DNA of 64,000 nucleotides from a virus: the IMG/VR virus record IMGVR_UViG_3300024308_000006, positions 931-64,930 of that record, one strand, 5' to 3'. Position numbers and translations under genes: made by a program. The notes under the pieces were generated by a model, which was given only the letters and a program-made list of their open reading frames with translations, was not told where the DNA came from and did not search any database. Positions within the stretch are counted from its first letter, which is position 1; each line of letters begins with the position of its first letter. Positions 1-64,000 of this stretch are shown one piece after another.

Positions 1-319
1 CGTACTGTCCGGTGAAGTCGAGGTAAAGGTCATACTCGGCCTGGAACAACTTGACGCCAGGGATAGAGGCGCGAAATTGCTGCTCATCTTTGGCCATCAG
101 GTTGCGCGCCAGTTGTTCGGCGCGCTGCGGGGTGATCGGCTTGTCAGTGAGCTTTACCGGCGTGCCGTCCTCGTAGCGGGTGGAGCCGTGGCCAATGGTC
201 GGAACGTCGCCCACCGTCGGGATATAGGGTGTCGGGCTGTAGCCCTCGCTGGCCTTCCAGGCACCAAAGCCCGCTAGGCTGATTGTCAGCGCCGTGGCCA
301 GCACCCGCTGGCGGCTCAT
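1..319 (-). CDS. SAR-type endolysin (phage lysozyme-like), N-terminal part only; gene continues past the left edge
   Basis: Manual translation from ATG at 319: MSRQRVLATALTISLAGFGAWKASEGYSPTPYIPTVGDVPTIGHGSTRYEDGTPVKL... It has a weakly hydrophobic Gly/Ala-rich N-terminal helix followed by an EG..Y...GD.PTIGHG lysozyme-like motif. ATGA overlap with the holin stop. Absent from the ORF track because it is truncated. Confidence 0.72.
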   Translation of the reverse strand, partial: MSRQRVLATALTISLAGFGAWKASEGYSPTPYIPTVGDVPTIGHGSTRYEDGTPVKLTDKPITPQRAEQLARNLMAKDEQQFRASIPGVKLFQAEYDLYLDFTGQY

Positions 320-597
320 GCGTCGCAGCGCCCGCGCAAGGCTTCCATGCGCAACTGATGCTCACGCTCTTCGCGCCAGCGTCGCTCGTCTCGCTCAGCC
401 TGCTCGCGTTGGTCCCGGCGGCGCTGGAAGTACAGGTTGACGGCAAAGCCGGCCAAGGCAATCGCTACGCCGGCCCAGCCAATCCAGTTCACTGACATCA
501 GCCAGCCGGTGAAGCCGGCAGCGGCCCCCACCTGTGTGACCTTATTGGCGACTGCTGCGCCGACTACTTCATTTGCGATTCCAGCCCTGTCAGCCAT
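316..597 (-). CDS. holin (two TM helices plus charged tail)
   Basis: Start trimmed to ATG 597 (93 aa, MADRAGIANEVVGAAV...). Hydrophobic stretch AAAGFTGWLMSVNWIGWAGVAIALAGFAVNLYF, then an R/E-rich C-terminus. Lies directly upstream of the endolysin and is coupled to it. Confidence 0.65.
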   Translation of the reverse strand: MADRAGIANEVVGAAVANKVTQVGAAAGFTGWLMSVNWIGWAGVAIALAGFAVNLYFQRRRDQREQAERDERRWREEREHQLRMEALRGRCDA

Positions 598-668
598 GCG
601 GCCACCCTTTCCAAAGATGCTAGGGCGCCATGCCCTGGTCGTTGGCGTGGAGTCTTGGCCACCCTCCG

Positions 669-684
669 ATGGCGGCCAAGCTCT
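669..684 (-). promoter_or_regulatory. late intergenic palindromic motif, copy 1 (minus strand CCGACCCCTGTAGAGCT)
   Basis: Lies in the gap between the giant-gene stop (698) and the holin start (597). Same orientation and core (ACCCCTRTAGRGCT) as the copies at 17689, 36460 and 43755. Confidence 0.4.
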
Positions 685-697
685 ACAGGGGTCGGCC

Positions 698-3600
698 CTA
701 TTCCTCGATGGTGGCGCGCACCCTGGCGAAGTCCTCCCGCAGTTGCTGACGCATAGCGCGCGGCGCGGTGTCGGCGATACGCTGATCCTTCGACTTGCCC
801 ATTTCACGCACACGACGCATCACGTCCGGCACGCTGATGCGCATCGGCTGATCCGGGTTCTTGGCGTTCCAGTCAGCCACAGCCGCGCGCGCGTCCTGCA
901 CCTTGGCCGGGTCTTTCTCAAACACGCCCTGCGCCCACAGCGCGCGAATCTCCTGGGCGCGCATGTTGTAGAACGCCTTGCTGCGCTGCCCCAGCCAGTT
1001 GGCCTCCTGAATGGATGCCACGCTCTGCGGCTGGAAGCCCACCGCTTTCAGCGCTGCCTCCAGGGTGTTGGTGTCGAGCACCTTGTACCCTTTGTCGTCG
1101 CGGTACATGTCGGTGGCCGCCATATCTGCGCCCTTGGCCAGGTTCCGCACGGCAGTCGGCGAGACTTCCAGTAGGCCGCCTGCCAGATCACCGCTCGCAG
1201 CCTTGTGCGCGCCAGAAATCATGCGCTTGACCAGATCGCCGGCCGGGCCTGCAATCTCCAGCACGTCGCGGGAATGGTCGTCACGCTGCTGCAGCAGGCC
1301 GGTGCCAGGGATCAGGTTGCCCATACCCAGGCGGCCAGACACATCGAGCGGCGCGCCCGGCAAGCCGGTGACACCCTTGTCGATGAAGCGTGCGATGTCG
1401 TCGCCGAACACGTCGATCAGGAACTGCTCCTTGGCCTTCTGCGTGGAGAAGTTGTAACCGGCCAGCTGCGCCATCCCGTCGATCAGGTCTTCGGCGTCCT
1501 CGGCGAACGGCAGGCCGCCGGCGCCGCCCAGCAGCATCAAGGTGGCAATCATCAACAATGCAGCCTTGCGCCCGTCCTTGCGCTCTTGGCTGCCGGCCTC
1601 GCCCTGATTCCAAAGGCGCCCCATCAGTTCCAAGTAGGCCACCGAGTACGTCTTGAAGGTCATCAGCGTCGAGCCCACGGCACCGCGGCCCCAGCGCATT
1701 TTCGAGGCTTTCGAGTAGATGAACTGGGTTTCGCGCACGGCCAGGCGGGCAAAGGCGGCCGGGTCTGCGTTGCCTTGCGCCTTGGCGATCCGGTAGGCAG
1801 CTATGAAGGTCATGCGCCGGTTCACTTCCTCGGCTGCGCCGAACATCTTGCCCCAGGCCAGAGACAGGCGAGCCAACGAGTTGGATGCCAGCGCGCGGGC
1901 ATCGCCTGCTCGGGTGCCGTCTCCAGCGCGCAGGCCGCCCGTACCACTGGCCTGGGCCATCAGCTGGTGAACTTCCTGCGGGCTGACCGTGCCGTCTTCC
2001 TCGGCCAGGTGCAGCGCCTTGGCCAGGTCGGCTTCGTACCGGTAGCCCTTGGTCGCCATCTGCTTGGCGGCCTTGCTCAGCTCGCCGGCAGCCTGCTTGG
2101 CACCGCCATACTGGCTCAACCAGGGGAACGTCACCGCCACCGGCTGCGTCATGTTGACGAATGCCGAGGCCACCGAGCCGCCCAGGTACTGGGCGAACAG
2201 CAGGCCGCGCAGCGCTTGCGCTTCTTCCTGCGGGTTCTTGATGTAGTCAGCCAGGCGCACGGCGGCGTCTTTCAGCTCGCCCTGCCCCTGCGGGATCGCG
2301 TTGACCGCCTCCGACAGATCGCCCATGTTCAAGCCGGCGGCAGTCTGCCGGGCGTTGGAGTAGACGAACGACGCCAGCACGCGGCCCACGTCCTCGCTGT
2401 AACCGGCGATGCCCTGGCGGTGGATCAGGCGCTTCATCGCCGAGCGATTGGTCTTGGTCAGTTTCAGATAGTCCTGAAACACCTTGTCCCGCTCACTGTC
2501 ACCCGAAGAGTCGAGGCCCATCGCGTTACCGAAGAGCTCCAGGGTTTCCGGGGTGATACCGGCAAACAGCTTGAAGGCTTCTTCGGACAGGGTGCCCTGG
2601 CTGATGGTCGAGCCAGGGAAGGCGGCCTTCATCTGCTCGGCCATCAGGTTGGCTTCGCGCTTGGTTTCAAACAGGCTGAAATACTGGCGCTCGCCGTCCG
2701 CCCCCACCATGTCCACGGTGTACTTGCCGAAACGCGACAGCGGCGCGTAGCCCTCGGCCTGCAGCTGGGTGATCCGCTCGACGCGCTCGTTGATGCCCTG
2801 CGCCGTGTCCAGCAGGCTCATGGCTCGCTCAGGCTGGGCATCGGCCAACTGTGCCAGGTGATCACGCAGGATCAGGCCGGCTTCTTTCACATCGGCAGCA
2901 TCCATCACCTGCTCACGCAGACCTTTCACGTCCTCGCCACCGAAGCGCAGCATGTCGGCTCGTGCCATCGTGTCCAGGCTGCGGTTGGTGGCGCCGCGGA
3001 ACTCGCGGTACAGCTCGATCTGACCGTCAGTCAGGTGCCACATGGAGCGCAGCTCGGCATCCGTCCAGACAATGCCTGGCTTGAGCGACTGGGTTTCGTA
3101 GCGGCTATCCACCATCTTGGCGAACTGCTCGGCGCCCTGCCCGCGCCAGGCTGCCAGCATGCTTGCCGACAGCTTGCCCTGCTTGACCAGAATGTCCGCC
3201 TTCTGCTCGGCGGTCAGCCCCATCGCACGCTCGGCCAGGGAATCGACACGCACCGGCTTGCCGTCTTCATCGCGCGCCCACATCAGCGTGCCCTCGAAGA
3301 TCGGCGCGGAAATGGCCTTGTTGTCCTTGGCCTGCACTGGCGACTTGGCGATGTCGCGCCAGGTTTCCAGCTTCGGCAGCAGCTTCGGCGCCAACTCGGC
3401 GGCGTCACTGGCGTAGTGGCTCACGTCGTCGATGAAGCCCTGCGCCGCCTCGAACACCGGCTTGAAGTGCGGAGAGCGCTGCGCCAGGTTGTACATGGTG
3501 CCCACGGTCTTGTGCCACCACGACAGGCCGCCCGGTGCCGAGAAGGTGCGGTTGAGCTCCTGAGTGGCGCGGCTAGCGAAGTCACGCACGGCCGAGCGGC

Positions 3601-6600
3601 TAAAGCGGATGTCCGGGTCAAATTCGTCGAAGTCACCGTTGTTATCGGTGGCCGACTTGACCTGATAGTTGTTGAAGGCGATCCACACCGGAGTCCCTTT
3701 CAGGCGAATGCCGTCATACCCCTGCTGCTCCAGGCGCGTGCGCAGGCGGCGCGCTTCCAGCGGGCTTTCCACCTCCTGCGATTCCTCCACGCTCATCAGG
3801 TAGGGGTTCTGAATCGAGGCGTACAAGTCCATGACGCGGCCGTAGCCGGGCATGCCGTCGCTGGCTTTCTCCGCGTAGTTCTGCGCGGCGCGGCGGTCGG
3901 ACGACATAAAGATGCCCAGCGCCGACGTAGCATGGCCGGTCGCTGAGCCAGCTCGGCCCTGGTCAAACACGGTGAAGTCAGCAGCGGTGCCGTGGTACAG
4001 GTTCAGCGGTTGGCCGTCAGCGCCAACCACCTTGCTCTTGCCGAACCAGCGGCGGAAAGCCTCGGTGTCGGTCTGCGCGCCGCGTCGCTGCTTGGCTTCG
4101 CTATCGAAGGTCTGGCGCGGGCGACTGCCGTTGCGGATACCCTTGGAAATGACCTCAATCTCGCGCAGCAATTCGCGGCGGGTGATGATGCCTTTCTTGT
4201 AGCCGAACACCTTGCGCAGCAAGCGGGTCAGCAGGCTATACAGCAGGTCGGCGAGCTTTTCTTTGCCGCTGCGCTCACCTTCGGCCAGGCGCGCAAACAC
4301 TTCCTCGGCCTGTACGCTGTCGGATTTATCGCTGTATAGGCGTGAGATTTCAGACCACACCACTTTCAGGGTGGGGTCATCTTTACTGGCTAGGATTTTG
4401 TCGAGAAGAGCTTGCTTATCCGCTGGCGCAAACGTGTCCAGACCGTAGTGCCCGAGTAGTTCGTGACGAAGTGTCTCGACGGTATCGGCGACGGACGACA
4501 GATGATCGGCGGTAAGGGTAAATAGTCCTCGTCCGGGGTGGTAGGCGCCTTTGACGACTCCGATTTTGGCGATTGATCCTGGCCCGTAGAGTTCATCCTG
4601 CGTCTTCCTGATCCGGTAGCTGAGTTCGATGTGACCATTGTAGTCCGCCAGGAACCGCTCGGCAGCCGCGATAGCCTCGTCCAGGGTCAGCGGATTGGCC
4701 GGCGCCTTCCCCGTCACCACGCTGGATTGTGACAAACCGGCCGTTTCTACCGGCGACTGCCGGCTGAATAGCACCTCGTCCTTGCCCGCAAAGGCTTTGT
4801 CGTACTCGGCATAGAGCTGGTCAACCGCCTCCAGGCGCTGAAAACGGCTGTCTAGCCAGGTCGATAGCTTGTGCTCCAGCACGCCGTCGCCGGTTTTCTC
4901 ATACAGCGCCTTGAGCATCCCCTGCAGGAAATCCTCGTCCGCGCGGTTGTCGTTGTTCGCCGCGACCCGCGCCCGCACGGCCGCACGGCGCGCGCTGTCG
5001 GCGGTGATGCCCGAGGTGTCGGTGGCCGGCTTGTCGATCACCACCATGCGCGCGTTGACAGCAGTGTTGACCGGCAGCGCGGCATCCATAAAGGAGTTTT
5101 CCGGCAAGCGCTCGCTGGTCGCGCCCAGGTCATCTAGCCAGGCACGGAAGCCCTCGGCCGCCGAATTGCTCTGGAAGAATGCCCCCTCACCCATGATCGC
5201 CACCAGGCGCCCGCCAGGCTTGAGCAGGCTATAGGCGTGCTGGACGTGCTGAATATCCCGGCCCTTGCTGAAAGGTGGGTTCATCACGATGCGGTCGTAA
5301 CCGCTCCACGACCCGCGCTGCTCGATGCCGGTAAGCTCATCGCGGTCATACCAGCCGAGCATTTTGCCTTCACTGCCATCCTCGTTGATCGCGTGCAGGC
5401 TGGCGCGCCCGCTCCAGGCGGCACCGCCGTGCATGATGCCCTTGGTGCCGTCCGGCGCCTGGAAAATATCGCCGAAGGTGTAGAAGGTACGCGGCTGCAT
5501 AGCCATGAAGTCATCGCCGGCCAGGTGGTAGCCCTTGGCCTGGAGCAGTTCGCGGCGCTCACCGGACAGCTCAACCACGTCAGGCTCCACTCCAGTTTTC
5601 TCACGGATCGCGTCGGCAATATGGCCCATGCCGGCGGACGGCTCCAGCACCCCCATGCCTTCGGCAATCTCGGCCGCCTCCAGCATGGCATCCACCACCG
5701 CCTCACTGGTCGGGAAGAAGTCGAGGCCATCGCTGCGCCGGCCAATCATGGCCCGCTCCATCTGCTTGATCTTGTCCGGGGTCGCCATGGCCTGCTGCAA
5801 CTCGGCGAACTCGCGCAGGGCGGCCCGGTATTCGCTGCCGGTGTAGATGCCCATGCCTTCCAGGCGCTTGCGCTTGGCGTGGACGGTTTCGAGCTGCCAC
5901 GGCAGCTTGATCTTGCTGCCTGCGCGGCGGCCAACGGCCTCGACAATCTCGCGTCCGAAGTCGCCAGACAGGTCGATGCGCTTGTCGTCGCCCTGCCAGA
6001 CGCCTTGCTTCATCGCCTCGGACGGCGACAGCACGATGCGGTTCACGCCGCGTTTGAGCGGCAGCACGATGGCGCGGTCGCTCAGGTTGGCGCGGCGAAT
6101 GGCGCGTTCGGCGTCGTCGCGGCTGGCAAACTCGGCGAGCTGATCGCCACGGCCGAAGCGACTCACGCTCAGTAGGTTGTTCTTCGCCCACTCCACATAG
6201 GCGTCGCTCACGTCGTCGGCCACCTTGAGCAGGCGCTGCCCAAGGTTTTTAAGGCCGTCCACTTCGATCATCTGCCGGGCAATGCCGGCCAGGTCGGAGC
6301 GCATGCCGCCGTAGGTCGGGAAGGCCGAGTAATCGACCGTCTCGTCGTCAATAGGCTGGCCCCGGTGCCGCTCTTGGTCGGCATAGCTCGGGTACTTGGC
6401 GCGAATCTGCGCGTCCTTGGCGTTGCGCAGTTCGGCATTCAGGAACTCGACTTGCACCTTCTGACGCACAAGATCAAGGAACTTGGCTTTGCCGCTTTCA
6501 ATGGCGTCGGCGATGTTGCTCATGGTGCCCGCCAGCGCCTTGTTGGCGTTCGCGGCGCCCTCAGCGGCCGAAGCCATGCGCGCCCGGCGTGCGGTGTTGA

Positions 6601-9600
6601 CCTTGCGGTCACGCCCCAATTCTTCCTCGGCGCGCTCATTCAGCGCTGCGGCCATAGTGCGCAGGCGCTCAACGGCCGACTGGCTACGGTCATCCTCGAA
6701 GGCGTCGCGGCGTGCCTGGGCGACCTCCTGGGCGGCCGTTGTGTCACCGGCTACCAGTTTGCGGAACGCCTCGGCGGCCTCGCGGGTACGGAACTGGAAG
6801 CCAGGAATGGCACCATTGCCGCGATAACTGCTGTAGCTGCCGCCCATTCTCTTGGCCGAGCTGTTCAGGGTGTCGTAGTCGTCGCGGCTTACGCGCTCCT
6901 CCAGCTTGACGACGAACAGGTCATGCCCGTGCTTGGTGTGCTTGGTGGCAATCACCTCGCCGGCGGTGGTGTTGCCGGCACTGGCAATCTTGGTGCGCTG
7001 CTTGGCCTTGGCCTGGTCGCGCGCCTCGCGGGTGCTCTCGGCCTCCAGGGCGTCATAGCGGCGGCGTTGCTCGGGGGTCAGGCGTAGGTACGCCTCGCGG
7101 CGCGTCTCGGCGTGGCGCTCGGCGTTGTAGGTGATCGCACTGCGGAACTCGGCCAGGGTCTGCGGGTCGGTCAGCGCCTTCTGCGTGGCCTCCTTGCGCG
7201 ACTCGCGCTCTTTGCGCAGCTCGGCCACCTCGGCCGCGTACTGGCTCAAGGCGTCGGCGTCGGTGCCGGCCACCAGATCGCGCAGCGCCTGGGCCTTGGC
7301 CTGGCGGTGCGACTCCATGCCGGCCGCCGTCATCATGTAGCTGGTCGGGCCGTAGGACTTGCCCAGCGCGTACTCGTCCAGCATCGAGCGATACAAGGCT
7401 TCGACTACGCGGTCTTTCTTCTCGGACTTGTAGCGGTGGTAGAAGTGAACGCCGCCGGCGCGCAGCAGCTTCTCCTTGTTCATGCTGTTCAGCTCGGCCA
7501 GGATCACCTCGCGGTTGCCCTCGACCTGAGCGAAGGCTGCGCGGAATGCCTCGGCCTCGATCTTGCCGTCGCGCGCCTGCTCCATGGCATCCTCGTGCGC
7601 CTGCAACAGCGGCATCTTGCTGTCAGCCTTGGTCGGCGCCTGCTCTTGATCCTGCGCCTCCTGGGCGGCCTCGGTGGCGGCCTCGGCGCGCACGGCATTG
7701 ACCAGCTCGCGCACCCTGCGCTTGGATTCCGGCACGCTCTCGCCGCGCTTGCGGTCACGGAACAGTGCCGCCAGGTCGAACTTGTCGTCGAGCAGGGTGC
7801 TGCCATCTATAGGCTTGAGCTTGATGCTGGTCGGGTAGCCGTCGCGGCCCTTGTTCACGCCATCGAGCACGGCGGTCTTGGTGATCGCCACCGGCTCGCC
7901 GCCCTTCTTCCACGACAGGATTTTGCGCATTAACGTCAGATCGGCATCGCGCTCTTTCTGCGCCTTGTCCTCGCGGGCTTGGTCGGCTGCTGCCTGGTCG
8001 GCGGCTTTCTCGGCCTCGGTGCGCGCGTCGAGCGCGGCCTTGCGGGCCTTGTGCGTGTTCGCGCTCTGCCAGGCGGTGAAGGTTTCAATCGCGCGGTCGT
8101 AGGCGTTATTACGCTGGTTGGCCTGCTTGCCGTTCAGTCCAGACCGCCCCGCCACATGACCGCTGTAGGTGCCGGCCCGGACGCTCATCAGGCGGCGGTA
8201 GTTGGCCAGGTACTCGACACGCAGATCGGCGACCGCCTGAGCGACCGCCGCTTTCTGTGCGTCGGTGTGCGCTACGGCCAGGCCCGACTCGCGGGCGTCG
8301 TCGATGTAGCGCGCGTATTCCTCGGCATCGGCCTTGGCGCGGGCGCTGCCGCTGTGCGAGATACCCGAGTAGCTGTCAGCGGCCTCTTTCAGCGGGAAGT
8401 CGGCGGCGGCGTCATCTTGCGCGGCGTCGGCCGGCTGCGCCGTGGCGGCCTGCTCCACCTCGCGGATCAGGTCTGCCATGTCCTTGATACCGTGAATGGT
8501 CGGATGCTGGCCACGCCAGTTCCCGGTATTGGTCAGATACCAGCCGGGCATATCCTGACGAACAGTCCAGTCCTGCCCGTCAATGCTCACCACGTCACCC
8601 TCAAGGTACGGATTGAGCATGGACACGACGCGCGGATCGCGGCGCGACCCTGGGCGCTCCGCGCCGGCGCCCGTTGCCCTGGTGACGGAACCAAGCACCG
8701 GCTGATTGCGCAGCGCCTCGGTAGTCCGGTAGATCATCTGTTCGCGGGTCAGCGCATAGCTCAGCGGCTTGTCATCGGCCTTCTTCCACGGCGCCGGGAC
8801 GGTTTGATCGTCAGGGACGAACCGGGCAATGCCGTTACGCCCGCTCGCTTCGGGCAGCACATACAGATACAGCGGCGTCTGGTTGGTGAGCTGGACAGGT
8901 GTAATCGCGTTCACGGCATCGGTGGCCAGCATGCCAGATATGGCGCGGTAGGCGTCCGCCTTGCCCTCTCGCTGCTCCTTGGTCAGCGCGATGCCTTCCT
9001 GCGGCAGTTCGGTATGCCACATTTGCGGCGCCGCGTCGGCCTCCACCGGCTCGACCTTGCCCGCCGGCCCAGCTTTCAGTTCCCGAGCTTCCGGCAGGGT
9101 CGAATGGTTGCGCTCGCGCTCGCCTGGCTTATCGATCCACTCGCCGTCCTGCTTGACCACCGCTCGCACGGTGACGCTCCAATGGCCGTCCTTGTCCGGC
9201 GCCTGGTAGCTCACCACCCGGTCGAAGTTGCCGCCGTAACTGGGCACCACGTTGCCCGGCGCGAAGTAGTCGGCTACGGCCTGAGCCTTGGCCTCGGCCG
9301 CCTTCTCCATGACGCTGCGCTTGCTCTCGGGCTTGGCAGCCGGCGTGTCCGTCACCGCTTCCAGCTGAATGCGCCGAGCCGGGTGCTCGCTAAACCGCTT
9401 CTTGAACTTGATCGCCTGGTCTTGCGTCATCGGCTCGCCGAACGACAGGTACTCTTTAGCGCCGGTGCGTTCGTTGATAGCGACCACTTGGAAGCGCGCA
9501 GCGGCAGCGCCGCTCTCTGCCTTCACCTCTTTGGCGCGCTCGACCACGCTCTTGGGCTTCACCTCGGCCTTGCCGCTGGCCTGCATGTAGCCGCGAATCT

Positions 9601-12600
9601 CGGCCGGCGTGCGGGTATCCTCCTTCATGCTTATCGGACTGAGAATGCCGACCAGTTCGCCATTCAGCCGCACCTGCAAAGCGCTGTAGTCGCCGCGACT
9701 GTTCGGCTCGCCGGCGAAGAACTCCGCGCCCTTGAACTTGCTCAGGAAGTAGCGGACGTAATTCAGGTTCAGATAGACCGCAGGCTCGCCTTCCTTGCGG
9801 GAAAAAACGGCCTGCTTGCTGTCCTTGAGGTCGGGCCGATCATTGATCGCCAGCGGCTCCAGTTTCACGGCCGCGCGGCCGGCATTGGAGCCGGCCACCA
9901 CATTGGCCACCGCATTCTCGTTGATGGTCGTGCGCAGCCTGTCCATGCGCTCGGCCCAGCCTTTCAGGTGCGGCTCGCTGCCGGACAGGTCGATCAGGTG
10001 CCCACTGGCCGAATAGACCGTTTGCCCCTGGAAGGTGCCGGTCATCCAGTTAGTCACCTTGGCTGCGGTCGGCTTCACGCTCAGCTCGCGCAGGTCGGCG
10101 GCCTCGTAGCCGTCGCGCTTGGCCTGGGCCTCGGCTTCGGCGTCGGCCTTCTCCTTGGCCTCGGCATCCTTCACCAGCTGCTCGGCGGCGCGCTCGTTGG
10201 CGGCAGCGGTCTGGCGCATCTGCTGGATGGCATCGCGCGCTGTCTTGACCAGAGCCTCGTCAATGCCGAAGCGCTCCGCGTCGAAGGTGCGCGCGTCGTA
10301 CAAGGCCATATCCCGGTTGAAGCTCTCCAGCGCCTTCGCCGTGCGCTCGGCAAAGCGCTGGGCGCTGGCCAGGTCAGAAACGGCCGGCGGGTTGCTTCCT
10401 GGGTATGCGGTATCAACCTTGTACGGCTCTTTCACCAGGGCACGCCCCATCAGGCTCGCCAGGTCTTTGCCGGTGCCCTTCTCGACCTCTGCCATGAAGC
10501 CCATCACCGACTGCCAGCGGTTGTACACATCGGCCGGCTTCTCGCCGGTGGCGCCGGCGACTTTGGCGAAGGCGATCACCTCGGGCATTTCGCCGTGGCC
10601 TTCGCTGCGCAGTTGCTCAAAGCGGGCGGCCGGCGTGGCCGGCTCAGCATCGGCGCTTGCGCCAGTTGCGCCAGTTGCGCCAGTTGCGCCATTTGCGACA
10701 TTTGCGACAGCCCCCGCAGCGGCTGGCTCCAACTCGTCGCGCACCAGGGCGGCGGCATAGTCGTGCGCCGTCTTGCCCAGGTCGTAGTCGTTGACGTAGT
10801 AGACCGTTTTGCTGCCGGCCTGCTGCATGCGCTTTTCGTGCATGCGCTGCTCGGCCTCGGTCGCCCGGTTGAAGTCGCGGCGCGACATAGGCTTGATTCG
10901 CGGCTCTTGGCTGGTCGATACCGACAACTCGCCGGCGGCGTGCCACGCCTCGATATGCTCGCGCAGGGTTGCGGCCTTGCCGTCGATACGAATTTGCTTG
11001 TTCAGCGCCTTGATCGCCAGGGCGGCCACGTTGGGGGCCATATCCTTGACGTAGTTGTCCAGGCTCGGCGAGGTGGCGGCCGCTTTGGCGGCGGCTTCTG
11101 CTGCCTCTTGGTCGGCGCTGGCCTGGCCGCGGTTGCGCTGGCGGTATTCGACGTACCAGTCGAGGTCGGCGTCGGTGCGCTCTTCCGGCGGCGTGGCCTT
11201 GATTCGGGCCACACGCTCAGCGTCAGATTCCTGGGCCGGGGCTTCGGCCGCAGCTGGGGCGGCGTCCAGCTCAGCCAGCGCTTTGCGCACCTCGTCGGGG
11301 TTGTCCATACCCTCGATAGAGACGCCCTGGTCTTCCATGTTGTCGCGGGCGCCGTTGTACCAGCCGCGCAGGTACGGGCGAATCTTCTCCAGTGGCTGCC
11401 CCAGGTCATCGGCCATCAGGCGCGCGAACTCGGCGAAGCGGCGGGCGCTGGCTTCCAAGTGGAAGATGGCCAGCTCGGTGCCCATGGCCAGAATCTCGGG
11501 ATCGAGCCCGCTATTGAGCTGGGAACCGTTCAGCTTGGCGGCGAGCTTGGAGCGCAGCTCGGCGGCACGGTCGGCCGTGACCAGCTTGTTCTTGGCGCCG
11601 TACTCGTCGGTTTTTTTCTTCCGCTCGCCGACCGCCGCGCTCTCGGCGCCACCTGCCTGGCCCTGCCGCTTGCGCAGGGCTACAGCGCCCGGCTCGCGGC
11701 GCTGTGCTGCGCCAAGCAGGGCGTCGAAGGTGAAGATATTGCCGGTCAGTTGCTCAACCACGTCGGCCGGTACGTCGAAGCGCTTGCCCAGGTCGGTGAT
11801 TTCCGCATCTGACAGTCGGCGGCCTTGCTCAATGGCATGGTCGGCCATGGCTCGGGCTAGAGGCGCCAGCGAGCGGCCTTTGTAGCTGCCCTGAAACTCG
11901 TCGCCCAGCTTGCGCAGGTGCGCGGCGTATTCGTCGGCCTTGCGCTCGTCCACCTGCTCCGGAGTCTGCGCCGTCACTGGCGCTTGCGTCTTGACGCTCG
12001 CAGGTGCCGCCTCACTGCTGCTGTCGGTGGTCGAACTGGGGAACTCATGCGCCAACTTGACCAGCTCGCGGATCGGCGCGCCCAGGCTGATCACCTTCAC
12101 GTCCTCGCCCTTCTCGCGCGCAGCCAGCCACTGGTGATGGCCGTCCAGCACATGACCGTCCTGGGAAATCAGGATGGAGCGGTTGCCGCCCTCGAAGTCG
12201 CGGGCCTTGGCCACCTTGTCGCGGGAAAACTCGGCCTGTGTCGGCCTGAGCGCAGAGGCCGGGACGGTGCTCTCCTGATGCTGCACGCCTCGGGCATTGA
12301 GGAAGTTGACCATCGCCCCGCGATGCTCGGCCTTGATCTGCGGCATCTCGGCGCGCGGAATGCCCACGGTGCCAGAGCCAGGGTGGAAGGCATACCAGCC
12401 GCCGCCTGTGTCGCGGCTCTCATGCTCCTGGCGGGCTTTCATGCGTGCTTCCAGTGACTCGACATTGCTGTGCTGGTCGGCGTCATGGATGCCCATAGCC
12501 TCGGCCTGAGCCACCAGCTCGCGGCTCGGCCTTGCCAGCAGGCGCTTGTTCTCTTGCATGCGCTCTATGTGAGGGTCTTTCACAGCCGGCTCGGCAGCCA

Positions 12601-15070
12601 TTGCGGCAGCCAGCTTTTGCTGGGTCGCCTCACCAATGCGATCCCACGGTGCGCCGGGCAGGCTCTTGGCAAACACGGGCTTGACGCCCGACTTTTCAGC
12701 CAGCGCTTGGCGCTCGTCGCGGCTCATCGCCTCCCAGCGGGCGCCGTGGTCTACCCCTGCAGGGCTTCCTGCGGCTGTGGTTCCAGCTGCTTCGGCATCA
12801 GCGGTGGGTGCTTGGCCTCCCACTTGCGCTGATTGCGGGCTTGCTTCGACGGCTTGAGCGGCTTGCGGGACATTCTCGGTTCCTTGAGTGGCGCGCTTGG
12901 CCTGCTCCTTCTGCAGCTTGGCGGTGCGCTTGTGGTCGGGGCCGTAGCGGTCGATGGCCTGGGCAATCTCCGCGTCGGTCATCTGCGGGATTTGCTTGGC
13001 GGTGATGGCCTTGATGTCGGCCGGCGCCATGGCATCATCGACCATGCTGCGCGGGCGCTCGCCGGTCTTGCGGTAATTCAAGGTGCTGACCGGATCGGCG
13101 AAGTCAAGCCTGGCGTCAGCTTCAAGCGCAGCAGCCTGGTCGGGGTTCTCGTTCAGCCATTGACGGGCCGCGCCAAGCGATTTCTCGATGTCGTTCAGCT
13201 CTGCACGCAACTTTCCAGCGCGCCCTGCGCGCGCCATGTTCGGCGAAGCCTCGTTTTCAGCAATGGCCTGCTCGATGTCGGCACCATCAGGAATCTGATT
13301 GCGCTGCTTGAAGTCGCTCAGGCGCGAGGCAAGCCAGCCGGATACGGCGGGGTGATCCTGCGGCTTGGCCTGCACCTTCTCGGCGCGCACCTTGGCGATA
13401 CCCTGCTGCAACGGGGTCGGCTGGGAGACTTCCTGCTTGGCGGCCTCAACGGCGGCCGGGGCTTCGGCAGAAATGCTGATTTCCGGCGACTTGCCCATGT
13501 CGGCAATCAGTGAGTCGGTGGCGGCGCGGCTGGCGTCTGCCTCGGTGCCGCCCTGGCTCAATACCTGCCTGGCGGCCTGCTTCGCCTTGCCTGCCGGGGT
13601 ATCCAGCGCGTCAAGCTCTGCGCGGGCTTCGTCGTGGGCCTGAATCAGCTTGTTGTCCCAGCCGCTTATACGGGCCTGCTGCTCGATGTAGGAAATGAGG
13701 GTGGTCAGTTCCTCAGTGCGATCCGGTGCAGACTGGATGATTTCCCCGGTGTTCGTGTCGATCTGCTCGCCAGCCTTGGCGCCCTTCTTGGCTTCTTTCT
13801 GTGCCAGTTCGGCGGCTTGCTGCTCGGCAGCCTGTTGCGCCAGTTGCGCGGAAGCGCCGGTATCCACGGCGGTAGCAGCAGCATCGGACAGCGCGCCGGC
13901 AGCCGGATCAAGCCCCATTTGCTCGGATGGCCTGGCCGGGAAAGGTCGCTCAGTGCGGTACTGCGGCTGCACCTGGCCAGGCGCCATGCCGGCAGCCAGC
14001 GGCTCGGCAGTTGGCGCCTGCGGCTCCGCCACGGGATCAGCGGCCGGAGCGGGATCAGCGGCAGGCTCATCGCCCGCAAGCTCGGTTGGATCTACCACCG
14101 GGGCCGATTGTGAGTCATGGGCAAATGCACCCTCGACCGCGCCGAAGCCACCACCTGCCGCAGCGCCAGCCAAGCCTTCCAGCGCAGCCTGACCGGCAAC
14201 GCCTTGCCAGGTCGGAGTATCAAAGCCTTCGTTCTGCAGGGCGATGTTCGACGCCAGGCGTTCTTGGCCGCCTTGCGCGGCCTCCAGCGGCGCCTCCTTC
14301 GCAGCGCCCAGCAGCGTGGATCGGATCACTCCCTGCGCAGCGGCCTCGCCGGCTTCATTACCCAGCATCCGGCCAACCACTCCTTCAACGCCGGTAGTAC
14401 CTGCTGCAACGCCAAGCCCTGCGCCGAGCGCAATCTGTCCGGCGTTATCGCCGCCGTAAGCCTGCGCCTCTACGGCTCGGGCCTCTGCCTCCTCTGGCGT
14501 GGCGCCGGCATCAAGGTGCTGCTGCTTAACTGCGTCGTAGATGGCGCCTTTAACCGTGCCCGCGCCCTGCGCGGCACCCATTGCACCAGCTACCGGAGCG
14601 CGCAGTTTTCCGCGCGTCAGCGCAGTAGCCGCGATGGTCGGCAATGACGTGCCCAGCGCCTCGACAGTGGTGTCGATGGGCGCCTCGGCAAATGCGCCGA
14701 CGTTCGCCTTCACTTCCTCCCAGGTGCTACCGGAAGCCTCGGCTTTCTTGATCTTCTCAGCGCGCGCGGCGCGCTCTTCGCGGCGGGCCTCCGTCTCGAA
14801 ACCGCGAACATAGTCGGCGGCATCGCCGAGCTTCTGCGAAACCGCATTGCCAGCCCCGGCGGCATTGGCCAGGAGCTGGATGCCGGTAACGGCACCGGAG
14901 CCAGCAGCGACTGCCGTATCGCGCAGGGCGCCGCCAAACCCCTTAGCGGTGTCCGGTGCGTCCTCCATGAAGGAGTCAACTGCGCTTGTTTTCGCGGGAG
15001 TGTCAGAAACCGGCTCGTCCAGAAACTTGTCGATGTCGCTCACTGAGTACGATTCCTTATTGGTAGCCAA
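698..15070 (-). CDS. giant multi-domain 'polyvalent' virion protein (4,790 aa)
   Basis: Single uninterrupted ORF. Its ATG overlaps the upstream virion gene stop by 14 nt. Contains ParB-like, N6-MTase, HExxH, ART-like and PLxRFG motifs (sub-features below), plus a hydrophobic C-terminal region. Confidence 0.85.
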   Translation of the reverse strand: MATNKESYSVSDIDKFLDEPVSDTPAKTSAVDSFMEDAPDTAKGFGGALRDTAVAAGSGAVTGIQLLANAAGAGNAVSQKLGDAADYVRGFETEARREERAARAEKIKKAEASGSTWEEVKANVGAFAEAPIDTTVEALGTSLPTIAATALTRGKLRAPVAGAMGAAQGAGTVKGAIYDAVKQQHLDAGATPEEAEARAVEAQAYGGDNAGQIALGAGLGVAAGTTGVEGVVGRMLGNEAGEAAAQGVIRSTLLGAAKEAPLEAAQGGQERLASNIALQNEGFDTPTWQGVAGQAALEGLAGAAAGGGFGAVEGAFAHDSQSAPVVDPTELAGDEPAADPAPAADPVAEPQAPTAEPLAAGMAPGQVQPQYRTERPFPARPSEQMGLDPAAGALSDAAATAVDTGASAQLAQQAAEQQAAELAQKEAKKGAKAGEQIDTNTGEIIQSAPDRTEELTTLISYIEQQARISGWDNKLIQAHDEARAELDALDTPAGKAKQAARQVLSQGGTEADASRAATDSLIADMGKSPEISISAEAPAAVEAAKQEVSQPTPLQQGIAKVRAEKVQAKPQDHPAVSGWLASRLSDFKQRNQIPDGADIEQAIAENEASPNMARAGRAGKLRAELNDIEKSLGAARQWLNENPDQAAALEADARLDFADPVSTLNYRKTGERPRSMVDDAMAPADIKAITAKQIPQMTDAEIAQAIDRYGPDHKRTAKLQKEQAKRATQGTENVPQAAQAVEASPQSAQVGGQAPTADAEAAGTTAAGSPAGVDHGARWEAMSRDERQALAEKSGVKPVFAKSLPGAPWDRIGEATQQKLAAAMAAEPAVKDPHIERMQENKRLLARPSRELVAQAEAMGIHDADQHSNVESLEARMKARQEHESRDTGGGWYAFHPGSGTVGIPRAEMPQIKAEHRGAMVNFLNARGVQHQESTVPASALRPTQAEFSRDKVAKARDFEGGNRSILISQDGHVLDGHHQWLAAREKGEDVKVISLGAPIRELVKLAHEFPSSTTDSSSEAAPASVKTQAPVTAQTPEQVDERKADEYAAHLRKLGDEFQGSYKGRSLAPLARAMADHAIEQGRRLSDAEITDLGKRFDVPADVVEQLTGNIFTFDALLGAAQRREPGAVALRKRQGQAGGAESAAVGERKKKTDEYGAKNKLVTADRAAELRSKLAAKLNGSQLNSGLDPEILAMGTELAIFHLEASARRFAEFARLMADDLGQPLEKIRPYLRGWYNGARDNMEDQGVSIEGMDNPDEVRKALAELDAAPAAAEAPAQESDAERVARIKATPPEERTDADLDWYVEYRQRNRGQASADQEAAEAAAKAAATSPSLDNYVKDMAPNVAALAIKALNKQIRIDGKAATLREHIEAWHAAGELSVSTSQEPRIKPMSRRDFNRATEAEQRMHEKRMQQAGSKTVYYVNDYDLGKTAHDYAAALVRDELEPAAAGAVANVANGATGATGATGASADAEPATPAARFEQLRSEGHGEMPEVIAFAKVAGATGEKPADVYNRWQSVMGFMAEVEKGTGKDLASLMGRALVKEPYKVDTAYPGSNPPAVSDLASAQRFAERTAKALESFNRDMALYDARTFDAERFGIDEALVKTARDAIQQMRQTAAANERAAEQLVKDAEAKEKADAEAEAQAKRDGYEAADLRELSVKPTAAKVTNWMTGTFQGQTVYSASGHLIDLSGSEPHLKGWAERMDRLRTTINENAVANVVAGSNAGRAAVKLEPLAINDRPDLKDSKQAVFSRKEGEPAVYLNLNYVRYFLSKFKGAEFFAGEPNSRGDYSALQVRLNGELVGILSPISMKEDTRTPAEIRGYMQASGKAEVKPKSVVERAKEVKAESGAAAARFQVVAINERTGAKEYLSFGEPMTQDQAIKFKKRFSEHPARRIQLEAVTDTPAAKPESKRSVMEKAAEAKAQAVADYFAPGNVVPSYGGNFDRVVSYQAPDKDGHWSVTVRAVVKQDGEWIDKPGERERNHSTLPEARELKAGPAGKVEPVEADAAPQMWHTELPQEGIALTKEQREGKADAYRAISGMLATDAVNAITPVQLTNQTPLYLYVLPEASGRNGIARFVPDDQTVPAPWKKADDKPLSYALTREQMIYRTTEALRNQPVLGSVTRATGAGAERPGSRRDPRVVSMLNPYLEGDVVSIDGQDWTVRQDMPGWYLTNTGNWRGQHPTIHGIKDMADLIREVEQAATAQPADAAQDDAAADFPLKEAADSYSGISHSGSARAKADAEEYARYIDDARESGLAVAHTDAQKAAVAQAVADLRVEYLANYRRLMSVRAGTYSGHVAGRSGLNGKQANQRNNAYDRAIETFTAWQSANTHKARKAALDARTEAEKAADQAAADQAREDKAQKERDADLTLMRKILSWKKGGEPVAITKTAVLDGVNKGRDGYPTSIKLKPIDGSTLLDDKFDLAALFRDRKRGESVPESKRRVRELVNAVRAEAATEAAQEAQDQEQAPTKADSKMPLLQAHEDAMEQARDGKIEAEAFRAAFAQVEGNREVILAELNSMNKEKLLRAGGVHFYHRYKSEKKDRVVEALYRSMLDEYALGKSYGPTSYMMTAAGMESHRQAKAQALRDLVAGTDADALSQYAAEVAELRKERESRKEATQKALTDPQTLAEFRSAITYNAERHAETRREAYLRLTPEQRRRYDALEAESTREARDQAKAKQRTKIASAGNTTAGEVIATKHTKHGHDLFVVKLEERVSRDDYDTLNSSAKRMGGSYSSYRGNGAIPGFQFRTREAAEAFRKLVAGDTTAAQEVAQARRDAFEDDRSQSAVERLRTMAAALNERAEEELGRDRKVNTARRARMASAAEGAANANKALAGTMSNIADAIESGKAKFLDLVRQKVQVEFLNAELRNAKDAQIRAKYPSYADQERHRGQPIDDETVDYSAFPTYGGMRSDLAGIARQMIEVDGLKNLGQRLLKVADDVSDAYVEWAKNNLLSVSRFGRGDQLAEFASRDDAERAIRRANLSDRAIVLPLKRGVNRIVLSPSEAMKQGVWQGDDKRIDLSGDFGREIVEAVGRRAGSKIKLPWQLETVHAKRKRLEGMGIYTGSEYRAALREFAELQQAMATPDKIKQMERAMIGRRSDGLDFFPTSEAVVDAMLEAAEIAEGMGVLEPSAGMGHIADAIREKTGVEPDVVELSGERRELLQAKGYHLAGDDFMAMQPRTFYTFGDIFQAPDGTKGIMHGGAAWSGRASLHAINEDGSEGKMLGWYDRDELTGIEQRGSWSGYDRIVMNPPFSKGRDIQHVQHAYSLLKPGGRLVAIMGEGAFFQSNSAAEGFRAWLDDLGATSERLPENSFMDAALPVNTAVNARMVVIDKPATDTSGITADSARRAAVRARVAANNDNRADEDFLQGMLKALYEKTGDGVLEHKLSTWLDSRFQRLEAVDQLYAEYDKAFAGKDEVLFSRQSPVETAGLSQSSVVTGKAPANPLTLDEAIAAAERFLADYNGHIELSYRIRKTQDELYGPGSIAKIGVVKGAYHPGRGLFTLTADHLSSVADTVETLRHELLGHYGLDTFAPADKQALLDKILASKDDPTLKVVWSEISRLYSDKSDSVQAEEVFARLAEGERSGKEKLADLLYSLLTRLLRKVFGYKKGIITRRELLREIEVISKGIRNGSRPRQTFDSEAKQRRGAQTDTEAFRRWFGKSKVVGADGQPLNLYHGTAADFTVFDQGRAGSATGHATSALGIFMSSDRRAAQNYAEKASDGMPGYGRVMDLYASIQNPYLMSVEESQEVESPLEARRLRTRLEQQGYDGIRLKGTPVWIAFNNYQVKSATDNNGDFDEFDPDIRFSRSAVRDFASRATQELNRTFSAPGGLSWWHKTVGTMYNLAQRSPHFKPVFEAAQGFIDDVSHYASDAAELAPKLLPKLETWRDIAKSPVQAKDNKAISAPIFEGTLMWARDEDGKPVRVDSLAERAMGLTAEQKADILVKQGKLSASMLAAWRGQGAEQFAKMVDSRYETQSLKPGIVWTDAELRSMWHLTDGQIELYREFRGATNRSLDTMARADMLRFGGEDVKGLREQVMDAADVKEAGLILRDHLAQLADAQPERAMSLLDTAQGINERVERITQLQAEGYAPLSRFGKYTVDMVGADGERQYFSLFETKREANLMAEQMKAAFPGSTISQGTLSEEAFKLFAGITPETLELFGNAMGLDSSGDSERDKVFQDYLKLTKTNRSAMKRLIHRQGIAGYSEDVGRVLASFVYSNARQTAAGLNMGDLSEAVNAIPQGQGELKDAAVRLADYIKNPQEEAQALRGLLFAQYLGGSVASAFVNMTQPVAVTFPWLSQYGGAKQAAGELSKAAKQMATKGYRYEADLAKALHLAEEDGTVSPQEVHQLMAQASGTGGLRAGDGTRAGDARALASNSLARLSLAWGKMFGAAEEVNRRMTFIAAYRIAKAQGNADPAAFARLAVRETQFIYSKASKMRWGRGAVGSTLMTFKTYSVAYLELMGRLWNQGEAGSQERKDGRKAALLMIATLMLLGGAGGLPFAEDAEDLIDGMAQLAGYNFSTQKAKEQFLIDVFGDDIARFIDKGVTGLPGAPLDVSGRLGMGNLIPGTGLLQQRDDHSRDVLEIAGPAGDLVKRMISGAHKAASGDLAGGLLEVSPTAVRNLAKGADMAATDMYRDDKGYKVLDTNTLEAALKAVGFQPQSVASIQEANWLGQRSKAFYNMRAQEIRALWAQGVFEKDPAKVQDARAAVADWNAKNPDQPMRISVPDVMRRVREMGKSKDQRIADTAPRAMRQQLREDFARVRATIEE
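2714..2755 (-). other. PLxRFG motif inside the giant protein
   Basis: Translation reads EGYAPLSRFGKYTV. This motif is characteristic of large polyvalent phage and conjugative-element proteins. Confidence 0.6.
3600..4060 (-). other. ADP-ribosyltransferase-like (ART-PolyVal-type) module of the giant protein
   Basis: FRRWFGKSKVVGADGQPLNLYHGTAADFTVFD...ALGIFMSSDRRAAQNYAEK...GIRLKG...NYQVKSA. Family assignment is from memory of the YHGT/F.S pattern, not a search. Confidence 0.5.
4200..4645 (-). other. zincin-like HExxH metallopeptidase module of the giant protein
   Basis: ETLRHELLGHYGLDTF (HExxH). Coincides with a local GC drop (about 52% versus about 65% in the flanks). Confidence 0.55.
5030..5735 (-). 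other. SAM-dependent N6-adenine DNA methyltransferase module of the giant protein
   Basis: Motif I VLEPSAGMGHIAD and motif IV IVMNPPF, followed by LLKPGGRLVAIMGEG. Confidence 0.75.
10657..10710. repeat. 9-bp tandem repeat x6 (TTGCGCCAG-like) inside the giant gene
   Basis: ttgcgccag x3, then ttgcgccat, ttgcgacat, ttgcgacag. Encodes ...VANVANGATGATGATGAS... in a linker region. Confidence 0.9.
12038..12365 (-). other. ParB/Srx-like nuclease-fold module of the giant protein
   Basis: PRAEMPQIKAEHRGAMVNFLNARGV...LRPTQAEFSRDKV...ILISQDGHVLDGHHQWLAAREKG... Confidence 0.7.
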
Positions 15071-17621
15071 GGGCGCGCAACTGCTTTGCGCGCTCGTCGC
15101 GGGAGAGGTTCTGGTTGTTCTTGATGGCTAGCGCCTGCGGGTTCTGCTCGATAGGCGGCAACGCGGCGCTCTGCCCGATGATCTGGCCGTTGGCACGATT
15201 GAACACGGCATCGCCTCGGTTTGTGACCATGCCGGTGATGGGATCAACTTCGGTGCCCAGGCTGACAGTGCCGTACTGATCGGGCTTGTCCTTTCCGGTC
15301 AACACGCGCAACTGCTCGGCAATCGCCGCGCGATCCTCTGGAGCCGCCTTGTCGTACTGCTCGTATAGTTTTTCCAGGCGCTGCGCCGAGCGCGCCGCAA
15401 AGCCCTTGCTTTCCAGTTCGGCGGCGGTGCGCTGCTGATCCAGGGCGTTGCTCTGCGCGAAGCGCTGATTGGCGCCCGCTTCGGTGATGGCGACACGGCC
15501 ATCCGCGCCTTCCTGCTGTATCCGCTCGCGGGCCAGGTCAGTAGCGTTGCGGTCGCTCGACTCCTGCAGTCCGGCCAGGGTGCGCAACTGGTTCGCGGTA
15601 AGCTGGCCGCCCGGAGAGCCACGGTATGGCGTGCTGGCGGCAGCGATTGCAGCTCGACCGGCTTCGCCGTCACGCGAACTGTCACGCACTACGGTCACGC
15701 CGCCAGGCCGGAAGCCCTGCGCTCCGGCTTCGCGCGTGCCCTGCATGATTTCCGCAGCGCGCAGGTTGCGCTCCATGCCTTCCTGGCCACCACTGGCCAC
15801 GCTGAACGTGCCGCCGCGATTGGGCATATCCAGTTGCCCACTGGCGCCAGCGACAGCCTGTGCCTCGTTGGTGAAGCTGTACTGGCCGTTCTCGTCCTTC
15901 TTGCCGACGATGCCGCCAATGCCGGTCTGCTGATAGCCGTTACCCTGCGGAGCCTGGGCTTGGGCTGGGGCGGGCGCAGCCTCGCCCTGTACGACCTGCG
16001 GCGCCGCAGGCTTGGCCGCGACTGGCTCGCTGCTGCCCGGCTGCTGCACTGGTGCCGCCACGGCGGCGCCTGGCGCCTGCTCGCCCTGCATGTCTCGGTA
16101 CAGCAGGTTGCCGGCCGCGCCCATAGTCAGGCTGTTGCCCAGGTCACTGGCGAAGCCCAGGCCGCGCAGCGCGGCGAACTTTAAAATGTCGCCCGCCGAA
16201 CCATCGCCGGTCGGCTCATCCATGCCGAAGCGCTGGGCGTAGCGCGCTGTAGAATCGTCGGCAGCAGACTCGGCCAGCGCCGGAACAATGGCCAGGGCGC
16301 CAACGCCCTTGCCGGCCGCGCCGTTGACCGCCGCCCTGCCGCGACCAGGCGCCTTCTCCGGCGCGGCCGGCTGATTCTTGGCGGCCTCAAAGCGCGCATC
16401 TTGGGCGGCGCGGTCAGCCTCGAAGGCGGCCGTATCACGCGCGGCACGGGCCTTGACCTCGGCGCGAGCGCGATAGTCCGGCTCAGGGCGAGCGGACGCC
16501 TTCGGCGCTTCTGTATCTGGCGCGCCAGCGGTCGGCTGATTGACCGGCACCAGCGAAGTTCCGGTAACGGGGCCGGCGGGCACTACGGCGCGCGAGGAAG
16601 ACGGCGAGAAGCCGCGCCCTGTTTCGCCACGGGAATTGGTGTGGAAGTCAGCCTGCGAAGCGCCGCCCGGCGCAGCGCCGGCCGGGCTTGGCTGGCGAGT
16701 CGTGGCTACTTCGGTGCCCGTGACCGGGCCGGCCGGCACCAAAGCGCGAGACTGCGACGGCAGCACACGGGTAGCGGTGCCCTGTCCATCGACATAGATA
16801 GGGGTCGGGCGCGGGGTGACTTTGCGCTGCGGAGTGTTGTTGCGGCCAAGTTCGTCTGGATCAATCCTACTGTAGACGGGGCCGCCGTCGGCAAACGACT
16901 GCTCGCTTGGTGTGTACTGATCGGCGGCGGCTCCAAAGGCGGCACTGCCGGCGGTGGCAGCGGCAGTCTTTCCAGCTGAGGGCACGAAGCCGGCCGCCGT
17001 TTTAAGGGTGGGCGCTACTGCGCGCATTGCGCCGAACACGGGGATCGCTTGCGCAGCAGCCAGCCCCATTCCCGCGACATCCCCTTGACCTGCGGCGTCG
17101 TGCATCGCGCCAATGGCCGAGCCGAGGCTGGTTACGGGATTGAGCGCTCGACCGACGCGCTGCATGGTAGACGGGCTTCCGGCCTCAAACTGAGCGTTGT
17201 CGCTCGACCAATACCCGCCTACGCTGTCGCTGAACTCCTGTACTGCGCCGCCATCAGCAAAGAACAGTTCCGGCTTGCCCTGCTCATTGCCGCGAGGCTG
17301 GAAGCCCTTGACTCCCTGCTGCTGCGCTGCCGGCACATGCGTAGCGTTCTTCATGGCATCCAGGGTCTGCACGCCCACTGCATGCACCTGCTCCGGCGAC
17401 ATGAGCTGTTCGCCGTTGCTCAGGTTCACATCGACCGGGGCGCCCATGCCCTGCAGTTGTTCGGCGCCGATCTGCGCGGTGGAGTCGGCCGGCATCACAT
17501 AGCTGCCCTCGGCCACCGTGGCCTTCACGTCGTCGGAAGTGCCGGTGCCCGGCCCTTGGATAGTCCCGCTCTTGATCGAGCGGGGAGCCTTGGGCTTGGA
17601 GCCCGCCTTGAATCCGCGCAT
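15057..17621 (-). CDS. 854-aa Gly/Ala/Pro-rich virion protein (possible internal/ejection protein)
   Basis: ORF-track ORF with a low-complexity A/G/P/Q-rich sequence. Translationally coupled to the giant gene. The function is inferred from position only. Confidence 0.55.
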   Translation of the reverse strand: MRGFKAGSKPKAPRSIKSGTIQGPGTGTSDDVKATVAEGSYVMPADSTAQIGAEQLQGMGAPVDVNLSNGEQLMSPEQVHAVGVQTLDAMKNATHVPAAQQQGVKGFQPRGNEQGKPELFFADGGAVQEFSDSVGGYWSSDNAQFEAGSPSTMQRVGRALNPVTSLGSAIGAMHDAAGQGDVAGMGLAAAQAIPVFGAMRAVAPTLKTAAGFVPSAGKTAAATAGSAAFGAAADQYTPSEQSFADGGPVYSRIDPDELGRNNTPQRKVTPRPTPIYVDGQGTATRVLPSQSRALVPAGPVTGTEVATTRQPSPAGAAPGGASQADFHTNSRGETGRGFSPSSSRAVVPAGPVTGTSLVPVNQPTAGAPDTEAPKASARPEPDYRARAEVKARAARDTAAFEADRAAQDARFEAAKNQPAAPEKAPGRGRAAVNGAAGKGVGALAIVPALAESAADDSTARYAQRFGMDEPTGDGSAGDILKFAALRGLGFASDLGNSLTMGAAGNLLYRDMQGEQAPGAAVAAPVQQPGSSEPVAAKPAAPQVVQGEAAPAPAQAQAPQGNGYQQTGIGGIVGKKDENGQYSFTNEAQAVAGASGQLDMPNRGGTFSVASGGQEGMERNLRAAEIMQGTREAGAQGFRPGGVTVVRDSSRDGEAGRAAIAAASTPYRGSPGGQLTANQLRTLAGLQESSDRNATDLARERIQQEGADGRVAITEAGANQRFAQSNALDQQRTAAELESKGFAARSAQRLEKLYEQYDKAAPEDRAAIAEQLRVLTGKDKPDQYGTVSLGTEVDPITGMVTNRGDAVFNRANGQIIGQSAALPPIEQNPQALAIKNNQNLSRDERAKQLRALGYQ

Positions 17622-17688
17622 TGGGGTGCCCCTGAATGAGAAACGGCCTGATGCGGACGCATGTTCCGAATCAGGCCGATCAGGGGCC

Positions 17689-17704
17689 AGCCCTACAGGG
17701 GTGG
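17689..17704 (-). promoter_or_regulatory. late intergenic palindromic motif, copy 2 (minus strand CCACCCCTGTAGGGCT)
   Basis: Lies 68 nt upstream of the ATG of the 854-aa gene, in the divergent gap shared with the plus-strand moron. Confidence 0.4.
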
Positions 17705-17794
17705 CGGGTCAGCGGTGACAGCTCGCACCTTTACCAGGCGATAAAAACTGGCACTATGCTGCTCTAGGGAACGACCACTACAAAGGAACCAGGT

Positions 17795-18385
17795 ATGAAG
17801 CCTCTCATCCTTGCCGCGCTGGCGGTGCTGCTGCCCTGCTCTGCCAGCGCCCAGGTGTTCAAGTGCGTAGAAGCCAACGGCAAGACGACCTATTCCGACA
17901 ACGGCTGCGCCGCTGGTCACAAGACCTCGACGCTGGCGATCACCCCCACCAAGGTCAGCGCCAGCGAAGTCGTCCCGTATCAAATCCCGCCTGCCTACTA
18001 CGCGCCGCCCGAACCACGCCAGCCGCAAGGTGGTACGCGCGTCACTATCGTCGGCGATAGCAGCAGCGAGGAAAGTGAGCGCAACAGACTCTGCCGTGAG
18101 GCCTCCACGCCGCACAAAGGCTCTCGCGGGCTTACCGCCGCCCAGCTCTCGGCTGCTGCAAGCATCTGCGCTGGCGTAGATGCCCCCGCGCCCAGCCACG
18201 CACCCGCCCAGCCCAGCAGCATACCGGCAGCGCCCGCCGCGCCCGCGCAGATAGTCAACTGCGACCCGGCCGGCTGCTGGGACACCAACGGCGGCCGCTA
18301 CAACCGGGGGGCCGGCGCCACCCACTTTCCCGCAGCGGGCGGCCCGGCCTGCCAGTTGATAAACGGGCAAATGATCTGCCCCTAG
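17795..18385 (+). CDS. secreted DUF4124-like protein (moron, opposite strand to the late operon)
   Basis: Signal peptide MKPLILAALAVLLPCSASA, then QVFKCVEANGKTTYSDNGC (DUF4124-type N-terminus) and a Cys-rich C-terminus. SD AAAGGAA. Weak TTTACC-N17-ACTATG promoter upstream. Confidence 0.75.
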   Translation: MKPLILAALAVLLPCSASAQVFKCVEANGKTTYSDNGCAAGHKTSTLAITPTKVSASEVVPYQIPPAYYAPPEPRQPQGGTRVTIVGDSSSEESERNRLCREASTPHKGSRGLTAAQLSAAASICAGVDAPAPSHAPAQPSSIPAAPAAPAQIVNCDPAGCWDTNGGRYNRGAGATHFPAAGGPACQLINGQMICP

Positions 18386-18387
18386 CC

Positions 18388-20283
18388 TCAATAGCTGTAG
18401 TTGTAGCTGGTCGAGGTACTGGTGCTCTTGCTGTCCGAGCTGCTGGCACTGCCCGAGCCACTGATACTCGCCGACACATGCGCGGCCGACATGGCGCCAG
18501 CGGCGAGCTGGGCGGTGTACTGACCGACCGCCTTTGCCGACTCCAGGGCGATCTGCGCTTGCTGAATCGCGCTCTGCATCTTTGCGGTGTACTCAGACAT
18601 CTGCATTTCCGAGTAGGCGATGTTGGTGCGCGATGTCATGTCGGCGAAGCGGGACTGCATCTCCGCATCCGACACGGCGACGCTTGCCTTCGCCCGCCAG
18701 GCCTCCACCTGCGCGCCAAACGCCGTCGTGACGAATTGCACCTGGCTGAGACTGGCTTCCAAGGTGGCCTTGAAGGCATCCACGTCGGCGAGGAACTTGG
18801 TCACTTTGGTGCGCGCTGCTTCCATCTTGATCTGCGCGCCCTTGACCTTGATGTCCGCCTTGTTCGCCAGCCCCTGGATGGTCGAAGCGTAAGCGCGGGC
18901 CTGGGCATCGAGCACGTCAGCCTTGGCCGACTCGCCCTGCACCTGGGCCTGGTAGGCGTCGAACTTCACTTTCTCGGCGCCGATCTGCTCGGCATACGCC
19001 TGCACATCCGCGCGGTAGGCATCAAACTGGTTCTTGATGGTGTCCGCGCGCACTGACGCGCCCTGCATCATCGCCTTGTACACCTCGACGTTCGATTGCA
19101 CTGCGTCGAGCTTGGCCTTGAACACGTCAACACGCTGCTGGTTGATCTGCCCCAGCGCTACCTGCCCATCAATCGCGGTCTTGTAGGCCGTGAGCTTGGC
19201 AATCGCTCCGTCCAGCTTGGTGCGGTACACCTGGGCCAGCGTCTCAAACGCCGCGTTCTGCGCATTGAACAGGCTGACGCGCGCGTTGAAGACGTTGATC
19301 TGGCTTTCGGCCGAGAAACGCGCAACCTCGAACAGGCGCTGGGCCATGTTCTGGTGCATGTTCTCGGTCAACTGCTCCAGGGCCATGCCCTGCTGCACAG
19401 CAAAGCGGATGTTCTCGATTTCCCAGGTCGCGGCCTGGACGAGAATGTCGCGGTTGAGCTCGGCCGCCTTTAGTCGGCCCTGCTCGCGGATCACGCCCAC
19501 CTGCTTGCTCAGCATGCCGGGCGGCATCGAGAAGTTGCGCGACGCCCAGGTATCGACCGCCTCCTGTACCGCGCGCTCCGTCTCGCCGCTGTCACGCTCG
19601 CGGGCACGGGCAAAAAGCGCGTCCTCGATGGGCGCCGGCAAGCCAGTTCCGCCCGCCATCATCGACTTTACTTTGGCCTGCAGGTCGTCCAGCACCTCGG
19701 ATGCGTACTGCGGCTCAGTCCAGTTGATAAACACATTGGGCACGGTGATGCCGCTGGCATCGGGCGGGGTCGCGTCAAAGGTCGGCAGCTCGGGGAATAC
19801 AAACTCCGGCAAACGAATCTGCTCCAGCGCCTCCATTTGCGGCATGGTGATCTGCGGCGCAGCAGGGATGTCGATGCTGGTATCAATGACCGGGCGCGCA
19901 GGTGCAGCGATGTCGCGCATGCCTGGCGCGGCAGGAATGTTGATCGGGATGAGTGCCGGCGCATCCGGCAGCGCATCCATGTCGCCCACATCCAGGCCGC
20001 TGAGCAAATCGTCGATGCTAAGGGCTGATGGCGCCGGTGGCAGCACCAGCGCCGGAGGACTGTAGGCGGGCATATCGCCCACCGTCACGCTCGGCGGGTT
20101 GGCCGCAGGCGGCACGATTCGCGCCGGCGCGGGCACATCTGCAACCTTGATGTTGCCAATCGTCGCTAAGGCCGCGCTGAGCTGCGCGCTATAGGTGCGC
20201 CCCAGCGCGTCAAGGTCGTTGATCTTGTCGGTGACGGTATCGACCGCCACCCCAAGGATGCTATCGGGTGCAATGCCCATCAC
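18388..20283 (-). CDS. 631-aa coiled-coil virion protein (possible ejection/internal protein)
   Basis: ORF-track ORF. The C-terminal two-thirds is an A/Q/K-rich heptad-like sequence. Overlaps both neighbouring late genes. Confidence 0.5.
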   Translation of the reverse strand: MMGIAPDSILGVAVDTVTDKINDLDALGRTYSAQLSAALATIGNIKVADVPAPARIVPPAANPPSVTVGDMPAYSPPALVLPPAPSALSIDDLLSGLDVGDMDALPDAPALIPINIPAAPGMRDIAAPARPVIDTSIDIPAAPQITMPQMEALEQIRLPEFVFPELPTFDATPPDASGITVPNVFINWTEPQYASEVLDDLQAKVKSMMAGGTGLPAPIEDALFARARERDSGETERAVQEAVDTWASRNFSMPPGMLSKQVGVIREQGRLKAAELNRDILVQAATWEIENIRFAVQQGMALEQLTENMHQNMAQRLFEVARFSAESQINVFNARVSLFNAQNAAFETLAQVYRTKLDGAIAKLTAYKTAIDGQVALGQINQQRVDVFKAKLDAVQSNVEVYKAMMQGASVRADTIKNQFDAYRADVQAYAEQIGAEKVKFDAYQAQVQGESAKADVLDAQARAYASTIQGLANKADIKVKGAQIKMEAARTKVTKFLADVDAFKATLEASLSQVQFVTTAFGAQVEAWRAKASVAVSDAEMQSRFADMTSRTNIAYSEMQMSEYTAKMQSAIQQAQIALESAKAVGQYTAQLAAGAMSAAHVSASISGSGSASSSDSKSTSTSTSYNYSY

Positions 20284-21434
20284 ACTCTCCTATTGGTTGG
20301 CGCCGAATCGACGCGCAGGTCATTGATCACGCCGCTGCGCGCCTGCATCTGCAGCTCAAAAGCGAAATGGCGACCACGCAAGCCCTTGCCCAAGATGAAG
20401 CGGCCGTTGGTGAGCTCGCCGGCCGGCTCCACTGCCAGCGGGTAGGTATAGGTCTGAGCGGCGCCGCTCTGCGTGGTGGTCACGGCCAGACTGGCAGTGC
20501 CGTCCAGGGCGTACTCAATGAATGCCTGATGCGGATGCACTAGCGCACCCTTGCCGACATCCATCTTGCCGGTCTTGATGCGCACCTCCAGCGCCTCGTC
20601 GTGAGCATCCATGACGTACACGCCGTCACTGGCGACGCCGTAGAGCTTGCCGTCGATCACCGCCAGGCCGTCGAAGGCGTGTGGTGCGTAGCGACTCATG
20701 GCCCAGCTGTCGGCGCCTGCCGTCCACGCCTGGCCAATAATCACATCGCTGACGGGCTGGCCCTCGATCATCGCGCCATCCGCCAGCAGATCGCGGGCCA
20801 GCAGCCGATCCAGCGCAGTCGCTGCCAGGCGCGCAGACTCGGCGATTACAGGCGCGGCCGCCTGGTGCGCGCCGGGCGCTTCGTCGCTCAGCGTGGCAGC
20901 ACTCACCGTCAGCGAGCGCAGCCGCGCCCTGCCGCTCGCCTGGTCGCCAGCCTCGACCGACTCCTGCACCAGCTCGACCGCAAACCGCGCCGAGAAATCC
21001 AGCGCCTTCGCCTGCTCCGTCAGCAGGTCGGCGACGCGGCGATGCGGCAGCGCCTGGTCAGCGGCCGTTGCGCGCTCGGTGGTGAGCGCGCGAGCGCTAT
21101 CCAGAGCCAGGCTCTGCGCCGTGGCGATTTCCGCGTGCAGCACGCGAAGCGCGCCGCGATGCCAGTCCACAGCGCGCACCGATTCCTTGACGGCCTGCGT
21201 AGATCGTTTCGCGTCCAGCACCTGATCGCTGGCCGACGCCTGGTCTGCGGCCAAGATATTCGCGCGGCCGCTCGCCGCATCGCTCGCAGCAATACTCTCG
21301 CTGTGCAGCACCAGCAGGCCAAACATCAGCGCGCTGGCGGCCTTGGCGGCCTCGCCGACCAAGGCGATCAGGCCGCCCCAGGTGGCATTGCTGGCGACCG
21401 CCGTTTCCTGCGTGTCGTCTCGGTAGTTAGCCAT
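20280..21434 (-). CDS. hypothetical virion protein (384 aa)
   Basis: ORF-track ORF in the late operon, with overlapping start and stop on both neighbours. Confidence 0.6.
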   Translation of the reverse strand: MANYRDDTQETAVASNATWGGLIALVGEAAKAASALMFGLLVLHSESIAASDAASGRANILAADQASASDQVLDAKRSTQAVKESVRAVDWHRGALRVLHAEIATAQSLALDSARALTTERATAADQALPHRRVADLLTEQAKALDFSARFAVELVQESVEAGDQASGRARLRSLTVSAATLSDEAPGAHQAAAPVIAESARLAATALDRLLARDLLADGAMIEGQPVSDVIIGQAWTAGADSWAMSRYAPHAFDGLAVIDGKLYGVASDGVYVMDAHDEALEVRIKTGKMDVGKGALVHPHQAFIEYALDGTASLAVTTTQSGAAQTYTYPLAVEPAGELTNGRFILGKGLRGRHFAFELQMQARSGVINDLRVDSAPTNRRV

Positions 21435-24030
21435 TGATCACCCCTATGTAATGCTGCGCGATCCGGTGGTTGGCCATCACCGAAAAGCCGTAGCGCGTGC
21501 GCTCGGCAGATTTACCGCCGCCGGTGTCCGACAGGCTGGCGTAACGCGCCACCCCGGCCGCGATCCTGACCGCATCCTGATAGAAAACATTGCCAAAACT
21601 GTCCGGGGATATTGAGTAGTGGAAGTCGCTTACTTCTTTGTCCGACAGCTTTTTGTACTGGTCGAGAATGCTGGTGTAATTGCCAAATTCCTCTGACTCA
21701 TCGCCTGGAAGTCTTTTGGAGTATTCATGGAAAGAAGGCCGCCTGGCGGTGTATCGCAGCGCACCACCCCAAATCTCGCCGTATTCCTCATGCCAGTCCG
21801 GGCCAGAGTTGAAGTAGGCCGTTTTATCAACTGGCGGCGTATCAAGCCACTCACCGTTATCCGCCCAGTCTGAGCAGTAGTTGGGCTCGTAATAATGCTT
21901 CATCACCATGAACGGGTTTGGCGGAGATGTGTCGTAGGGCATGTATGACCAGTCAAACCAGTCTTCTTGGGTGCCCCAAAAATCTCGGGTGTACCAGTCA
22001 TAGCTCCATGCGTGGTATTTGTTCGGATCGGTCACAAATAGACGCTCGGCCACCTCGGTTTTTTCGTCCGTCTTGGACGTTTCGTAGTAGCCGCAGACCA
22101 ATGCGCTGCGCTCCATGAATGGCGCGTAGCAATACATGCTGCGACTGGCCTGCCGGTGACGAACAACATTGGTTGTCCGCCCGTAATAACGACGACGCTC
22201 GAAGCGGAATACATAAGACCACACAGACAACAGCATGTAGAGGCTGCCATTGGTGTAGCCTAGATCGACGCCTTTTACGTTTGTCCTGGTGAACGATTCC
22301 GACACTTCTTTGCGCTCGTCGAAGTCAGTTGTGTATAAGTGGCCCTGCAGCTTCGGCGGCGATTGATATTGTGTCTTCTCCCACTTCCCGACGATCATGC
22401 AATCCTCAAAGTCCGACTCTTCGGTAACTTCAAGCTCTCGGTCGTCATAAAAGTATTTGACGACTTTCAGATCATCACCCAGGTAGTACCCGTAAATAAT
22501 CGTGTCGCACCTGGGGTATTTCTCGGGCGGGTCGATGTCATACAGCCCTTCGGTGGTATGCGAGATAAGCCCGCCTAGCACCGGCTCTGGAATTTTGAAG
22601 CTCGGCAGAACAGTTGGATAAATCCATCCCTGGCCGACCTTTGCGCAGTTGCCGATATGAGTGGCAATCGGCTCAATCTCAAGGCTGTCCCAGTAATCCA
22701 CGTCCTCCGCGCCATCGCGGCCAAGCCTGGCAATGATCTTCCCCGGATCGACGCGGCGCAGCTTGTACTTAATAGCGCGCTCGCGGTCACGGTTCTTGGA
22801 AAGCTGGCTGAGCAGCCCGCCCATGTAGGCATTGATCCGTGCCTGATCGGCCATGCCCTCGAAGGTGCGGCCCGCCACCCAGCCGCGATTCTCGGCCCTA
22901 CCGAAGCGCAGGCGCAGCTTGAAAGCCGCACAGAAGGGAATCGCATACTCGCCGCCGAAGCCGGTCGCGGTATTGAAGCCCTCCGTGCCGCTGCTATTGA
23001 ACGCCCAGCCGCAGGCCAAGCTAAGCGCATCCAGCGCGTAGAAGTCCTTGGTTTCGCAGACCTTGATGATGGCGCCGGCCCGGCGCCACGCCTCCATGCC
23101 GTCCTCGGTCGCAGGGAAGCCCTCTCCGGACGGAAGGCCGCCGAAACGATCAAGCGCCCACAGAATTTCGTTGTCGGCGACTTCCTCCATGTACTCGCGG
23201 AATGCCTGGGTCGCGGTCGCCGGAATGATCGGCAGCGGCATGGCATACACCCCGGCACGGCTTACCTGGGTCAGCCACGGAGCGCCAGCGGCATCGAAGG
23301 TAACGCCGTGCGTCTTGGTCGCCCGCATGTCGTAGACGAACTGACCGTCTTCAGGCGGTATGCCGAGATAGCCGGGCAGTCGCCGGTTCTCGATTTCCTG
23401 GGCGATCCGCTGCCGGTAACGCGCCGGGATCAGCAGACGCGCACGCTCGACACCTTCATCGGGAAGATCGTCGAAGTCCTGTCGCCCATAGCCGCCTGCG
23501 ATCTGCACCACCTGGGCCATCGCCCCCGTCCACCATGTCGGGCGCAGCCTGGCGTACTGCGTCATGTACGGCTCCAGCTCGCCACCGAACAGCTTGAGGT
23601 GGTTGGGAATGCGGCAGTTGAAGCGCGCCAGGCTCAGCCGTGCGGCGGCTTCCTCGCCCTTCACATATTGGCCAAGCCGGCGCTGCGTGGTGTTCGTGAC
23701 AGCCACATCGACAGGCTTCCCAGGCACGCCCATGCCGTTGTCAATGGCGCCACAGAACAGCATCGGCACATAGTCTTCGGCAATGCCCTCATGCTCGGGC
23801 TCGTCTCGCTCCACCTTCGGGTAGATCAGCAGGCGCACCACGCCGCCGGCGTCCTGGGCAATTGCCGTGGCGCCGCTCGGCAGAGTGCGAGCCATCTTGA
23901 GCGCGTCCAGGCGAGACACGCCCTTGAGATTGGTCAGGCGACGCAGCAGCAGCTCAGCGGCAGCCGCATCATCCTGATCCAGCTCGCCCTCGCCGTAGTA
24001 GAACCGGCCGTGAGGGCGGGGCTGGTGCAT
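21427..24030 (-). CDS. 867-aa tail-associated protein with a low-GC, aromatic-rich distal cassette (possible receptor-binding protein)
   Basis: ORF-track ORF. Nucleotides about 21560-22640 are about 48-50% GC versus about 64% in the rest of the gene. That segment is rich in Y, W, D and E. Confidence 0.55.
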   Translation of the reverse strand: MHQPRPHGRFYYGEGELDQDDAAAAELLLRRLTNLKGVSRLDALKMARTLPSGATAIAQDAGGVVRLLIYPKVERDEPEHEGIAEDYVPMLFCGAIDNGMGVPGKPVDVAVTNTTQRRLGQYVKGEEAAARLSLARFNCRIPNHLKLFGGELEPYMTQYARLRPTWWTGAMAQVVQIAGGYGRQDFDDLPDEGVERARLLIPARYRQRIAQEIENRRLPGYLGIPPEDGQFVYDMRATKTHGVTFDAAGAPWLTQVSRAGVYAMPLPIIPATATQAFREYMEEVADNEILWALDRFGGLPSGEGFPATEDGMEAWRRAGAIIKVCETKDFYALDALSLACGWAFNSSGTEGFNTATGFGGEYAIPFCAAFKLRLRFGRAENRGWVAGRTFEGMADQARINAYMGGLLSQLSKNRDRERAIKYKLRRVDPGKIIARLGRDGAEDVDYWDSLEIEPIATHIGNCAKVGQGWIYPTVLPSFKIPEPVLGGLISHTTEGLYDIDPPEKYPRCDTIIYGYYLGDDLKVVKYFYDDRELEVTEESDFEDCMIVGKWEKTQYQSPPKLQGHLYTTDFDERKEVSESFTRTNVKGVDLGYTNGSLYMLLSVWSYVFRFERRRYYGRTTNVVRHRQASRSMYCYAPFMERSALVCGYYETSKTDEKTEVAERLFVTDPNKYHAWSYDWYTRDFWGTQEDWFDWSYMPYDTSPPNPFMVMKHYYEPNYCSDWADNGEWLDTPPVDKTAYFNSGPDWHEEYGEIWGGALRYTARRPSFHEYSKRLPGDESEEFGNYTSILDQYKKLSDKEVSDFHYSISPDSFGNVFYQDAVRIAAGVARYASLSDTGGGKSAERTRYGFSVMANHRIAQHYIGVING

Positions 24031-24033
24031 GGC

Positions 24034-24645
24034 TTAGACCGTCAGGCTGATGCGATAGCCGATTTCGTAGGTGTCGCCATTCTGGAACACCCGCTCAGCG
24101 GCGTATTTGGTCGCGGAAATCAGCTTGCCAGTGGTGCCGCCGCGCGTGCTGTCGGTCAGCAGCGCCGCGCCGGTCACGTTGAGCGTGCCGCTGGTGGCGA
24201 TAGTGACGCTGGCTACAGCGGCCATGTTGTCGATGCTGTTGGTGGAAGTGCTGTTCGGCGGCGTCCAGGCTGGGCGGGTCGGGCTGGTGTAGCCCTCGGT
24301 CAGGCTGACGATTTCCGAAGCCACAGCAGCAAAGCTGGCGGCCGTCCAGTTGGCGGCCGGTGCCGCTGCGCCGGAGAACAGCGCCAGGTAGTAGCCTGCA
24401 GGCTTGGCCGCGCCGCCGAGCGCCACACTGAGGATGTGCGACAAGCCCTCCAGCACGATCAGATTGTCACCCTCCTTGCACCACTCGCCGCCGTTGACGC
24501 GGCCAAAGTATTCGCCACGAGCAAGGACTTGCTCGCCGAGGATTTTCGCAGTCAGCCACAGGCAGAAGGCATGACAGACCGCGCGCACAGCCGGCACGCA
24601 GGCCAGAGCGACCAGGGCCGCAAGAGCAAGAATGAAGTAGGACAT
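24034..24645 (-). CDS. hypothetical 203-aa protein with an N-terminal TM helix
   Basis: Start trimmed to ATG 24645 (MSYFILALAALVALACVPAV...), preceded by SD AAGGGG. The longer upstream ORF extension is Arg-rich and looks spurious. Confidence 0.6.
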   Translation of the reverse strand: MSYFILALAALVALACVPAVRAVCHAFCLWLTAKILGEQVLARGEYFGRVNGGEWCKEGDNLIVLEGLSHILSVALGGAAKPAGYYLALFSGAAAPAANWTAASFAAVASEIVSLTEGYTSPTRPAWTPPNSTSTNSIDNMAAVASVTIATSGTLNVTGAALLTDSTRGGTTGKLISATKYAAERVFQNGDTYEIGYRISLTV

Positions 24646-24713
24646 GATTACCCCTTGGTAAGTCATGCCGCACTCTTGCGCAGCGGATAGTTGGCCCGGA
24701 AATTCGGGATGAC

Positions 24714-25889
24714 TCAGGTTACTGCTGTTGTCAATCGGCGATCCAGCACTACAGACGTGCCGCGCTGGCCAGCGATCCCAGCCATCACGCCTGCATGCAC
24801 CTCGGCCAGGTCGCCGCCACTGGTGCCCATGACATAGCCGTTCTCGGCCAGCCACACAGCCACAGGCGATCCGCCTGGAGAGGCGTTGCTGCCGACCACC
24901 TCGGCAGGGACAAGGATCGCGCTGCCGGGGATCGGCGCGCGCGACGCCTTGCGGGAAAGACTCAGGGCGCCCGGCTCCGCCCCAGCAAGGAAGGCGACGT
25001 GATCGACCTGCCCGACCCAAATACCACCATCGACGGGTTGCACGAAGGTGATGCGCTGCGGCATCTGCACGAAACCATGACGCTCATCGTGCAGATGGTA
25101 GGCCAGCGCTTCCGACCAGCGCAGCACGTTGCCGTTGGCGACCAGCAGGCGGCCGCGCCAGTATTTCAGATACTTGCCAGTGGGCATGGGCGACAGGTGG
25201 CGGAACTGCGCCGGCCGGCCAAGATCCGGCAGCAAAGGCAGGCGGATGCTAGGCGACGCCAGAGCGTAGTCGCCGGCCAGCAACAGCTCGCCACCGTTCT
25301 GCCTGGTCAGGTACAGCCGCGCGCCGGTCACGCTGGCATCCAGGCACATCGGCAAGGTGACGGATAGAGCGCCCGCATCGCCCACCTCAGTAAACGCGAT
25401 CTCCGACTGTGCCGACTCCTGCGCTCCGCGCAGCCAGGCCACTGCCACGCCGTAGGTGCCGGCCGGCAGCGATCCGCTCTCAGCCATCACGAACGGCGGC
25501 GCCGGGGTGTCCAGGGTCAAGCGCTGGGCTACGCTGCCGTCGAAGGTGAAGATTCCGGCCGGCGCCGCGACAACCACCTGGTTGTTCAGCACCTCATGCG
25601 CAGCATCGCCCTCGCCCACGGCGGCCAGCACCCGATGCAGCCAGGTGGACGGATCGACCTTCACCCAGTCAGTGCCCAGCGTGGCAAAGGTGTCTCCATG
25701 CAGCGGGCTCTGCCACAGGTTGCGGTAGCGCTGCGCCGTGACCAGGCGAGCGCCTGGGCGAATCTCGGCCTTGCCAGCCGGGGTCACGTTGACGTTCAGC
25801 GCATCGCGCACAAACAGGCGCTCGCCCTGCAGTGCGGCGTCTTCGCCGACGTTGTTGATGCCGGCCAGCGGCATGATCGGAGTGTCCAT
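24714..25889 (-). CDS. hypothetical tail/virion protein (391 aa)
   Basis: Start trimmed to ATG 25889 (MDTPIMPLAGINNVGED...). ATGA overlap with the stop of the 899-aa gene. Confidence 0.65.
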   Translation of the reverse strand: MDTPIMPLAGINNVGEDAALQGERLFVRDALNVNVTPAGKAEIRPGARLVTAQRYRNLWQSPLHGDTFATLGTDWVKVDPSTWLHRVLAAVGEGDAAHEVLNNQVVVAAPAGIFTFDGSVAQRLTLDTPAPPFVMAESGSLPAGTYGVAVAWLRGAQESAQSEIAFTEVGDAGALSVTLPMCLDASVTGARLYLTRQNGGELLLAGDYALASPSIRLPLLPDLGRPAQFRHLSPMPTGKYLKYWRGRLLVANGNVLRWSEALAYHLHDERHGFVQMPQRITFVQPVDGGIWVGQVDHVAFLAGAEPGALSLSRKASRAPIPGSAILVPAEVVGSNASPGGSPVAVWLAENGYVMGTSGGDLAEVHAGVMAGIAGQRGTSVVLDRRLTTAVT

Positions 25890-28588
25890 CAGAAGGCTCC
25901 TTTGCGGTGTTGGTCGGAGTTTCCGTCCGGCCTTATGTACTGGCGCAGCACGCGCGCGTCGTGATAGCCGAATCGAGCAGAGCTGTGTCCTTGCGTCACG
26001 ATCCGGCGACTCGGGTACTTCTCGATTTCGCGGCGGGTAACGCGCATGCGAGCCGCAAAGTCGTTGATGTCGTAGCCAATGACCAGGCCATCGAAGCCCT
26101 GTATGCGCGCCTCGCGGACGCGATACGAGACAAACGCCGTGCCGTAGATGTCCGCTCGGTATCCGGCGGGGATTGTCGGCATCAGCGGCCCGACACGCAG
26201 CCCTTGCCACATATAGGGATTGTCCCCCACCAGGCGCGATCCCATGCGCTCGGCCAGGAAACCGGACGCGCTGACGGTTCGATTCTTGTGTTCCACTCGC
26301 GGCGCATTGAAGCCGGTGAAGCTGTAGCCTCCTGCGATCTGTGTCTGGATGCCGCGCGGAGGGCCGAAAGCTGCTTTTGCTGTGCCGAACAGAGTCGCCA
26401 GGAACGGCAGGTAGAAAGTCAGCTCAACCGTGCCAGGCACCATAGTCCGCCCCATGCGCAGGGAGTTGATGCCGGCCGGCGCCACCACTGTCCGCCTGTT
26501 CTGCACCCTTGGGCTGGGCATCTCGTTGTTGTAAAGGGTATGCACCCACGGGATTCCGCTGGCCGGGAGACTGCGATGCTGGTTGTTCACCTGCGCATTA
26601 CCCCACTGCACATCGGCGCCTCCCGCTCGGCGCCCGTCAATGACATGCAGCGGCCTGCCTGTGATGTTTGGGTGGTTCTCCATCGCCTGAGCCGGCGCCT
26701 CGGTCATCGCGTAGATAGTGAACGGGGACATCCTGTGCAATGGGTCGATCCTGTTCTCGTAAGGCGCCTTGATCGCGTACTTATCTTCGGGGTGTGTGAG
26801 CTTGATGTAGCGAATGCGCGCCTCCACGCGCGGCGATGCCACCGCCACCAGGTTGTGGTAGCTGAACTCAATGCGGATCACGTTGGATGTAACTCGCGCC
26901 ATGCCCCACAAGGTCGCTGGGTCTTCCGACTTTGCGTATAGCACGCTCTGGTTCATTGCCGGCTCCGGCACCTGCAGCCTTGGATCTACCTCGATGCCAT
27001 TGCCGTCGCCTTCGGCGCCCGTGAGCGGATTAACCGGCCCGCGTAGGCTGATGGTCTGCTCGGTGTAGGGCGGGGCGCCGGTTTTTGTCACCTTGAGCTT
27101 GTCGCTGATCACGGCCGAACTGATCCCGGCCAGCGGCAGAGCGCGGTCGCGGTAGGCGATACCTGGGCGCGGAATGATTTGTGTGAATGCTTCGCCGGTG
27201 GTCACGCGCCGCCATTGCAGGCGCACCAGGGCAGCGCCGAACTCTTCCGAGTTGCGCCCGCGCGTCACCAGTTCCGGCGTCAGATTGCGCACGCGCGGTT
27301 CGCCGTAGGCATCGGCCAGCGTCCAGCGTGGCGCGATGATGTTGCGGTGAATCGACAGGAAGGACGTGCCGATCCTGGCCATGTCGGCGCCAATGGGATC
27401 AACGTAGCGCCGGCGAAGTTTCAGCTCTGGCAGCGGGATTACTGGCGCCGCAAGGCCCGCTGCGCCCGTCAGGTCTATCGAGCGCACACCAAAGGCCACC
27501 ATCGGATAGCCGAACCAGCGGCTGTCCCAGCCGGTGAACTGGAAGTAGCGGCGCGTATTGACCAGCGAAGGCACGCCAAACAGCTTGGCTTCATAGCCCT
27601 TGCCGCCGAGCACGCGAGCGTCATTCAGCACGGTAAGCCAGTTGCTCAGATAGGGCGGCTCGATGCCGGCCAGCGGCAGGAAGCGCCGCCCGTAGGCCAC
27701 CATGCCAGCCTTATAGTCGGCCGGCATGCTCGGGGCGGCAATGGAGCCAGGCAGGATCGCCCTGGCGGCGTTGTAGATGCCCACGTCGCCATAGCGCGCC
27801 GCATTCTGGCCGAACACGCTCACCAGGCGATTGCGATTGCTGATGGCCGTCCACTGCGACCACGGCGGCGGGTTAAGGCCGCTATCCGGGTCGTAGCTCA
27901 TCGTGACGTACTGCCGCAGGTTCCAGGCTCGCGCCACACCCCAGCGCAGCGCCTCCTGGGTTCCGCCCGTGGCAAATCCGGCAGGCTGCACGATCTGCCG
28001 CAAGTTCCAGATCAGCGCCTGCCCGTAGCCACCTGCAAAGCCCAATGGGTAGAGGCGCTGAATCTCCGGCACCACGCGCGTGCCGAACAGCGTCGCCACG
28101 AAGCCGACCGGCAGCAGAAAGCGCAGGCCGCCAACCGTATGCGCAGTGGCATACTCCATATGGATGCTGGCCGGCGTGACATAGCGCTTCGCCAGGGTGA
28201 GTCTTGCCGTGCCTATGCCGGCAACTGTTGGCGCAGTCGGCGCCAGGTAGCGCCGGTAGTGCTCCACGCGCTGCGTGCCGTAGCGATCCGCCACGACACT
28301 GGCCGGGCGCGCGTAGGCGTTGCGATTGATGATTGTCGGACGGCCATAGCCATTGGCCGGCGCAATGCCGCGCCCAGGCAGATCGACAAACAGCGAGGCC
28401 AGGCGAATGCTTGTCGCCCCAATCGAAGCCGCGTCGAAACCAGGTGGGAAGGAATACTGATCAGTGCCGACCGGAGGGCCGCCGCCAGGAGCGAACTCCA
28501 GGGCGACCATGCTGCCGCTGGGTGGCGTATAGCTCCCCGCATTGAAGTCGAGCGCGACCTCATCACCCTGCGGCGGGACGTAGGACAT
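25889..28588 (-). CDS. 899-aa tail protein with internal repeats
   Basis: ORF-track ORF. Recurring roughly 45-aa pattern (..RV.N..R.V...G......G...V..). Function is not assigned. Confidence 0.6.
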   Translation of the reverse strand: MSYVPPQGDEVALDFNAGSYTPPSGSMVALEFAPGGGPPVGTDQYSFPPGFDAASIGATSIRLASLFVDLPGRGIAPANGYGRPTIINRNAYARPASVVADRYGTQRVEHYRRYLAPTAPTVAGIGTARLTLAKRYVTPASIHMEYATAHTVGGLRFLLPVGFVATLFGTRVVPEIQRLYPLGFAGGYGQALIWNLRQIVQPAGFATGGTQEALRWGVARAWNLRQYVTMSYDPDSGLNPPPWSQWTAISNRNRLVSVFGQNAARYGDVGIYNAARAILPGSIAAPSMPADYKAGMVAYGRRFLPLAGIEPPYLSNWLTVLNDARVLGGKGYEAKLFGVPSLVNTRRYFQFTGWDSRWFGYPMVAFGVRSIDLTGAAGLAAPVIPLPELKLRRRYVDPIGADMARIGTSFLSIHRNIIAPRWTLADAYGEPRVRNLTPELVTRGRNSEEFGAALVRLQWRRVTTGEAFTQIIPRPGIAYRDRALPLAGISSAVISDKLKVTKTGAPPYTEQTISLRGPVNPLTGAEGDGNGIEVDPRLQVPEPAMNQSVLYAKSEDPATLWGMARVTSNVIRIEFSYHNLVAVASPRVEARIRYIKLTHPEDKYAIKAPYENRIDPLHRMSPFTIYAMTEAPAQAMENHPNITGRPLHVIDGRRAGGADVQWGNAQVNNQHRSLPASGIPWVHTLYNNEMPSPRVQNRRTVVAPAGINSLRMGRTMVPGTVELTFYLPFLATLFGTAKAAFGPPRGIQTQIAGGYSFTGFNAPRVEHKNRTVSASGFLAERMGSRLVGDNPYMWQGLRVGPLMPTIPAGYRADIYGTAFVSYRVREARIQGFDGLVIGYDINDFAARMRVTRREIEKYPSRRIVTQGHSSARFGYHDARVLRQYIRPDGNSDQHRKGAF

Positions 28589-28590
28589 GC

Positions 28591-29208
28591 TCAGCCACCA
28601 AGCGGCATAGGCTGCACATTGGCAGCTATCACGTCGTTCTGACCATCCAGCCGTCCAATGATGTCGAATTTAAGATCAGGATTTAGGCCGCTGATGATCC
28701 AGGTGCCATCTGCTGCCGACTCGGTGGACGCCACCAGCAGCCCGTCACCTGGCTCTCCACCGGCTGGCCGGTAATGCGCGCGCACCGTAGCGGCCACTGG
28801 AACGCCGTTGAGCGTGGTGATTCCGTCAGGGAAGCTGCCGGACAGGTAGCCGTCACCCTGTAGGAGGTGTCGCGGGAACGACTCTCCGATGTCGATTGTG
28901 TAGGTGCCGGCGCCAGGGATCGCCAGGTACTGAGCATGCACCTTGGCCGGCGGCGTTGCGTCCTCGGCAAAAACCACCCACCCCGGCTGATCAACCAGCT
29001 CCTGACGAAGGATGCTCACGAACGGCGTGAACTCACCCGCCAGCGCCTCCTGCGCGATCTCTCCCTGCCCGGCGGCGTTGAAGCTCCGGCAGACACGCAG
29101 GTACTTCACCCCAGGCGTCACAAGGCCATCGCGGAGAATCCTAAAGCGGATCGAATCCCGAGGGTATGTGACCAGGGTTAGGACTGGCGGAACGAAGAAT
29201 GCAGGCAT
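28591..29208 (-). CDS. hypothetical tail/virion protein (205 aa)
   Basis: ORF-track ORF, tightly packed in the late operon. Confidence 0.6.
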   Translation of the reverse strand: MPAFFVPPVLTLVTYPRDSIRFRILRDGLVTPGVKYLRVCRSFNAAGQGEIAQEALAGEFTPFVSILRQELVDQPGWVVFAEDATPPAKVHAQYLAIPGAGTYTIDIGESFPRHLLQGDGYLSGSFPDGITTLNGVPVAATVRAHYRPAGGEPGDGLLVASTESAADGTWIISGLNPDLKFDIIGRLDGQNDVIAANVQPMPLGG

Positions 29209-30257
29209 TACCAGTACGCCGGGTTGTCAGTCACGATAAAAGCCCCGCGCCCGCCGACGTGTGCAATCAGGGGGAGATACACACTGCCTTCCACCAGCGG
29301 AGTCAGATTCAAGATCGTGTCCCCCGTGTAGTCGGAGCTGGTCAGAGCGCCTTCAATTTGCCGCCGCGTCAGGTTTGAGTAGTTGCGGGCCATCAGATGA
29401 TCGCGCCGGATTCCCCTGAGTCCAGGCTGCGGCTGGCCTGCGGCCACCCAGCGAACCAGCCCCATCTCGATGGATGGCATGACCGAGATCGGGCTGTTGG
29501 CCAGATAGGTCAGCATCGAGACCGTAGTGTGAATGGTGTAAACCGCACCACTCTCGTAGGCACTCTCAAGCAGCGCGCTGATGCCCGTGGTATCCACCAA
29601 CAGGCCGGACACCGGATTCCTCAGCGTGGTGAAGGCCAGGCGGTCGAAGTAAAGCGAAAGCCGCGTCGAGTTAGGGGTAGCTCCGCGAAACCCGCCCACA
29701 GCGATGTGGTTGCCCCCCAGGTCGTCTCCTACATAGAGCGTTCCATTACCGTTCTGGGCGTCAATTTGGGTTCCCGACACGCTAGAAGCCGTGTCGGTGA
29801 AAGGCGCCTGCATGAAGATGAAGGTTCGCTCATCCGCCAGCATCACCCACCGAGTATTGGCGCCCCAATAGAAGACATCAGAACCAAAGTACACGGGCAG
29901 CGTGGCAGCGCCCGATGTGCCGGAAACCACCCCCTGCCCCTGGGGCACGCCACTTGAGTTGATACCTGTATAGGTAGCATGCAGGTAAACGCGAAACGTC
30001 CCGTGATAGCCGAGGTTTGACGAGTTCTGGTAGTAGCCACTGCTGATCGTGACGTAGTTGCCAGAGGCGTTGCGCAGCACCAGGTACTGGTCGCCCTCGT
30101 CTACCAACGTCCACCCCGCCGCCAAGCGGGCACCATAGCCGGTCACCAGGCAGGCCTTGAGGATCAGCTTGTAGTTGTTGAACCGCTGCACCGAGCCAAC
30201 GGTGGAAATGTAGAACGCCGGCAAACCGGCGTCCTTGGAGCTGTAAACGCTAGGCAT
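29208..30257 (-). CDS. hypothetical tail/virion protein (349 aa)
   Basis: ORF-track ORF, tightly packed in the late operon. Confidence 0.6.
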   Translation of the reverse strand: MPSVYSSKDAGLPAFYISTVGSVQRFNNYKLILKACLVTGYGARLAAGWTLVDEGDQYLVLRNASGNYVTISSGYYQNSSNLGYHGTFRVYLHATYTGINSSGVPQGQGVVSGTSGAATLPVYFGSDVFYWGANTRWVMLADERTFIFMQAPFTDTASSVSGTQIDAQNGNGTLYVGDDLGGNHIAVGGFRGATPNSTRLSLYFDRLAFTTLRNPVSGLLVDTTGISALLESAYESGAVYTIHTTVSMLTYLANSPISVMPSIEMGLVRWVAAGQPQPGLRGIRRDHLMARNYSNLTRRQIEGALTSSDYTGDTILNLTPLVEGSVYLPLIAHVGGRGAFIVTDNPAYW

Positions 30258-30562
30258 CAGCTAGCCCTGCCTTCATCTGCGATCAAGCTGGCGTTGCTCG
30301 CCAGATTCCCAAGCGGGTCTTCATCCGGCCAGTACCCTTTCTCGCTATGCCACTGGCAATACTCGTCAAACAGCTCGGGCTGCGGCTTGAAGCTGGCCAT
30401 GTTGGTCACGCCATGCCGCTCGGCCATGAACATCTGGAACGCTGGCAGCCCCAGGACGCGACCCCACGGGATTGCGGCAGGCATCTGCGTCTTCGCGTCG
30501 AAGGCGACAAAGCCTTCCACGCCGACACGGATCGGCTCGGGTTTGGTATCAGCAACACTCAT
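30257..30562 (-). CDS. hypothetical protein (101 aa)
   Basis: ORF-track ORF. Its start overlaps the HNH gene stop. Confidence 0.55.
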   Translation of the reverse strand: MSVADTKPEPIRVGVEGFVAFDAKTQMPAAIPWGRVLGLPAFQMFMAERHGVTNMASFKPQPELFDEYCQWHSEKGYWPDEDPLGNLASNASLIADEGRAS

Positions 30563-31239
30563 GCGTTCAATTCCTCCAGCCTTCGCAACACTTTCGCGCG
30601 CTCGGCTTCATTCAGTGACTCGATCATGTCCATAACCTTGTCCACCAGTCGAACCCCATGGGGGTCTTTCTTGCTCTGCCCTACGCCTGTCCATAGCTCC
30701 AGGTTTTCCGGCCGGTTGTCGTCGCGCTTGCCATTGCGGTGGTGGACACGCTCGCCAGGCATCAGCGGGCGACCAATCATTTCCTCCATCACCTCGCGGT
30801 GCTCGAACACCTGGATGCCATCGACCTTCCGCGCCTTGTAGCCGTCGCGCGTGTAGTAGTAGCCATCAGGTGTTAGCTCCCTTGGCGGAAGATCAGCGTA
30901 GTTCGCTACTAAGCCTGCGCCGCGAGCCCTCATAGAGCAGGAGCGCGAGCAGAAGGCTCTTGCCTTTCCATGCGGGCGCTCGAACTCTGTCTTGCACCAC
31001 TGGCATACCACCTTGCGATCAACGCGCTGCGATGCAGCTCCGCAGGCATGCGAGCAAAACTTCTGCTGTGCACTGGCTGGCTCGAACTCGATATGGCACT
31101 GAAGGCACGACTTCTTCGCCTTCACCCGCGCCGATGACTTGCACGCAATGGAGCAGAACCGCGTGACAGCTAAACGCGGGCGAAACACGTTTCCGCACCC
31201 TTCGCATGCCCTATCAGCCAGAACTCTTTTCTTTCCCAT
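30559..31239 (-). CDS. HNH homing-type endonuclease with three N-terminal zinc-ribbon repeats
   Basis: Start at ATG 31239 (SD GAGGTG). Three copies of C..C...F......FCS..C, then VHHRNGKRDDNRPENLELW (HNH). An AT-rich gap lies upstream (31240-31329). Confidence 0.8.
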   Translation of the reverse strand: MGKKRVLADRACEGCGNVFRPRLAVTRFCSIACKSSARVKAKKSCLQCHIEFEPASAQQKFCSHACGAASQRVDRKVVCQWCKTEFERPHGKARAFCSRSCSMRARGAGLVANYADLPPRELTPDGYYYTRDGYKARKVDGIQVFEHREVMEEMIGRPLMPGERVHHRNGKRDDNRPENLELWTGVGQSKKDPHGVRLVDKVMDMIESLNEAERAKVLRRLEELNA

Positions 31240-31329
31240 TGGAAGCACCTCACTTTATGGTTTTCACCATTAGCCTGGCGCGATATTTACGAGAAAGCAA
31301 ATAGTATCGCAAGTCATTGATTTTTCTAC

Positions 31330-31737
31330 TTAAACTTTGAAAATTTTGTTAGTACCGTTATCCCACGTCACAATTATGTCGCCGCCGTTCGGTGTAATCG
31401 GCAGGCCGGTGGCGGTGTCGATGTAGGCGATCAGCGGGCTGGTCGCCTCGGTTCCGGTGTCGGAATAGATGATGATGGCCTCGATGGACGCGCCGGAGAC
31501 GCTGGTAAAGGTCACGTCCGCTCCGTCTGCTGCGCCGCCCGTGGTGGCCTTGCTGGTCAGCGTGACGGGGCCAGCGATACGCGCAGAGATCGGGATGTCC
31601 GCCAGATACTGGTGAACGGCGGTCTGCGGCGTGTAGGCGCCGGTATCAACCAGGATCACCTTGATGGTGTCGGTCATCCAGTTGATCTGCGCCTCAAGGA
31701 AGCGCTGGCGGGCGAAGTCGAAAAGCGTGTTAGCCAT
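31330..31737 (-). CDS. hypothetical virion protein (135 aa)
   Basis: Start trimmed to MANTLFDFARQRF... (ATG 31737). Late operon. Confidence 0.6.
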   Translation of the reverse strand: MANTLFDFARQRFLEAQINWMTDTIKVILVDTGAYTPQTAVHQYLADIPISARIAGPVTLTSKATTGGAADGADVTFTSVSGASIEAIIIYSDTGTEATSPLIAYIDTATGLPITPNGGDIIVTWDNGTNKIFKV

Positions 31738-31912
31738 GAGTGTTCTCCACAGATTCAGGAGCACTCATGCGCGCCGGGGGCTTGATTGGGGTGTCAAGGG
31801 TGGCCTCGATGAGCAGGCGCGCCACCTGGCCGGACTTCTTCTCCAGGCGAATCACGGCATCACCGACGATGAGTGCCTGGCCCGGCTTTAGGTCAACGTG
31901 CATCTTGGTCAT
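31730..31912 (-). CDS. 60-aa protein with weak CsrA-like sequence pattern
   Basis: LKPGQALIVGDAVIRLEKKSGQVARLLIEA resembles the CsrA segment [30 protein letters not shown]. Overlaps both neighbours. Confidence 0.4.
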   Translation of the reverse strand: MTKMHVDLKPGQALIVGDAVIRLEKKSGQVARLLIEATLDTPIKPPARMSAPESVENTHG

Positions 31913-32586
31913 GGCCAGAACGCCTCCACATGCTGCGGCACGTCCTCACGGGTCGCGCGGCGAAGATCGGCGCTCGGGCGCAGACCGAAGTAGTCTTCAA
32001 AGGCTCGCTCAGCCTGGGCCGAGCGGTTCGGGTCGAATGCTTCCATATCCGGCACGGCGAAGCCCTTGTGCAGCGCCCACTGGATTAGGTGGCGGTGATG
32101 CTCGCGGTGAATCGCCGGCTCGGCGGTGTCCTTGTTGACCAGCGCCATGCCGGCCAGCGGCGTGCGGTAGCATTCCAGCTTGAGCGTGGCGCCCTGCTCC
32201 GGGTTTGGCACTAGGCGCAAGTCGGTGTCGCCCTGGATTGCGTACAGCGGGCGCCCCACTTCGTCGCGCCAGCCTGGCCGCTCAGCATCCAAGCTCTCAG
32301 TGGAGTAGATCAGCAGCACGCCTGGGCGAGAGCCGTCCGCAGGATGCAAGCTCAGGTGAGTGATTTCGTACAGTGCCGGGTGCAGCGGGTAGACCGCCTG
32401 GCCGGCTGTCACGGCAATCTGGCACACGGCCGCGTCCTGGCTTTCGTGGATCAGTCGCGCGCGAATACATGCCTCGCTGACGGCATCATTCAGCCAGGCG
32501 GCAATATCCTCGTCGCTCCAGAAATACGGCTCAGCCAGGTCGTGCGCTTCCGTGCGAACGCGGCGGATCAGCTCGGCCAGGGTCAT
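31909..32586 (-). CDS. putative head-tail adaptor/neck protein (225 aa)
   Basis: ORF-track ORF. Call rests on its position between the head and tail modules. The N-terminus ...PYFWSDEDIAAWLNDAVSE... recalls adaptor proteins (from memory only). Confidence 0.4.
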   Translation of the reverse strand: MTLAELIRRVRTEAHDLAEPYFWSDEDIAAWLNDAVSEACIRARLIHESQDAAVCQIAVTAGQAVYPLHPALYEITHLSLHPADGSRPGVLLIYSTESLDAERPGWRDEVGRPLYAIQGDTDLRLVPNPEQGATLKLECYRTPLAGMALVNKDTAEPAIHREHHRHLIQWALHKGFAVPDMEAFDPNRSAQAERAFEDYFGLRPSADLRRATREDVPQHVEAFWP

Positions 32587-33404
32587 TACTGCGCCCCGAA
32601 GCGGGTGATGTGCTGGGTGACGGTTTCGCGCATGTCCTCCAGCTTGTCGCGCATGTTCAGCTTGATGCCGAACTGAACCAGGGCGAACTCAGCCAGGCCG
32701 GCTTTGGTGCTGATCTGATTCATCTGGTCGATTACAGCGAAGTCTTGGCGCTCGGCCTCGCGCTTGTCGCTGGTCTTTGCGCCCTGCTCCAGTTGCTCGG
32801 CGGTGTCGTCACCGGCCGCCACGGCGCCCTCCACCTGCTTGAACAGGTCGAGGTGGCGCAGCAGCTTGCGGGCGACGATCTGCGGCACGGAGCGCGCCTG
32901 GCCCTTGGTGAAGGTCAGGCCGCTGGAATACAGGGTGTCTTGCCAGTAGTCGCGGCGGCCGATGTACTGAACGCCGATGTAGCCGGCCTGCACGCCTTCG
33001 ATAGCCAGGGTCGGCGACGGCAGGCTGGCCAGAGCCTTGGCCACAGCGTCTTCGGCGTCGGGAATATCCTTGAGCGCATGCACCACGGCGCGGAACAGAT
33101 AGTCCTTGGCCTTCTGCTCGACGGGCAGCTCCTCGTAGGGCACGCAGCACGGGTGAGTCTTGGCGTCCGGGTCTTTCACCGCGCCGTACACCCAGCCGTC
33201 AGCGATCTTCTGCTCCAGCCAGCTCTCGTGGGCCTGCTCGGGCGTCGCGTCGGGGTTTGCCAGGTGCATCTCTACGCCGGCAATTGCCGACTGCTGTTGC
33301 CACTCAGGCGCATCGGCCCAAGTCGGCTGGGAAAGGTCGCCTTGCGAGGCGCAATAGGCCGCGTTGATCGCGTGAGCAATGGCGGCAATGGCGGTGATCT
33401 TCAT
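32586..33404 (-). CDS. RyR-domain protein (272 aa)
   Basis: HESWLEQKIADGWVYGAVKDPDAKTHPCCVPYEELPVEQKAKDYLFRAVVHAL matches the RyR (ryanodine-receptor repeat) signature. Confidence 0.7.
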   Translation of the reverse strand: MKITAIAAIAHAINAAYCASQGDLSQPTWADAPEWQQQSAIAGVEMHLANPDATPEQAHESWLEQKIADGWVYGAVKDPDAKTHPCCVPYEELPVEQKAKDYLFRAVVHALKDIPDAEDAVAKALASLPSPTLAIEGVQAGYIGVQYIGRRDYWQDTLYSSGLTFTKGQARSVPQIVARKLLRHLDLFKQVEGAVAAGDDTAEQLEQGAKTSDKREAERQDFAVIDQMNQISTKAGLAEFALVQFGIKLNMRDKLEDMRETVTQHITRFGAQ

Positions 33405-33420
33405 GGGGAGTCCTACTCCT

Positions 33421-33455
33421 GCGGGATGAGAAAGAGCCGGCGAAGGGCCGGCTCT
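33421..33455 (-). terminator. hairpin/partial terminator after the decoration-like gene
   Basis: Minus strand AGAGCCGGC-CCTTC-GCCGGCTCT followed by TTCTCAT. Confidence 0.45.
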
Positions 33456-33463
33456 ATCAGGGC

Positions 33464-33937
33464 TTAGCGAGCGCCGACTTGCTCGCCGTACACCAGCACC
33501 TTGATGTCACTGGCCTTGGCATTGGCCGCCACGGCAGTGGTCAGGATCAGGCGTGCCGGCTTGGCCAGGGTCAGCAGCTTGGTGCCGGTGGCACGCTTGC
33601 GGCCGGCAGCAGCCAGGTCGATGCCAGAGCCGAAGTAGGCCGCGTCCTGCGGCGCCTCGGTCGAGTCGGTGCCGTCTTCGTACTTGAAGCCGAGCGAGCC
33701 GGTGATGGTGGCAGTCATGCCAGTGGTGACAATGATCTGTGCGTCATCCAGGCGCAGACCTTCCGGCAGCGGGCCGAGGTCGATCACGTCACCGACTGCA
33801 ATCGCGGCAGTCGAGTCGGAATCGGCGGCGGCGCCGCTTGCCAGGGTGGCCAGGGCGAAGGACAGCACGGACAGATTGCCGTAGGGGGTGTTGCCGAACT
33901 GGCGCTTGAGCGCGCTTTTCAGGGATACGGTAGCCAT
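33464..33937 (-). CDS. capsid decoration/cement-like protein (157 aa)
   Basis: Small gene immediately downstream of the coat gene. Function is inferred from position only. Confidence 0.45.
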   Translation of the reverse strand: MATVSLKSALKRQFGNTPYGNLSVLSFALATLASGAAADSDSTAAIAVGDVIDLGPLPEGLRLDDAQIIVTTGMTATITGSLGFKYEDGTDSTEAPQDAAYFGSGIDLAAAGRKRATGTKLLTLAKPARLILTTAVAANAKASDIKVLVYGEQVGAR

Positions 33938-33999
33938 AAAAGGAGCCTCGTCTGAGTGAAGGAATGGGCGGGGTTAGCCGCCCATCGCGTCAGGGTGGG

Positions 34000-35292
34000 T
34001 TAGCCGACCTGATTCAGCGGCACCACGGTGTCGAGCACCGAGGCACCGTAGTCGGTGAACTCGACGCGCTCGCCGGTGTTGACCGCGAAACGGATCTTGG
34101 AGGTGCCGAGGATGGCGCCGATCAGCAGCTCCACCTTGTCGCCGTGATCCATCTCCTTCTCGCTCCAGAAGAACGGCACGCCGGACTTGTCGGAGCGGCC
34201 GAGCGCCTGGGCAACGGCCTGGCCGCCGAGCAGGATCGCGCGGTCCACCGCGTACTGAGTGCCGAAGCTGGACGGCACGACGCAGGTGCTCTCGGTTTCG
34301 CTGGCGAAGTCGGCGCAGTAGCGCACGGTGTTGCCGGCGAAGAAGCGGATCGGGATGTTCTGCTTGATGATCAGGAAGTTGTTCCACAGGCCGACTTCAC
34401 CCTTGAAGATCGGGTGCCCCTTGGCGTTGGCGGCGCGCGCCAGGGCGGCAGCCTGCATGGAGCGGAACGCCGGATCGGCAGCGAACTGGTTGTACTGCAA
34501 CGGAGTCACCAGCAGCACGCGGATCGGGTCGTCCTCGGCGGCCTCGTCGCCCTCGAACTGGACGGGCGGCGGCGGCATGACCATCTCGTCCATCACTGCG
34601 CGCAGGGAATCGACCACGCTCATGCTCAGCACGTCGGTGCTGGCAATATCCATCTCGCCCGCATTGACCTTGAAGCTGGTCACGCCAGAGCCGTCCACCA
34701 TGAAGTGGCGGTTTTTGGTCGGCGCCTTGACGCGGTTGACCATCACGGCCGCGAACTTCGGATCGGTGTCGAGCGGCACGCTCCAGGTCTGGTTCATCAC
34801 GTTGCCGCGAGCGCCGGCCGCATGGATGATCAGGCTCTGATCCAGGTAGCGGTCCATAGTCGCCTGTGCGACCGGGCGGCCCAGCTTGCGGAAGTCCACC
34901 GGCGAGCGAATGTCGGTCATGGTGTCCGACAGCTTGACCGGGATACGGGCCTGGTTCACGCGCAGGCGGTCTTCCTCGATGCTCATGCCGGTGCCACGGC
35001 CCTCGGCGTACTCGCTGCCCATGATCGGGATGGCGCCGAAGGGGTTGACCAGGTTGAAGGTGACTTCATCACCCATGCCCTTGCCCAAGTCCATGCAGCG
35101 GACGATCGGCAGGTGCTTGCTGGTCTGCTTCTTGATGGTGGCCACGGCGCCGGCCTCGCCCTTGGGCATGGAGCCGATCAGACGCGACAGCTTGTTGTTG
35201 CGCTTGAGGTGAGTGGCGAACAGACCTACGGCCTGCTGCATCATGTTTTTCTTGTCGCCATAGGCGGCATGCGAGTTCTGAGCGGTAGGCAT
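34000..35292 (-). CDS. major capsid protein
   Basis: 430 aa, directly downstream of the scaffold-like gene and followed by a hairpin. Size and gene order are typical of a coat gene. Confidence 0.75.
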   Translation of the reverse strand: MPTAQNSHAAYGDKKNMMQQAVGLFATHLKRNNKLSRLIGSMPKGEAGAVATIKKQTSKHLPIVRCMDLGKGMGDEVTFNLVNPFGAIPIMGSEYAEGRGTGMSIEEDRLRVNQARIPVKLSDTMTDIRSPVDFRKLGRPVAQATMDRYLDQSLIIHAAGARGNVMNQTWSVPLDTDPKFAAVMVNRVKAPTKNRHFMVDGSGVTSFKVNAGEMDIASTDVLSMSVVDSLRAVMDEMVMPPPPVQFEGDEAAEDDPIRVLLVTPLQYNQFAADPAFRSMQAAALARAANAKGHPIFKGEVGLWNNFLIIKQNIPIRFFAGNTVRYCADFASETESTCVVPSSFGTQYAVDRAILLGGQAVAQALGRSDKSGVPFFWSEKEMDHGDKVELLIGAILGTSKIRFAVNTGERVEFTDYGASVLDTVVPLNQVG

Positions 35293-35305
35293 GCTCGTGC
35301 TCTCC

Positions 35306-36331
35306 TTAGAGGTTGTTTAGCCAGGCTTCCATCTGCTCGCGGGACATGGAATCCATGTTCTGCAAGAGCTCGAAGCCTTCCATATGGGCCAGCGCTTCAT
35401 CTCGACCCACTCCAGCCGAACGGCCACCGGCAATGTCGGTTAGGCTGTTCGGAACCGGCGCGGTCGCTTGTGCGGCGGCCTGCTGTGCTTTGGTTTTCAC
35501 ATCGGCCGCAGCCGATGCACCTGGTTGAGTTACACCTGTGGCCTGCTTGAAGGCGTCGAACAGTTCAATCACCTGCCCGGTGCTGCCCTGCTGGAGCACG
35601 GCGGCGTAGGCATCACGCGCGTAGGAGGGCTGCGAATTGATCCAGTCGGCCAACTCCCTGCTCTCGACAATGGAGTCGGCGTCCGGGTGCGCCTCGTAGA
35701 TGGCGGCGTAGTGCTGATTGGTGAGCTCGCTCGCCTGCTTGGCCTGGATTGGCTCCAGCGCCTTGCTTACCCTCGCCTCCACCTGGCTTGCCACCAGCGT
35801 GGCGATACCCTTCGCCAGCGCCTCCTCGGAGAAGTCCCCGAAAATCCCCGGATCGACACCCTGGTCGATGGCCGCTTGCGCTGCCGCCACCTGGTTGTCG
35901 GTCTTGGTCGGTGCCTCGCCCGCCTCGGCACGCGCTTGAGCTTGAGATCGAAGGCTCTCCAGCTCGCGTTGTGCCGCTGCCGCTCGTTCCTCTGCCGCTT
36001 CACGCAGCGCGCGCTCGGATCTTGCCTGTTCGCGCGCCTCGGTCAGGCGGTCAAAAGGAATGGTGTGCTTGCCGTCCTTGGTCAGGACTACGGTGTTGTC
36101 GGCATTCAGCTCAGGCTCCTGGCCCTTCTGCTTGCCTTCGTCCGCAGCCTCACTGTTCGCGCTCTCGGCCTCTTTTCCACCATGCGCCTGGGCAGCCTCG
36201 GGCTGTGCTGCCTGCTCCGACAACAATGCGCCGGTATCGCCCTGTCCCAGCCCAAGGAGCTGGTCTAGTTGCTCGGGGGAAATCTCGCCGTCAAGCGACT
36301 CGATGAACTCGTTTTCCTGATCGGTATTCAT
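35306..36331 (-). CDS. scaffolding protein
   Basis: 341 aa, acidic, A/E/Q-rich with predicted coiled coil, immediately upstream of the coat gene. Confidence 0.7.
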   Translation of the reverse strand: MNTDQENEFIESLDGEISPEQLDQLLGLGQGDTGALLSEQAAQPEAAQAHGGKEAESANSEAADEGKQKGQEPELNADNTVVLTKDGKHTIPFDRLTEAREQARSERALREAAEERAAAAQRELESLRSQAQARAEAGEAPTKTDNQVAAAQAAIDQGVDPGIFGDFSEEALAKGIATLVASQVEARVSKALEPIQAKQASELTNQHYAAIYEAHPDADSIVESRELADWINSQPSYARDAYAAVLQQGSTGQVIELFDAFKQATGVTQPGASAAADVKTKAQQAAAQATAPVPNSLTDIAGGRSAGVGRDEALAHMEGFELLQNMDSMSREQMEAWLNNL

Positions 36332-36459
36332 GCCTGTCCCGCCACATATCGCCGTGGCCGCTATGGGTCATCAGCACGCGGATTGCTCCGCATATCGCCG
36401 CAGCGCACGGGTGCGCGTTGGCTTGGCAGCGAGTGTGAAAACGAGGGGGAGAAACACCT

Positions 36460-36490
36460 AGCCCTACAGGGGTGAACCACCTATAGGGCC
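36460..36490 (-). promoter_or_regulatory. late intergenic palindromic motif, copy 3, plus an adjacent inverted partial copy
   Basis: Minus strand GGCCCTATAGGTGG-TT-CACCCCTGTAGGGCT, 129 nt upstream of the scaffold ATG. Confidence 0.4.
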
Positions 36491-36514
36491 AGGGCATTTC
36501 AGGATGGATTGCGG

Positions 36515-37888
36515 CTATTCCTTGTAACCCACCAGGCCGCGCGGATCGGCAACCTGGCGAAGCTCAACCGCTCCGAGCTTGACCACATGGTTGCCGGACG
36601 CCCCGCCGCCGGTAGACCCGACGCGAAGCTCTACCCGCCAGCGCAAGCTGGGAGATGCGTTGACCAATTGGATGGGCGGCGTCACCAGCATGCCGTTGAG
36701 CTGGCGCATCGGCAGCTTCACATAACCTGAGCCGGGGTCAAACGGCTCAAGGTCATAGGCGATCAGCCCGCCTATGCCGTTGTCCTTGAGGTACAGCGAC
36801 ACCCCTTGCCAGCCATTGGCTGGCCCAATCTCGCACTCACAGGACGCCTGCACCCACGCTCCAGCCGGCAATGTGTGCGGGGTGTCACTTGGGGAAGTCG
36901 CAAAGTAGAGAAGCGAATCGGTCGCGCCTGGTGTAATCGTCAGCACTTGCCAGTCGCCGCGCCCGTCGCTGCGTGCTTCCTTGCTGGCGACCATAGTTGC
37001 ATCGCCGGTCGAGCGCATGGCTTGCCGGTTGGTAGCCACACTTCCGCTGACACCTGCCCCTACCGTGCCGCTTGTGCCAGTACAGAACGGATTGGGGAGC
37101 AGGTTGCCGCTCGGGTTGTGAGTGGCATCGAACAGGTCGTCGGCAGACCACACGCGCGGAAACGCTTCCGGAAGCAACTTGGCGGCGAAGTTGGCGAAGC
37201 CTTCGCCCACAGACACGCCGCCTGGGCACTGGAAGTGGATGAAGTCCGGAGAGAACCCAGCCTTCGGCTCACCGTTGGCATTCGTGAAGTCGACCCAGTA
37301 GGCGTTCCAGTCGAAGTAGTAGCAATCTGGCGTTGCCTTACAGAATTGGATGGTTTGGTTGTTGACCCATGCGGCCTTCTTGCGCTCTGCGCTGCCAGCA
37401 GCCCAGGAGCCTGTGCCGCGAGCCAGGATGGGCAACATGATCACGGAAATGCCTGCAGCCAGGTAGTAGCGCGCCAGTTCTACCCTGGCGGCGTGGATGG
37501 CCTCTTTGGCCAAGGGGGCCATGTCATTGGTGCCGGCATCAATAACGACCCAGCCGCAGTCAACAGCGCTTTTCAAGAACTGCTTGCGCGCCTCGATGAG
37601 CGCAATAGTCTGGCCTGACACGCCGGCATTGAGCCCACGGAAGAAGCGCGTTGCGCCCGGCGCCTGAGAGGGCTCCCAGCCAAGGTAGACCGCAGGGTCG
37701 TGCCAGATTTCGCAGGAGAAGCGGCCTTTGGCGAAATACCGCGCCCAGGACAGCCAGCCGCGATTCCAATGGCTGATTTTACTGGCGGTCGCGGCATCAT
37801 TCTGCTGCACCAATGATGTACCTAGAACGCCGATGGTGGTAGCGGCGCCAGCAACGGGCGCGGCCTTGGGGTTGAGTAGTAGGCTCAT
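36515..37888 (-). CDS. SGNH/GDSL-type esterase with a C-terminal beta-rich (carbohydrate-binding-like) domain
   Basis: Blocks VLGTSLV, GVSGQT and VIDAGTNDM. The C-terminal roughly 200 aa are unassigned. Confidence 0.65.
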   Translation of the reverse strand: MSLLLNPKAAPVAGAATTIGVLGTSLVQQNDAATASKISHWNRGWLSWARYFAKGRFSCEIWHDPAVYLGWEPSQAPGATRFFRGLNAGVSGQTIALIEARKQFLKSAVDCGWVVIDAGTNDMAPLAKEAIHAARVELARYYLAAGISVIMLPILARGTGSWAAGSAERKKAAWVNNQTIQFCKATPDCYYFDWNAYWVDFTNANGEPKAGFSPDFIHFQCPGGVSVGEGFANFAAKLLPEAFPRVWSADDLFDATHNPSGNLLPNPFCTGTSGTVGAGVSGSVATNRQAMRSTGDATMVASKEARSDGRGDWQVLTITPGATDSLLYFATSPSDTPHTLPAGAWVQASCECEIGPANGWQGVSLYLKDNGIGGLIAYDLEPFDPGSGYVKLPMRQLNGMLVTPPIQLVNASPSLRWRVELRVGSTGGGASGNHVVKLGAVELRQVADPRGLVGYKE

Positions 37889-38121
37889 TCGATTGAATAC
37901 TCCGCGCCGCCAGTGGGAGTGAAGCGCACCGGGCCAAGCCCGAAGTTCATCAGGTGCGCACCGTCTGCAGCGAATGTGTCGGCAACTATCCAGTTGTCAC
38001 CCACCCGCTTCTCTACCGCGAGCGACCCACCATTGGCGCGGATGATCAGCATGCGAACTTGATCGCCATTGGTGTACTGCTTCACGGCCTGCGTATTCAG
38101 CTTTCTATTCGACATTGGCAT
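37885..38121 (-). CDS. hypothetical protein (78 aa)
   Basis: ORF-track ORF, coupled to the SGNH gene (ATGA overlap). Confidence 0.55.
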   Translation of the reverse strand: MPMSNRKLNTQAVKQYTNGDQVRMLIIRANGGSLAVEKRVGDNWIVADTFAADGAHLMNFGLGPVRFTPTGGAEYSIE

Positions 38122-38184
38122 TCTCCTTGGCGGCCAGCCATGTGCCGCCTATCAGTCAGCGATCCATTGGTTTTCTTACGCTGT

Positions 38185-38679
38185 TCAGTCGGCGCGCTCG
38201 CCCATGCAGGCCGCGACCGCCTCAGACGAGAGCAGCGGCACATTTGCGGCATGCGCCAGCACAGTGGTGTCGTGCTCCAGCTCCAGCGGCACGCCATTGA
38301 CCTTGATCACCGCGCCACGATTGAGGAACAAGCGCACACGCGGATCGCTCGTCGCGCAGGAGCCGCAGCCGGAGCAGGCTTTTGCCTCGGCGGCCTCAGT
38401 CTTGGCGGCCTGGCCCTGCTGGTAGGGCATCCACTCGGCGTAACCGGCATTGTCGCGCACGCTGTCGCCAGCCTGGAGCAGGGTCACGCTGCGCTTCTCG
38501 TGAGCGCCGCCGCCGTGGTCGGTGATGAGCAGATTGATCATGCGGTCGCTATGCACGAACACCACTTGCGCGGTGAACGGCTGATCGCTGCCTGGGTAGG
38601 CGAACATCCCGGCTTCAATGTCCTGGGTGCTCGGCCAGTACCAGAGAACGCGGCCAACGGTGGGCTTGATGATCGGCAT
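38185..38679 (-). CDS. hypothetical protein (164 aa)
   Basis: Start trimmed to MPIIKPTVGRVLWYW... (ATG 38679, SD AAGGAG). Confidence 0.6.
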   Translation of the reverse strand: MPIIKPTVGRVLWYWPSTQDIEAGMFAYPGSDQPFTAQVVFVHSDRMINLLITDHGGGAHEKRSVTLLQAGDSVRDNAGYAEWMPYQQGQAAKTEAAEAKACSGCGSCATSDPRVRLFLNRGAVIKVNGVPLELEHDTTVLAHAANVPLLSSEAVAACMGERAD

Positions 38680-38693
38680 GCGGTGACTCTCCT

Positions 38694-38921
38694 TTAGCTC
38701 TTGCGGTAGTAGCGCGAGCCGAACAGGCGCACGCCGATAAACATGGTCAGGCCGATGGCTCCGGCGAGCAGGCTCATAGCGCCGCTTCCGCCACTGCCGG
38801 CTACGCATGACAGCAGGCCAAGGTCGGCCTCGATGCGGCCGATCTGCGCGGCGTAGGCCGCGTCATGCGCCTGGCAGCAGGTCGCCCACCAGCCCTCTGG
38901 GAAGTGCGTGCAGTAGTCCAT
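38694..38921 (-). CDS. 75-aa membrane-anchored protein with a CCxxHDxxY motif
   Basis: MDYCTHFPEGWWATCCQAHDAAYAAQ..., then the TM segment AMSLLAGAIGLTMFIGVRLF. Confidence 0.55.
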   Translation of the reverse strand: MDYCTHFPEGWWATCCQAHDAAYAAQIGRIEADLGLLSCVAGSGGSGAMSLLAGAIGLTMFIGVRLFGSRYYRKS

Positions 38922-39095
38922 CTACTCAGCCTCCCGTGGGTGCGCGTCGATCTCGGCGCGGATTTGCTCGCGCCGCTCGATGCTCATGTCCTCCCGCTGA
39001 GCGAGCAGGGTCAGCGCCTGCTGGTACTCGGCCTGGGTAAATGGGCGGTGGTACTGGTGGCCGGCTGGCGTGCAGCCACGGCATGGCTCGCTCAT
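38922..39095 (-). CDS. hypothetical 57-aa protein (below the ORF-track cutoff)
   Basis: Manual translation: MSEPCRGCTPAGHQYHRPFTQAEYQQALTLLAQREDMSIERREQIRAEIDAHPREAE. ATGA overlap with the portal stop, and its stop abuts the next ATG. GC3-rich codons. Confidence 0.55.
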   Translation of the reverse strand: MSEPCRGCTPAGHQYHRPFTQAEYQQALTLLAQREDMSIERREQIRAEIDAHPREAE

Positions 39096-41356
39096 ACCGG
39101 AGCCCCCAGGTTGTCGGCCGGGGTTGCCGTCTCGATGCCCTGCTGCCCAGTGCCGGCCACGGCCGGGAACTGCGGGCTGGTGTTGGTTGGCGCTTCAATG
39201 CCTGCGTCACCTCCCACGGTCACGGCGCCCTCTCCCTGCACATACGGCGATGCGATGTTCATGGCGGCGGCCTGCTCGGGCACCGGGAAGTTCGGGTCTT
39301 GCCCGCCTGGTTGGTTCTGGAACCCGGCCGCCTGCATCATCTTGTCGGCGATGGGCGCGATCATCGGCATCTGCGCCACCTGCGCGCCGCCCTGCATGCT
39401 GGAGAACATCGCCTGAATCAGGGTCAGCACGGTCTTGGCGTCCATGCCGCGCATCTCGCTAGCCTGCCGCTCGGCTTTCAGGTCGAGCTCGCGCTGCTTG
39501 ATGTCGTTGCCGGCGTCCTTGAGCGCCTGCTGAATCTGCTGCTCGATCTGCTCCGGGGTCTGCTGCTGATCCACGGCGCGGATCGCCTCGACCACATCGC
39601 GCTTGAACGGCACGTCCATGAGGCTGACCAAGAACGGCAGCACTGCGGCCTGGTACTGCTGCGGCATGGCCTTGACCGCCTCGCTCATCGCGTTGAGCTG
39701 CTGGCCACGGTAGGAGTTGGTGGACGGCACGTCTTCCAGCGCCACCTTGAGCCGGGTGCGCTGCAGGTCGTTCGACAGGTACGGATAGCCGCGCTCGTCC
39801 ACCTCCGGCTTGTTGATCTGCACGGCGCGGTCAGCGGTGACGGCATCGCCCTCGATGATGATGGTGGCCGGCTCGCTACCCATATCCTCGACGATCATCG
39901 CCAACAGCAGCTCACCGATCAGCGACCTGGCGGCGCGGAAGTTGTCCATGATGTGGCCGAGCGACTGATTGCTCTGCTCCACCTGCGTCTGTTCCTGCAG
40001 GCCCGACCTTGCGGTTCCGGCCTTACCCATAAAGCCGCTGGTGATGCCGGACACGCGCTCAAAGGTGGCGCGGTTGTCGGCCAGCATCTGGTGGTGCTGA
40101 TCGGTCAGGGTGTAGTCGCGTTTGACATCGAAGCGAGCTCCAGGCTGCGCCATGTGCTGGCGGTTGAGCACGATGTCGGCGTCAGGCCGCGCAATCTGGC
40201 GCCTGAGCTGGGCATCCGTCATATCGGTGGCGCCTTCGGTACGCTCGACGCGCACCACGTTCATGCCCCAGCGCAGCTTGCTGATACCGCTGTTGAGACT
40301 GTCCTGGGCGTACTTCATGCTGCGCACATAGCCGTAGGGCACGCCGGTCGCATCTTCGCGGAAGCCGAAGAACGGGACGTAGGGGAAGTGCCGGTGGGTG
40401 TACGGCGTCGGGCCGTCGAACAGGCGGTGCGGGCCGAGCCAGTATGAGCGCCGCACGCGGGCAATGGTGGCTTGCTGGGCCTTGGCTGCGCCGCTCGCCA
40501 GTGCCACCTGGTGGTGCAGGTTCTCCGGGTCGTACTCGACCACGCGGCCGTTCGGTGTCTTGATCACCAGCACGCTCATCCAGCGCCGATACCAGACTTC
40601 GGCCAGGCAGACTTCGCGGGTGGTCGGGTTGAACCATCGGTCTTCCTGCATCGTCCATGCGCGCGCTTCATCCCAGGCATTGTTCAAGCCGGTGCTTGCG
40701 CCTCCTTCACTGTACAGGCTGTCATCCATCCACCAGCCATTGCCGCCACGGCCGCATGCCTCGATCAGCGCCTTATGCTGCGGGAAAGTCTCGGCCACGC
40801 GCTCAGGCAGCAGCCAGCGCTGACGGCGGAGCCAGCGGCATTGCTCCCAGTCGTCGCCACACTTCATGTCCCAGTGCATTTCGTTGCGATGCACGGCGCT
40901 GACGCGATACGGGTAGCGGATCGGGTCAGGATCGCGGGCCACCTCTACCCAGCCGATGCCGCAGGCGATCTGCGGGCGGAATGCCTTACTGCATGCTCGA
41001 TCGGCCTTGCTCTCGCGCTCGGCCTGGTTGAGCTTGAAATTCAGCGCGTCGGCCACGTCCTGGCCGCCAGGATCACCGTTAGGGGTGACGCGCCAGTCGG
41101 TGCGCGTGGTTGACTCATAGCCCTGCAGACTGAGCAGGGTTGGCCCGATCATGTCCTCCACTGCGGGCGGAATGCCCAGCTCGGCCTGCCGGCGCAGCAG
41201 GTCGGAGTCGAGCTGGTTGCCGTCGGCGTAGTCCATCTCCTTGTCGGCAATGGCGCGCCAGCGCGGCTGCAGCTCAATCTCGTCGTAGAGCTCCTGATAC
41301 TCGCGCAGCGATAGGGCCAGGTCATCGGTGGTCTGGTTCATGGTTGGTGTCCTCAC
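39092..41356 (-). CDS. portal protein
   Basis: 754 aa, immediately downstream of TerL and overlapping it. Called on size and gene order. Confidence 0.8.
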   Translation of the reverse strand: MRTPTMNQTTDDLALSLREYQELYDEIELQPRWRAIADKEMDYADGNQLDSDLLRRQAELGIPPAVEDMIGPTLLSLQGYESTTRTDWRVTPNGDPGGQDVADALNFKLNQAERESKADRACSKAFRPQIACGIGWVEVARDPDPIRYPYRVSAVHRNEMHWDMKCGDDWEQCRWLRRQRWLLPERVAETFPQHKALIEACGRGGNGWWMDDSLYSEGGASTGLNNAWDEARAWTMQEDRWFNPTTREVCLAEVWYRRWMSVLVIKTPNGRVVEYDPENLHHQVALASGAAKAQQATIARVRRSYWLGPHRLFDGPTPYTHRHFPYVPFFGFREDATGVPYGYVRSMKYAQDSLNSGISKLRWGMNVVRVERTEGATDMTDAQLRRQIARPDADIVLNRQHMAQPGARFDVKRDYTLTDQHHQMLADNRATFERVSGITSGFMGKAGTARSGLQEQTQVEQSNQSLGHIMDNFRAARSLIGELLLAMIVEDMGSEPATIIIEGDAVTADRAVQINKPEVDERGYPYLSNDLQRTRLKVALEDVPSTNSYRGQQLNAMSEAVKAMPQQYQAAVLPFLVSLMDVPFKRDVVEAIRAVDQQQTPEQIEQQIQQALKDAGNDIKQRELDLKAERQASEMRGMDAKTVLTLIQAMFSSMQGGAQVAQMPMIAPIADKMMQAAGFQNQPGGQDPNFPVPEQAAAMNIASPYVQGEGAVTVGGDAGIEAPTNTSPQFPAVAGTGQQGIETATPADNLGAPV

Positions 41357-42978
41357 AGGCGCCAGTCAGGCGCCTCGGCTTCTACATAGGTGGATGGCCT
41401 GGTGGTGGCGGTGTGCAGCATCCCCAGCTCCTTGGCTTGCGCCCACTGGCGGAAGGCGTCGGCGCCTTCGCTGCAGCCGTTGCTCTTGTCCGGCTGGTCG
41501 GTGTAGCGGTTGTCCGCGCGGCTGAAACGCTTGCGGTAGCCCTCCAGGCGCTGAATGCCCTTGGCGCAGCCGGTTTCGTCGATCCAGGCGGCCTTCATGT
41601 GCTTGCGCACCTGGCTGACGCCCGTGACCAGCTCAGTGATCAGCGGCACGATGGCGAATCGCTCGCCCGGCATCAGGTCTTGCAGCATCTCCATCGTGCT
41701 GCGGTTGTAGTCCGAGAGGCGCTTGTGGTTGGCGTCGTGCGGCAGGTAGTGAGTGCCGAACACATAGCCTTTCTCGCGCAGCTCGCGGACGTAGTGGCGC
41801 AGGTCTTCACCGTGCGCCTCGTAGTAGCTGATGAAGCGATCCTCGCCGCGCAGCTCTTGGTGGAACCAGATCGCGCAGCCGTCGCTGTTGCCGATGTCCC
41901 AGAAGGTGTTGACCGGCATATCCAGCTCCGGCACGCGGCACACGCCGCCGCGCTTGCGCAGGGCCAGCATGTCCTTGGCGTACCAGTTGCCGACGGTGCT
42001 GACCTGGAAGGCTTCGGATGGGAAGGACGGGTACTCCTGCCACATTTTTTCTTCGGCGCCGGAGAAGTCGGCGCGCTTCGTGGCGACGTACCAGGCGCGC
42101 TGATCCGGGTCGATGGTGATGCGCTCGCCCATGTCGCGCAGGACGGTGGTCTCAACCAGGTCGAAGTATTCGTGTTCTTCCTGGGTAATCTCGACCGTGG
42201 ACGCATCCATGCGGTACTTCGGCTCTTGCCACCAGGCGTAGAAGTGCATGCGGTAGTCGCGCGGGGTGAGCTTCTTGCGGCTGGCATGGTTGGCCTCGGC
42301 AATGCTGACCATCTTGAAGAACTCGCCTTCGCGTCCTTCCGCCGTGCTCTCGATCACCAGAATGCCGTTGGTGGGCACGGCCGGGATGGAGCCGGTGACG
42401 ACCTCCTGCGCCTTGTCAGGGTATTTGGCGCAGATTTTCCCGAACTCGGAAACGTGCAGGCGGTGGATCGTGCCAGAGCGCATCGACGTGGCCACGCGGA
42501 CGCTGCTGTTGTTGTGCGCAAATAACAGCTCGGTCGCCGAGTCGCGCGCCAGCGGGAAGCGCTCGCGGATTTCGTCGGGCAGGTTGGCATAGGCGAACTT
42601 AACCTTGTCGCGGAAGATCGCTTCGGCCGCCTCTCGATCCTGGGCGATGATGCCGCAGCGCTGGTCGCCATTGAACAGCGCATGATCCAGCCACATGATC
42701 GCAACCAGGGTGGTGAAGCCGATCTGTCGCGCCTTGAGAATCAGGTTGCGGTGCCAGAGCCTGCGGATAAAGCGCCTCTGCGCGCGGTTGGGCTTGAACG
42801 GCAGGACAAAGCTGTCGCCTTCCTCGATGCTGCCGTCGGCGCCGATCTTGTCGTCACCCTTGATCATGATCTTGTACAGGCAGCCGCTGAACAGTCGCCA
42901 CTCAGGGTCGGCCAGGCAGCGCGCAAGCTCGGCCGCATCCGTGGGCAGCGGCAGCAATGCTTGGTCTTGGACGATCAT
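41353..42978 (-). CDS. terL: terminase large subunit
   Basis: 541 aa. ATPase-like segment RNLILKARQIGFTTLVAIMWLD. Overlaps TerS and the portal gene. Confidence 0.85.
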   Translation of the reverse strand: MIVQDQALLPLPTDAAELARCLADPEWRLFSGCLYKIMIKGDDKIGADGSIEEGDSFVLPFKPNRAQRRFIRRLWHRNLILKARQIGFTTLVAIMWLDHALFNGDQRCGIIAQDREAAEAIFRDKVKFAYANLPDEIRERFPLARDSATELLFAHNNSSVRVATSMRSGTIHRLHVSEFGKICAKYPDKAQEVVTGSIPAVPTNGILVIESTAEGREGEFFKMVSIAEANHASRKKLTPRDYRMHFYAWWQEPKYRMDASTVEITQEEHEYFDLVETTVLRDMGERITIDPDQRAWYVATKRADFSGAEEKMWQEYPSFPSEAFQVSTVGNWYAKDMLALRKRGGVCRVPELDMPVNTFWDIGNSDGCAIWFHQELRGEDRFISYYEAHGEDLRHYVRELREKGYVFGTHYLPHDANHKRLSDYNRSTMEMLQDLMPGERFAIVPLITELVTGVSQVRKHMKAAWIDETGCAKGIQRLEGYRKRFSRADNRYTDQPDKSNGCSEGADAFRQWAQAKELGMLHTATTRPSTYVEAEAPDWRL

Positions 42979-43718
42979 TCGTCGTCGCCCTTGGCGTGGT
43001 CGGGGTCGTCCGCCACCGGCACGAAGGCGTTACCGCTGGTCTTGGCGATACCGTGCAGCAGCGACGTGAGCGCATCCACCGGCGCGTTGTCCTTGTCGTC
43101 CAGGCCGAAGGCTTGGCGCTCCAGGGCAACCAGCACGCGCAGCGACTCGCCCAAGTCCTTCATGGTCTTGGCGCGGCCAGGCAGGCTGATGATCTTGTGG
43201 TACAGGTCGTTGAGCTTGTCCTGGCCCTTGTCGTCATCGTTGCGCAGTAGTTCGCCCATCTGCTCCAGCAGGTAGACGTTCTCGGCGCCGGTCTGGTACT
43301 CCAGCTCTTCCAGCAGGCGCATGGTGATGCCGCGCGTGCGCTGAATGTCCTTGCGGTGCGCCAGCTTCACGGCAGCGACAGCCTGGGCGTTGGCCTCGAT
43401 GGTTTCGCGCTCGGAAACAGCGCTTACCGTGTTAACACCCGTGTTAACCGTGGCCTTGTTAACCAGCTCGTCGGCCTTGGCCTGAATCTTCGCGGCCAGG
43501 TCGCGCACCCATCCTTCCTTCTTGGCGCGCTTGCTGATGGTGACGTGGCTGACGCCTGATCCATCGGCAATCTCGCGCAGACTCTTAACGCCGGCACGGT
43601 AGTCCAGCTCGATGCGCTCCCAGTCGGGCGCGGGCGTACCTGCCGCCTTGCTGGTGGGCTTGGAGGGTGTCAGGGTGCTTGGAGCGGCGCCGGGCGCCTT
43701 GTCGTCTGTGCTGGCCAT
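42975..43718 (-). CDS. terS: terminase small subunit
   Basis: 247 aa with the HTH SLREIADGSGVSHVTISKRAKKEGW. 4-nt overlap with TerL. Confidence 0.7.
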   Translation of the reverse strand: MASTDDKAPGAAPSTLTPSKPTSKAAGTPAPDWERIELDYRAGVKSLREIADGSGVSHVTISKRAKKEGWVRDLAAKIQAKADELVNKATVNTGVNTVSAVSERETIEANAQAVAAVKLAHRKDIQRTRGITMRLLEELEYQTGAENVYLLEQMGELLRNDDDKGQDKLNDLYHKIISLPGRAKTMKDLGESLRVLVALERQAFGLDDKDNAPVDALTSLLHGIAKTSGNAFVPVADDPDHAKGDDE

Positions 43719-43754
43719 AGGCGGCCAGTCTTGGGAGGCAGGGCCGGGTTATCC

Positions 43755-43770
43755 AGCCCTATAGGGGTGG
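43755..43770 (-). promoter_or_regulatory. late intergenic palindromic motif, copy 4 (minus strand CCACCCCTATAGGGCT)
   Basis: Lies 37 nt upstream of the TerS ATG, at the head of the late operon. Confidence 0.45.
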
Positions 43771-43796
43771 CGTTGCGCGCGGGATTGTGAGGGCTG

Positions 43797-43979
43797 TTAC
43801 TCGTCTATCGCCTGGCTCACCTGCGGTTGCAGTTTCTGCCACGCGCGGTAGTAGACGTTCAGGTCGCTGTGTGGCTCGCCCATGCCTTGCGCCAGCATGA
43901 TGCTGACCGCGACCAGCTCGCTGCTGGTCAGGTCATCGGGGCTCTCGCCGTCAGGGACTTCGATCAGTCTCCAGGCCAT
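43797..43979 (-). CDS. hypothetical protein (60 aa)
   Basis: ORF-track ORF on the same strand as its neighbours. Confidence 0.45.
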   Translation of the reverse strand: MAWRLIEVPDGESPDDLTSSELVAVSIMLAQGMGEPHSDLNVYYRAWQKLQPQVSQAIDE

Positions 43980-44049
43980 GATGTGGCGCCTCCTGGCGCT
44001 ATGTGGTGGTGTGCGGCTACTGCGCGCTCACGGCCAGTACAGGATCGCA

Positions 44050-44370
44050 CTACTCGGCGATGAACTCCACGAGCATGACTTCGATGCTGCTCGGGCCTAT
44101 CTGTACTGTGCGCTCGGCAGTGACCGACTCAGTAGCGCCGTGACCAGGGAACTGCGCGGCATTCAGCGCCAGGCTGTTGGCGACGTAGCCGGCCAGTGCG
44201 CCGGTGGCGCCGGGGTCATAGGCGTCCAGGCGCATGGCGGCGCAGAGCATGCCGCCTTCAACCTCAACAGCGACTGTCAGGATCAGCTCGCCCTCTTCTG
44301 CGGTGACTTGGTAGTGGGTCTGGCTCTGTATCTGCATTTCGCCCTCCTGGGCATGGGTTGTTTGTGTCAC
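44050..44370 (-). CDS. hypothetical protein (106 aa)
   Basis: ORF-track ORF. The start is uncertain. Confidence 0.5.
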   Translation of the reverse strand: MTQTTHAQEGEMQIQSQTHYQVTAEEGELILTVAVEVEGGMLCAAMRLDAYDPGATGALAGYVANSLALNAAQFPGHGATESVTAERTVQIGPSSIEVMLVEFIAE

Positions 44371-44379
44371 GCTCGGCCG

Positions 44380-44862
44380 TCACGCGCTCGCGGGATCGAC
44401 CAGGCTGCTCAGGTGCGCGATGTGGCGGCGCATTTCCTTGAGCTGCATTGCGAGCTCTTTGTTGGCGTGGGCGGCCTGGTGGCCCATTTCGATGGCGACA
44501 AACTGCTGCGCGGCGCCGGCCATTGCCTCGCCCACCATGCGCGCCTCGCGCGGCGAGAGGATCAGCACCTGCTCGCCAATCTCCAGCACGCTGGTGCCGT
44601 CAGGGAGCAGGGATCTGCTGACGTGGCGGGCGGGCTTGTGCTGCTCGGCCGGGACGTATACGCCGCGCTGCACCCGCACGATGCGGCCGTTGTTCTCCAG
44701 ATACGCCAGGCGGTCGTCGATCTGCGTCTTGGTCATGTCGGCCAGCCCAGCATTGGCCGCCAGCGTCTCGCGCGTGACGATCTGCTCCTGGGTGTGCATG
44801 TCCTGTATAGCCTCCAGCAGAATGTCAGCGCTCGATTTGTCCTGATTGATCGGCCTTTTCAT
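44380..44862 (-). CDS. winged-helix-like DNA-binding protein (candidate late regulator)
   Basis: 160 aa. The N-terminus ILLEAIQDMHTQEQIVTRETLAANAGL...RLAYLENNGRIVRVQRGVYVP looks winged-helix-like. It is the last sizeable gene before the late operon. Confidence 0.4.
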   Translation of the reverse strand: MKRPINQDKSSADILLEAIQDMHTQEQIVTRETLAANAGLADMTKTQIDDRLAYLENNGRIVRVQRGVYVPAEQHKPARHVSRSLLPDGTSVLEIGEQVLILSPREARMVGEAMAGAAQQFVAIEMGHQAAHANKELAMQLKEMRRHIAHLSSLVDPASA

Positions 44863-44864
44863 GC

Positions 44865-45470
44865 TTACTCCCCCCTGGCTCGCTGTAGTTTTCGTGTCAT
44901 TGCTCGGTACTGCGCCTTGATCTGTTTCAGATCGTCGATGCTGTAGTGCTTCGGCTCGTGCGGGCCTTCCAGCCAGGCCACCGCCTCGGCGCCGATCCTG
45001 GCAATCAGGCCGATGCGGTACTCGATCAGGTTGCCGGACTTACCCATGTTGCAGTTCCGATTGCACTGCAGATGCACGTTCAGCGGCTCGAAGCGCAGTT
45101 CTGGGCATGCCTGGGTGGTTCGGTAATGCCCGGCCGCGTACTGCACGTTCGCGGTAGTCCCGCAACTGATACACGGCTGGCCGTAGTCGCGCTCGCGCAC
45201 CCAGCTGTTGAAGGCAGCCTGGGCCTCCTTCATGTGCTCCGCACGGCCCTTGAGTTTTTCCTTGCGGGCCTTGATGGCTTTGCGCTCAATCTTGGCCAGG
45301 GCGGTGCGCTCCTTCTTCTGCTTGTCGCGGGCGATAGTCACGCCACACTCAGGGCTGCACCACGACTGGAAAGGCTGCGCCGGTACGAACGGTTTGCGGC
45401 AGGCGCGCACGGCGCACTTCTTCGACTTACCGCTCAGGGCTTTCAGGGGCTTACGGGTGGCCAGGGTCAT
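44865..45470 (-). CDS. ninG: NinG/Rap-family recombination endonuclease
   Basis: KCAVRACRKPF...QSWCSPECG...CISCG...AGHY...NVHLQCNRNCNMGKSGN matches the lambda NinG pattern. Confidence 0.75.
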   Translation of the reverse strand: MTLATRKPLKALSGKSKKCAVRACRKPFVPAQPFQSWCSPECGVTIARDKQKKERTALAKIERKAIKARKEKLKGRAEHMKEAQAAFNSWVRERDYGQPCISCGTTANVQYAAGHYRTTQACPELRFEPLNVHLQCNRNCNMGKSGNLIEYRIGLIARIGAEAVAWLEGPHEPKHYSIDDLKQIKAQYRAMTRKLQRARGE

Positions 45471-45685
45471 GCTCTCGCCCTCTCGTCCGCGTCGATCAGC
45501 TTGGCCACCTGCAGGCGGTCGGGCGTGTAGAGGCTCGGCGCCTTACCGCCTGGGCGCGTGATCCCGTAGGTAACTTCTGGCGTGCGGAACTCGGCCACCG
45601 TGTAGCCGGCGCTGGTTTCCCAGCAGCCTGGCTTGATGTTGCCATCGGCGTCGCGCTTTGGGCGCCACTTGATTGCCTGAGTCAT
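45467..45685 (-). CDS. hypothetical protein (72 aa)
   Basis: ORF-track ORF, coupled to its neighbours. Confidence 0.5.
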   Translation of the reverse strand: MTQAIKWRPKRDADGNIKPGCWETSAGYTVAEFRTPEVTYGITRPGGKAPSLYTPDRLQVAKLIDADERARA

Positions 45686-45915
45686 GTGCGGCCACCTTTA
45701 GCGGCCTGGGCCTGCAGGCAGCGCAACCGCTGTTTGCGTGCCAGCTTGCGCAGTGCACGCTCCTGGCATTTGCCGGGATCGGGCAGGCCGCGGTTCAAGT
45801 CGTAGCTCGTCTCGAAGGCACGGCGACGTGTTGGCAGGATCGCCGGCGCATGGCTGACACCCAGCACCGCGGCCAGTGCAACCGCTTTCAAGATGCAGAA
45901 CAGAAAATTGCTCAC
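45682..45915 (-). CDS. small membrane/secreted protein (77 aa, GTG start)
   Basis: GTG at 45915 preceded by GGGAGGTGG. VSNFLFCILKAVALAAVLGVSHA looks like a signal or TM segment. GTGA overlap with the NinB stop. Confidence 0.5.
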   Translation of the reverse strand: MSNFLFCILKAVALAAVLGVSHAPAILPTRRRAFETSYDLNRGLPDPGKCQERALRKLARKQRLRCLQAQAAKGGRT

Positions 45916-46385
45916 GCTGCCACCTCCCACTGCTCGGGCATTGCGCCTTTGGGTTCGCCCCACTTGACGCCCTGGTCGGCGCCGAACGCATACATGAACT
46001 CGATCAGCTCCCCCAGTTCGGCCACGCTCATGCGCTTGGTGCTCACGCCGAGCAGGACAAAGCCGCCGTTGATCCCGGCCGCCATGCGCACTTCCTGGCG
46101 CACGGTGGCGGTCATGATGTTTTTCCAGTCCTCGGCGTCGAGGTGTTGCATCACCCCGTTGACTGCCCACGGCACTTGCCGGGCGATGTCGCCCAACATG
46201 GCCCACAGCTTGGCGTTCTGCTCCAGGGTGCGGCGGGACTTCACCGGGCGGACGATGACCTCGACGGCGTGCTCGACGGCCAGCTCAGTGGCGAACAGGT
46301 AGGCCAGCTTGAACACGTCGCGCACGCGATTTACGCCAGGGCTGAACCAGTGGCGCGCCTTCGGGGATTGAATGACGCTACCCAT
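45912..46385 (-). CDS. ninB: NinB/Orf-family recombination mediator
   Basis: RTLEQNAKLWAMLGDIARQVPW...EDWKNIMTA...STKRMSVAELGELIEFMYAFGADQGVKW parallels lambda NinB (RSLDQNRKLWACLGDVSRQVEW...). Confidence 0.8.
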   Translation of the reverse strand: MGSVIQSPKARHWFSPGVNRVRDVFKLAYLFATELAVEHAVEVIVRPVKSRRTLEQNAKLWAMLGDIARQVPWAVNGVMQHLDAEDWKNIMTATVRQEVRMAAGINGGFVLLGVSTKRMSVAELGELIEFMYAFGADQGVKWGEPKGAMPEQWEVAA

Positions 46386-46572
46386 TGATCAGCACCCCGC
46401 CGCGAACAATCTTCTTTTGCCCCTCGCGGCTCAGGCGCACGCCATCGGCTTTTCGCTCCAGCACCCAGCCGTTGATGAGCATCCAATCGACATCAAGGCG
46501 CATCTGCGGGTACAGGCGCTGGCCGTTCTTGGTCTGGTCTGGGGTGTATTCGATTGCGGGGAGGTCAGTCAT
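46378..46572 (-). CDS. hypothetical protein (64 aa)
   Basis: ORF-track ORF, coupled to its neighbours. Confidence 0.45.
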   Translation of the reverse strand: MTDLPAIEYTPDQTKNGQRLYPQMRLDVDWMLINGWVLERKADGVRLSREGQKKIVRGGVLING

Positions 46573-46877
46573 GGCCGCTCCCCTTCTACTGGAGTCATCC
46601 AGTCGGACTTATGCTCGAGCAGGGTAAGCTCCCAACCTGGCGCTATCTCGCACATGCCGAATTCGCCGTACTGGCCGGAAAAGTAATGCGCCTCGTACAG
46701 ATACAAGCCTTCGCCATGCTCGAATTCTTGTTCCTCCCTGAGGCTCTTTTCGATCTCTTCGAGAGCAGCCAGCGATATGCGACCGTTGATTGCGCAGACG
46801 AATGGTTCTTCGCCGCCTTCTAAACGCAGCACTTCGATAACCACACCGCTTTTGTTAAATAGCTCGCCGGACATCAC
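46569..46877 (-). CDS. hypothetical protein (102 aa, lower GC)
   Basis: ORF-track ORF with ATGA overlaps on both sides. Confidence 0.55.
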   Translation of the reverse strand: MMSGELFNKSGVVIEVLRLEGGEEPFVCAINGRISLAALEEIEKSLREEQEFEHGEGLYLYEAHYFSGQYGEFGMCEIAPGWELTLLEHKSDWMTPVEGERP

Positions 46878-46999
46878 TCCACCTCCGCATTCGGCCAGAT
46901 CGAGCGAGCCACGGTCAGCGGATCGTCAGCGTCATCCATCAGGATCATCGAGAACGGCACCCGCCCTGGCAGCAGCACCTTCCAGCAGCGCTTGCTCAT
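46874..46999 (-). CDS. hypothetical 41-aa protein
   Basis: ATG 46999 preceded by GGAGGG. ATGA overlap with the P-like gene stop. MSKRCWKVLLPGRVPFSMILMDDADDPLTVARSIWPNAEVE. Confidence 0.4.
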   Translation of the reverse strand: MSKRCWKVLLPGRVPFSMILMDDADDPLTVARSIWPNAEVE

Positions 47000-47664
47000 G
47001 CCTGCCCTCCGTGCAATGCAGCGCGCAACCCGGCCAGGCCACGTCGCCCACCTTCCTCGGTGCGGCAAGAGCTGACCGACTCAGGGTCAGGCAGGCCAAG
47101 CGGGATCGTGCGCAGCGGCTCGCCATCCATCACCATGCGGCACGCGGCGGCGTAGTTGCGGGCGAACAGCTTGCGGCTTGCGTCTTCCTTGAGCGTGCTC
47201 AGGGTGTGAAAGCCGGTTTCGAGCGCAGCGTGGCACACCGCCGGATGGCTCCATGGCTTATCGAGCGCAGGCCCAGCACGGTAGGCGCGACGGCACGCCT
47301 CGCGGTAAGCCTTGTCCTCGGTCGGCAGGCCAAAGTCTTCGGGGTCGAGCTCTAGGCACAGGGCGCGGAACTGGCCAGCAGCAGGCGGCCACTCCTGCAG
47401 CTGCTTGTCCTGGGTCGTCGCCAGGGCGTTGAGGCCGACAGCGATCTGCTCGCCGGTCATGCCCCCGAGCGTTGCTGCCCAGGCATGGCTCTGATCAACC
47501 GACACACCGAAACTCCCCGTCCATTTCTTCCCATAAAGTTCCGCCATCTTGATCCACAGCTTGTCCAGCAGCGGCTGAGCGAGCTTCGCGCTCGGCGATG
47601 GCTTGCTTGACGGCATCGACGGCTGAGAGAGGGCGGACTGAATCAGATCGCGTGCTGCTTGCAT
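46996..47664 (-). CDS. lambda P-like replication protein (helicase loader)
   Basis: ...WAATLGGMTGEQIAVGLNAL...WPPAAGQFRALC... parallels lambda P (...NGITTMEQVNAGM...PSPGQFVAWC). ATG 47664 has SD GAGG. An alternative start at 47547 is possible. Confidence 0.6.
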   Translation of the reverse strand: MQAARDLIQSALSQPSMPSSKPSPSAKLAQPLLDKLWIKMAELYGKKWTGSFGVSVDQSHAWAATLGGMTGEQIAVGLNALATTQDKQLQEWPPAAGQFRALCLELDPEDFGLPTEDKAYREACRRAYRAGPALDKPWSHPAVCHAALETGFHTLSTLKEDASRKLFARNYAAACRMVMDGEPLRTIPLGLPDPESVSSCRTEEGGRRGLAGLRAALHGGQA

Positions 47665-48325
47665 GAGTTACCTCGTCTTCCCAGCGGCGCTGGTTGAGCC
47701 AGGTGGTCGGGTGCGGGATGTATTGGCCACCGTCGCGCTGCCAGTCGGCGGTGAGCTTGTGTGCGGCAATGGCGGACAGGATGGCGGCCTGCAGATCGGC
47801 GCTCGGCTTGAGCTTTGCCCATGCCTTCTCGGCGGTGGCCTTGGCCTTTTTCAGCGGATAGGCAGACCAGAACTCAGCAAACCCGCCTGCCGAAGGGGGC
47901 AAGGGGTTGTTATCTACTGGTTCTTGGTTAGTGGTTAGTGGTTCTTGGTTAGGTGCTCGTTCGTGCTCGCCTGGTGTACGTTTCGTGCCTGCTTGAGCAC
48001 GTTTCGTGCGTTTGGCTTCTTCGCGCTGTTCAGCAATTTCCTTATTTTTCTGAGACTTGGCGTGATACGCCGCAATCTCGTCCTGAATGCGCTCTTGAAC
48101 GAAAACACCATCAACCTGAGTGAAGAATTTGCTCAGAACGAAGCGAACAGCGGCCTCTTCTTCCTCGGTTCGCGCCCAGCACCAGTCGATTGCTTCGGCT
48201 TCCGTGGGGAAGCGTTCACGGTCGTAGCACGCATCGAGCAAGAGCGTGTACGCACCGTGCTCCAGCATGGTCAGGCGACCAGCCTTCTTGTGGTAATCGC
48301 CGATGTTGCGTTTGAAGTAGTGCAT
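47495..48325 (-). CDS. DUF1376 (YdaU-like) replication initiation-associated protein
   Basis: Start trimmed to MHYFKRNIGDYHKKAGRLTMLEHGAYTLLLDACYDRE (DUF1376 signature). The C-terminus AEFWSAYPLKK...W is typical of phage replication proteins. Confidence 0.7.
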   Translation of the reverse strand: MHYFKRNIGDYHKKAGRLTMLEHGAYTLLLDACYDRERFPTEAEAIDWCWARTEEEEAAVRFVLSKFFTQVDGVFVQERIQDEIAAYHAKSQKNKEIAEQREEAKRTKRAQAGTKRTPGEHERAPNQEPLTTNQEPVDNNPLPPSAGGFAEFWSAYPLKKAKATAEKAWAKLKPSADLQAAILSAIAAHKLTADWQRDGGQYIPHPTTWLNQRRWEDEVTHASSTRSDSVRPLSAVDAVKQAIAEREARSAAAGQAVDQDGGTLWEEMDGEFRCVG

Positions 48326-48327
48326 GG

Positions 48328-48600
48328 CTACGCCACCACTCCGACAGACGCCGAATCGTTCGCCGCAAGGCGGTACTCGGCCACCCGCACGCGCTTGCCG
48401 TGGCGGTTTTCCACCCACAGCCAATGCGTCTCGATGTTCATGCCAGCCTGACGCAACTCGTCGATACGCGAGGCCAGACGGGCGCAGCCAAAGTGATTGA
48501 GCGCCTGCAGGGCGGTCAGCGTGCCGCCGCGCTCAAGGAAGGTGCGAATAGCGGCGCGCTGGGAATTGCTGGTCTTGCTGTTCGGATTGTCGTTCGACAT
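48328..48600 (-). CDS. winged-helix (HTH_39-like) DNA-binding protein
   Basis: Start at MSNDNPNSK (ATG 48600, SD GGGGGAA). LTALQALNHFGCARLASRIDELRQAGMNIET...GKRVRVAEYRL. Confidence 0.65.
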   Translation of the reverse strand: MSNDNPNSKTSNSQRAAIRTFLERGGTLTALQALNHFGCARLASRIDELRQAGMNIETHWLWVENRHGKRVRVAEYRLAANDSASVGVVA

Positions 48601-48609
48601 AATTCCCCC

Positions 48610-48659
48610 GTGATGTGAGAAAGCCCGGCCGCCTCCCAAGCTGTTCCGGGCTTTTTTTT
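48610..48659 (+). ncRNA. candidate oop-like antisense sRNA (about 50 nt)
   Basis: Plus-strand TTGCTG (48575-80)-N17-CATAAT (48598-603) promoter. Then the hairpin AAGCCCGG...CCGGGCTT and a T8 run (48621-48659), a canonical intrinsic terminator. No plus-strand gene lies here. Confidence 0.3.
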
Positions 48660-48667
48660 GCCTGCGA

Positions 48668-48961
48668 TTACTCTTCCCACTCCAGTACCTGGTCCTGTAC
48701 CGGGTACTTCAAACCAAGCTGCGCCAGGGCTCGCAGGTGCTCGACATACACCGGGTCGAAGCACTGCACAGATTCCGGCACCACCTTGAGCCCCAGGTGG
48801 GCAAGCATCTCCGCCGTTTTCGCCAGATCACCGCTCGACTTTTGCCGGCTGATCTGGCTTTCACTCACGCCCATCAGGTCGGCCAGGTGGGTCTGGCCGA
48901 AACCTGCAAGGGCTTTCAGGATGGCGGCTTCGTTCTTGCGTGCGCGGTCGGGCTTGTTCAT
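48668..48961 (-). CDS. cII: CII-like transcriptional activator
   Basis: MNKPDRARKNEAAILKALAGFGQTHLADLMGVSESQISRQK...MLAHLGLKVV parallels lambda CII (NEALRIESALLNKIAMLGTEKTAEAVGVDKSQISRWK...LLAVLEW). Confidence 0.7.
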   Translation of the reverse strand: MNKPDRARKNEAAILKALAGFGQTHLADLMGVSESQISRQKSSGDLAKTAEMLAHLGLKVVPESVQCFDPVYVEHLRALAQLGLKYPVQDQVLEWEE

Positions 48962-48972
48962 CTGTAATGACC

Positions 48973-49203
48973 TCAAGCAGCAGCGAGTTCAGGCCAAATG
49001 CGGCTCCAGTCGTCAGGCCGCAACTCCTGACGAGTGACAGCGCCGCCTGTTTCGCGCTCGATTCCAGCCGCAACCTCGGCAGATGCTGTTTTGTTGCCGT
49101 AGGCGATCTGGCGCAAGTAGCCACGGGTCGTTCCCGTCTTGGAAACTTGTTCATCCGAGGCGTTTTTTAGCCACCCCAGGAGGGTTGTGTGCTTGGTTTT
49201 CAT
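48973..49203 (-). CDS. cro: Cro/YdaS-like HTH regulator
   Basis: MKTKHTTLLGWLK...TTRGYLRQIAYGNKTASAEVAAGIERETGGAVTRQELRPDDW. Divergent from the repressor gene across the operator region. Confidence 0.65.
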   Translation of the reverse strand: MKTKHTTLLGWLKNASDEQVSKTGTTRGYLRQIAYGNKTASAEVAAGIERETGGAVTRQELRPDDWSRIWPELAAA

Positions 49204-49232
49204 GGAGGCACTCCTATGCAATGCACGGAATG

Positions 49233-49296
49233 ATTACCCATCGGTAATGCTTTGGCAAGCAATCCATTACCCGCAGAACATTTACCTACAAGTAAC
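49233..49296. promoter_or_regulatory. operator cluster and divergent promoters between cro and the repressor
   Basis: Perfect palindrome ATTACC-CATC-GGTAAT (49233-48), plus degenerate copies ATTACCCGCAGAACAT (49266-81) and TTTACCTACAAGTAAC (49281-96). On the minus strand, TTGCCA-N16/17-TAATCA overlaps the first site. Confidence 0.65.
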
Positions 49297-49315
49297 AAGT
49301 CGGGAAGATGTGCGA

Positions 49316-50089
49316 ATGGATATCTACGAAGCCCGCCGAACGAACCTACGCCGCCTGATGGACGCCACCTATGGCATTAACGCCAGGGGCGCCCAAACCA
49401 GAATGGCTGAGCGCCTGAACAAATCTCAGAACTATCTGTCGCGCTGCCTTGCCGATCCGCAAGCCAGCGGCTTCAAGAAGATAGGCGAGCAATTTGCGCG
49501 GGAGATAGAAGCCGAGTTCGGGCTTAGGCGGCATTCGCTGGACTTTGACTCGTTCATCGAACAGCAGGACCGATTGCCAACCAACCAATTTACGACTGGC
49601 GAGGGCTCGTGCAGAAATGCTGAAGCCTTTGATGTAGGGATCGACACAGGCGCACAAATAACCTCGGTTCCCCTCCCCTTCGATCAAGGCAGGGTGCCGG
49701 TAGTAGGAAAGGCAATGCTCGGCATGGATGGATACTTTGAGGCGCTGGATTATCCAGTTGGTCATGGCGATGGATACCTCGCGGTTCCGAGTCGCGACCC
49801 TAACGCTTATGCGCTTCGCGTGGTGGGGAACTCTATGACGCCAAGGATCAAGAACGGTGAGTTCGTCTTGATTGAGCCTGGTCAGACGTTCGCTAACGGC
49901 GACGACGTGCTGGTCAGGACGCGCGACGGGCGATCCATGATCAAGGAGTTCGTCTACCTGCGTGACGGCCAATATCGCTTTGACAGCTACGGAAATGGGT
50001 ACGAGCCAATCTACCTGGATGAAGGCCAGGTAGAGCAAATTCACTTCGTCGGCGGCATCTTTAAGTCGTACCGGTTCTCACCTGAGTAA
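49316..50089 (+). CDS. cI: cI/LexA-type repressor (HTH plus S24 peptidase)
   Basis: Start at MDIYEARRTNLRRLMD. C-terminal S24 domain ...AYALRVVGNSMTPRIKNGEFVLIEP...DVLVRTRDGRSMIKEF. Confidence 0.85.
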   Translation: MDIYEARRTNLRRLMDATYGINARGAQTRMAERLNKSQNYLSRCLADPQASGFKKIGEQFAREIEAEFGLRRHSLDFDSFIEQQDRLPTNQFTTGEGSCRNAEAFDVGIDTGAQITSVPLPFDQGRVPVVGKAMLGMDGYFEALDYPVGHGDGYLAVPSRDPNAYALRVVGNSMTPRIKNGEFVLIEPGQTFANGDDVLVRTRDGRSMIKEFVYLRDGQYRFDSYGNGYEPIYLDEGQVEQIHFVGGIFKSYRFSPE

Positions 50090-50102
50090 GCGCTGATCAA
50101 GG

Positions 50103-50519
50103 ATGCTCAAGATGCTCAGAAATATCTTTGCTGTCGCTCTGTTCCCGGCCGTCGCTATGGCTGACCCAGGCCTTGAGTTATTGCGTGAGGTGCTCGCCAC
50201 CGGCAGAGTTTGCTCGTTCGCAAAGGGCGTAACAGACCGCCAAGAGTGCTATGTGAAAGCATCGCCTGCACGATGCGAGCGCGAGGCTCGCGCAGGGATA
50301 ATGGGCAACCCCGTGCTTTTTGCGCAGTTTCGCGCCTGCATAATTTCCTGCGGAAATGCCGGGGTATGGTCATCATCAGTAGGAGAATGCAGCAGGAGCC
50401 TTGTGATTGAGGACGCGCCGCAACGAGCGGAAAGACTCACCGCTCTGCGTTGCGATAATGAATCATGGGAATCGGGCTGGGTCAGCGCTGATTGCCTAGA
50501 GGCCGCCGAAGGCCGATAA
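50103..50519 (+). CDS. secreted Cys-rich protein co-transcribed with the repressor (moron)
   Basis: Signal peptide ...RNIFAVALFPAVAMA and 8 Cys. Begins 14 nt after the cI stop and is followed by a strong terminator. An alternative start at ATG 50112 has better SD spacing. Confidence 0.65.
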   Translation: MLKMLRNIFAVALFPAVAMADPGLELLREVLATGRVCSFAKGVTDRQECYVKASPARCEREARAGIMGNPVLFAQFRACIISCGNAGVWSSSVGECSRSLVIEDAPQRAERLTALRCDNESWESGWVSADCLEAAEGR

Positions 50520-50534
50520 CACCCTAAGCCAAAC

Positions 50535-50562
50535 AAACCCGCCACCGAGCGGGTTTTTTTTG
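50535..50562 (+). terminator. intrinsic terminator of the repressor-moron operon
   Basis: AAACCCGC-CACCGA-GCGGGTTT followed by a T8 run. Confidence 0.85.
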
Positions 50563-50578
50563 TGCCCCCAGAAAAAAC

Positions 50579-50622
50579 ATTACCCACAGGTATTGACTGA
50601 AATCATTACCTGCCGGTAATGT
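50579..50622 (+). promoter_or_regulatory. repressor-controlled early promoter (PL-equivalent) with two operators
   Basis: ATTACC-CACA-GGTATT (50579-94) and ATTACC-TGCC-GGTAAT (50605-20) have the same half-sites as the cro/cI operators. They overlap TTGACT (50593-98)-N18-TAATGT (50617-22). Confidence 0.7.
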
Positions 50623-50628
50623 GCGCAC

Positions 50629-51243
50629 AACACAAGGCAGCGATGCCCCGGCCAAGGCCGAAACGCTCTTTAACAACCTCGAACCTTCCGCAGTCCCGAC
50701 AGCCTCGGCTGAGCGACGGAAGCAAAACACGACTGCTATTGCCGGCGAACCGGCCCACGCATGGCTCTGGTCACCATGCCGACTCGACCTGTTGACCCCT
50801 GGAATCAGCAGCCCACCGAGGCGCACCCACCCGCTCCCTGCCGGATGCCTGAGACGAAGGCGCACCACCAGCACAGCGGCCAAGTGAAGCAATGCCCGGC
50901 CTGATGGCGAGTAATCAGGCACCGACAGCCAGACGAGACAGCCGCGCAAGAGGCCAGTAGCTGAGCGCGGCGAGGAAATACGACACACGCCGGGGCTTAG
51001 GCTCCGGCTGTATCGGTGGGTGATCTGAACAGCCAGCAACCTATAAGGCGCTGGAAAACAGCCAAAACGCGAGGGTTTGCGGCCTCGGGAAGACAGCAAG
51101 TCCGAATGCCCAGGCGGTGAGTAATCACGGGGATCGGCTAGTGGGGCGCAGCTCAGTGGCGCCAAGCGGGGTTTGCCTTCCGCACAGATCACCCAACCCA
51201 TACAGCCACCAGCACCACAACGAACAGCCAGGAGGGAATCGCC
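50629..51243 (+). ncRNA. about 615-nt untranslated early leader / candidate long ncRNA
   Basis: No plausible plus-strand ORF: only short ORFs of 50 aa or less with rare codons and no SD. C/A-rich and T-poor. Contains an internal imperfect repeat. Bounded by the promoter/boxA and the first gene with a good SD. Confidence 0.35.
50664..50676 (+). promoter_or_regulatory. boxA antitermination element
   Basis: CGCTCTTTAACAA is 12/13 identical to rrn boxA TGCTCTTTAACAA and shares CGCTCTT with lambda nut boxA. It lies about 35 nt downstream of the predicted TSS and is followed by the stem-loop CTTCCG...CGGAAG (50685-50722). Confidence 0.7.
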
Positions 51244-51450
51244 ATGGCCCAATTCAACATCGACGCACACCTGAGTGACGGCAAGAGCCTGCAGTGGCTG
51301 GCCCTGCCGGACATCGGCGAACACCCGCTGGATGTTGAGGCGCAGGTGCGCCAGGCCGCCATGCAGAAGTTTGGCCAGGCGGCGTACTTCAACCACTGGA
51401 CGCGCACGGTGGCCAGCAACGGCTACATCACGGTGCGCATGCACACCTAA
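51244..51450 (+). CDS. hypothetical early protein (68 aa)
   Basis: ORF-track ORF with strong SD AGGAGG 8 nt upstream. Confidence 0.6.
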   Translation: MAQFNIDAHLSDGKSLQWLALPDIGEHPLDVEAQVRQAAMQKFGQAAYFNHWTRTVASNGYITVRMHT

Positions 51451-51833
51451 CACCCCGCCCTCTCGCGGGACGCCGGTAGCCCGGCAAACGAGAGGCGGTC
51501 GAGGCACGCTGGCCGATAGAGCGATGCGCGGAGTTCCTGTCCTACCAGGTGGCCGCGCTAGCAAGCGACCAGGCTGGCGCGCTAACGCCGCATGCCGACC
51601 TGCACGGCGCCGAATGCAGGCCGTCCACCCGCGAGGGCGGATCGGAGAGTGCAGATAGACGCCGGCAACGCGGGGCAGGGTCGCAACCCCCTGCAGTCGG
51701 CGAGACAGGCTCCAACGTGGAGTTCTGCATTCCCCGATGCGCCCCCCGCATCAGCTCCTTCTCAGCATTTATCCCGCACACGCCGGGGCTTTTTCGCCCG
51801 CAGCACGCGGGGCATCACTCAAGAGGAAAGGGC

Positions 51834-52190
51834 ATGGCAGACAAACTCTACCCTTGCAGTCGCTGTGACGGAGAAGGCCGGGTATGGCTTTTCGCTCACG
51901 TTTTTGCTGGCGTCTGTTTCCAGTGTGGCGGTTCCGGCAAGCAAAAAACCAAACCGCGCCCCAAGGCTGTCAAGTGGGCCGTCTTCGGTCACTGCCGCAA
52001 CACCGGGAAGGTCGGACGCCTTTATAACGTCAGCGCGCCGACTCAGGCCGCCGCGATCAACAAGGCCCGCGAGATTTACGAGCGCTCCAGCACCGCCTGG
52101 CGAGACGAGTGGAGTATGGCAAACGCCTTCGCTCAGACCTGGGCCGAGCTTCAGGAAGCCGGGACGCTGGAAACCGCCGGAATCGAGTAG
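51834..52190 (+). CDS. protein with a DnaJ-type double CxxCxGxG zinc finger (118 aa)
   Basis: Start trimmed to MADKLYPCSRCDGEGRVWLFAHVFAGVCFQCGGSGKQK (SD GAGGAAAGGG). Confidence 0.6.
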   Translation: MADKLYPCSRCDGEGRVWLFAHVFAGVCFQCGGSGKQKTKPRPKAVKWAVFGHCRNTGKVGRLYNVSAPTQAAAINKAREIYERSSTAWRDEWSMANAFAQTWAELQEAGTLETAGIE

Positions 52191-52313
52191 CCACCCGCCC
52201 CGGCTAGCTGGGGCACTCCCCAACCATCCCCATACGAAGCACTCCGGCGCCGACTTTGCGGAAAGTCTGCGGCTGTCGGGGTTCTCCCTATGGCGATACA
52301 GAGGATCACGACT

Positions 52314-52673
52314 ATGAGTCTTGCACTACGCAATACCCGAGCCTTCGCCGCTGGCCAAGCCGCTTGGGATAACGCCCTGCCGCCGGAAGATGACGGGCGC
52401 GAGGACTATATCGAGCAGCAGGCGGGCTATCTGCTCAACGGCTGGGATGCCGATCAAGTCAGCTTCCTGCCCTACCGGGGCATGACCGACTTCGCCAGCC
52501 GCGCCGACGAGCTGATTGCCGACAAGGACAACGGGCATCTGGTGGCGCAGATCGTCGTCGCCCTGCTGGCCCGCGATACCGACAAGGCCATTGAGCTGGC
52601 CACCCACTTCGACGACGACCTCACCAAGCTGGCCAAGGAAATCGTGACGACCCAACTGGAGAACAGAGCATGA
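52314..52673 (+). CDS. hypothetical early protein (119 aa)
   Basis: Start trimmed to MSLALRN (SD GAGGA). Confidence 0.55.
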   Translation: MSLALRNTRAFAAGQAAWDNALPPEDDGREDYIEQQAGYLLNGWDADQVSFLPYRGMTDFASRADELIADKDNGHLVAQIVVALLARDTDKAIELATHFDDDLTKLAKEIVTTQLENRA

Positions 52674-52969
52674 GCACTGTAACCGCCAAGCAAGAGCTGT
52701 ACCTGCACGTTAAAGCCGATGGCAGCCGCGTGCTGCGTGATTGCGACATGAGCGCCCATGCGGATCACTTCGGCGTCAGCATCGGCAAGGTGGCCTGCAC
52801 GATCACCTATGAGGACATCCACGACGTTGACCCTCGCGCCGCGCTGATTGGCAAGCTGGAAGAGCAGATCACCGAGACGCGCGCCAAGTGCGAGCGCGAG
52901 GTGAATCACCTGCTCGACCAGATCAGCAAGCTGCAGTGCCTGGAGTACCACCCTCATGCCGAGGGGTAG
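52670..52969 (+). CDS. hypothetical early protein (99 aa)
   Basis: ORF-track ORF with an ATGA overlap upstream. Confidence 0.55.
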   Translation: MSTVTAKQELYLHVKADGSRVLRDCDMSAHADHFGVSIGKVACTITYEDIHDVDPRAALIGKLEEQITETRAKCEREVNHLLDQISKLQCLEYHPHAEG

Positions 52970-53135
52970 CGGCTCCGAGAAGCGGTCGCACGCACTCGCC
53001 AAACGCTGCGTGCGACTGCGCAGCGACGGCCTTTCGCTGCAAGCCATCGCCGATCTGGTCGGCATTCACAAGGATCATGTGCCCGCCCGCATCAAGCTCG
53101 GCGAGCGCCTGCTGTCACTGGAGACAGACGCATGA
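52956..53135 (+). CDS. small HTH protein (59 aa, below the ORF-track cutoff)
   Basis: Manual translation: MPRGSGSEKRSHALAKRCVRLRSDGLSLQAIADLVGIHKDHVPARIKLGERLLSLETDA. Confidence 0.5.
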   Translation: MPRGSGSEKRSHALAKRCVRLRSDGLSLQAIADLVGIHKDHVPARIKLGERLLSLETDA

Positions 53136-53311
53136 GCAATTCCAAGCCCCAAGAGTTCGCCGGCAAGACCATTGCCGAAGCCCGCGCCCTGGCCGCCCGT
53201 TACGGCTACACCGCCGGCGGCTACCTGACCATATGCGGCTCGCTGTGCGTGATCCGATTCATGGACGCGCCGGCCTCCCCGCTCGGCCTGCCGCTGGAAA
53301 ACGGCTGGTAG
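53132..53311 (+). CDS. hypothetical 59-aa protein (below the ORF-track cutoff)
   Basis: Manual translation: MSNSKPQEFAGKTIAEARALAARYGYTAGGYLTICGSLCVIRFMDAPASPLGLPLENGW. ATGA overlap upstream. Confidence 0.45.
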   Translation: MSNSKPQEFAGKTIAEARALAARYGYTAGGYLTICGSLCVIRFMDAPASPLGLPLENGW

Positions 53312-53430
53312 GCACCGAAAACCGCTGAATCAACGCCAGCGGCCCCGGCATGGAAACGGGGCGGATCGCCCACGTCACGGGCCACCCCATCACCCCAACC
53401 ATGCTGCGCCAGGCGCGGCAGGAGAGAGTC

Positions 53431-54489
53431 ATGTCTAACACAGCCGCAGTAACCACCATCGAGGAAATCAGCGCCGAGCGCGCCCCGGCGATCTACGGCC
53501 ACAACACCCTGGACGCCTTTGTCAGCGCCGCCCGTGAGGCGGTCAGCGGCGAAGTGCCCGACACCACTAGCCGCAAAGGCCGCGAGCGCATCGCCTCGCT
53601 GGCCGCCCAGGTCAGCCGCTCCAAGACGGCGGTAGAGAAGCCGGGCCGCGAGTACCTGAAACGCATCAAGGAGCTGCCCAAGGCTATCGAGGCCGAGCTG
53701 CGCGAGTTCGTGCAGCAGATGGACGCCCTGCGCGATGAGGTGCGCGCGCCGCTGGATGCCTGGGAGGCCGAGCAGGCCCGCATCCAGCGCGAGCTGGAAG
53801 AGCGCGAAGCCAGCATCGAGGCCGCCATAAAGCGCCTGCACCTGGCCTGCGTGACCAAGCCCGAGGACAACAGCGAAACGCTGACCCGTTACCTGCAGGC
53901 GCTGGAAGGCGAATATCGCGCCGCCGACTACGGCAACCGCGCCGATGAGGCCCAGGTGGTCTATCAGGCCAGCCGCGAATCGCTGCAGACCGCCCTGGCC
54001 CGCCAGCAGCAGTACGAGGCCGAGCAGGCTGAACTGGCCGAGCTGCGCCGCAAGCAGGCCGAAACCGAGCAGCGCGAGCGTGAGCGTGAGATTGCCGAGC
54101 AGGCCGCCCAGCAGGCCCGCCAGGAGGCCGAGCAGCGCGCCGAGGACGAGCGCATTGCAGCGGCCAACAAGGTGCGCGAGGCCGAAGAAGCCGCCAGGCG
54201 CGCAGAAGACGAGCGCCTGCGCCAGCAGGAAGAAAACGCCCGCCAACTCCGCGAAGCGGAAGAGCGCGCCGAGCGTGCGGCCGAGATAGCCCGCCAGGAG
54301 CAAGCAGCCGAGCGGCAGCGTATCGCCGACGAGGAGGCGCGCCGCAAAGCCAACAACGAGCACCGCCTGCGCATCCTGACCGCCGCCAAGGTGGCGATCA
54401 TGGACACCGGCATCACCGAGGATCAGGCCCGCGCCGTGGTGCGCCTGATCGCCCAGGGCAAGGTGCCGAACGTCACCGTCTCTTACTGA
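53431..54489 (+). CDS. coiled-coil protein of the recombination module (352 aa)
   Basis: Start trimmed to MSNTAAVTT. Long E/R/A/Q coiled coil. Sits immediately upstream of RecT. DUF1351-like by position only. Confidence 0.5.
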   Translation: MSNTAAVTTIEEISAERAPAIYGHNTLDAFVSAAREAVSGEVPDTTSRKGRERIASLAAQVSRSKTAVEKPGREYLKRIKELPKAIEAELREFVQQMDALRDEVRAPLDAWEAEQARIQRELEEREASIEAAIKRLHLACVTKPEDNSETLTRYLQALEGEYRAADYGNRADEAQVVYQASRESLQTALARQQQYEAEQAELAELRRKQAETEQREREREIAEQAAQQARQEAEQRAEDERIAAANKVREAEEAARRAEDERLRQQEENARQLREAEERAERAAEIARQEQAAERQRIADEEARRKANNEHRLRILTAAKVAIMDTGITEDQARAVVRLIAQGKVPNVTVSY

Positions 54490-54499
54490 GGGCCACGCC

Positions 54500-55420
54500 A
54501 TGAGCCAAGCAAATCTCGCCATCGTCGAAAAGGACGTTTACGGCTGCCGCGATGCCTTCGCGCAAGTCCTGGCCGACCCGGCGATCAACTTCGAGCGCGA
54601 GGCCGTGTTTGCCATGCAGGTTCTGTCGCGCAACGACTACACCCTCAAGGTCGCGGCCAACAACCGGCAGTCTGTGGCCGACGCCATTACCAACGTCGCC
54701 TCTATCGGCATCAGCCTGAACCCTGCGCGCAAGCAGGCGTATCTGGTGCCGCGCGACGGGAAAATCTGCCTCGACATTAGCTACATGGGGCTGATGGACT
54801 TGGCGATGGCCACCGGCTCGATCCTGTGGGCCAAGGCTGATCTGGTGTATGAGGCCGACCAGTTCGAGCTCAACGGCTTTGACCGCCCGCCGACGCACGG
54901 CTTCAAGCCGTTCGCCAAGGATCGCGGCGCCATCGTCGGCGTGTATGTGGTGGTCAAGACCGCCGACGGCGATTACCTCACCGAGGCGATGAGTCTCGAC
55001 GACGTGTACGCCATCCGCGACCGTTCAAGCGCCTGGAAGGCTTGGATCAAGGACAATAAGTCCTGCCCTTGGGTGACTGACGAGGGCGAGATGATCAAGA
55101 AAACCTGCGTGAAGCGCGCCTACAAATACTGGCCGAAAACGGATCGGCTGGAGCGCGCGATTCACTACCTCAACACCGATGGCGGCCAGGGTATCGACCT
55201 GCACAACCAGCAGAGCGCACCGAACCCCGCTGTCGGCGACATTTGGGTCGCCAAGGCCCAGGCCGCCGTCACGGCGGAAGAGCTCACCGCTGTCTGGACG
55301 CAAGGGGTTGCCGCCCTGCGCGCCGCCAAGGACATGCCCGGTTATGAACGCCTCAAGGCTGCCGTGGCGGCACAGGGCGAAATTCTCAAGCGTGAACCAC
55401 TCGAAGGAGAGTGCCAATGA
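54500..55420 (+). CDS. recT: RecT-family single-strand annealing protein
   Basis: ...NVASIGISLNPARKQAYLVPRDGKICLDISYMGLMDLA...GVYVVVKTADGDYLTEAMSLDDV...KKTCVKRAYKYWPK. Confidence 0.85.
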   Translation: MSQANLAIVEKDVYGCRDAFAQVLADPAINFEREAVFAMQVLSRNDYTLKVAANNRQSVADAITNVASIGISLNPARKQAYLVPRDGKICLDISYMGLMDLAMATGSILWAKADLVYEADQFELNGFDRPPTHGFKPFAKDRGAIVGVYVVVKTADGDYLTEAMSLDDVYAIRDRSSAWKAWIKDNKSCPWVTDEGEMIKKTCVKRAYKYWPKTDRLERAIHYLNTDGGQGIDLHNQQSAPNPAVGDIWVAKAQAAVTAEELTAVWTQGVAALRAAKDMPGYERLKAAVAAQGEILKREPLEGECQ

Positions 55421-56187
55421 AACTGATCGAATGCGAACAGGGCAGCGCTGAATGGCACGCTGCCCGCGCCGGCTGCATCACTGCCTCGATGTTCGAGACG
55501 GCGCGCAGCCAGGTTGGCGGCCTGACCAGCCAGCAGAAAATCTACGTCGATGCGATCCGCCTCGGCGGGCACAGCGAGAAGAAGGCGATGGAGCTCGCCG
55601 GCTACAAGGCTGCGCCCAAGTCCGAAACCGTCGCCCGCGCCCTGGACGGCGAGAAGGTCGGCGAGCCCAGCGAGGCGGCCAAGAATTACGCCTTCAACCT
55701 GGCAGTTGAGCGCATCAGCGGCCAGCCGCTCGATGGTGGGTTTGAAACCTGGCAGATGAAGCGCGGGCATGAGCTGGAGCCCGAAGCCCGGATGGAGCAC
55801 GAAATTCAGACCGGCCTGGTGGTCATGCGCGCCGGCTTCGTCACCACCGACGACGGCTGTTTCGGTGCCAGCGCCGACGGCTTGATCGGCGAGGATGGCG
55901 GCAGCGAATACAAGTGCTTCCTGGCCCCGGAAAAGCTACGCGCCTTCCACATCGACAACGACGCCTCCGGCATCTTCGATCAGGTGCAGGGCTGCATGTG
56001 GATCACCGGCCGCAAGTTTTGGCACATCGGGCTGTACTGTCCCGCCCTGGCGGCAGTCGGCCGCCAGCTCTGGTGGCAGGAGTTCAAGCGCGACGAGGCG
56101 TTCATCGAGCAGCTGGAGCAAGACCTGTGGGGCTTCAAGCTGCTGGTCGACGAGTACGAAACCGCACTCAGGAAGAAGGCCGCATGA
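55417..56187 (+). CDS. YqaJ/lambda-Exo-type recombination exonuclease
   Basis: Start at ATG 55417 (SD AAGGAG, ATGA overlap with RecT). MKLIECEQGSAEWHAARAGCITASMF...GASADGLIG...GSEYKC. Confidence 0.8.
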   Translation: MKLIECEQGSAEWHAARAGCITASMFETARSQVGGLTSQQKIYVDAIRLGGHSEKKAMELAGYKAAPKSETVARALDGEKVGEPSEAAKNYAFNLAVERISGQPLDGGFETWQMKRGHELEPEARMEHEIQTGLVVMRAGFVTTDDGCFGASADGLIGEDGGSEYKCFLAPEKLRAFHIDNDASGIFDQVQGCMWITGRKFWHIGLYCPALAAVGRQLWWQEFKRDEAFIEQLEQDLWGFKLLVDEYETALRKKAA

Positions 56188-56513
56188 GAACCCACATCGT
56201 CGCCACCTACCGCCACCGCGTTGCGCGTGTGGCAGTGACCGAGATTACCCACTTCGTCAGCGGCGACAAGTACGTCACCGCCCACTATCCGGGCGGCGAG
56301 CTGGTCATCGAGGACAAGATGAAGGATCTCGAACTGGAGTTCCCCGACTTCATCCGCACGCACCGCTTCGCCCTGGCCCGCCGCTCGCTGATCCGCGAGT
56401 ACACCAGCCTCGACCGTAAGACCGGCGAGGTTCGCCTGCACGGGGTTAGCGCCCCGCTGCCGGTGAGCCTGTCGCGCATCAGTGCCGTGAAGGCGCTGTT
56501 TGCCGAGGCGTAG
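56184..56513 (+). CDS. stand-alone LytTR DNA-binding domain protein (109 aa)
   Basis: VAVTEITHFVSGDKYVTAHYPGGELVIEDKMKDLELEFPDFIRTHRFALARRSLIREY matches the LytTR pattern. There is no receiver domain. Confidence 0.7.
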   Translation: MRTHIVATYRHRVARVAVTEITHFVSGDKYVTAHYPGGELVIEDKMKDLELEFPDFIRTHRFALARRSLIREYTSLDRKTGEVRLHGVSAPLPVSLSRISAVKALFAEA

Positions 56514-56574
56514 ACGGCCTACCCCAACTCACCCAGGGCGCTTCAAGCGCCCTTTTCTTTGCCCGGACTTTCCC

Positions 56575-56778
56575 ATGCACGACAACAAGTACGACCGCAT
56601 CAACACCCTGGCCAGCAAAGAGGCCGACCGCAACAGCGTGGCGGATCGCGTCGCCGCCTTCCTCGCCGCCGGCGGCAAGGTTCAGCCAGTCGACCACACC
56701 GCCAACCAATGCAACCGGCCCGGCTACGGCCGCAAGCTCTCGGCGCTCACCATCAGCCGCAAGAGGCTGACCGCATGA
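56575..56778 (+). CDS. hypothetical protein (67 aa)
   Basis: Start trimmed to MHDNKYDRINTL. Confidence 0.45.
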   Translation: MHDNKYDRINTLASKEADRNSVADRVAAFLAAGGKVQPVDHTANQCNRPGYGRKLSALTISRKRLTA

Positions 56779-56981
56779 GCGCCGGATTTCAGACCACCGA
56801 GGAACTGCAGACTCAGCTGCGCGCCGATCAGGACAGCCTGAACCGGCTGCAGAAAGCCGAGCCGGGCTGGCGCATCGCCGACCGCCCGCGCGGGCTGAGC
56901 AACATCCACCGTCTGCGCAACCGTATCGCCGTAACAGAAGCCGAATTGAACATGGCCACTGGCCGTAGGGGGAAAGCATGA
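56775..56981 (+). CDS. hypothetical protein (68 aa)
   Basis: MSAGFQTTEELQTQL... ATGA overlaps on both sides. Confidence 0.45.
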   Translation: MSAGFQTTEELQTQLRADQDSLNRLQKAEPGWRIADRPRGLSNIHRLRNRIAVTEAELNMATGRRGKA

Positions 56982-58108
56982 AGCTGATTAAGAACGCTCT
57001 GATCTACCGCGCCAGCCTGCCGGATGCCGCCGCCCTGGCGGAACACCTGGCAGAGAAACCCTTTGTTCCGGTGCCGGAGTCGCACGCTTCGTCGTCCGGC
57101 TTTATCCCGCACCCCACCACTGAGAAGCTGGTGAGCCCCTTCCCTGGCGGCTTCGCCTTCCGCCTGCGCCGCGACTTCAAGCCTGTCTCGAAGAGCGCTG
57201 TTCGCCTGGCCCTGGCCGAAACCGTGGCCGCCCAGCAGGCCGACATGGGCCGCGAGCTGACCAAGGAAGAAGTCGAGACGCTGCACGCCGAGATTTTCGA
57301 GGAAGCGCTGAAAACCACTCTCCCAGAGCGCGCCGAGGTCGATGCCTTCTACCACATCGAAAGCCGCACGCTCATTCTCGCCACCACCAACAAGGACATG
57401 GCCAACGCCATGCTCTACCAGTTGATCGAAGCCTGCGGCGCGGTGGAAACCAGCACCATCCACGTCAGCGACGTGAAAGGTGGGCTGACGACACGCCTGA
57501 CCCAATACTTCGTCAACGATGACCGCGAGGCTTTCACCGGGTTTAGCCTGGGCGATTCCGTGGTGATGAAGGGCAAGCACGGCCGCGCCAGCTTCGACCT
57601 GGACAACCTGGACAATGCCCGTCGCGGCGTCGTCGAAGCCCTGGACGGCGAAATGCAGGCCGAGCGCCTGGAGCTGTGTCACGCAGACGCCGTGACCTTC
57701 AAGCTGACCAAGGAGTTCCAGCTTCGTGGCATCGACTTCCACGCCCGCGAGGATGAGGAAGAGCCCGACTTCGATACCGTCGCCGAGCTGTGGGAGCACA
57801 CGGCCGGCGTGCATGTCCTGCTCCTGGCCGCCGTTGTGCAGGCGCTGTGCGATCTGTTCGGCTATCAGGAAAAGCCGTTGCCGGCGACCGACACCGCGCA
57901 AGCTGCAGAACCTGCCGCCGAAGAAGAGGCCGATCCGCTGTATCAGGAGGGCGTCGCCTTCGTGCGCGAGTCGAAGCGCGCCAGTGTCAGCGCCGTCCAG
58001 CGCAAGCTCAAGATCGGCTACAACCGCGCCGCTCGCATGATCGAGGAAATGGAGCGCCTGGGCATCGTCACGCCGATGGCCTCGGACGGTAGCCGCTCCG
58101 TGATCTAG
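56978..58108 (+). CDS. RdgC-like protein fused to a C-terminal FtsK-gamma winged-helix domain
   Basis: N-terminus MKLIKNALIYRASLP... is RdgC-like. C-terminus DPLYQEGVAFVRESKRASVSAVQRKLKIGYNRAARMIEEMERLGIVTPMASDGSRSVI matches FtsK gamma (DPLF..AV.FV...KAS.S.VQR...IGYNRAAR.IE.ME..GIV). Confidence 0.75.
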   Translation: MKLIKNALIYRASLPDAAALAEHLAEKPFVPVPESHASSSGFIPHPTTEKLVSPFPGGFAFRLRRDFKPVSKSAVRLALAETVAAQQADMGRELTKEEVETLHAEIFEEALKTTLPERAEVDAFYHIESRTLILATTNKDMANAMLYQLIEACGAVETSTIHVSDVKGGLTTRLTQYFVNDDREAFTGFSLGDSVVMKGKHGRASFDLDNLDNARRGVVEALDGEMQAERLELCHADAVTFKLTKEFQLRGIDFHAREDEEEPDFDTVAELWEHTAGVHVLLLAAVVQALCDLFGYQEKPLPATDTAQAAEPAAEEEADPLYQEGVAFVRESKRASVSAVQRKLKIGYNRAARMIEEMERLGIVTPMASDGSRSVI

Positions 58109-58202
58109 CCACCCTGCCCGGCTTGCAGCCTGCAGCCTGGCTTCCATGCCCACCATCCCCGCCGTAGGCGCGGCAGGGATTTGCTCGCGCTGGAGAAAAC
58201 AC

Positions 58203-58391
58203 ATGCAAGAGGTTATCTACGCCGGCCTGCGCAATCCTGGCCGCGATCAAGCGATCTACCAGGCGCTGGCCCTCAAGTCTGCGGCCGAGGTGGCAGAGCA
58301 GTTCGAGTGCTCGCTGAGCACCGTCCGCGCCGCCGGCAAGCGCATTGCGGCGCTCGACATATTCACTCTGACGCTGGAGGGGGGGGGGTAA
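58203..58391 (+). CDS. small HTH protein ending in a G10 tract (62 aa as written)
   Basis: ATG 58203 with SD GGAGA. ...SAAEVAEQFECSLSTVRAAGKRIAAL... The TAA stop immediately follows the poly-G run. Confidence 0.5.
   Translation: MQEVIYAGLRNPGRDQAIYQALALKSAAEVAEQFECSLSTVRAAGKRIAALDIFTLTLEGGG
58379..58388. repeat. homopolymeric G10 tract
   Basis: Direct count at 58379-58388. Confidence 0.95.
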
Positions 58392-58632
58392 AGCCATCCG
58401 CATTGGCCCGGTTGCGGCCAAGTCCTTCCGGCGCGCAGCGCTGGGCGCCTATCGCCACTACTGCGGCACCTTCCGCAATCTCGATCTTTCCATCTGGTCG
58501 CTGACCGACGGCAAGAGTCGCATCGCAATCACTGACCTGCGCGCCATCGATGCTGGCGTGCTCTCTGTCGAAGATGCCGAGTGACACCCTGCCCGGCCGC
58601 CATCCTTGCCCGATGCGCGGCCGGCGGGTGAA

Positions 58633-58830
58633 TCAGGATAGCTGAGCTTCCAAATGTGCCAGGTAGTCAACCGCGGCCGTTTTCTGAGTAGGCCCGCCAG
58701 GGCCGTCGCTACCCATGATGGAAGCATGAGCATCCTCGAAAACCTGCTTGGCCTGCAGCGTCATCTTTGAGCGCCGCAGTAAAGCCAGTAGTAAATGCTC
58801 AACCGCATCAACCTGTGCCTGATTGTCCAT
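58633..58830 (-). CDS. hypothetical 65-aa protein on the opposite strand within the early operon
   Basis: ORF-track ORF with a strong SD (AAGGAG, 6-nt spacer) before ATG 58830. Convergent with the HTH/G10 unit. A GC hairpin (about 58594-58625) lies between the two. Confidence 0.5.
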   Translation of the reverse strand: MDNQAQVDAVEHLLLALLRRSKMTLQAKQVFEDAHASIMGSDGPGGPTQKTAAVDYLAHLEAQLS

Positions 58831-58912
58831 TCAAATCTCCTTATCCCGGCCCCATGCCGGCCCCCGACCCTACCCCATCCCCACATTCACGCCAACTGGC
58901 GAGGGACAAGCC

Positions 58913-59578
58913 ATGCCCGCTGAAAACTCTGGCACCGCAGACTTCCTGCGTGATGTCGCCACTCACGAGCTCACCATCATCCGCAACGACGGGCTTTACC
59001 GGCACCTGCGCTTCAAGCGCCCCGGGTCGTCCTGCATGTACTTCGACCTGATCACCTGGCCCGGCCACCTCTGCTACACCGGCGACATGGGCACCTATGT
59101 ATTCAGCCGCATCAGCGACATGCTCGAGTTCTTCCGCCGCGACACCGAGAGCGAAGAGCTGCCGATCAATCCGAGCTATTGGTCGGAGAAGGTGCAGGCC
59201 ACCGACGGCGGGCGCCATCCTGGCTGCGTGTTCGAGTACGACCACGGCAAGTACCTGGCCGTGGTGAATGAATACCTGGCCGACTGGCTTGAAGGACTGA
59301 GCGAAGATCATCAGGAAGAACTGAAAGAAGCCGTGCAGGACGACGTGCTTAGCCTGGCTGATGACCATGACGAGCACGGTAACTACAGCCGCGCGTATGG
59401 GTTCTCGACTGAGGTCGGCGGCCAAACATACCAGTTCACCGACTTCTTCGAGCGCAGCATGCGCCGCTTCACTGACCGCTATATCTGGTGCTGTCGCGCG
59501 CTTGTGTGGGGAATCGAAAAGTACGATGCCGCGATGCTGCCGGCCGGGATCGACAGCGAAGGCGGCAGCCATGATTAA
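58913..59578 (+). CDS. hypothetical early protein (221 aa)
   Basis: Start trimmed to MPAENSGTADFLRDV (SD GAGGGA). Confidence 0.6.
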   Translation: MPAENSGTADFLRDVATHELTIIRNDGLYRHLRFKRPGSSCMYFDLITWPGHLCYTGDMGTYVFSRISDMLEFFRRDTESEELPINPSYWSEKVQATDGGRHPGCVFEYDHGKYLAVVNEYLADWLEGLSEDHQEELKEAVQDDVLSLADDHDEHGNYSRAYGFSTEVGGQTYQFTDFFERSMRRFTDRYIWCCRALVWGIEKYDAAMLPAGIDSEGGSHD

Positions 59579-59996
59579 CGCACCAATGATTGATAAAGCT
59601 CTTTCCGCAATCGTCCGGCAAGAGCGGGCCATGCAAGAGGTGGCCAGTCTCAGGCGCGAAATTGGCCAAGCTCTCGCAGCCTGCCCTGTGAGCATCGAGC
59701 TAGCCCGCTGGGAAACATCGAACGCCCGCCGAGCCGAACTGACTGACCCGAACGGCAGGCCGAAGACCCATATCTGGGAGGCGCTGAACTTCACCGACAT
59801 AGGCGGTCACGGCTACCCGGTGCGCCTGGATATTAACGAAATCGCCGACTTCCTGGCTGATGCAGACGAGTGCGAGCACTGCCAGCGCGCCTGGGCGCTG
59901 ATCTTGAAGCGAAAGTGCGTCAGGCAGGAGCTAGGCGCTGCCAAACGCGCCATTCGCAGCCTTGGCCGGGCAGCATTGAAGCGAGAAAGCCAGTGA
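59571..59996 (+). CDS. hypothetical early protein (141 aa)
   Basis: Start trimmed to MINAPMIDKAL. 8-nt overlap upstream. Confidence 0.55.
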   Translation: MINAPMIDKALSAIVRQERAMQEVASLRREIGQALAACPVSIELARWETSNARRAELTDPNGRPKTHIWEALNFTDIGGHGYPVRLDINEIADFLADADECEHCQRAWALILKRKCVRQELGAAKRAIRSLGRAALKRESQ

Positions 59997-60107
59997 TCCC
60001 GCTCCAACCCATCTGCCGCGACACCCGCCTGCCCTACCCCTGCGGCTGCAAGCGCTGCAATCCAAACTGACCTGAGCGCCGACCGGCGCAGATATGGAGC
60101 TAAGCCA

Positions 60108-61004
60108 ATGAGCATGAAAGAAGAGTTCAGCAGCATCGACATGGCCACGGCTGCGGCCGATGGGTTTCGGGATGGAGTGGCGAGCGTTGCAAATTCGGAG
60201 AGCCCGAATAATCAGGCCGACAGCGCCGCGCAATCTGCGCTGGCAGGGGAGCGCGAGCCAGTGGCGTATGTGCTGACCCGCGATGGAGAAGTCTGCTACG
60301 AGGCGGATGACGGCATAGTGATCAGCAATGTCCCAGGAGACGAAACTGACCTGTACAAGTGGCGCCCCGTTTACTTCGGTGCCCACTGGCAGCGCGCCAA
60401 GCCCGACCATAGCGCGCAACAGCTCGGGATGGTGCCGGATGCCCTGCGCGAAGCCGTCGAGTATCTGGACGATAACCCGTTCAATGAAATCGGCGCTGGC
60501 TCAATCCTGCATCGGGCGATGCGCGACGCACTAAACGCCCCGCAGCCTTCCGCCCAGCCTGAGCCAGCAGCGCAGGGTGAGTTCGGCGACGCCTACCAGG
60601 GCGCCCGCGAAGACCTGGCTATCTGGAAGCGCCGCGCTCTGGAGGCCGAGGAAAAGGTGCGGAATCAGGAGCAGATCATCGACCGCCTGACGCTTGAGGC
60701 TCAAGGCGACACTCGATTCGGGGAGCCCTCCCTGCCGGCTGCTGGATTGGCTGTGGAAGAGGTGGAGGTGGTGGCGTGGATGTGGCTCGACCTGAATGGC
60801 GACATGCAATTCAACAACAAGAACCCGCTGATGACCGTAGCCCAGCACGAGCGCATTGTCGCCGCCTTTTCCGCGCAGCAGTCCGCGCATGTGAGCGTGC
60901 CGAGGGAGCTGCTGGAGCGAACCATCTGCCGGCTGACCCACGGCCACGAACACGATAAGGCTGTGCGCGAACTCCGCGCCCTTCTCAATGGGGGTGAGGC
61001 ATGA
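60108..61004 (+). CDS. hypothetical early protein (298 aa)
   Basis: ORF-track ORF with SD GGAG. Confidence 0.6.
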   Translation: MSMKEEFSSIDMATAAADGFRDGVASVANSESPNNQADSAAQSALAGEREPVAYVLTRDGEVCYEADDGIVISNVPGDETDLYKWRPVYFGAHWQRAKPDHSAQQLGMVPDALREAVEYLDDNPFNEIGAGSILHRAMRDALNAPQPSAQPEPAAQGEFGDAYQGAREDLAIWKRRALEAEEKVRNQEQIIDRLTLEAQGDTRFGEPSLPAAGLAVEEVEVVAWMWLDLNGDMQFNNKNPLMTVAQHERIVAAFSAQQSAHVSVPRELLERTICRLTHGHEHDKAVRELRALLNGGEA

Positions 61005-61234
61005 GCGACTTCGAGCGAGAGGTAAGCGAAAGCGCGCGTGGATGGATGCGCACGCTTGGCCACTTCGCCCCAACGATCAACCCGGATAACCGAGAGGTCA
61101 AGGGGTCGATGCTTGGCGAATACGGAGACGCCGAGAAAACATATTTCAGCAGCTCGGAACTGCGCGAGCTGGCGGCGGCCTGTTTAGAGGTCGCGGATTG
61201 GCTGGATAAGCGCGCAGCAGGAGAACAGAAATGA
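61001..61234 (+). CDS. hypothetical protein (77 aa)
   Basis: ORF-track ORF with an ATGA overlap. Confidence 0.5.
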   Translation: MSDFEREVSESARGWMRTLGHFAPTINPDNREVKGSMLGEYGDAEKTYFSSSELRELAAACLEVADWLDKRAAGEQK

Positions 61235-61413
61235 GCGGGACAATCACAATGACCGGCGAGGAATACGACGCCCTGCACGCAGAGGTCGAGGCGCTGCGGG
61301 CACAGCGAGATAAAATGGCACAAATACTGCGCGATTTGTTTCCTGGCTGTAAGTGGCGATTCATGCGCCCGCGCATCGACGCGGCACTAGCGGAGATTGA
61401 CAATGGGAACTAA
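61231..61413 (+). CDS. hypothetical protein (60 aa)
   Basis: ORF-track ORF with an ATGA overlap. Confidence 0.45.
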   Translation: MSGTITMTGEEYDALHAEVEALRAQRDKMAQILRDLFPGCKWRFMRPRIDAALAEIDNGN

Positions 61414-62002
61414 CAGCTACATCACCAAATTGAAGGCACAGCTTGATCAGGCGATCATCCAGCGCGAGCACTGGAAGCAACTGGCAGAAAACCGCAATAG
61501 CATCGTCGTGACGGAAGTTTGCCCGGAGTCGCGCAGCGTTGAGGAATACATCATTGATGCTGATAGCGTGAGGGCATCATGGCGACTGATACGCAGCTAT
61601 CGAGAGCAGATCGAGGCGCTGCAGGCGGCACTACTCGGTATCGCATCTGTAAACCCAGCGGAGCGCGGCATCGAGTGGGCAAAATCATATGCAAGTGACG
61701 GCCTCAAGGGCGCGGGTAGCGATCTGTACGCGCGCTGGCTTGATACGTTCAAAGAGGCCGAGGCGCTGCGGGCTGAGAATGGGCGGCTGGCAGATGCGCT
61801 AGACCGCCAGTCGGTCATCACTGGCGACTACATCGCCCGCTGCCAGCGGCTTGCGGACGAGTTGGCAATAACCCGTCGCGTGATCGACCGCATTGGCCAG
61901 CTCTGCACGACGCCGCATGAATCGAAGGAGCGCTTCATCCGGCGCGTCCAGTCTGTGATCGAGTGGGAAGCCCAGGCGCTCAGCGCCGAGGCGTCACCAT
62001 GA
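61403..62002 (+). CDS. hypothetical coiled-coil protein (199 aa)
   Basis: ATG 61403 with SD GGAG. Confidence 0.55.
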   Translation: MGTNSYITKLKAQLDQAIIQREHWKQLAENRNSIVVTEVCPESRSVEEYIIDADSVRASWRLIRSYREQIEALQAALLGIASVNPAERGIEWAKSYASDGLKGAGSDLYARWLDTFKEAEALRAENGRLADALDRQSVITGDYIARCQRLADELAITRRVIDRIGQLCTTPHESKERFIRRVQSVIEWEAQALSAEASP

Positions 62003-62379
62003 GCGTATGGCGCCACATTACCCACCCCGACGGGATGACCGTCAGCCTGCTGGTCGCGGCCACCGGCCTGAGCGCGGAGCAGGTGCGCGCCGAGCTGCGC
62101 GCCCTGGAGCAAAGCGGAAAGGCATGCCGCGAGCGCGCGCCTATCGGAAAGGAGCATCTGTGGTGGCGCGCAACACACCGCCCGCTGTGCGACTTAACGG
62201 TGATCACGGCAATGGGCCTGGCAGCCAGGCTCCACCCTACCCCGAGCGCACTGCGCGCCGTGCTGCAAAGGCTCAGCACGCGCGCCGCCAATCCCGCCAT
62301 CCGGCAAATCCTGTCCTTGTCGTCTACGGCAAAGCATCCGCACCGCATCGTGGCTGACGCTGTTTCCCGCTGCGCCTAG
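61999..62379 (+). CDS. hypothetical winged-helix-like protein (126 aa)
   Basis: Start trimmed to MSVWRHITHPDGMTVSLLVAATGLSAEQVRAELRALEQSGKA. ATGA overlap. Confidence 0.5.
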   Translation: MSVWRHITHPDGMTVSLLVAATGLSAEQVRAELRALEQSGKACRERAPIGKEHLWWRATHRPLCDLTVITAMGLAARLHPTPSALRAVLQRLSTRAANPAIRQILSLSSTAKHPHRIVADAVSRCA

Positions 62380-62447
62380 CCCTGTAACCCCTCGCAATCC
62401 TGAACCCTTGATCTTGCCTGGCGCTGCCGGGCCAGTGAGGTATACCT

Positions 62448-62681
62448 ATGGCAAAAGTAGTCACTCAAATCACGGCGAAGGTTCCGCGACTGATGGAAGC
62501 CGGCGAATACCGAGCGCTGCGCTTTGCAGGCGGCAAGCCCAGCCTGCAGCAACTGAAAAAATGGATCGACGAGGGCGTGATTGTCGGCGAGGTGAAAGGC
62601 GAAATGTACTTCGTAGACCTGAACGCCGAACTAACTGGCTCGACCGATCCCCTCCTGCACAAGATGATGGCGGTAAGCTGA
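62448..62681 (+). CDS. xis: excisionase
   Basis: 77 aa immediately upstream of int. ...LQQLKKWIDEGVIVGEVKGEMYFVDL... is lambda-Xis-like. Confidence 0.65.
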   Translation: MAKVVTQITAKVPRLMEAGEYRALRFAGGKPSLQQLKKWIDEGVIVGEVKGEMYFVDLNAELTGSTDPLLHKMMAVS

Positions 62682-62682
62682 C

Positions 62683-63825
62683 ATGAACCCACCGCGCCCG
62701 CGCACCGGCAGGAATCGCACCCTGCCCGACAACCTGTACCCCAACGGGAAGTATTGGCAGTACCGCAATCCGATCACCGGGAAGAAGGTCAGCATCAACA
62801 AGCCAATGGCCGAGGCAATCAAGCTGGCGAAGCTGGCCAATGCCAAGCTGGCCCCGCTGATGACCGATGACGGCGCGCTGCTGCAACTGCTGACCGGCGA
62901 GCAGGCGCCGACCGTCAAGAGCCTGCTTGAACGCTTCGAGTCGGAATGGCTGCCTGAGCGCAAGCTGGCCGACTCCACGCTCAAGGAAACCCGCATCAAG
63001 CTGGAGCGCTACCGGGCAGACCTGGGCGACAGGATGATCGGGCAGCTCGACGTGCTGGCAATGGCCGAGTATCTGGATCAGTTCAGCAACAACGCCTACA
63101 CCAAGCATCGCGGCCTATGGATACAGATTTACGCCTTCGCCGTGGCCAAGGGATTGGCTGAGCGCAACTGCGCCGAGCTGACCCTGCAGAAGAAAGAGCA
63201 GGAGAAGGTGCGCCAGCGCCACACTGTCGAGGGCGTGCAAAAGATTCTCGGCGCCGAAACGACGCCAGCCTGGCTCAAGCGCGCCATTCGTCTGGCGCTG
63301 CTGAGTCTGCAGCGCCGCGAGGATCTAGTCACCTGGGAGCGCGCAGCCGTGGACATGAGCCGTAACGTGATCCGCGTCAGCCCCGGCAAGACCGAGAACT
63401 ACGGCACGCCCATTCATCTGGAGATTGAAATGGGCGCCGACCTACGCGCCGTGGTGCAGGAGTGCCTGAAAGAGCCAATCGCCAGCCCCTACCTGATCTG
63501 CTACCGGCCGAGGGCGCGCAAGCGCGAGCAGATCGAGGCCAAGCTGCACTGGTCGGCGGTGACGGATGACTACCTGACCAAGGAGTTTCGCAAGGCCCGC
63601 GACCTGGCCAGGGCATACGACCACATCGAGAACCCCAAGGCCCGGCCCACCATGCACGAACTGCGCGCGCTGGGCTCATGGCTGTACGAGCAGCAAGGCT
63701 TCTCGACGGAGTATGTGCAGGTACTGATGGGGCACGCGACCCCGGACATGACCGCCTATTATCAGGACGGCCACGAACAGAAAGAGGTGATTTACCAGCA
63801 CGTCCAAGCGGGACTGAAACTCTAG
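62683..63825 (+). CDS. int: tyrosine integrase (lambda-Int type with an arm-binding N-terminus)
   Basis: LPDNLYPNGKYWQYRNPITGKKV (arm-binding domain)... HELRALGSWLY...LMGHATPDMTAYYQDGH (HxxR ... H ... Y catalytic region). Confidence 0.9.
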   Translation: MNPPRPRTGRNRTLPDNLYPNGKYWQYRNPITGKKVSINKPMAEAIKLAKLANAKLAPLMTDDGALLQLLTGEQAPTVKSLLERFESEWLPERKLADSTLKETRIKLERYRADLGDRMIGQLDVLAMAEYLDQFSNNAYTKHRGLWIQIYAFAVAKGLAERNCAELTLQKKEQEKVRQRHTVEGVQKILGAETTPAWLKRAIRLALLSLQRREDLVTWERAAVDMSRNVIRVSPGKTENYGTPIHLEIEMGADLRAVVQECLKEPIASPYLICYRPRARKREQIEAKLHWSAVTDDYLTKEFRKARDLARAYDHIENPKARPTMHELRALGSWLYEQQGFSTEYVQVLMGHATPDMTAYYQDGHEQKEVIYQHVQAGLKL

Positions 63826-63837
63826 TTTGGGTGGCGG

Positions 63838-63870
63838 TTTTCCCAAAGTTTTCCCAAAGTTTTCCCAAAA
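63838..63870. repeat. three tandem 11-bp repeats (TTTTCCCAAAG x2, TTTTCCCAAAA); candidate Int arm-type sites
   Basis: Direct reading. Located between the int stop and the tRNA-like att junction. Confidence 0.6.
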
Positions 63871-63899
63871 CAAAAAAGGCGACCCTTTCGGATCGCCCT
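63866..63899 (-). terminator. intrinsic terminator downstream of the tRNA-like gene
   Basis: Minus strand GGCGATCC-GAAA-GGGTCGCC followed by TTTTTTGTTTT. Confidence 0.75.
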
Positions 63900-63927
63900 C
63901 TAAGCCCCGTGCTAGACGGGTTTTGTT

Positions 63928-64000
63928 TGGTAGGCACAATTGGACTCGAACCAACGACCCCCACCATGTCAAGATGGCGGCGAGTCACGCCTAACCTATT
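63928..64000 (-). tRNA. tRNA-Val(GAC)-like sequence (anticodon arm to CCA), truncated by the window edge; probable att junction
   Basis: Minus strand ...CCATC-TTGACAT-GGTGG-GGGTC-GTTGG-TTCGAGT-CCAAT-TGTGCCT-A-CCA. The anticodon, variable and T arms closely match E. coli tRNA-Val(GAC) as I recall it. The 23 nt 5' of the anticodon stem do not fold into a canonical D arm. Confidence 0.5.

Follow-up and report, generated by a model that had tools for sequence, protein, structure and literature searches.

A giant gene of an F116-like Pseudomonas podophage probably encodes an ejection protein grown into a carrier of exchangeable modules

What is encoded by a phage gene that takes up 22.5% of the DNA in which it was found, and what might its product do during infection? 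The gene lies in a stretch of 64,000 nucleotides (hereafter the window) from the IMG/VR virus record IMGVR_UViG_3300024308_000006. The window represents a near-complete genome of ~65 kb from a Pseudomonas phage that is kin to the F116/H66 group (Hollowayvirus), and contains no tRNA genes. Within it, the giant gene forms the end of the structural block, with tail and virion genes before it and the lysis cassette after it. The late gene upstream (15057..17621, minus strand; 854 aa; phrog_11341) is the counterpart of H66 gp59. Immediately 3′ of the giant gene is a holin gene (316..597, minus strand; 93 aa; phrog_4237, E 1e-29), whose stop codon overlaps the ATG of a lysozyme-type endolysin gene (ATGA). 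Only the start of the endolysin gene (1..319, minus strand; phrog_7, E 8e-17) is present, as it continues past the window start. These two matches bear out an earlier reading of the DNA, made from the sequence only, which had placed the giant gene directly before a holin and an endolysin.

We determined the extent of the coding sequence. The minus-strand open reading frame spans 698..15070 with no break, or 4,790 codons when counted from the first possible TTG (15070), in agreement with the single uninterrupted frame filling 22% of the window that had been reported from the sequence. The true start is likely the GTG at 15043, since a ribosome-binding site (AAGGAA) lies 9 nt 5′ of this codon, the TAA of the upstream gene lies 13 nt before it, and gene calling on the source metagenome contig gave an identical product. 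With this start, the coding sequence (698..15043, minus strand) specifies 4,781 aa and a stop codon. The gene had been called translationally coupled to its upstream neighbor; the two genes are indeed adjacent (separated by 13 nt, or overlapping by 14 nt should translation begin at the TTG), but adjacency does not demonstrate the coupling itself.

Does so long a frame correspond to one gene? In F116, the annotation divides the counterpart between two large genes (Hardies et al., PMC4819975), with F116p60 being 1,649 aa, and high-GC DNA yields long spurious frames, as seen in antisense frames of 1,277 and 913 aa within the giant gene. The frame could thus be an assembly or annotation artefact that hides at least two genes, like the split F116 homologue, but this is very improbable. 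From base composition at 65% GC, we estimate that ~2.5% of random codons are stops, so that a frame this long would stay open by chance with a probability of ~1e-53. The frame is intact here and in two independent related viral contigs, whose uninterrupted orthologues are 4,713 and 5,022 aa, despite indels and cassette swaps. The H66 counterpart, at 3,787 aa, is also uninterrupted, and many metagenomic representatives are 4,000-7,176 aa in length. Homology and codon-level selection also support the frame along its length: when orthologous parts were compared, synonymous changes exceeded non-synonymous changes along nearly the entire gene, including the regions that lack an assignment. This pattern of substitutions indicates purifying selection throughout the orthologous parts. 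We conclude that the single open reading frame is confirmed as one real phage gene.

To place the protein among known families, we searched it whole and in pieces. Pfam searches of the entire protein and of 650-aa tiles gave nothing significant except ART-PolyVal, with tighter tiles adding only sub-threshold methyltransferase matches and no scan matching an LPD model; a phmmer search of PDB sequences with the entire protein gave no match. NCBIfam revealed one family and no other: NF032893 (PLxRFG, "tail-700") matched with an E of 4e-204 (680 bits against a cutoff of 100) over model positions 45-681 of 681, and a second protein tile matched positions 2-245. The match defines a C-terminal module of the PLxRFG or IVP-D ejection-protein type (aa 3813-4781; 701..3607, minus strand). 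All of the motifs quoted in the sequence-only reading are present at their expected places, and this match confirms a module around one of them, the PLxRFG motif (nt 2717-2749). That reading had overlooked the C-terminal ~970 aa as a conserved ejection-protein chassis, and the hydrophobic C-terminal region it described reduces to one strongly hydrophobic helix (aa 4495-4513, nt 1505-1561). The module is 77% identical to H66 gp60 across 968 aa and has at least 287 homologues with 48-77% identity, in which the Pfam module just upstream varies (ART-PolyVal, LPD3, LPD23, LPD1, PBECR, MuF_C, InPase, or RadC). We also considered whether PLxRFG genes exist naturally as separate genes, as database proteins beginning MFSR might suggest; in the example checked, the start lies 16 nt from the end of a contig, so it proves nothing.

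An AlphaFold model of the C-terminal module (pLDDT 81) matched, with E values of 1e-5 to 1e-9 in BFVD, the C-terminal parts of polyvalent proteins, "internal virion protein D" of CRP-4/5, and large proteins of ICP2, CW02, and P12053L; TM values against the CRP-4/5, ICP2, and CW02 models were 0.2-0.45. A Foldseek search of PDB with the model found no resembling solved structure, T7 gp16 included (best E 1, TM <0.1). Alignment of the module with T7 gp16 by hhalign gave an E of 0.003 with a probability of only 10%, over 120 columns that surround the hydrophobic helix and correspond to T7 gp16 residues 1075-1196. In published work, H66 gp60 was likened to N4 gp50 and was assigned to the IVP-D/T7 gp16 family with an HMM-HMM E of 8e-19, a value obtained with joined sets that include H66 gp60 (Hardies et al., PMC4819975). 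Given the weakness of our own direct match to T7 gp16, the IVP-D assignment comes mainly from that HMM-HMM work and from database labels. Judged by these similarities, the last ~970 aa are a conserved chassis, probably that of an ejection protein from the IVP-D/T7 gp16 family, which would explain the presence of such a protein in the virion.

The other end of the protein may belong to the same chassis. The N-terminal region (aa 1-440; 13724..15043, minus strand) had been described as rich in glycine and alanine, and Ala accounts for 23-24% and Gly for 11-15% of its first 400 aa. The two closest relatives are 99-100% identical at aa 1-300 and 92-100% identical at aa 301-400, and H66 gp60 is 34% identical at aa 197-480. 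We regard this region as probably belonging to the conserved chassis as well.

We characterized the modules that lie between. A variable linker rich in Ala, Gln, Glu, and Pro, with short conserved motifs (aa 441-873; 12425..13723, minus strand), leads to a ParB-like module (aa 874-1010; 12014..12424, minus strand) that is very common among such giant proteins and has invariant PRxxMPQ, LKPTQxE, and DGHHQ motifs. The order of its motifs (LxPTQ, a hydrophobic strand, a DGHHx helix, and a strand) looks compatible with a beta-alpha-beta-beta-alpha-beta core fold. However, Gln takes the place of the conserved Arg of the superfamily (DGxHR / GxxR) and is invariant across 31 diverse relatives; the module has two further invariant arginines outside this motif. 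Pfam ParB models gave nothing at E values up to 5, neither the ParBc match that had been predicted nor one to ddrB-ParB, while among the 31 relatives 10 had sub-threshold ParBc_2 matches (best E 0.019). A profile of the module found no ParB match in PDB, and hhalign against P1 DdrB gave a probability of 0.3%. Thus, of the ParB/Srx-like nuclease fold proposed earlier, the recurrent module stands, while a ParB profile or structure match and the active-site Arg are lacking.

Several small modules follow, all on the minus strand. ModA (aa 1148-1254; 11282..11602), a helical module matching phrog_938, is common to other giant proteins and to an N12-class methylase/helicase protein. ModB (aa 1305-1437; 10733..11131) is conserved and rare. 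ModD (aa 1469-1824; 9572..10639) is shared with the C-terminal extensions of proteins that contain ArdC-N and MPTase-PolyVal and also occurs as a stand-alone protein of 374 aa. ModC (aa 1926-1998; 9050..9268) is small and also found in H66 gp60 and in P0007. ModE (aa 1999-2212; 8408..9049) is an orphan segment with no homologue outside the closest relatives, and evolves under purifying selection.

Two larger segments come next. The second is an N6-adenine (amino) methyltransferase module (aa 3081-3345; 5009..5803, minus strand) with a ~70-aa insertion between motif I (VLEPSAGMG, aa 3132-3140) and motif IV (NPPF, within aa 3252-3258); EPSAGxG and NPPF are invariant across the alignment. Profile searches matched M.TaqI (E 4e-9), EcoR124II HsdM (2e-7), and other adenine-specific methyltransferases. 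These matches confirm the predicted N6-adenine methyltransferase that had been read from the motifs, with a motif order like that of M.TaqI. A Pfam N6_Mtase match, also expected, is present but falls, like that to MTS, under the gathering score. The segment upstream (aa 2213-3080; 5804..8407, minus strand) is conserved and has no assignment: a 7-sequence profile of aa 2213-3084 matched nothing in Pfam and nothing in PDB at E values up to 10. As the part from ~aa 2470 always lies directly upstream of the methyltransferase in relatives, it may be an accessory of that enzyme.

Further toward the C-terminus is a putative atypical zincin (aa 3392-3660; 4064..4870, minus strand). The motif that had been called HExxH is really H-E-L-L-G-H, and thus HExxxH (HExxGH), with His3527, Glu3528, and His3532 followed downstream by an AEEVFA helix; the zincin fold remains plausible. 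Variant HEXXXH metallopeptidases have been described among polyvalent proteins (Iyer et al. 2017). Relatives show little or no variation at the HE..GH residues and the downstream Glu, and the AEEVFA helix is nearly invariant, while in one relative (P0128) the second His is replaced by Tyr. The MPTase-PolyVal match predicted earlier was not found (no PF18818 match at E values up to 5), and no Pfam model covers the module. It is homologous to the N-terminal domain (~205 aa) of IncP TraC primases (35% identity, E 1e-29) and to its counterpart at the N-terminus of plasmid zeta-toxin fusion proteins. We rejected the idea that this domain is the annotated MPTase of TraC, since Pfam places the PF18818 domain of TraC at aa 374-499, apart from the homologous domain at aa 2-206. 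An AlphaFold model of the module places a helix and three strands before the motif helix, with further helices after it. In a Foldseek search of PDB, this model found nothing significant (best E 0.4); its weak matches included anthrax lethal factor, MATCAP, and M32 carboxypeptidase.

Adjoining this module is an ADP-ribosyltransferase (aa 3663-3812; 3608..4057, minus strand). Pfam ART-PolyVal (PF18760) matched aa 3675-3805 with an E of 9e-24 (85.3 bits against a gathering cutoff of 31.2) over model positions 2-140 of 140, bearing out the ADP-ribosyltransferase-like module suggested by the sequence alone.

Comparison of relatives revealed that several of these modules are exchanged as cassettes. 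In relatives that are ~95% identical, the HExxGH cassette is replaced by an allele with 28% identity, and one such relative carries an inserted 355-aa C5-cytosine methylase. In close relatives, the linker is replaced at ~aa 440-675 and ~aa 775-860. Two of the exchange junctions carry a recurrent [FY]SR motif.

The closest described counterparts are H66 gp60 and F116 p60 (Hollowayvirus), which occupy the same locus, after tail and virion genes and before holin, endolysin, and Rz. The GenBank record of H66 gp60 marks it as verified in the virion by mass spectrometry. H66 gp60 aligns end to end in collinear blocks, with the ParB-like module 79% identical and the mid region and methyltransferase 67-90% identical, in addition to the PLxRFG module described above. 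It is shorter by 994 aa (3,787 versus 4,781), lacks ~1,100 aa of the giant protein (aa 1011-1889 and 1998-2212), and has LPD23, LPD3, and a DUF6782 metallopeptidase at the position of the HExxGH and ART-PolyVal modules. At the DNA level, identity is only ~76% over at most 42% of the giant gene.

A model that we consider probable is that the giant protein, from an F116-like, temperate Pseudomonas podophage, is an ejection (internal virion) protein that has grown into a polyvalent carrier. The C-terminal ~970 aa, probably with the N-terminal ~440 aa, would be the chassis, and the ~3,300 aa between them would be cargo made of independently exchangeable modules: the ParB-like module, several modules to which no function is attached, the methyltransferase with its ~600-aa region, the HExxGH module, and ART-PolyVal. 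About 2,000 aa of the cargo have no inferred function. Gene order suggests that the protein would be expressed late, with the structural genes. By likeness to the virion-verified homologues, it would then be assembled into the capsid through the IVP-D module. At infection, by analogy with T7 gp16 and N4 gp50, it would leave through the tail, either before the DNA or together with it, and the C-terminal hydrophobic helix, which is followed by an invariant GGLPFxED, may help to build a conduit spanning the envelope. The cargo would arrive in the cytoplasm, possibly freed by the zincin-like module; there the methyltransferase may shield incoming DNA from restriction and the ADP-ribosyltransferase may modify host proteins. 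N4 gp50 is packaged unprocessed (Iyer et al. 2017), so proteolytic release of the cargo is just one possibility.

Other explanations have to be weighed against this model. One is a P1 DarB-type antirestriction function, in which a head-packaged methyltransferase-helicase pair methylates incoming DNA in cis. P1 DarB and DdrB are capsid-packaged and protect incoming DNA, and DarB, like the giant protein, has an adenine methyltransferase. Moreover, two parts of the giant protein match phrog_10089, which PHROG/pharokka labels "DarB-like antirestriction," and homologues in Bcep22-like, Lastavirus, and Erwinia phages bear a DarB-like label. However, the phrog_10089 matches cover aa 932-1445 (from the ParB-like module onwards) and the PLxRFG module rather than a methylase-helicase unit, and there was no helicase domain in Pfam, NCBIfam, or PDB searches. 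Comparison of aa 2213-3349 with P1 DarB by BLASTP was not significant (best E 0.9, at motif I only), and the ParB domain of DdrB also lacked significant similarity to the giant protein. We judge this explanation improbable. Methyltransferase-based protection of DNA may still be among the activities of the giant protein.

About as improbable is a purely structural role, in which the protein is an internal-core component and its enzyme-like modules are inactive relics or spacers that add mass or length in the capsid. Helical, Ala-rich sequence with no recognizable enzyme fold makes up most of the protein, and the Gln of the ParB-like module and the Tyr for His substitution in P0128 also fit this role. 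Yet catalytic signatures are intact and conserved (motif I, NPPF, HE..GH, and the downstream Glu), ART-PolyVal scores far over its cutoff, and modules that are swapped as cassettes while under purifying selection fit functional cargo better than filler. A virion RNA polymerase like that of N4 gp50, concealed in the conserved region aa 2213-3080, is more improbable still. The IVP-D module is common to N4 gp50 (Hardies et al., PMC4819975), a phiC725A homologue is annotated "putative internal virion polymerase," and the 870-aa region carries no assignment. Against this, the region from ~aa 2470 always accompanies the methyltransferase, and no polymerase was matched in Pfam. Neither the whole protein nor the 7-sequence profile matched any PDB chain at E values up to 10, and the chains searched presumably include the N4 mini-vRNAP structure.

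The cargo-carrying ejection protein that we favor has parallels in other phages. H66 gp60, T7 gp16, and the C-terminal domain of N4 gp50 have been grouped together (Hardies et al., PMC4819975), and T7 gp16 and N4 gp50 follow the same logic, an ejection protein carrying a domain that acts in the cytoplasm. The cargo differs: a lytic transglycosylase in T7 gp16, an RNA polymerase in N4 gp50, and here a methyltransferase, an ADP-ribosyltransferase, a putative zincin, and others. Comparable giants include Bcep22 gp75 and JC1 gp69 (Lessievirus "DarB-like" proteins of ~4,500-4,600 aa) and the 495-kDa PLxRFG protein of Lastavirus. JC1 gp69, a Bcep22-like protein of 4,515 aa, was found in virions and its gene fills 22% of the genome. 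As in Bcep22 and JC1, the giant gene is a late gene that takes up ~22% of a podophage genome of ~61-65 kb and immediately precedes the lysis genes. The ParB-like and PLxRFG modules recur among the Bcep22-group giants and in Lastavirus: BcepMigl and DC1 (~50% identity) and ZX1 (68%) have the ParB-like module, and the Lastavirus giants have the PLxRFG module. In these proteins, the PLxRFG module is only ~25-28% identical where it is detected. However, the cargo modules and host genus of the Bcep22, JC1, and Lastavirus proteins differ.

The protein also resembles the polyvalent proteins, in which many effector-type domains are joined in one late-gene polypeptide (Iyer, Burroughs, Anand, de Souza, and Aravind 2017; RP4 TraC1, ArdC). 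It has at least two effector-type domains, is encoded among late genes, and draws on the domain network shared by phages and conjugative elements: ART-PolyVal, the HExxGH domain homologous to the TraC N-terminus, and modD, common to proteins with ArdC-N and MPTase. It differs in having no Pfam match to MPTase-PolyVal, ddrB-ParB, or LPD domains, and in that the anchor is an IVP-D ejection module rather than a MuF, portal, or T4SS context. The sequence-only reading, which saw a polyvalent, virion-borne protein of Bcep22 type, plausibly delivered with the DNA, is therefore supported by the ART-PolyVal, PLxRFG, and M.TaqI matches, the modules shared with TraC and ArdC proteins, and homology to virion-verified H66 gp60.

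Because proteins of this kind are already described in F116-like and Bcep22-like phages, ours does not establish a new class, although it is an interesting example. The literature has covered such proteins, their location in virions, and the polyvalent logic (Hardies 2016; Iyer 2017; Bcep22/JC1 papers), so the value of the present analysis is incremental: it offers candidate modules to test and no new principle. The example adds a clean module map, the cassette swaps between close relatives at defined junctions, the correction of the motif to HExxGH and its link to the IncP TraC N-terminus and plasmid zeta-toxin fusions, and, for the PLxRFG chassis, a confident predicted model without a match among solved structures. 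A more tentative reading, possible but on balance doubtful, is that the cargo is an actively shuffled arsenal whose modules are exchanged at fixed junctions. Under it, modE, the ~600-aa region attached to the methyltransferase, the DGHHQ module, and the HExxGH domain could be uncharacterized injected anti-defence or takeover effectors, and the PLxRFG chassis an ejection-protein fold with no solved representative. Giant cargo-carrying ejection proteins reveal what a phage sends into the cell before its own genes are expressed, and they thus form a natural inventory of the activities used in a first strike for counter-defence and takeover.

The giant gene lies on the minus strand and is carried by a single uninterrupted ORF (15070 to 698), as the sequence-only reading had reported, with 4,790 codons when counted from the first possible TTG. 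We take the GTG at 15043 as the start, giving a protein of 4,781 aa, because an AAGGAA site is located 9 nt ahead of it and because it follows the TAA of the upstream gene (15057-15059). Gene calling on the source assembly (ENA ERZ27245897, contig k141_161760, 65,187 bp) had also arrived at this start. The gene fills 22.5% of the window, in agreement with the large share claimed earlier, and every motif quoted from its translation was found at the place given. An open frame this long would essentially never arise by chance at 65% GC, and the plus-strand ORFs antisense to the gene (7979-11812, 1,277 aa; 1205-3946, 913 aa) are taken to be the usual high-GC artefacts. The proposed position ahead of the lysis genes was borne out: a 93-aa holin (phrog_4237, E 1e-29) and then an endolysin follow downstream on the same strand, with the endolysin start overlapping the holin stop codon and its gene truncated by the window start. 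The otherwise minus-strand structural block also holds a plus-strand gene for a 196-aa protein (17795-18385; DUF4124 in the source annotation; phrog_9068, E 3e-6); a mechanical minus-strand ORF that overlaps it (17693-18391) had no PHROG match. An ARAGORN scan of the whole window was negative for tRNA and tmRNA genes.

Megablast against phage records returned matches solely to F116-like Pseudomonas phages (Hollowayvirus: E220, Epa33, H66, LKA5, and phiC725A), with ~76% nucleotide identity over at most 42% of the giant gene. The H66 counterpart, gp60 (3,787 aa, named "PLxRFG domain-containing protein"), is a virion protein by mass spectrometry according to its GenBank record and is followed in order by holin, endolysin, and Rz. 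Nearer relatives are two IMG/VR contigs of about 64 kb each, L003 and L004, with nucleotide identity up to about 94% and giant proteins of 4,713 and 5,022 aa, and L002, a contig of Pseudomonas sp. GW6. Because the matches of these three relatives wrap from window position 1 back to 64000, the window is an almost complete, circularly permuted phage genome.

The C-terminal module (aa 3813-4781) is the chassis of the giant protein. The PLxRFG motif noted earlier belongs to NCBIfam NF032893, which matched the last ~680 aa at E 4e-204. At least 287 homologues share 48-77% identity with the module, and the Pfam domain directly upstream of it varies among them (ART-PolyVal, LPD3, LPD23, LPD1, PBECR, MuF_C, InPase, or RadC). 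In a phage collection, the module was present in 72 records, which include Hollowayvirus, Shewanella phage Y11, Lastavirus, and Erwinia, Serratia, Sinorhizobium, Vibrio, Microcystis, and Agrobacterium phages. An AlphaFold model built from a 50-sequence alignment (pLDDT 81, pTM 0.72) is nearly all helical, with a small beta unit after the PLxRFG motif; a single helix (aa 4495-4513) is strongly hydrophobic, and an invariant GGLPFxED motif comes after it. No solved structure resembled the model (best E 1, TM below 0.1). [quoted passage not shown] By HMM-HMM comparison, H66 gp60 was placed in the extended T7 gp16 (IVP-D) family (E 8e-19) and, like N4 gp50, described as an IVP-D homologue joined to a domain that necessarily acts inside the cell (Hardies et al., PMC4819975). 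The predicted-structure matches of our model appear to agree with this placement. Direct alignment to T7 gp16 with hhalign was weak (E 0.003, probability 10%) and paired the region of the hydrophobic helix with gp16 residues 1075-1196.

Upstream of the chassis, the ADP-ribosyltransferase-like module proposed earlier matched Pfam PF18760 (ART-PolyVal) with 85 bits over aa 3675-3805. The N6-adenine methyltransferase was likewise upheld: its Pfam matches fell below threshold, and a profile of the module built from nine sequences matched M.TaqI at E 4e-9, as well as EcoR124II HsdM and further adenine-specific enzymes. The EPSAGxG and NPPF motifs did not vary across the alignment. Between motif I and NPPF lies a ~70-aa insertion (aa ~3180-3250, window about 5290-5500) that is present in Hollowayvirus-type relatives and missing from more distant ones.

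The ParB/Srx-like fold proposed earlier, for the module at aa 874-1010, is only putative: the module matched no ParB model or structure and P1 DdrB failed to align; ParBc_2 appeared among 10 of 31 relatives, always below threshold. Its motif is DGHHQ, with an invariant Gln. The module is extremely common: at E 1e-3 a search gave 3,536 representatives, of which many measure 2,000-7,176 aa, and among phages 222 records contain it, those of the Bcep22-like, Ralstonia, and Lastavirus giants included.

The module previously called an HExxH zincin (aa 3392-3660, window 4064-4870) reads R-H-E-L-L-G-H, which is HExxxH, and had no Pfam match. It belongs to a family for which Pfam has no model, also found in a further DNA record (L008, 3998-4615) and in database proteins P0139, P0145, and P0158, that forms a ~200-aa unit in which HE..G is invariant, the second His is nearly invariant, and a nearly invariant AEEVFA helix follows about 50 residues after the motif. 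Its members appear in four settings: on their own; at the N-terminus (~205 aa) of 504-aa zeta-toxin kinases encoded by plasmids of Pseudomonas, Xanthomonas, and Burkholderia; adjoining an ArdC-N domain; and at the start of IncP TraC primases, where they make up ~205 aa (34.6% identity, E 1e-29). TraC-type matches were found in 267 plasmid records, 239 of them conjugative, and in TraC the domain is separate from the Pfam MPTase-PolyVal domain, which sits further along. In an AlphaFold model (pLDDT 76), a helix and then three strands precede the motif helix, and more helices come after it. This is the arrangement that Iyer et al. described for zincins; HEXXXH variants are mentioned in their paper too. 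Foldseek matches to this model were not significant, the weak ones including anthrax lethal factor, MATCAP, and M32 carboxypeptidase. The module is a probable, still unproven, atypical zincin.

Comparison with L003 and L004 revealed that modules are exchanged. Their giant proteins are 90-100% identical to ours for most of the length, and identity falls to about 30% at aa ~440-675 (in L003 only, also at aa ~775-860) and to about 28% in the HExxGH module (aa ~3440-3640), where the alternative allele carries HEGQGH. In H66, LPD23, LPD3, and a DUF6782 metallopeptidase take the place of the HExxGH and ADP-ribosyltransferase modules. The protein of L004, the closest relative, has a 355-aa insertion at aa ~1140 (nt ~11620) that is a C5-cytosine DNA methylase (PF00145, E 2e-6; L004 about 10500-11600; motifs FDTSG, PPCTDFS, and ENP); thus, the L004 ejection protein has two different DNA methyltransferases. 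Synonymous differences from L003 number 0-10 per 200 codons in aa 1-400 and 1201-1400 (window 13844-15043 and 10844-11443) and 40-50 per 200 codons in the C-terminal half, a patchiness that suggests recent recombination within the gene. The swapped HExxGH cassette starts right behind a VLFSR motif (aa 3426-3428, window 4766-4774), the PLxRFG module opens with IRFSR (aa 3814-3816, window 3602-3610), and roughly three in four homologues spanning the latter junction have [FY]SR there. The motif may be a site of processing, or it may just be a signature of module boundaries.

Residues 1011-2212, mostly missing from H66 gp60, are rare in databases, with only seven matches among 5.8 billion clusters. 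Within them, modA (aa 1148-1254) recurs in other giants and in an N12-class methylase/helicase protein, modB (1305-1437) is a rare conserved module, modD (1469-1824) recurs in C-terminal extensions of ArdC-N + MPTase proteins and also makes up a stand-alone protein of 374 aa, modC (1926-1998) is small, and modE (1999-2212) had no homologue outside the closest relatives. A sub-threshold CBM_5_12 match at GDVVSIDGQDWTVRQDMPGW in the modE stretch (aa 2000-2215, window 8399-9046; E 0.04) is probably due to chance. Residues 2213-3080 are conserved with H66, and in relatives the portion from about aa 2470 always immediately precedes the methyltransferase. There is no support for an N4-type RNA polymerase hidden here, since a profile of the region matched nothing in PDB or Pfam. 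At the codon level, synonymous changes relative to L003 and L004 far outnumber non-synonymous ones everywhere but in the replaced cassettes, so the unassigned parts are genuine coding sequence under constraint.

The analysis established the position of the gene among the late genes, its module content, and its homologies. Beyond this, we propose that the giant protein would be packaged as an internal virion protein via its IVP-D module and ejected on infection, with the C-terminal module helping to build a conduit across the envelope. In the cytoplasm, the methyltransferase may shield incoming DNA and the ADP-ribosyltransferase may modify host proteins, as T4 Alt does. More speculatively, the zincin-like module might cut the polyprotein; N4 gp50 is packaged unprocessed (Iyer et al.).

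Among known proteins, H66 gp60 and F116 p60 come closest, then the Bcep22/JC1 giants, then a 495-kDa Lastavirus protein. JC1 gp69 has 4,515 aa, takes up 22.1% of the JC1 genome, and is found in virions. The label "DarB-like" is unearned, as neither a helicase nor significant similarity to DarB was found. The length of 4,781 aa is ordinary for the class. The kind of protein is already known and the combination of modules is new; the parts worth following are the PLxRFG fold, which lacks a solved structure, the junction motif, and those modules that are orphans or lack a model.

Follow-up and report, generated by a model that had tools for sequence, protein, structure and literature searches.

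The early operons of Pseudomonas lambdoid phages contain terminators, yet these phages encode nothing recognisable as an N protein, and the route to their delayed-early expression has been noted as open (PMC7326022). A 64,000-nt stretch of the IMG/VR record IMGVR_UViG_3300024308_000006 (the window) raises this question in concrete form, with a promoter under repressor operators followed by a boxA and then by several hundred bases before the first gene of the operon. We asked what this stretch is and what it does. It proves to be a genuine RNA, conserved and extensively folded, with a core of ~330 bases in a total of ~610 in this phage. Judged by comparison of sequences, the RNA most likely replaces the missing N protein in preventing an early stop of RNA polymerase.

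Promoter, operators and boxA

The leader follows the cI-repressor operon (cI at 49139-50089, then a small secreted-type ORF at 50103-50519), which ends in an intrinsic terminator. The same order of repressor, terminator and promoter is found in Atpa001, PAShipCat1 and Shamal. All sequence features listed in a preliminary description of this locus were recovered, each within 1 nt of its noted coordinates (Table 1). Its 'good sigma70 promoter' has the expected hexamers and an 18-nt spacer, but the label is too strong because the -10 matches TATAAT at only 3/6 positions and was missed by the consensus scan. Homologous loci have strong promoters at the equivalent place (L036, TTGACA-18-AATAAT, 11/12; L013, TTGACG-17-AATAAT, 10/12). 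Two operators with cro/cI-type half-sites do overlap the promoter, one an exact copy and one with a single mismatch. The motif also occurs between cro and cI at 49233 (exact), 49266 and 49281, and its 15 observed matches compare with 5.25 expected, a count that none of 100 shuffles reached. We infer a transcription start at ~50629-50630.

The exact boxA sequence CGCTCTTTAACAA occurs once in the 64-kb window, and the GCTCTTTAACA within it satisfies the rRNA-type consensus GYUCUUUAANA, known in DNA form as the gamma-proteobacterial boxA consensus GYTCTTTAANA (PMC5725501). All variants of the leader retain the core GCTCTTT, with differing flanking bases, and boxA variants head other leader types too (phi297, L052 and L053). 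Immediately 5' of boxA, every variant has a small hairpin whose stem differs from one to the next (for example, GGCC-GAAA-GGCC and GGC-CACCGA-GCC), in the same order as rrn boxB-boxA. The boxA of the preliminary description is real and, at the head of the early-left transcript, is conserved across many related phages.

Table 1. Features of the repressor-side promoter, leader RNA and downstream operon (window coordinates)
Feature	Position	Strand	Description or basis
Intrinsic terminator closing cI-repressor operon	50535-50563	+	8-9 bp GC stem (50535-50556) and T-run
Operator OL-a, ATTACCCACAGGTATT	50579-50594	+	1 mismatch to ATTACC-N4-GGTAAT; overlaps -35
-35 hexamer TTGACT of PL-like promoter	50593-50598	+	Read from sequence; 18-nt spacer to -10
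Operator OL-b, ATTACCTGCCGGTAAT	50605-50620	+	Exact ATTACC-N4-GGTAAT; overlaps spacer and -10
-10 hexamer TAATGT	50617-50622	+	3/6 to TATAAT; absent from consensus-scan list
Two small 5' hairpins, GGCA-GCGA-UGCC and GGC-CAAG-GCC	50636-50660	+	Read from sequences, no formal count
boxA, CGCTCTTTAACAA	50664-50676	+	Exact; ~35 nt after inferred start; fits gamma-proteobacterial consensus
HP1 / probable pseudoknot domain	50685-50736	+	Stems a, b and c; conserved internal loops GCAGUCCCGA and AGCGAC
HP1 stem a	50685-50689 with 50718-50722	+	Covaries
HP1 stem b, GCAGUC/GACUGC	50690-50695 with 50731-50736	+	Covariation; RNAalifold
HP1 apical stem c, tetraloop cap	50700-50703 with 50708-50711	+	Covaries
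HP2, GCCGG-CGAA-CCGGC	50741-50754	+	5-bp stem, NGAR-type tetraloop; 96.5% paired, 2 pairs doubly changed
HP3, conserved 9-nt loop CUCUGGUCA	50759-50779	+	6-bp stem; 98% paired, 4 pairs doubly changed
Nested helices CUCG/CGAG and CUGUUGA/UCAGCAG	50783-50820	+	94-95% paired, 4 pairs doubly changed
Central domain, CGCUCCCUGCCGGAUGCCUGAGACGAAGGCGC..CCAGCACAGCGG	50831-50878	+	Three stacked helices; alignment
Hairpin with conserved loop GGCGAGUA (consensus GGCNNGUA)	50899-50920	+	UA/GC and AU/GC swaps
3' domain, GCCGCGC/GCGCGGC around GGC-CAGUA-GCU hairpin	50941-50971	+	5 pairs doubly changed
3' terminal hairpin of conserved core	50989-51008	+	Alignment
Lineage-specific inserted domain, ~200 nt	51006-51208	+	Long closing stem, ~51006-51027 with 51186-51208
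Single-stranded C/A-rich tract and SD	51209-51243	+	AGGAGG 51230-51235
First operon gene, 68 aa, phrog_7788	51244-51450	+	Not Arg-rich; SD AGGAGG 51230-51235, ATG 51244
Second conserved non-coding element	51451-51797	+	Long covarying hairpin, then terminator-like hairpin 51772-51788 and CTTTTTCG
Strong intrinsic terminator in same-strand operon	56535-56562	+	8-bp stem, 6 GC pairs, T-run

A conserved and covarying fold

At least 13 helices of the leader covary across homologues. In the 5' domain, 97.2% of cells were paired and 12 of the 21 pairs had changed on both sides. Of 500 shuffles, none attained the pairing, the double-change cell count or the covariation score of the real alignment, and a single one attained its count of doubly changed pairs; slid controls were 27-47% paired. 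The central and 3' domains together were 92.9% paired (30-39% in slid controls), with double changes in 15/43 pairs; on four of the five measures no shuffle came level, and 150 of the 500 reached the count of further pair types. The folding energy of the whole region was no better than that of shuffles (z = 0.09), a measure that is uninformative here, as is usual for GC-rich sequence. Conservation and covariation, which the preliminary description had set as its check and which both came out in favour, indicate a functional RNA and not a spacer.

The stem-loop reported at 50685-50722 is exactly where it had been placed and covaries across homologues, and it probably forms part of a pseudoknot. 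Within its stems a and c, one pair appears as UA, AU, CG or GC and another as CG, GC or UA. Nineteen variants have G-C as the outer pair of stem b and four have U-A, with no mismatched combination, and RNAalifold also chose this stem from 18 sequences. Further 3', no block is conserved more widely than the central domain, which phi297 and L036 also have. The stems of the terminal hairpin vary in place (AUGCGCC/GGCGCAU, AAGCACC/GGUGCUU and AAGCCGC/GCGGCUU), and in most relatives this hairpin adjoins the SD of the first gene.

Non-coding character and extent of the leader

Stops interrupt all three sense frames of 50630-51243, here and in nearly all homologues, indels in the leader alignment are not multiples of three, and the starts and frames of leader ORFs vary between relatives. 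The earlier statements that the leader holds no credible ORF and that the first gene with an SD begins at 51244 both hold. The untranslated RNA that had been proposed, with ~570 nt free of credible ORFs before the first gene, is indeed non-coding and conserved, but conservation is limited to ~330 nt (50664-51008), and 51006-51208 is specific to the lineage. This inserted domain folds closed on itself (z = -1.98), holds a diverged copy of the GAGUAA hairpin region (~51095-51135) and is missing from the closest relatives in the alignment, L023 and L035. A search for homologues of the domain found none, and a repeated mobile element was rejected as its identity, with no other copy in the window or IMG/VR.

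The leader had also been described as T-poor, C/A-rich and rut-like. Its T content is low (50631-51243: A.25, C.33, G.30, T.12), barely exceeding the T-poverty of the neighbouring gene (T.145). Over most of its length G is about equal to C and base-pairing is heavy, so that rut-like character is confined to short patches (for example, 51209-51229) of an otherwise compact multi-helix fold.

Distribution and position of the RNA family

The family comprises more than 20 sequence variants from Pseudomonas phages (including Atpa001, PAShipCat1, Shamal, YMC11/02/R656 and vB_Pae_U7), IMG/VR contigs and prophages of six Pseudomonadaceae species. In each case the RNA lies in sense orientation directly behind PL, between the operator-bearing repressor-side promoter and the first early-left gene. 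That gene varies by phage and may encode the 68-aa protein, a CsrA-like protein, a membrane protein or others. A covariance model run on the window and each locus found a single copy in every phage, never on the PR side, and boxA patterns, HP1 patterns and the covariance model all failed to find a second, nutR-like copy in the window, where cro and the cII-like gene abut and so leave no space for a nutR. A boxA-like site at 46852 was discarded as a second copy, with two mismatches and a location inside a gene.

An Rfam scan had been asked for, and Rfam 15 at gathering thresholds gave no match anywhere in the window. At E<=10, only sub-threshold chance matches appeared in 50400-52000, and those in or beside the leader (50471-50615) are due to the hairpin of the upstream terminator. 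We found no earlier description of the RNA in the open-access literature on boxA, nut or antitermination in Pseudomonas phages or on structured prophage RNA motifs.

Some relatives carry parts of the leader. JBD44 has a related leader with middle and 3' modules but no boxA, and the phi297 leader is without HP1 and HP2, which indicates that the modules are separable. From this module content, the 3' two-thirds of the leader may do something unrelated to boxA.

Downstream terminators and search for a protein partner

A terminator-like hairpin is present on the sense strand 0.75-3.4 kb downstream in 12/15 loci, with co-directional genes continuing past it. In the window, the first such hairpin (51772-51788) is a candidate first target for read-through, and it is weak (5 pairs). 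The strong terminator at 56535-56562 stands upstream of xis (62448-62681) and int (62683-63825). In Atpa001 and L052, opposite-strand genes lie inside the operon, and transcription from PL would cross these untranslated.

The preliminary description had found no N-like Arg-rich protein, and our searches agree: the first gene is non-basic, and Pfam and PHROGs gave no N-family or other relevant match among early-left proteins. An N homologue was likewise not found in the analysis of YA3, a Pseudomonas lambdoid phage (PMC7326022). All ORFs of the window were compared by BLASTP with Atpa001 (bases 20000-66366 only) and Shamal, and the three HP1-carrying genomes had only NinG-like and small-terminase-like proteins in common. 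PHROGs, Pfam and BLASTP thus gave no candidate for a protein travelling with the RNA, although a very small or fast-evolving partner could escape these searches. A Zn-ribbon protein (51834-52190) with a weak Q-like match (E = 4e-4) was rejected as a partner; it lies beyond the first terminator and is not among the listed early-left ORFs of relatives.

Comparison with known systems

The layout matches that of lambda nutL, with which it shares the repressor gene, terminator, operator-controlled PL, a CGCUCUU(U)A-type boxA that begins ~35-60 nt after the transcription start, a structured RNA and later terminators. Several differences stand out. No N-like protein or other protein accompanies the RNA here, the element is single-copy, in contrast to nutL and nutR, and its boxA has the full rRNA-type consensus, whereas that of lambda is weakened. 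Instead of a ~15-nt boxB with a GNRA-like pentaloop there is a ~50-nt pseudoknot and ~250 nt of helices. The hairpin after boxA is interrupted, spans 38 nt and lies within the pseudoknot (50685-50736); it is not a boxB, and HP2 does not qualify as one either, with a 5-bp stem but a tetraloop, 65 nt past boxA.

Like the rRNA leader (boxB-boxA-boxC, bound by NusA/B/E/G, SuhB and S4), the phage leader has a consensus boxA after a small hairpin, precedes a long, untranslated and highly structured RNA and apparently relies on host factors only. Unlike the rRNA leader, it belongs to a repressor-controlled phage operon that later encodes proteins, and it has no boxC-like GU-rich element.

The put element of HK022, a cis-acting folded RNA that needs no phage protein (PMC9378689), also lies just after PL in a lambdoid phage without a working N-type antiterminator. 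It has ~70 nt in two stem-loops, has no boxA, needs no Nus factors, acts alone on RNAP beta-prime and is present in two copies, putL and putR (PMC9378689). The leader described here, a single-copy RNA of ~330 nt with boxA at its start, differs from put in size, boxA and number of helices.

Long structured leader RNAs that make long-operon transcription processive are also known as EAR in Bacillus eps operons and as conAn2 in conjugative plasmids. These belong to other phyla, have no sequence relation to the leader and lack boxA, and conAn needs a partner protein. GOLLD and ROOL are of similar size and helix count, prophage-borne and of unknown function, but their Rfam models do not match the leader, and they are not found behind an early promoter or with a boxA.

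Possible functions

We put at about even the chance that the leader is a cis-acting, Nus-factor-loading antitermination leader working without N. Its single copy, its fixed place behind PL, the variable genes after it and the usual presence of a terminator point to a nut- or put-like element of this kind. The conserved, structured and non-coding nature of the family fits, as do a boxA that is exact, unique in the window and preserved at its core in all variants, and the lack of any phage protein partner in our searches. In this reading the region heads the early-left (PL-type) operon of a lambda-like Pseudomonas prophage. RNA polymerase would start near 50630 once a CI-type repressor had left the two operators and, after ~35 nt, would transcribe the small hairpin, boxA and then the pseudoknotted, multi-helix RNA of ~330 nt, which would act in cis on the polymerase that made it. 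Like rRNA operons and lambda nut, the leader would use its boxA to draw NusB/NusE of the host, which would bring in NusA, NusG and SuhB, and the HP1 pseudoknot and later domains would do the job of lambda boxB and N or of HK022 put. The folded RNA could in this way stabilise a termination-resistant elongation complex, which would cross the leader, the terminator ~1.1 kb downstream (51772-51788) and the strong terminator at 56535, and in relatives also whole opposite-strand gene cassettes, and so reach the recombination, xis and int genes.

Antitermination complexes of the rRNA type are known mainly to block Rho and not intrinsic terminators, and are not known to overcome hairpin terminators efficiently. 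The downstream obstacles here include such hairpins, and read-through would therefore call for an additional activity of the RNA. Other observations sit less easily with antitermination: the PR operon has no second copy comparable to nutR or putR, JBD44 and phi297 show that modules can be separated from boxA, ~330 nt and 13 helices go far beyond what known nut and put elements need, the first terminator of the window is weak and the folding energy of the whole region is no better than that of shuffles.

The RNA itself may instead be the product, a possibility to which we give appreciably less weight than to antitermination. Soon after induction the phage would then make a structured RNA that is stable, may be processed and acts in trans, for instance within a ribonucleoprotein, as an anti-defence RNA or as a decoy for a host factor; boxA would only secure the Rho-free completion and correct folding of this untranslated transcript. 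The covarying helices, invariant loops and pseudoknot do resemble large phage-associated RNAs more than nut or put, modules recombine independently of boxA, lineage-specific domains have been inserted without disturbing the core and the terminator ~1 kb downstream could bound a short immediate-early transcript. Yet no terminator or processing signal marks a 3' end, and the core of most relatives leads straight into the next gene's SD. The invariant position behind PL, always single-copy and in sense orientation, also argues against a trans-acting product, as do the absence of an Rfam relative and of enrichment for known protein-binding repeats (GGA and CA motifs, judged by eye). The decoy, sponge or scaffold of the preliminary description gained no specific support; a CsrA/RsmA sponge in particular was rejected, with GGA motifs not enriched (by eye) and no CsrA-like gene in the window.

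It is unlikely that the RNA is instead a cis-regulatory leader that sets the translation or stability of the early-left mRNA, whether as a metabolite, protein or temperature sensor or as an RNase processing platform (compare the RNase III site in the leader of lambda N), with boxA in a supporting anti-Rho role. Its complexity is within the riboswitch range, the conserved 3' hairpin directly precedes the first SD in most relatives, a gene for a CsrA-like RNA-binding regulator follows the RNA at once or at a short distance in several relatives, and the conserved CUCCC and UGGGA blocks, read from the alignment, offer possible pairing between themselves or with SD-like sequences. However, the following gene differs in almost every lineage, so there is no common product to regulate; in the window, ~235 nt (51009-51243, including the ~200-nt insert) separate the core from the SD; and neither a match to known riboswitches nor an evident 3' expression platform, such as a terminator/antiterminator alternative, was found.

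That the leader encodes small proteins overlooked by annotation is very improbable: the window has ORFs of 47-88 aa, and GenBank lists short ORFs over the homologous stretch in PAShipCat1, Atpa001 and Shamal, but these lack an SD, close relatives do not share their frame, start or length, nearly all variants have stops in every frame, indels ignore the triplet, substitutions follow compensatory base-pairing and not codons, and the long ORF on the antisense strand (50524-51564) is explained by the T-poverty of the sense strand. The 'hypothetical protein' short ORFs of these three phages are very probably wrong.

Pseudomonas lambda-like phages include many prophages of clinical P. aeruginosa, and an RNA of ~330 nt with a host-consensus boxA at the place of lambda nutL and N is a concrete candidate for their N function. 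Should no phage protein be needed, it would lengthen the short-list of RNA-based antiterminators and would be a case of rRNA-type Nus complexes recruited by a virus. More tentatively, the leader could represent an undescribed class of large phage RNA in which an rRNA-type boxA and a pseudoknotted, multi-domain fold make polymerase terminator-resistant without any phage protein; put and EAR would then be joined by a third kind of processive antiterminator made of RNA only, and the 'N function' long missing from Pseudomonas lambdoid phages would be accounted for. Just as possibly, the fold has a wholly new job, as a ribonucleoprotein or anti-defence RNA that borrows boxA for its own synthesis, and the leader would then be a new large structured RNA family with enough variants for structure determination.

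The second conserved non-coding element was also considered as a pairing partner of the leader and was set aside, as duplex energies were not consistently better than those of shuffles. At one locus (L021), a tRNA gene lies just downstream of this element.

A conserved RNA behind the early-left promoter

The window is a GC-rich lambda-like prophage with structural genes similar to those of the Hollowayvirus Atpa001, and the promoter, two operators, boxA, stem-loop and ORF-free stretch of the preliminary description were all found in it (Table). A generic scan passed over the promoter because its -10 is weak; strong promoters occupy the same place in homologous loci. Three further copies of the operator lie between cro and cI, and the motif has 15 matches at up to three mismatches, compared with 5.25 expected and with 0 of 100 shuffles reaching 15. 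The boxA fits the gamma-proteobacterial consensus GYTCTTTAANA (PMC5725501).

Table. Features of the window and their positions
Feature	Position	Remarks
CI-type repressor gene	49139-50089	phrog_4/6201
Small secreted-type ORF	50103-50519	between repressor gene and terminator
Terminator	50535-50556	clear; closes repressor gene and secreted-type ORF
Operator ATTACC-N4-GGTAAT	50579-50594	1 mismatch; overlaps promoter
-35 TTGACT	50593-50598	18-nt spacer to -10
Operator ATTACC-N4-GGTAAT	50605-50620	exact; overlaps promoter
-10 TAATGT	50617-50622	weak, 3/6
Conserved core of leader RNA	50664 to about 51008
boxA CGCTCTTTAACAA	50664-50676	sole exact copy in 64 kb
GAGUAA hairpin	50899-50920	conserved loop
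Inserted self-closing domain	51006-51208	about 200 nt; fold z = -1.98
SD / ATG of first gene	51230 / 51244
Second conserved non-coding element	51451-51805	between 68-aa gene and next gene
Terminator-like hairpin	51772-51788	weak; sense strand; T-run
Exonuclease-like gene	55411-56187
Intrinsic terminator	56535-56562	strong; sense strand; 8-bp stem, 6 GC pairs, T-run

BLASTN against phage genomes revealed similarity starting at boxA itself in Atpa001, PAShipCat1, Shamal, YMC11/02/R656 and vB_Pae_U7, and pattern scans located the leader RNA in contigs of the IMG/VR collection and, as part of prophages, in six species of Pseudomonadaceae (Pseudomonas sp. L-22-4S-12, P. citronellolis, P. panipatensis, Aquipseudomonas alcaligenes, Metapseudomonas resinovorans and P. 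xionganensis), giving more than 20 distinct variants overall. Wherever flanks were available the order was constant: repressor gene, terminator, promoter with that phage's own operators, a start region of 35-60 nt ending in a small hairpin, boxA, the RNA and the first early-left gene. The RNA matched no family in Rfam 15, and no prior description was found in the open-access papers searched. It is a well-populated new structured RNA, and apparently a family undescribed so far.

Structure and coding potential

For the 5' domain, comprising boxA and the successive hairpins HP1, HP2 and HP3, we built a covariance model and re-aligned 18 variants with it, revealing 97.2% of cells paired and double-sided changes in 12 of 21 pairs (47 cells). 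The observed pairing, number of doubly changed cells and covariation score all exceeded those of every one of 500 shuffles, and sliding the partners by 1-3 columns reduced pairing to 27-47%. Across the central and 3' domains (nine variants), 92.9% of cells were paired (slid controls, 30-39%), a percentage somewhat flattered because RNAalifold derived the structure from the same alignment; the double-sided changes, in 15 of 43 pairs, are not affected. The covariation check proposed beforehand was positive. The description of the RNA as long, unstructured and 'rut-like' is not supported, since G roughly equals C (A.25, C.33, G.30, T.12 over 50631-51243) and most of the RNA is base-paired.

The stem-loop first noticed at 50685-50722 is exactly the outer stem of HP1, which covaries between variants (CUUCC/GGAAG, CCUCC/GGAGG, CCACC/GGUGG, CCGCC/GGCGG). 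Its apical stem is variable in length and capped by a UUCG- or GNRA-type loop, and its internal-loop strands, (G)CAGUCCCGA and AGCGA(C/U), are strongly conserved. The first six bases of the former, GCAGUC (50690-50695), are the complement of a GACUGC conserved 8-13 nt past the hairpin (50731-50736). At the outer pair of this helix U-A replaces G-C in four variants, all from one clade, and no variant has a mismatched combination. Because the swap is a single evolutionary event, it gives modest support to a helix that would form a pseudoknot with the HP1 outer stem or, alternatively, exclude it. Locus L053 may contain a complete helix swap (GCGACU...AGUCGC), aligned only by eye.

As claimed, the stretch from about 50630 to the SD and ATG of the first gene has no credible ORF. 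Nearly all variants have stops in all three frames, no ATG or reading frame is conserved across them, ORFs within the leader have no SDs, and indels between variants are not multiples of three. The T-poor sense strand accounts for a 346-codon antisense ORF (50524-51564). On this comparative evidence the leader is a structured, non-coding RNA. Short 'hypothetical protein' CDSs are annotated over the homologous leader in PAShipCat1 (PP067092), Atpa001 (PV641718) and Shamal (OR683409); given the covariation and unconserved frames, these are very probably annotation artefacts.

Insertions and mosaic leaders

The domain at 51006-51208 is closed by inverted repeats that match almost perfectly over about 22 bp (GGCTGTATCGGTGGGTGATCTG / CAGATCACCCAACCCATACAGCC), and it includes a second, diverged copy of the GAGUAA hairpin region. 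It is missing in the closest relatives (loci L023 and L035), and no homologue or second copy was found in phage genomes by BLASTN, in the window or in IMG/VR; it is a lineage-specific insertion. Leaders of the L002 type, from P. aeruginosa, carry about 250 nt of other inserted sequence in mid-RNA. The phi297 leader (L048 2150-2620) keeps a boxA variant, CGCTCTTTTGACAA, with HP3 and the central and 3' modules, and lacks HP1 and HP2; that of JBD44 (L047 2120-2610) keeps an L002-type middle and the 3' modules and lacks boxA altogether. About 70 P. aeruginosa phage records match the 3' module, CCGCGGGUUGUAGAAGCCCAGUAGGCGAACGCGGG with a hairpin, at least in part. In an IMG/VR prophage (L052 541-1960, minus strand), about 1.1 kb separates boxA from the 3' half of HP1 and the remaining canonical RNA, the order being PL, boxA, a different non-coding stretch, two opposite-strand genes and the truncated RNA; this leader is recombinant or interrupted. 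From these module differences, the leaders are mosaics of RNA modules with boxA as their commonest head.

Operon context

With the covariance model each phage had exactly one copy, and the PR side had none; cro abuts a cII-like gene in the window, so that a nutR would not fit. The gene that comes first after the RNA encodes a 68-aa phrog_7788 protein in the window; in L023 and L036 its product is a small membrane protein, and other lineages have other products. In L015 and L021 this first gene is CsrA/RsmA-like; such an RNA-binding regulator occurs in the early-left operon of several leader-carrying phages, including Atpa001 (L001 6506-6877, Atpa001_39) and phi297 (L048 3054-3425, phi297_00021), and is absent from the window.

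Terminator-like sense-strand hairpins occur 0.75-3.4 kb past the RNA in 12 of 15 loci, with co-directional genes beyond. The strong terminator of the window lies midway through the early-left operon, after the exonuclease-like gene and before the genes that run up to xis and int. In several lineages the first downstream terminator closes the second non-coding element, whose long imperfect hairpin (GC.AGGGCGGAUCGGAGAGUG ... CACUCCCCGAUGCG..CCC.GC) shows compensatory changes and, in the window, ends about 25 nt before the weak terminator-like hairpin. The second element has homologues in L013, L015 and L021; in L036 an element at the corresponding place carries a strong terminator. A tRNA-like sequence (GCATAGCTCAGTTGGCAGAGCGCCTGACTTGTAATCAGG...) lies directly 3' of the element in L021 (about 2370-2440).

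Consistent with the earlier failure to find an N-like protein, early-left proteins matched no N-type or other relevant family in PHROGs or Pfam, and when all ORFs of the window, of part of Atpa001 and of Shamal were compared, the only shared proteins were NinG-like and small-terminase-like. Another Pseudomonas lambdoid phage is likewise reported to have terminators in its early operons and no N homologue (PMC7326022).

Proposed function

The simplest account using all observations is that the RNA is a cis-acting antitermination leader, and we put the chance of this at about even. BoxA would serve to load the Nus complex of the host, a role established at rRNA operons, lambda nut and suhB (PMC5725501). 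The fold that follows would do what boxB-N or put does elsewhere, and early-left transcription would thereby survive its own untranslated leader and the downstream terminators; antisense cassettes in some relatives would likewise be crossed. We go no higher because this reading draws on sequence and context, the RNA far exceeds known nut or put elements in size and is single-copy, the JBD44 3' modules occur without boxA, and rRNA-type Nus complexes are not known to overcome hairpin terminators.

The main rival, possible but doubtful, is that the fold itself is the product, with boxA serving just to protect and chaperone its synthesis; the suggestion that such a product acts as a sponge or decoy found no support. 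A regulatory-leader role is unlikely, and hidden small ORFs, set against the frame evidence, are highly improbable.

In map position the RNA most resembles lambda nutL/N, and in its signal, boxA, rRNA leaders. Of the four features that define a nut site it has only boxA, lacking boxB, N and paired copies; it also lacks those of put, and is best filed among boxA-based antitermination leaders, as a variant carried by an apparently undescribed RNA family. It is a testable candidate for the way in which Pseudomonas lambdoid phages without N express their early operons.

Two other genes of the window deserve mention. Just past the first terminator-like hairpin, 51834-52190 encodes a protein of 118 aa whose N-terminus is a CxxC...CxxC zinc ribbon and which has a basic linker. 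It has a weak match to the Q-like antiterminators of phrog_127 (E = 4e-4), none in Pfam, and is not among the early-left ORFs listed for relatives. At the prophage edge, a giant 4790-codon ORF (698-15070, minus strand) resembles the Atpa001 'putative DNA methylase' (77% identity over 968 aa).
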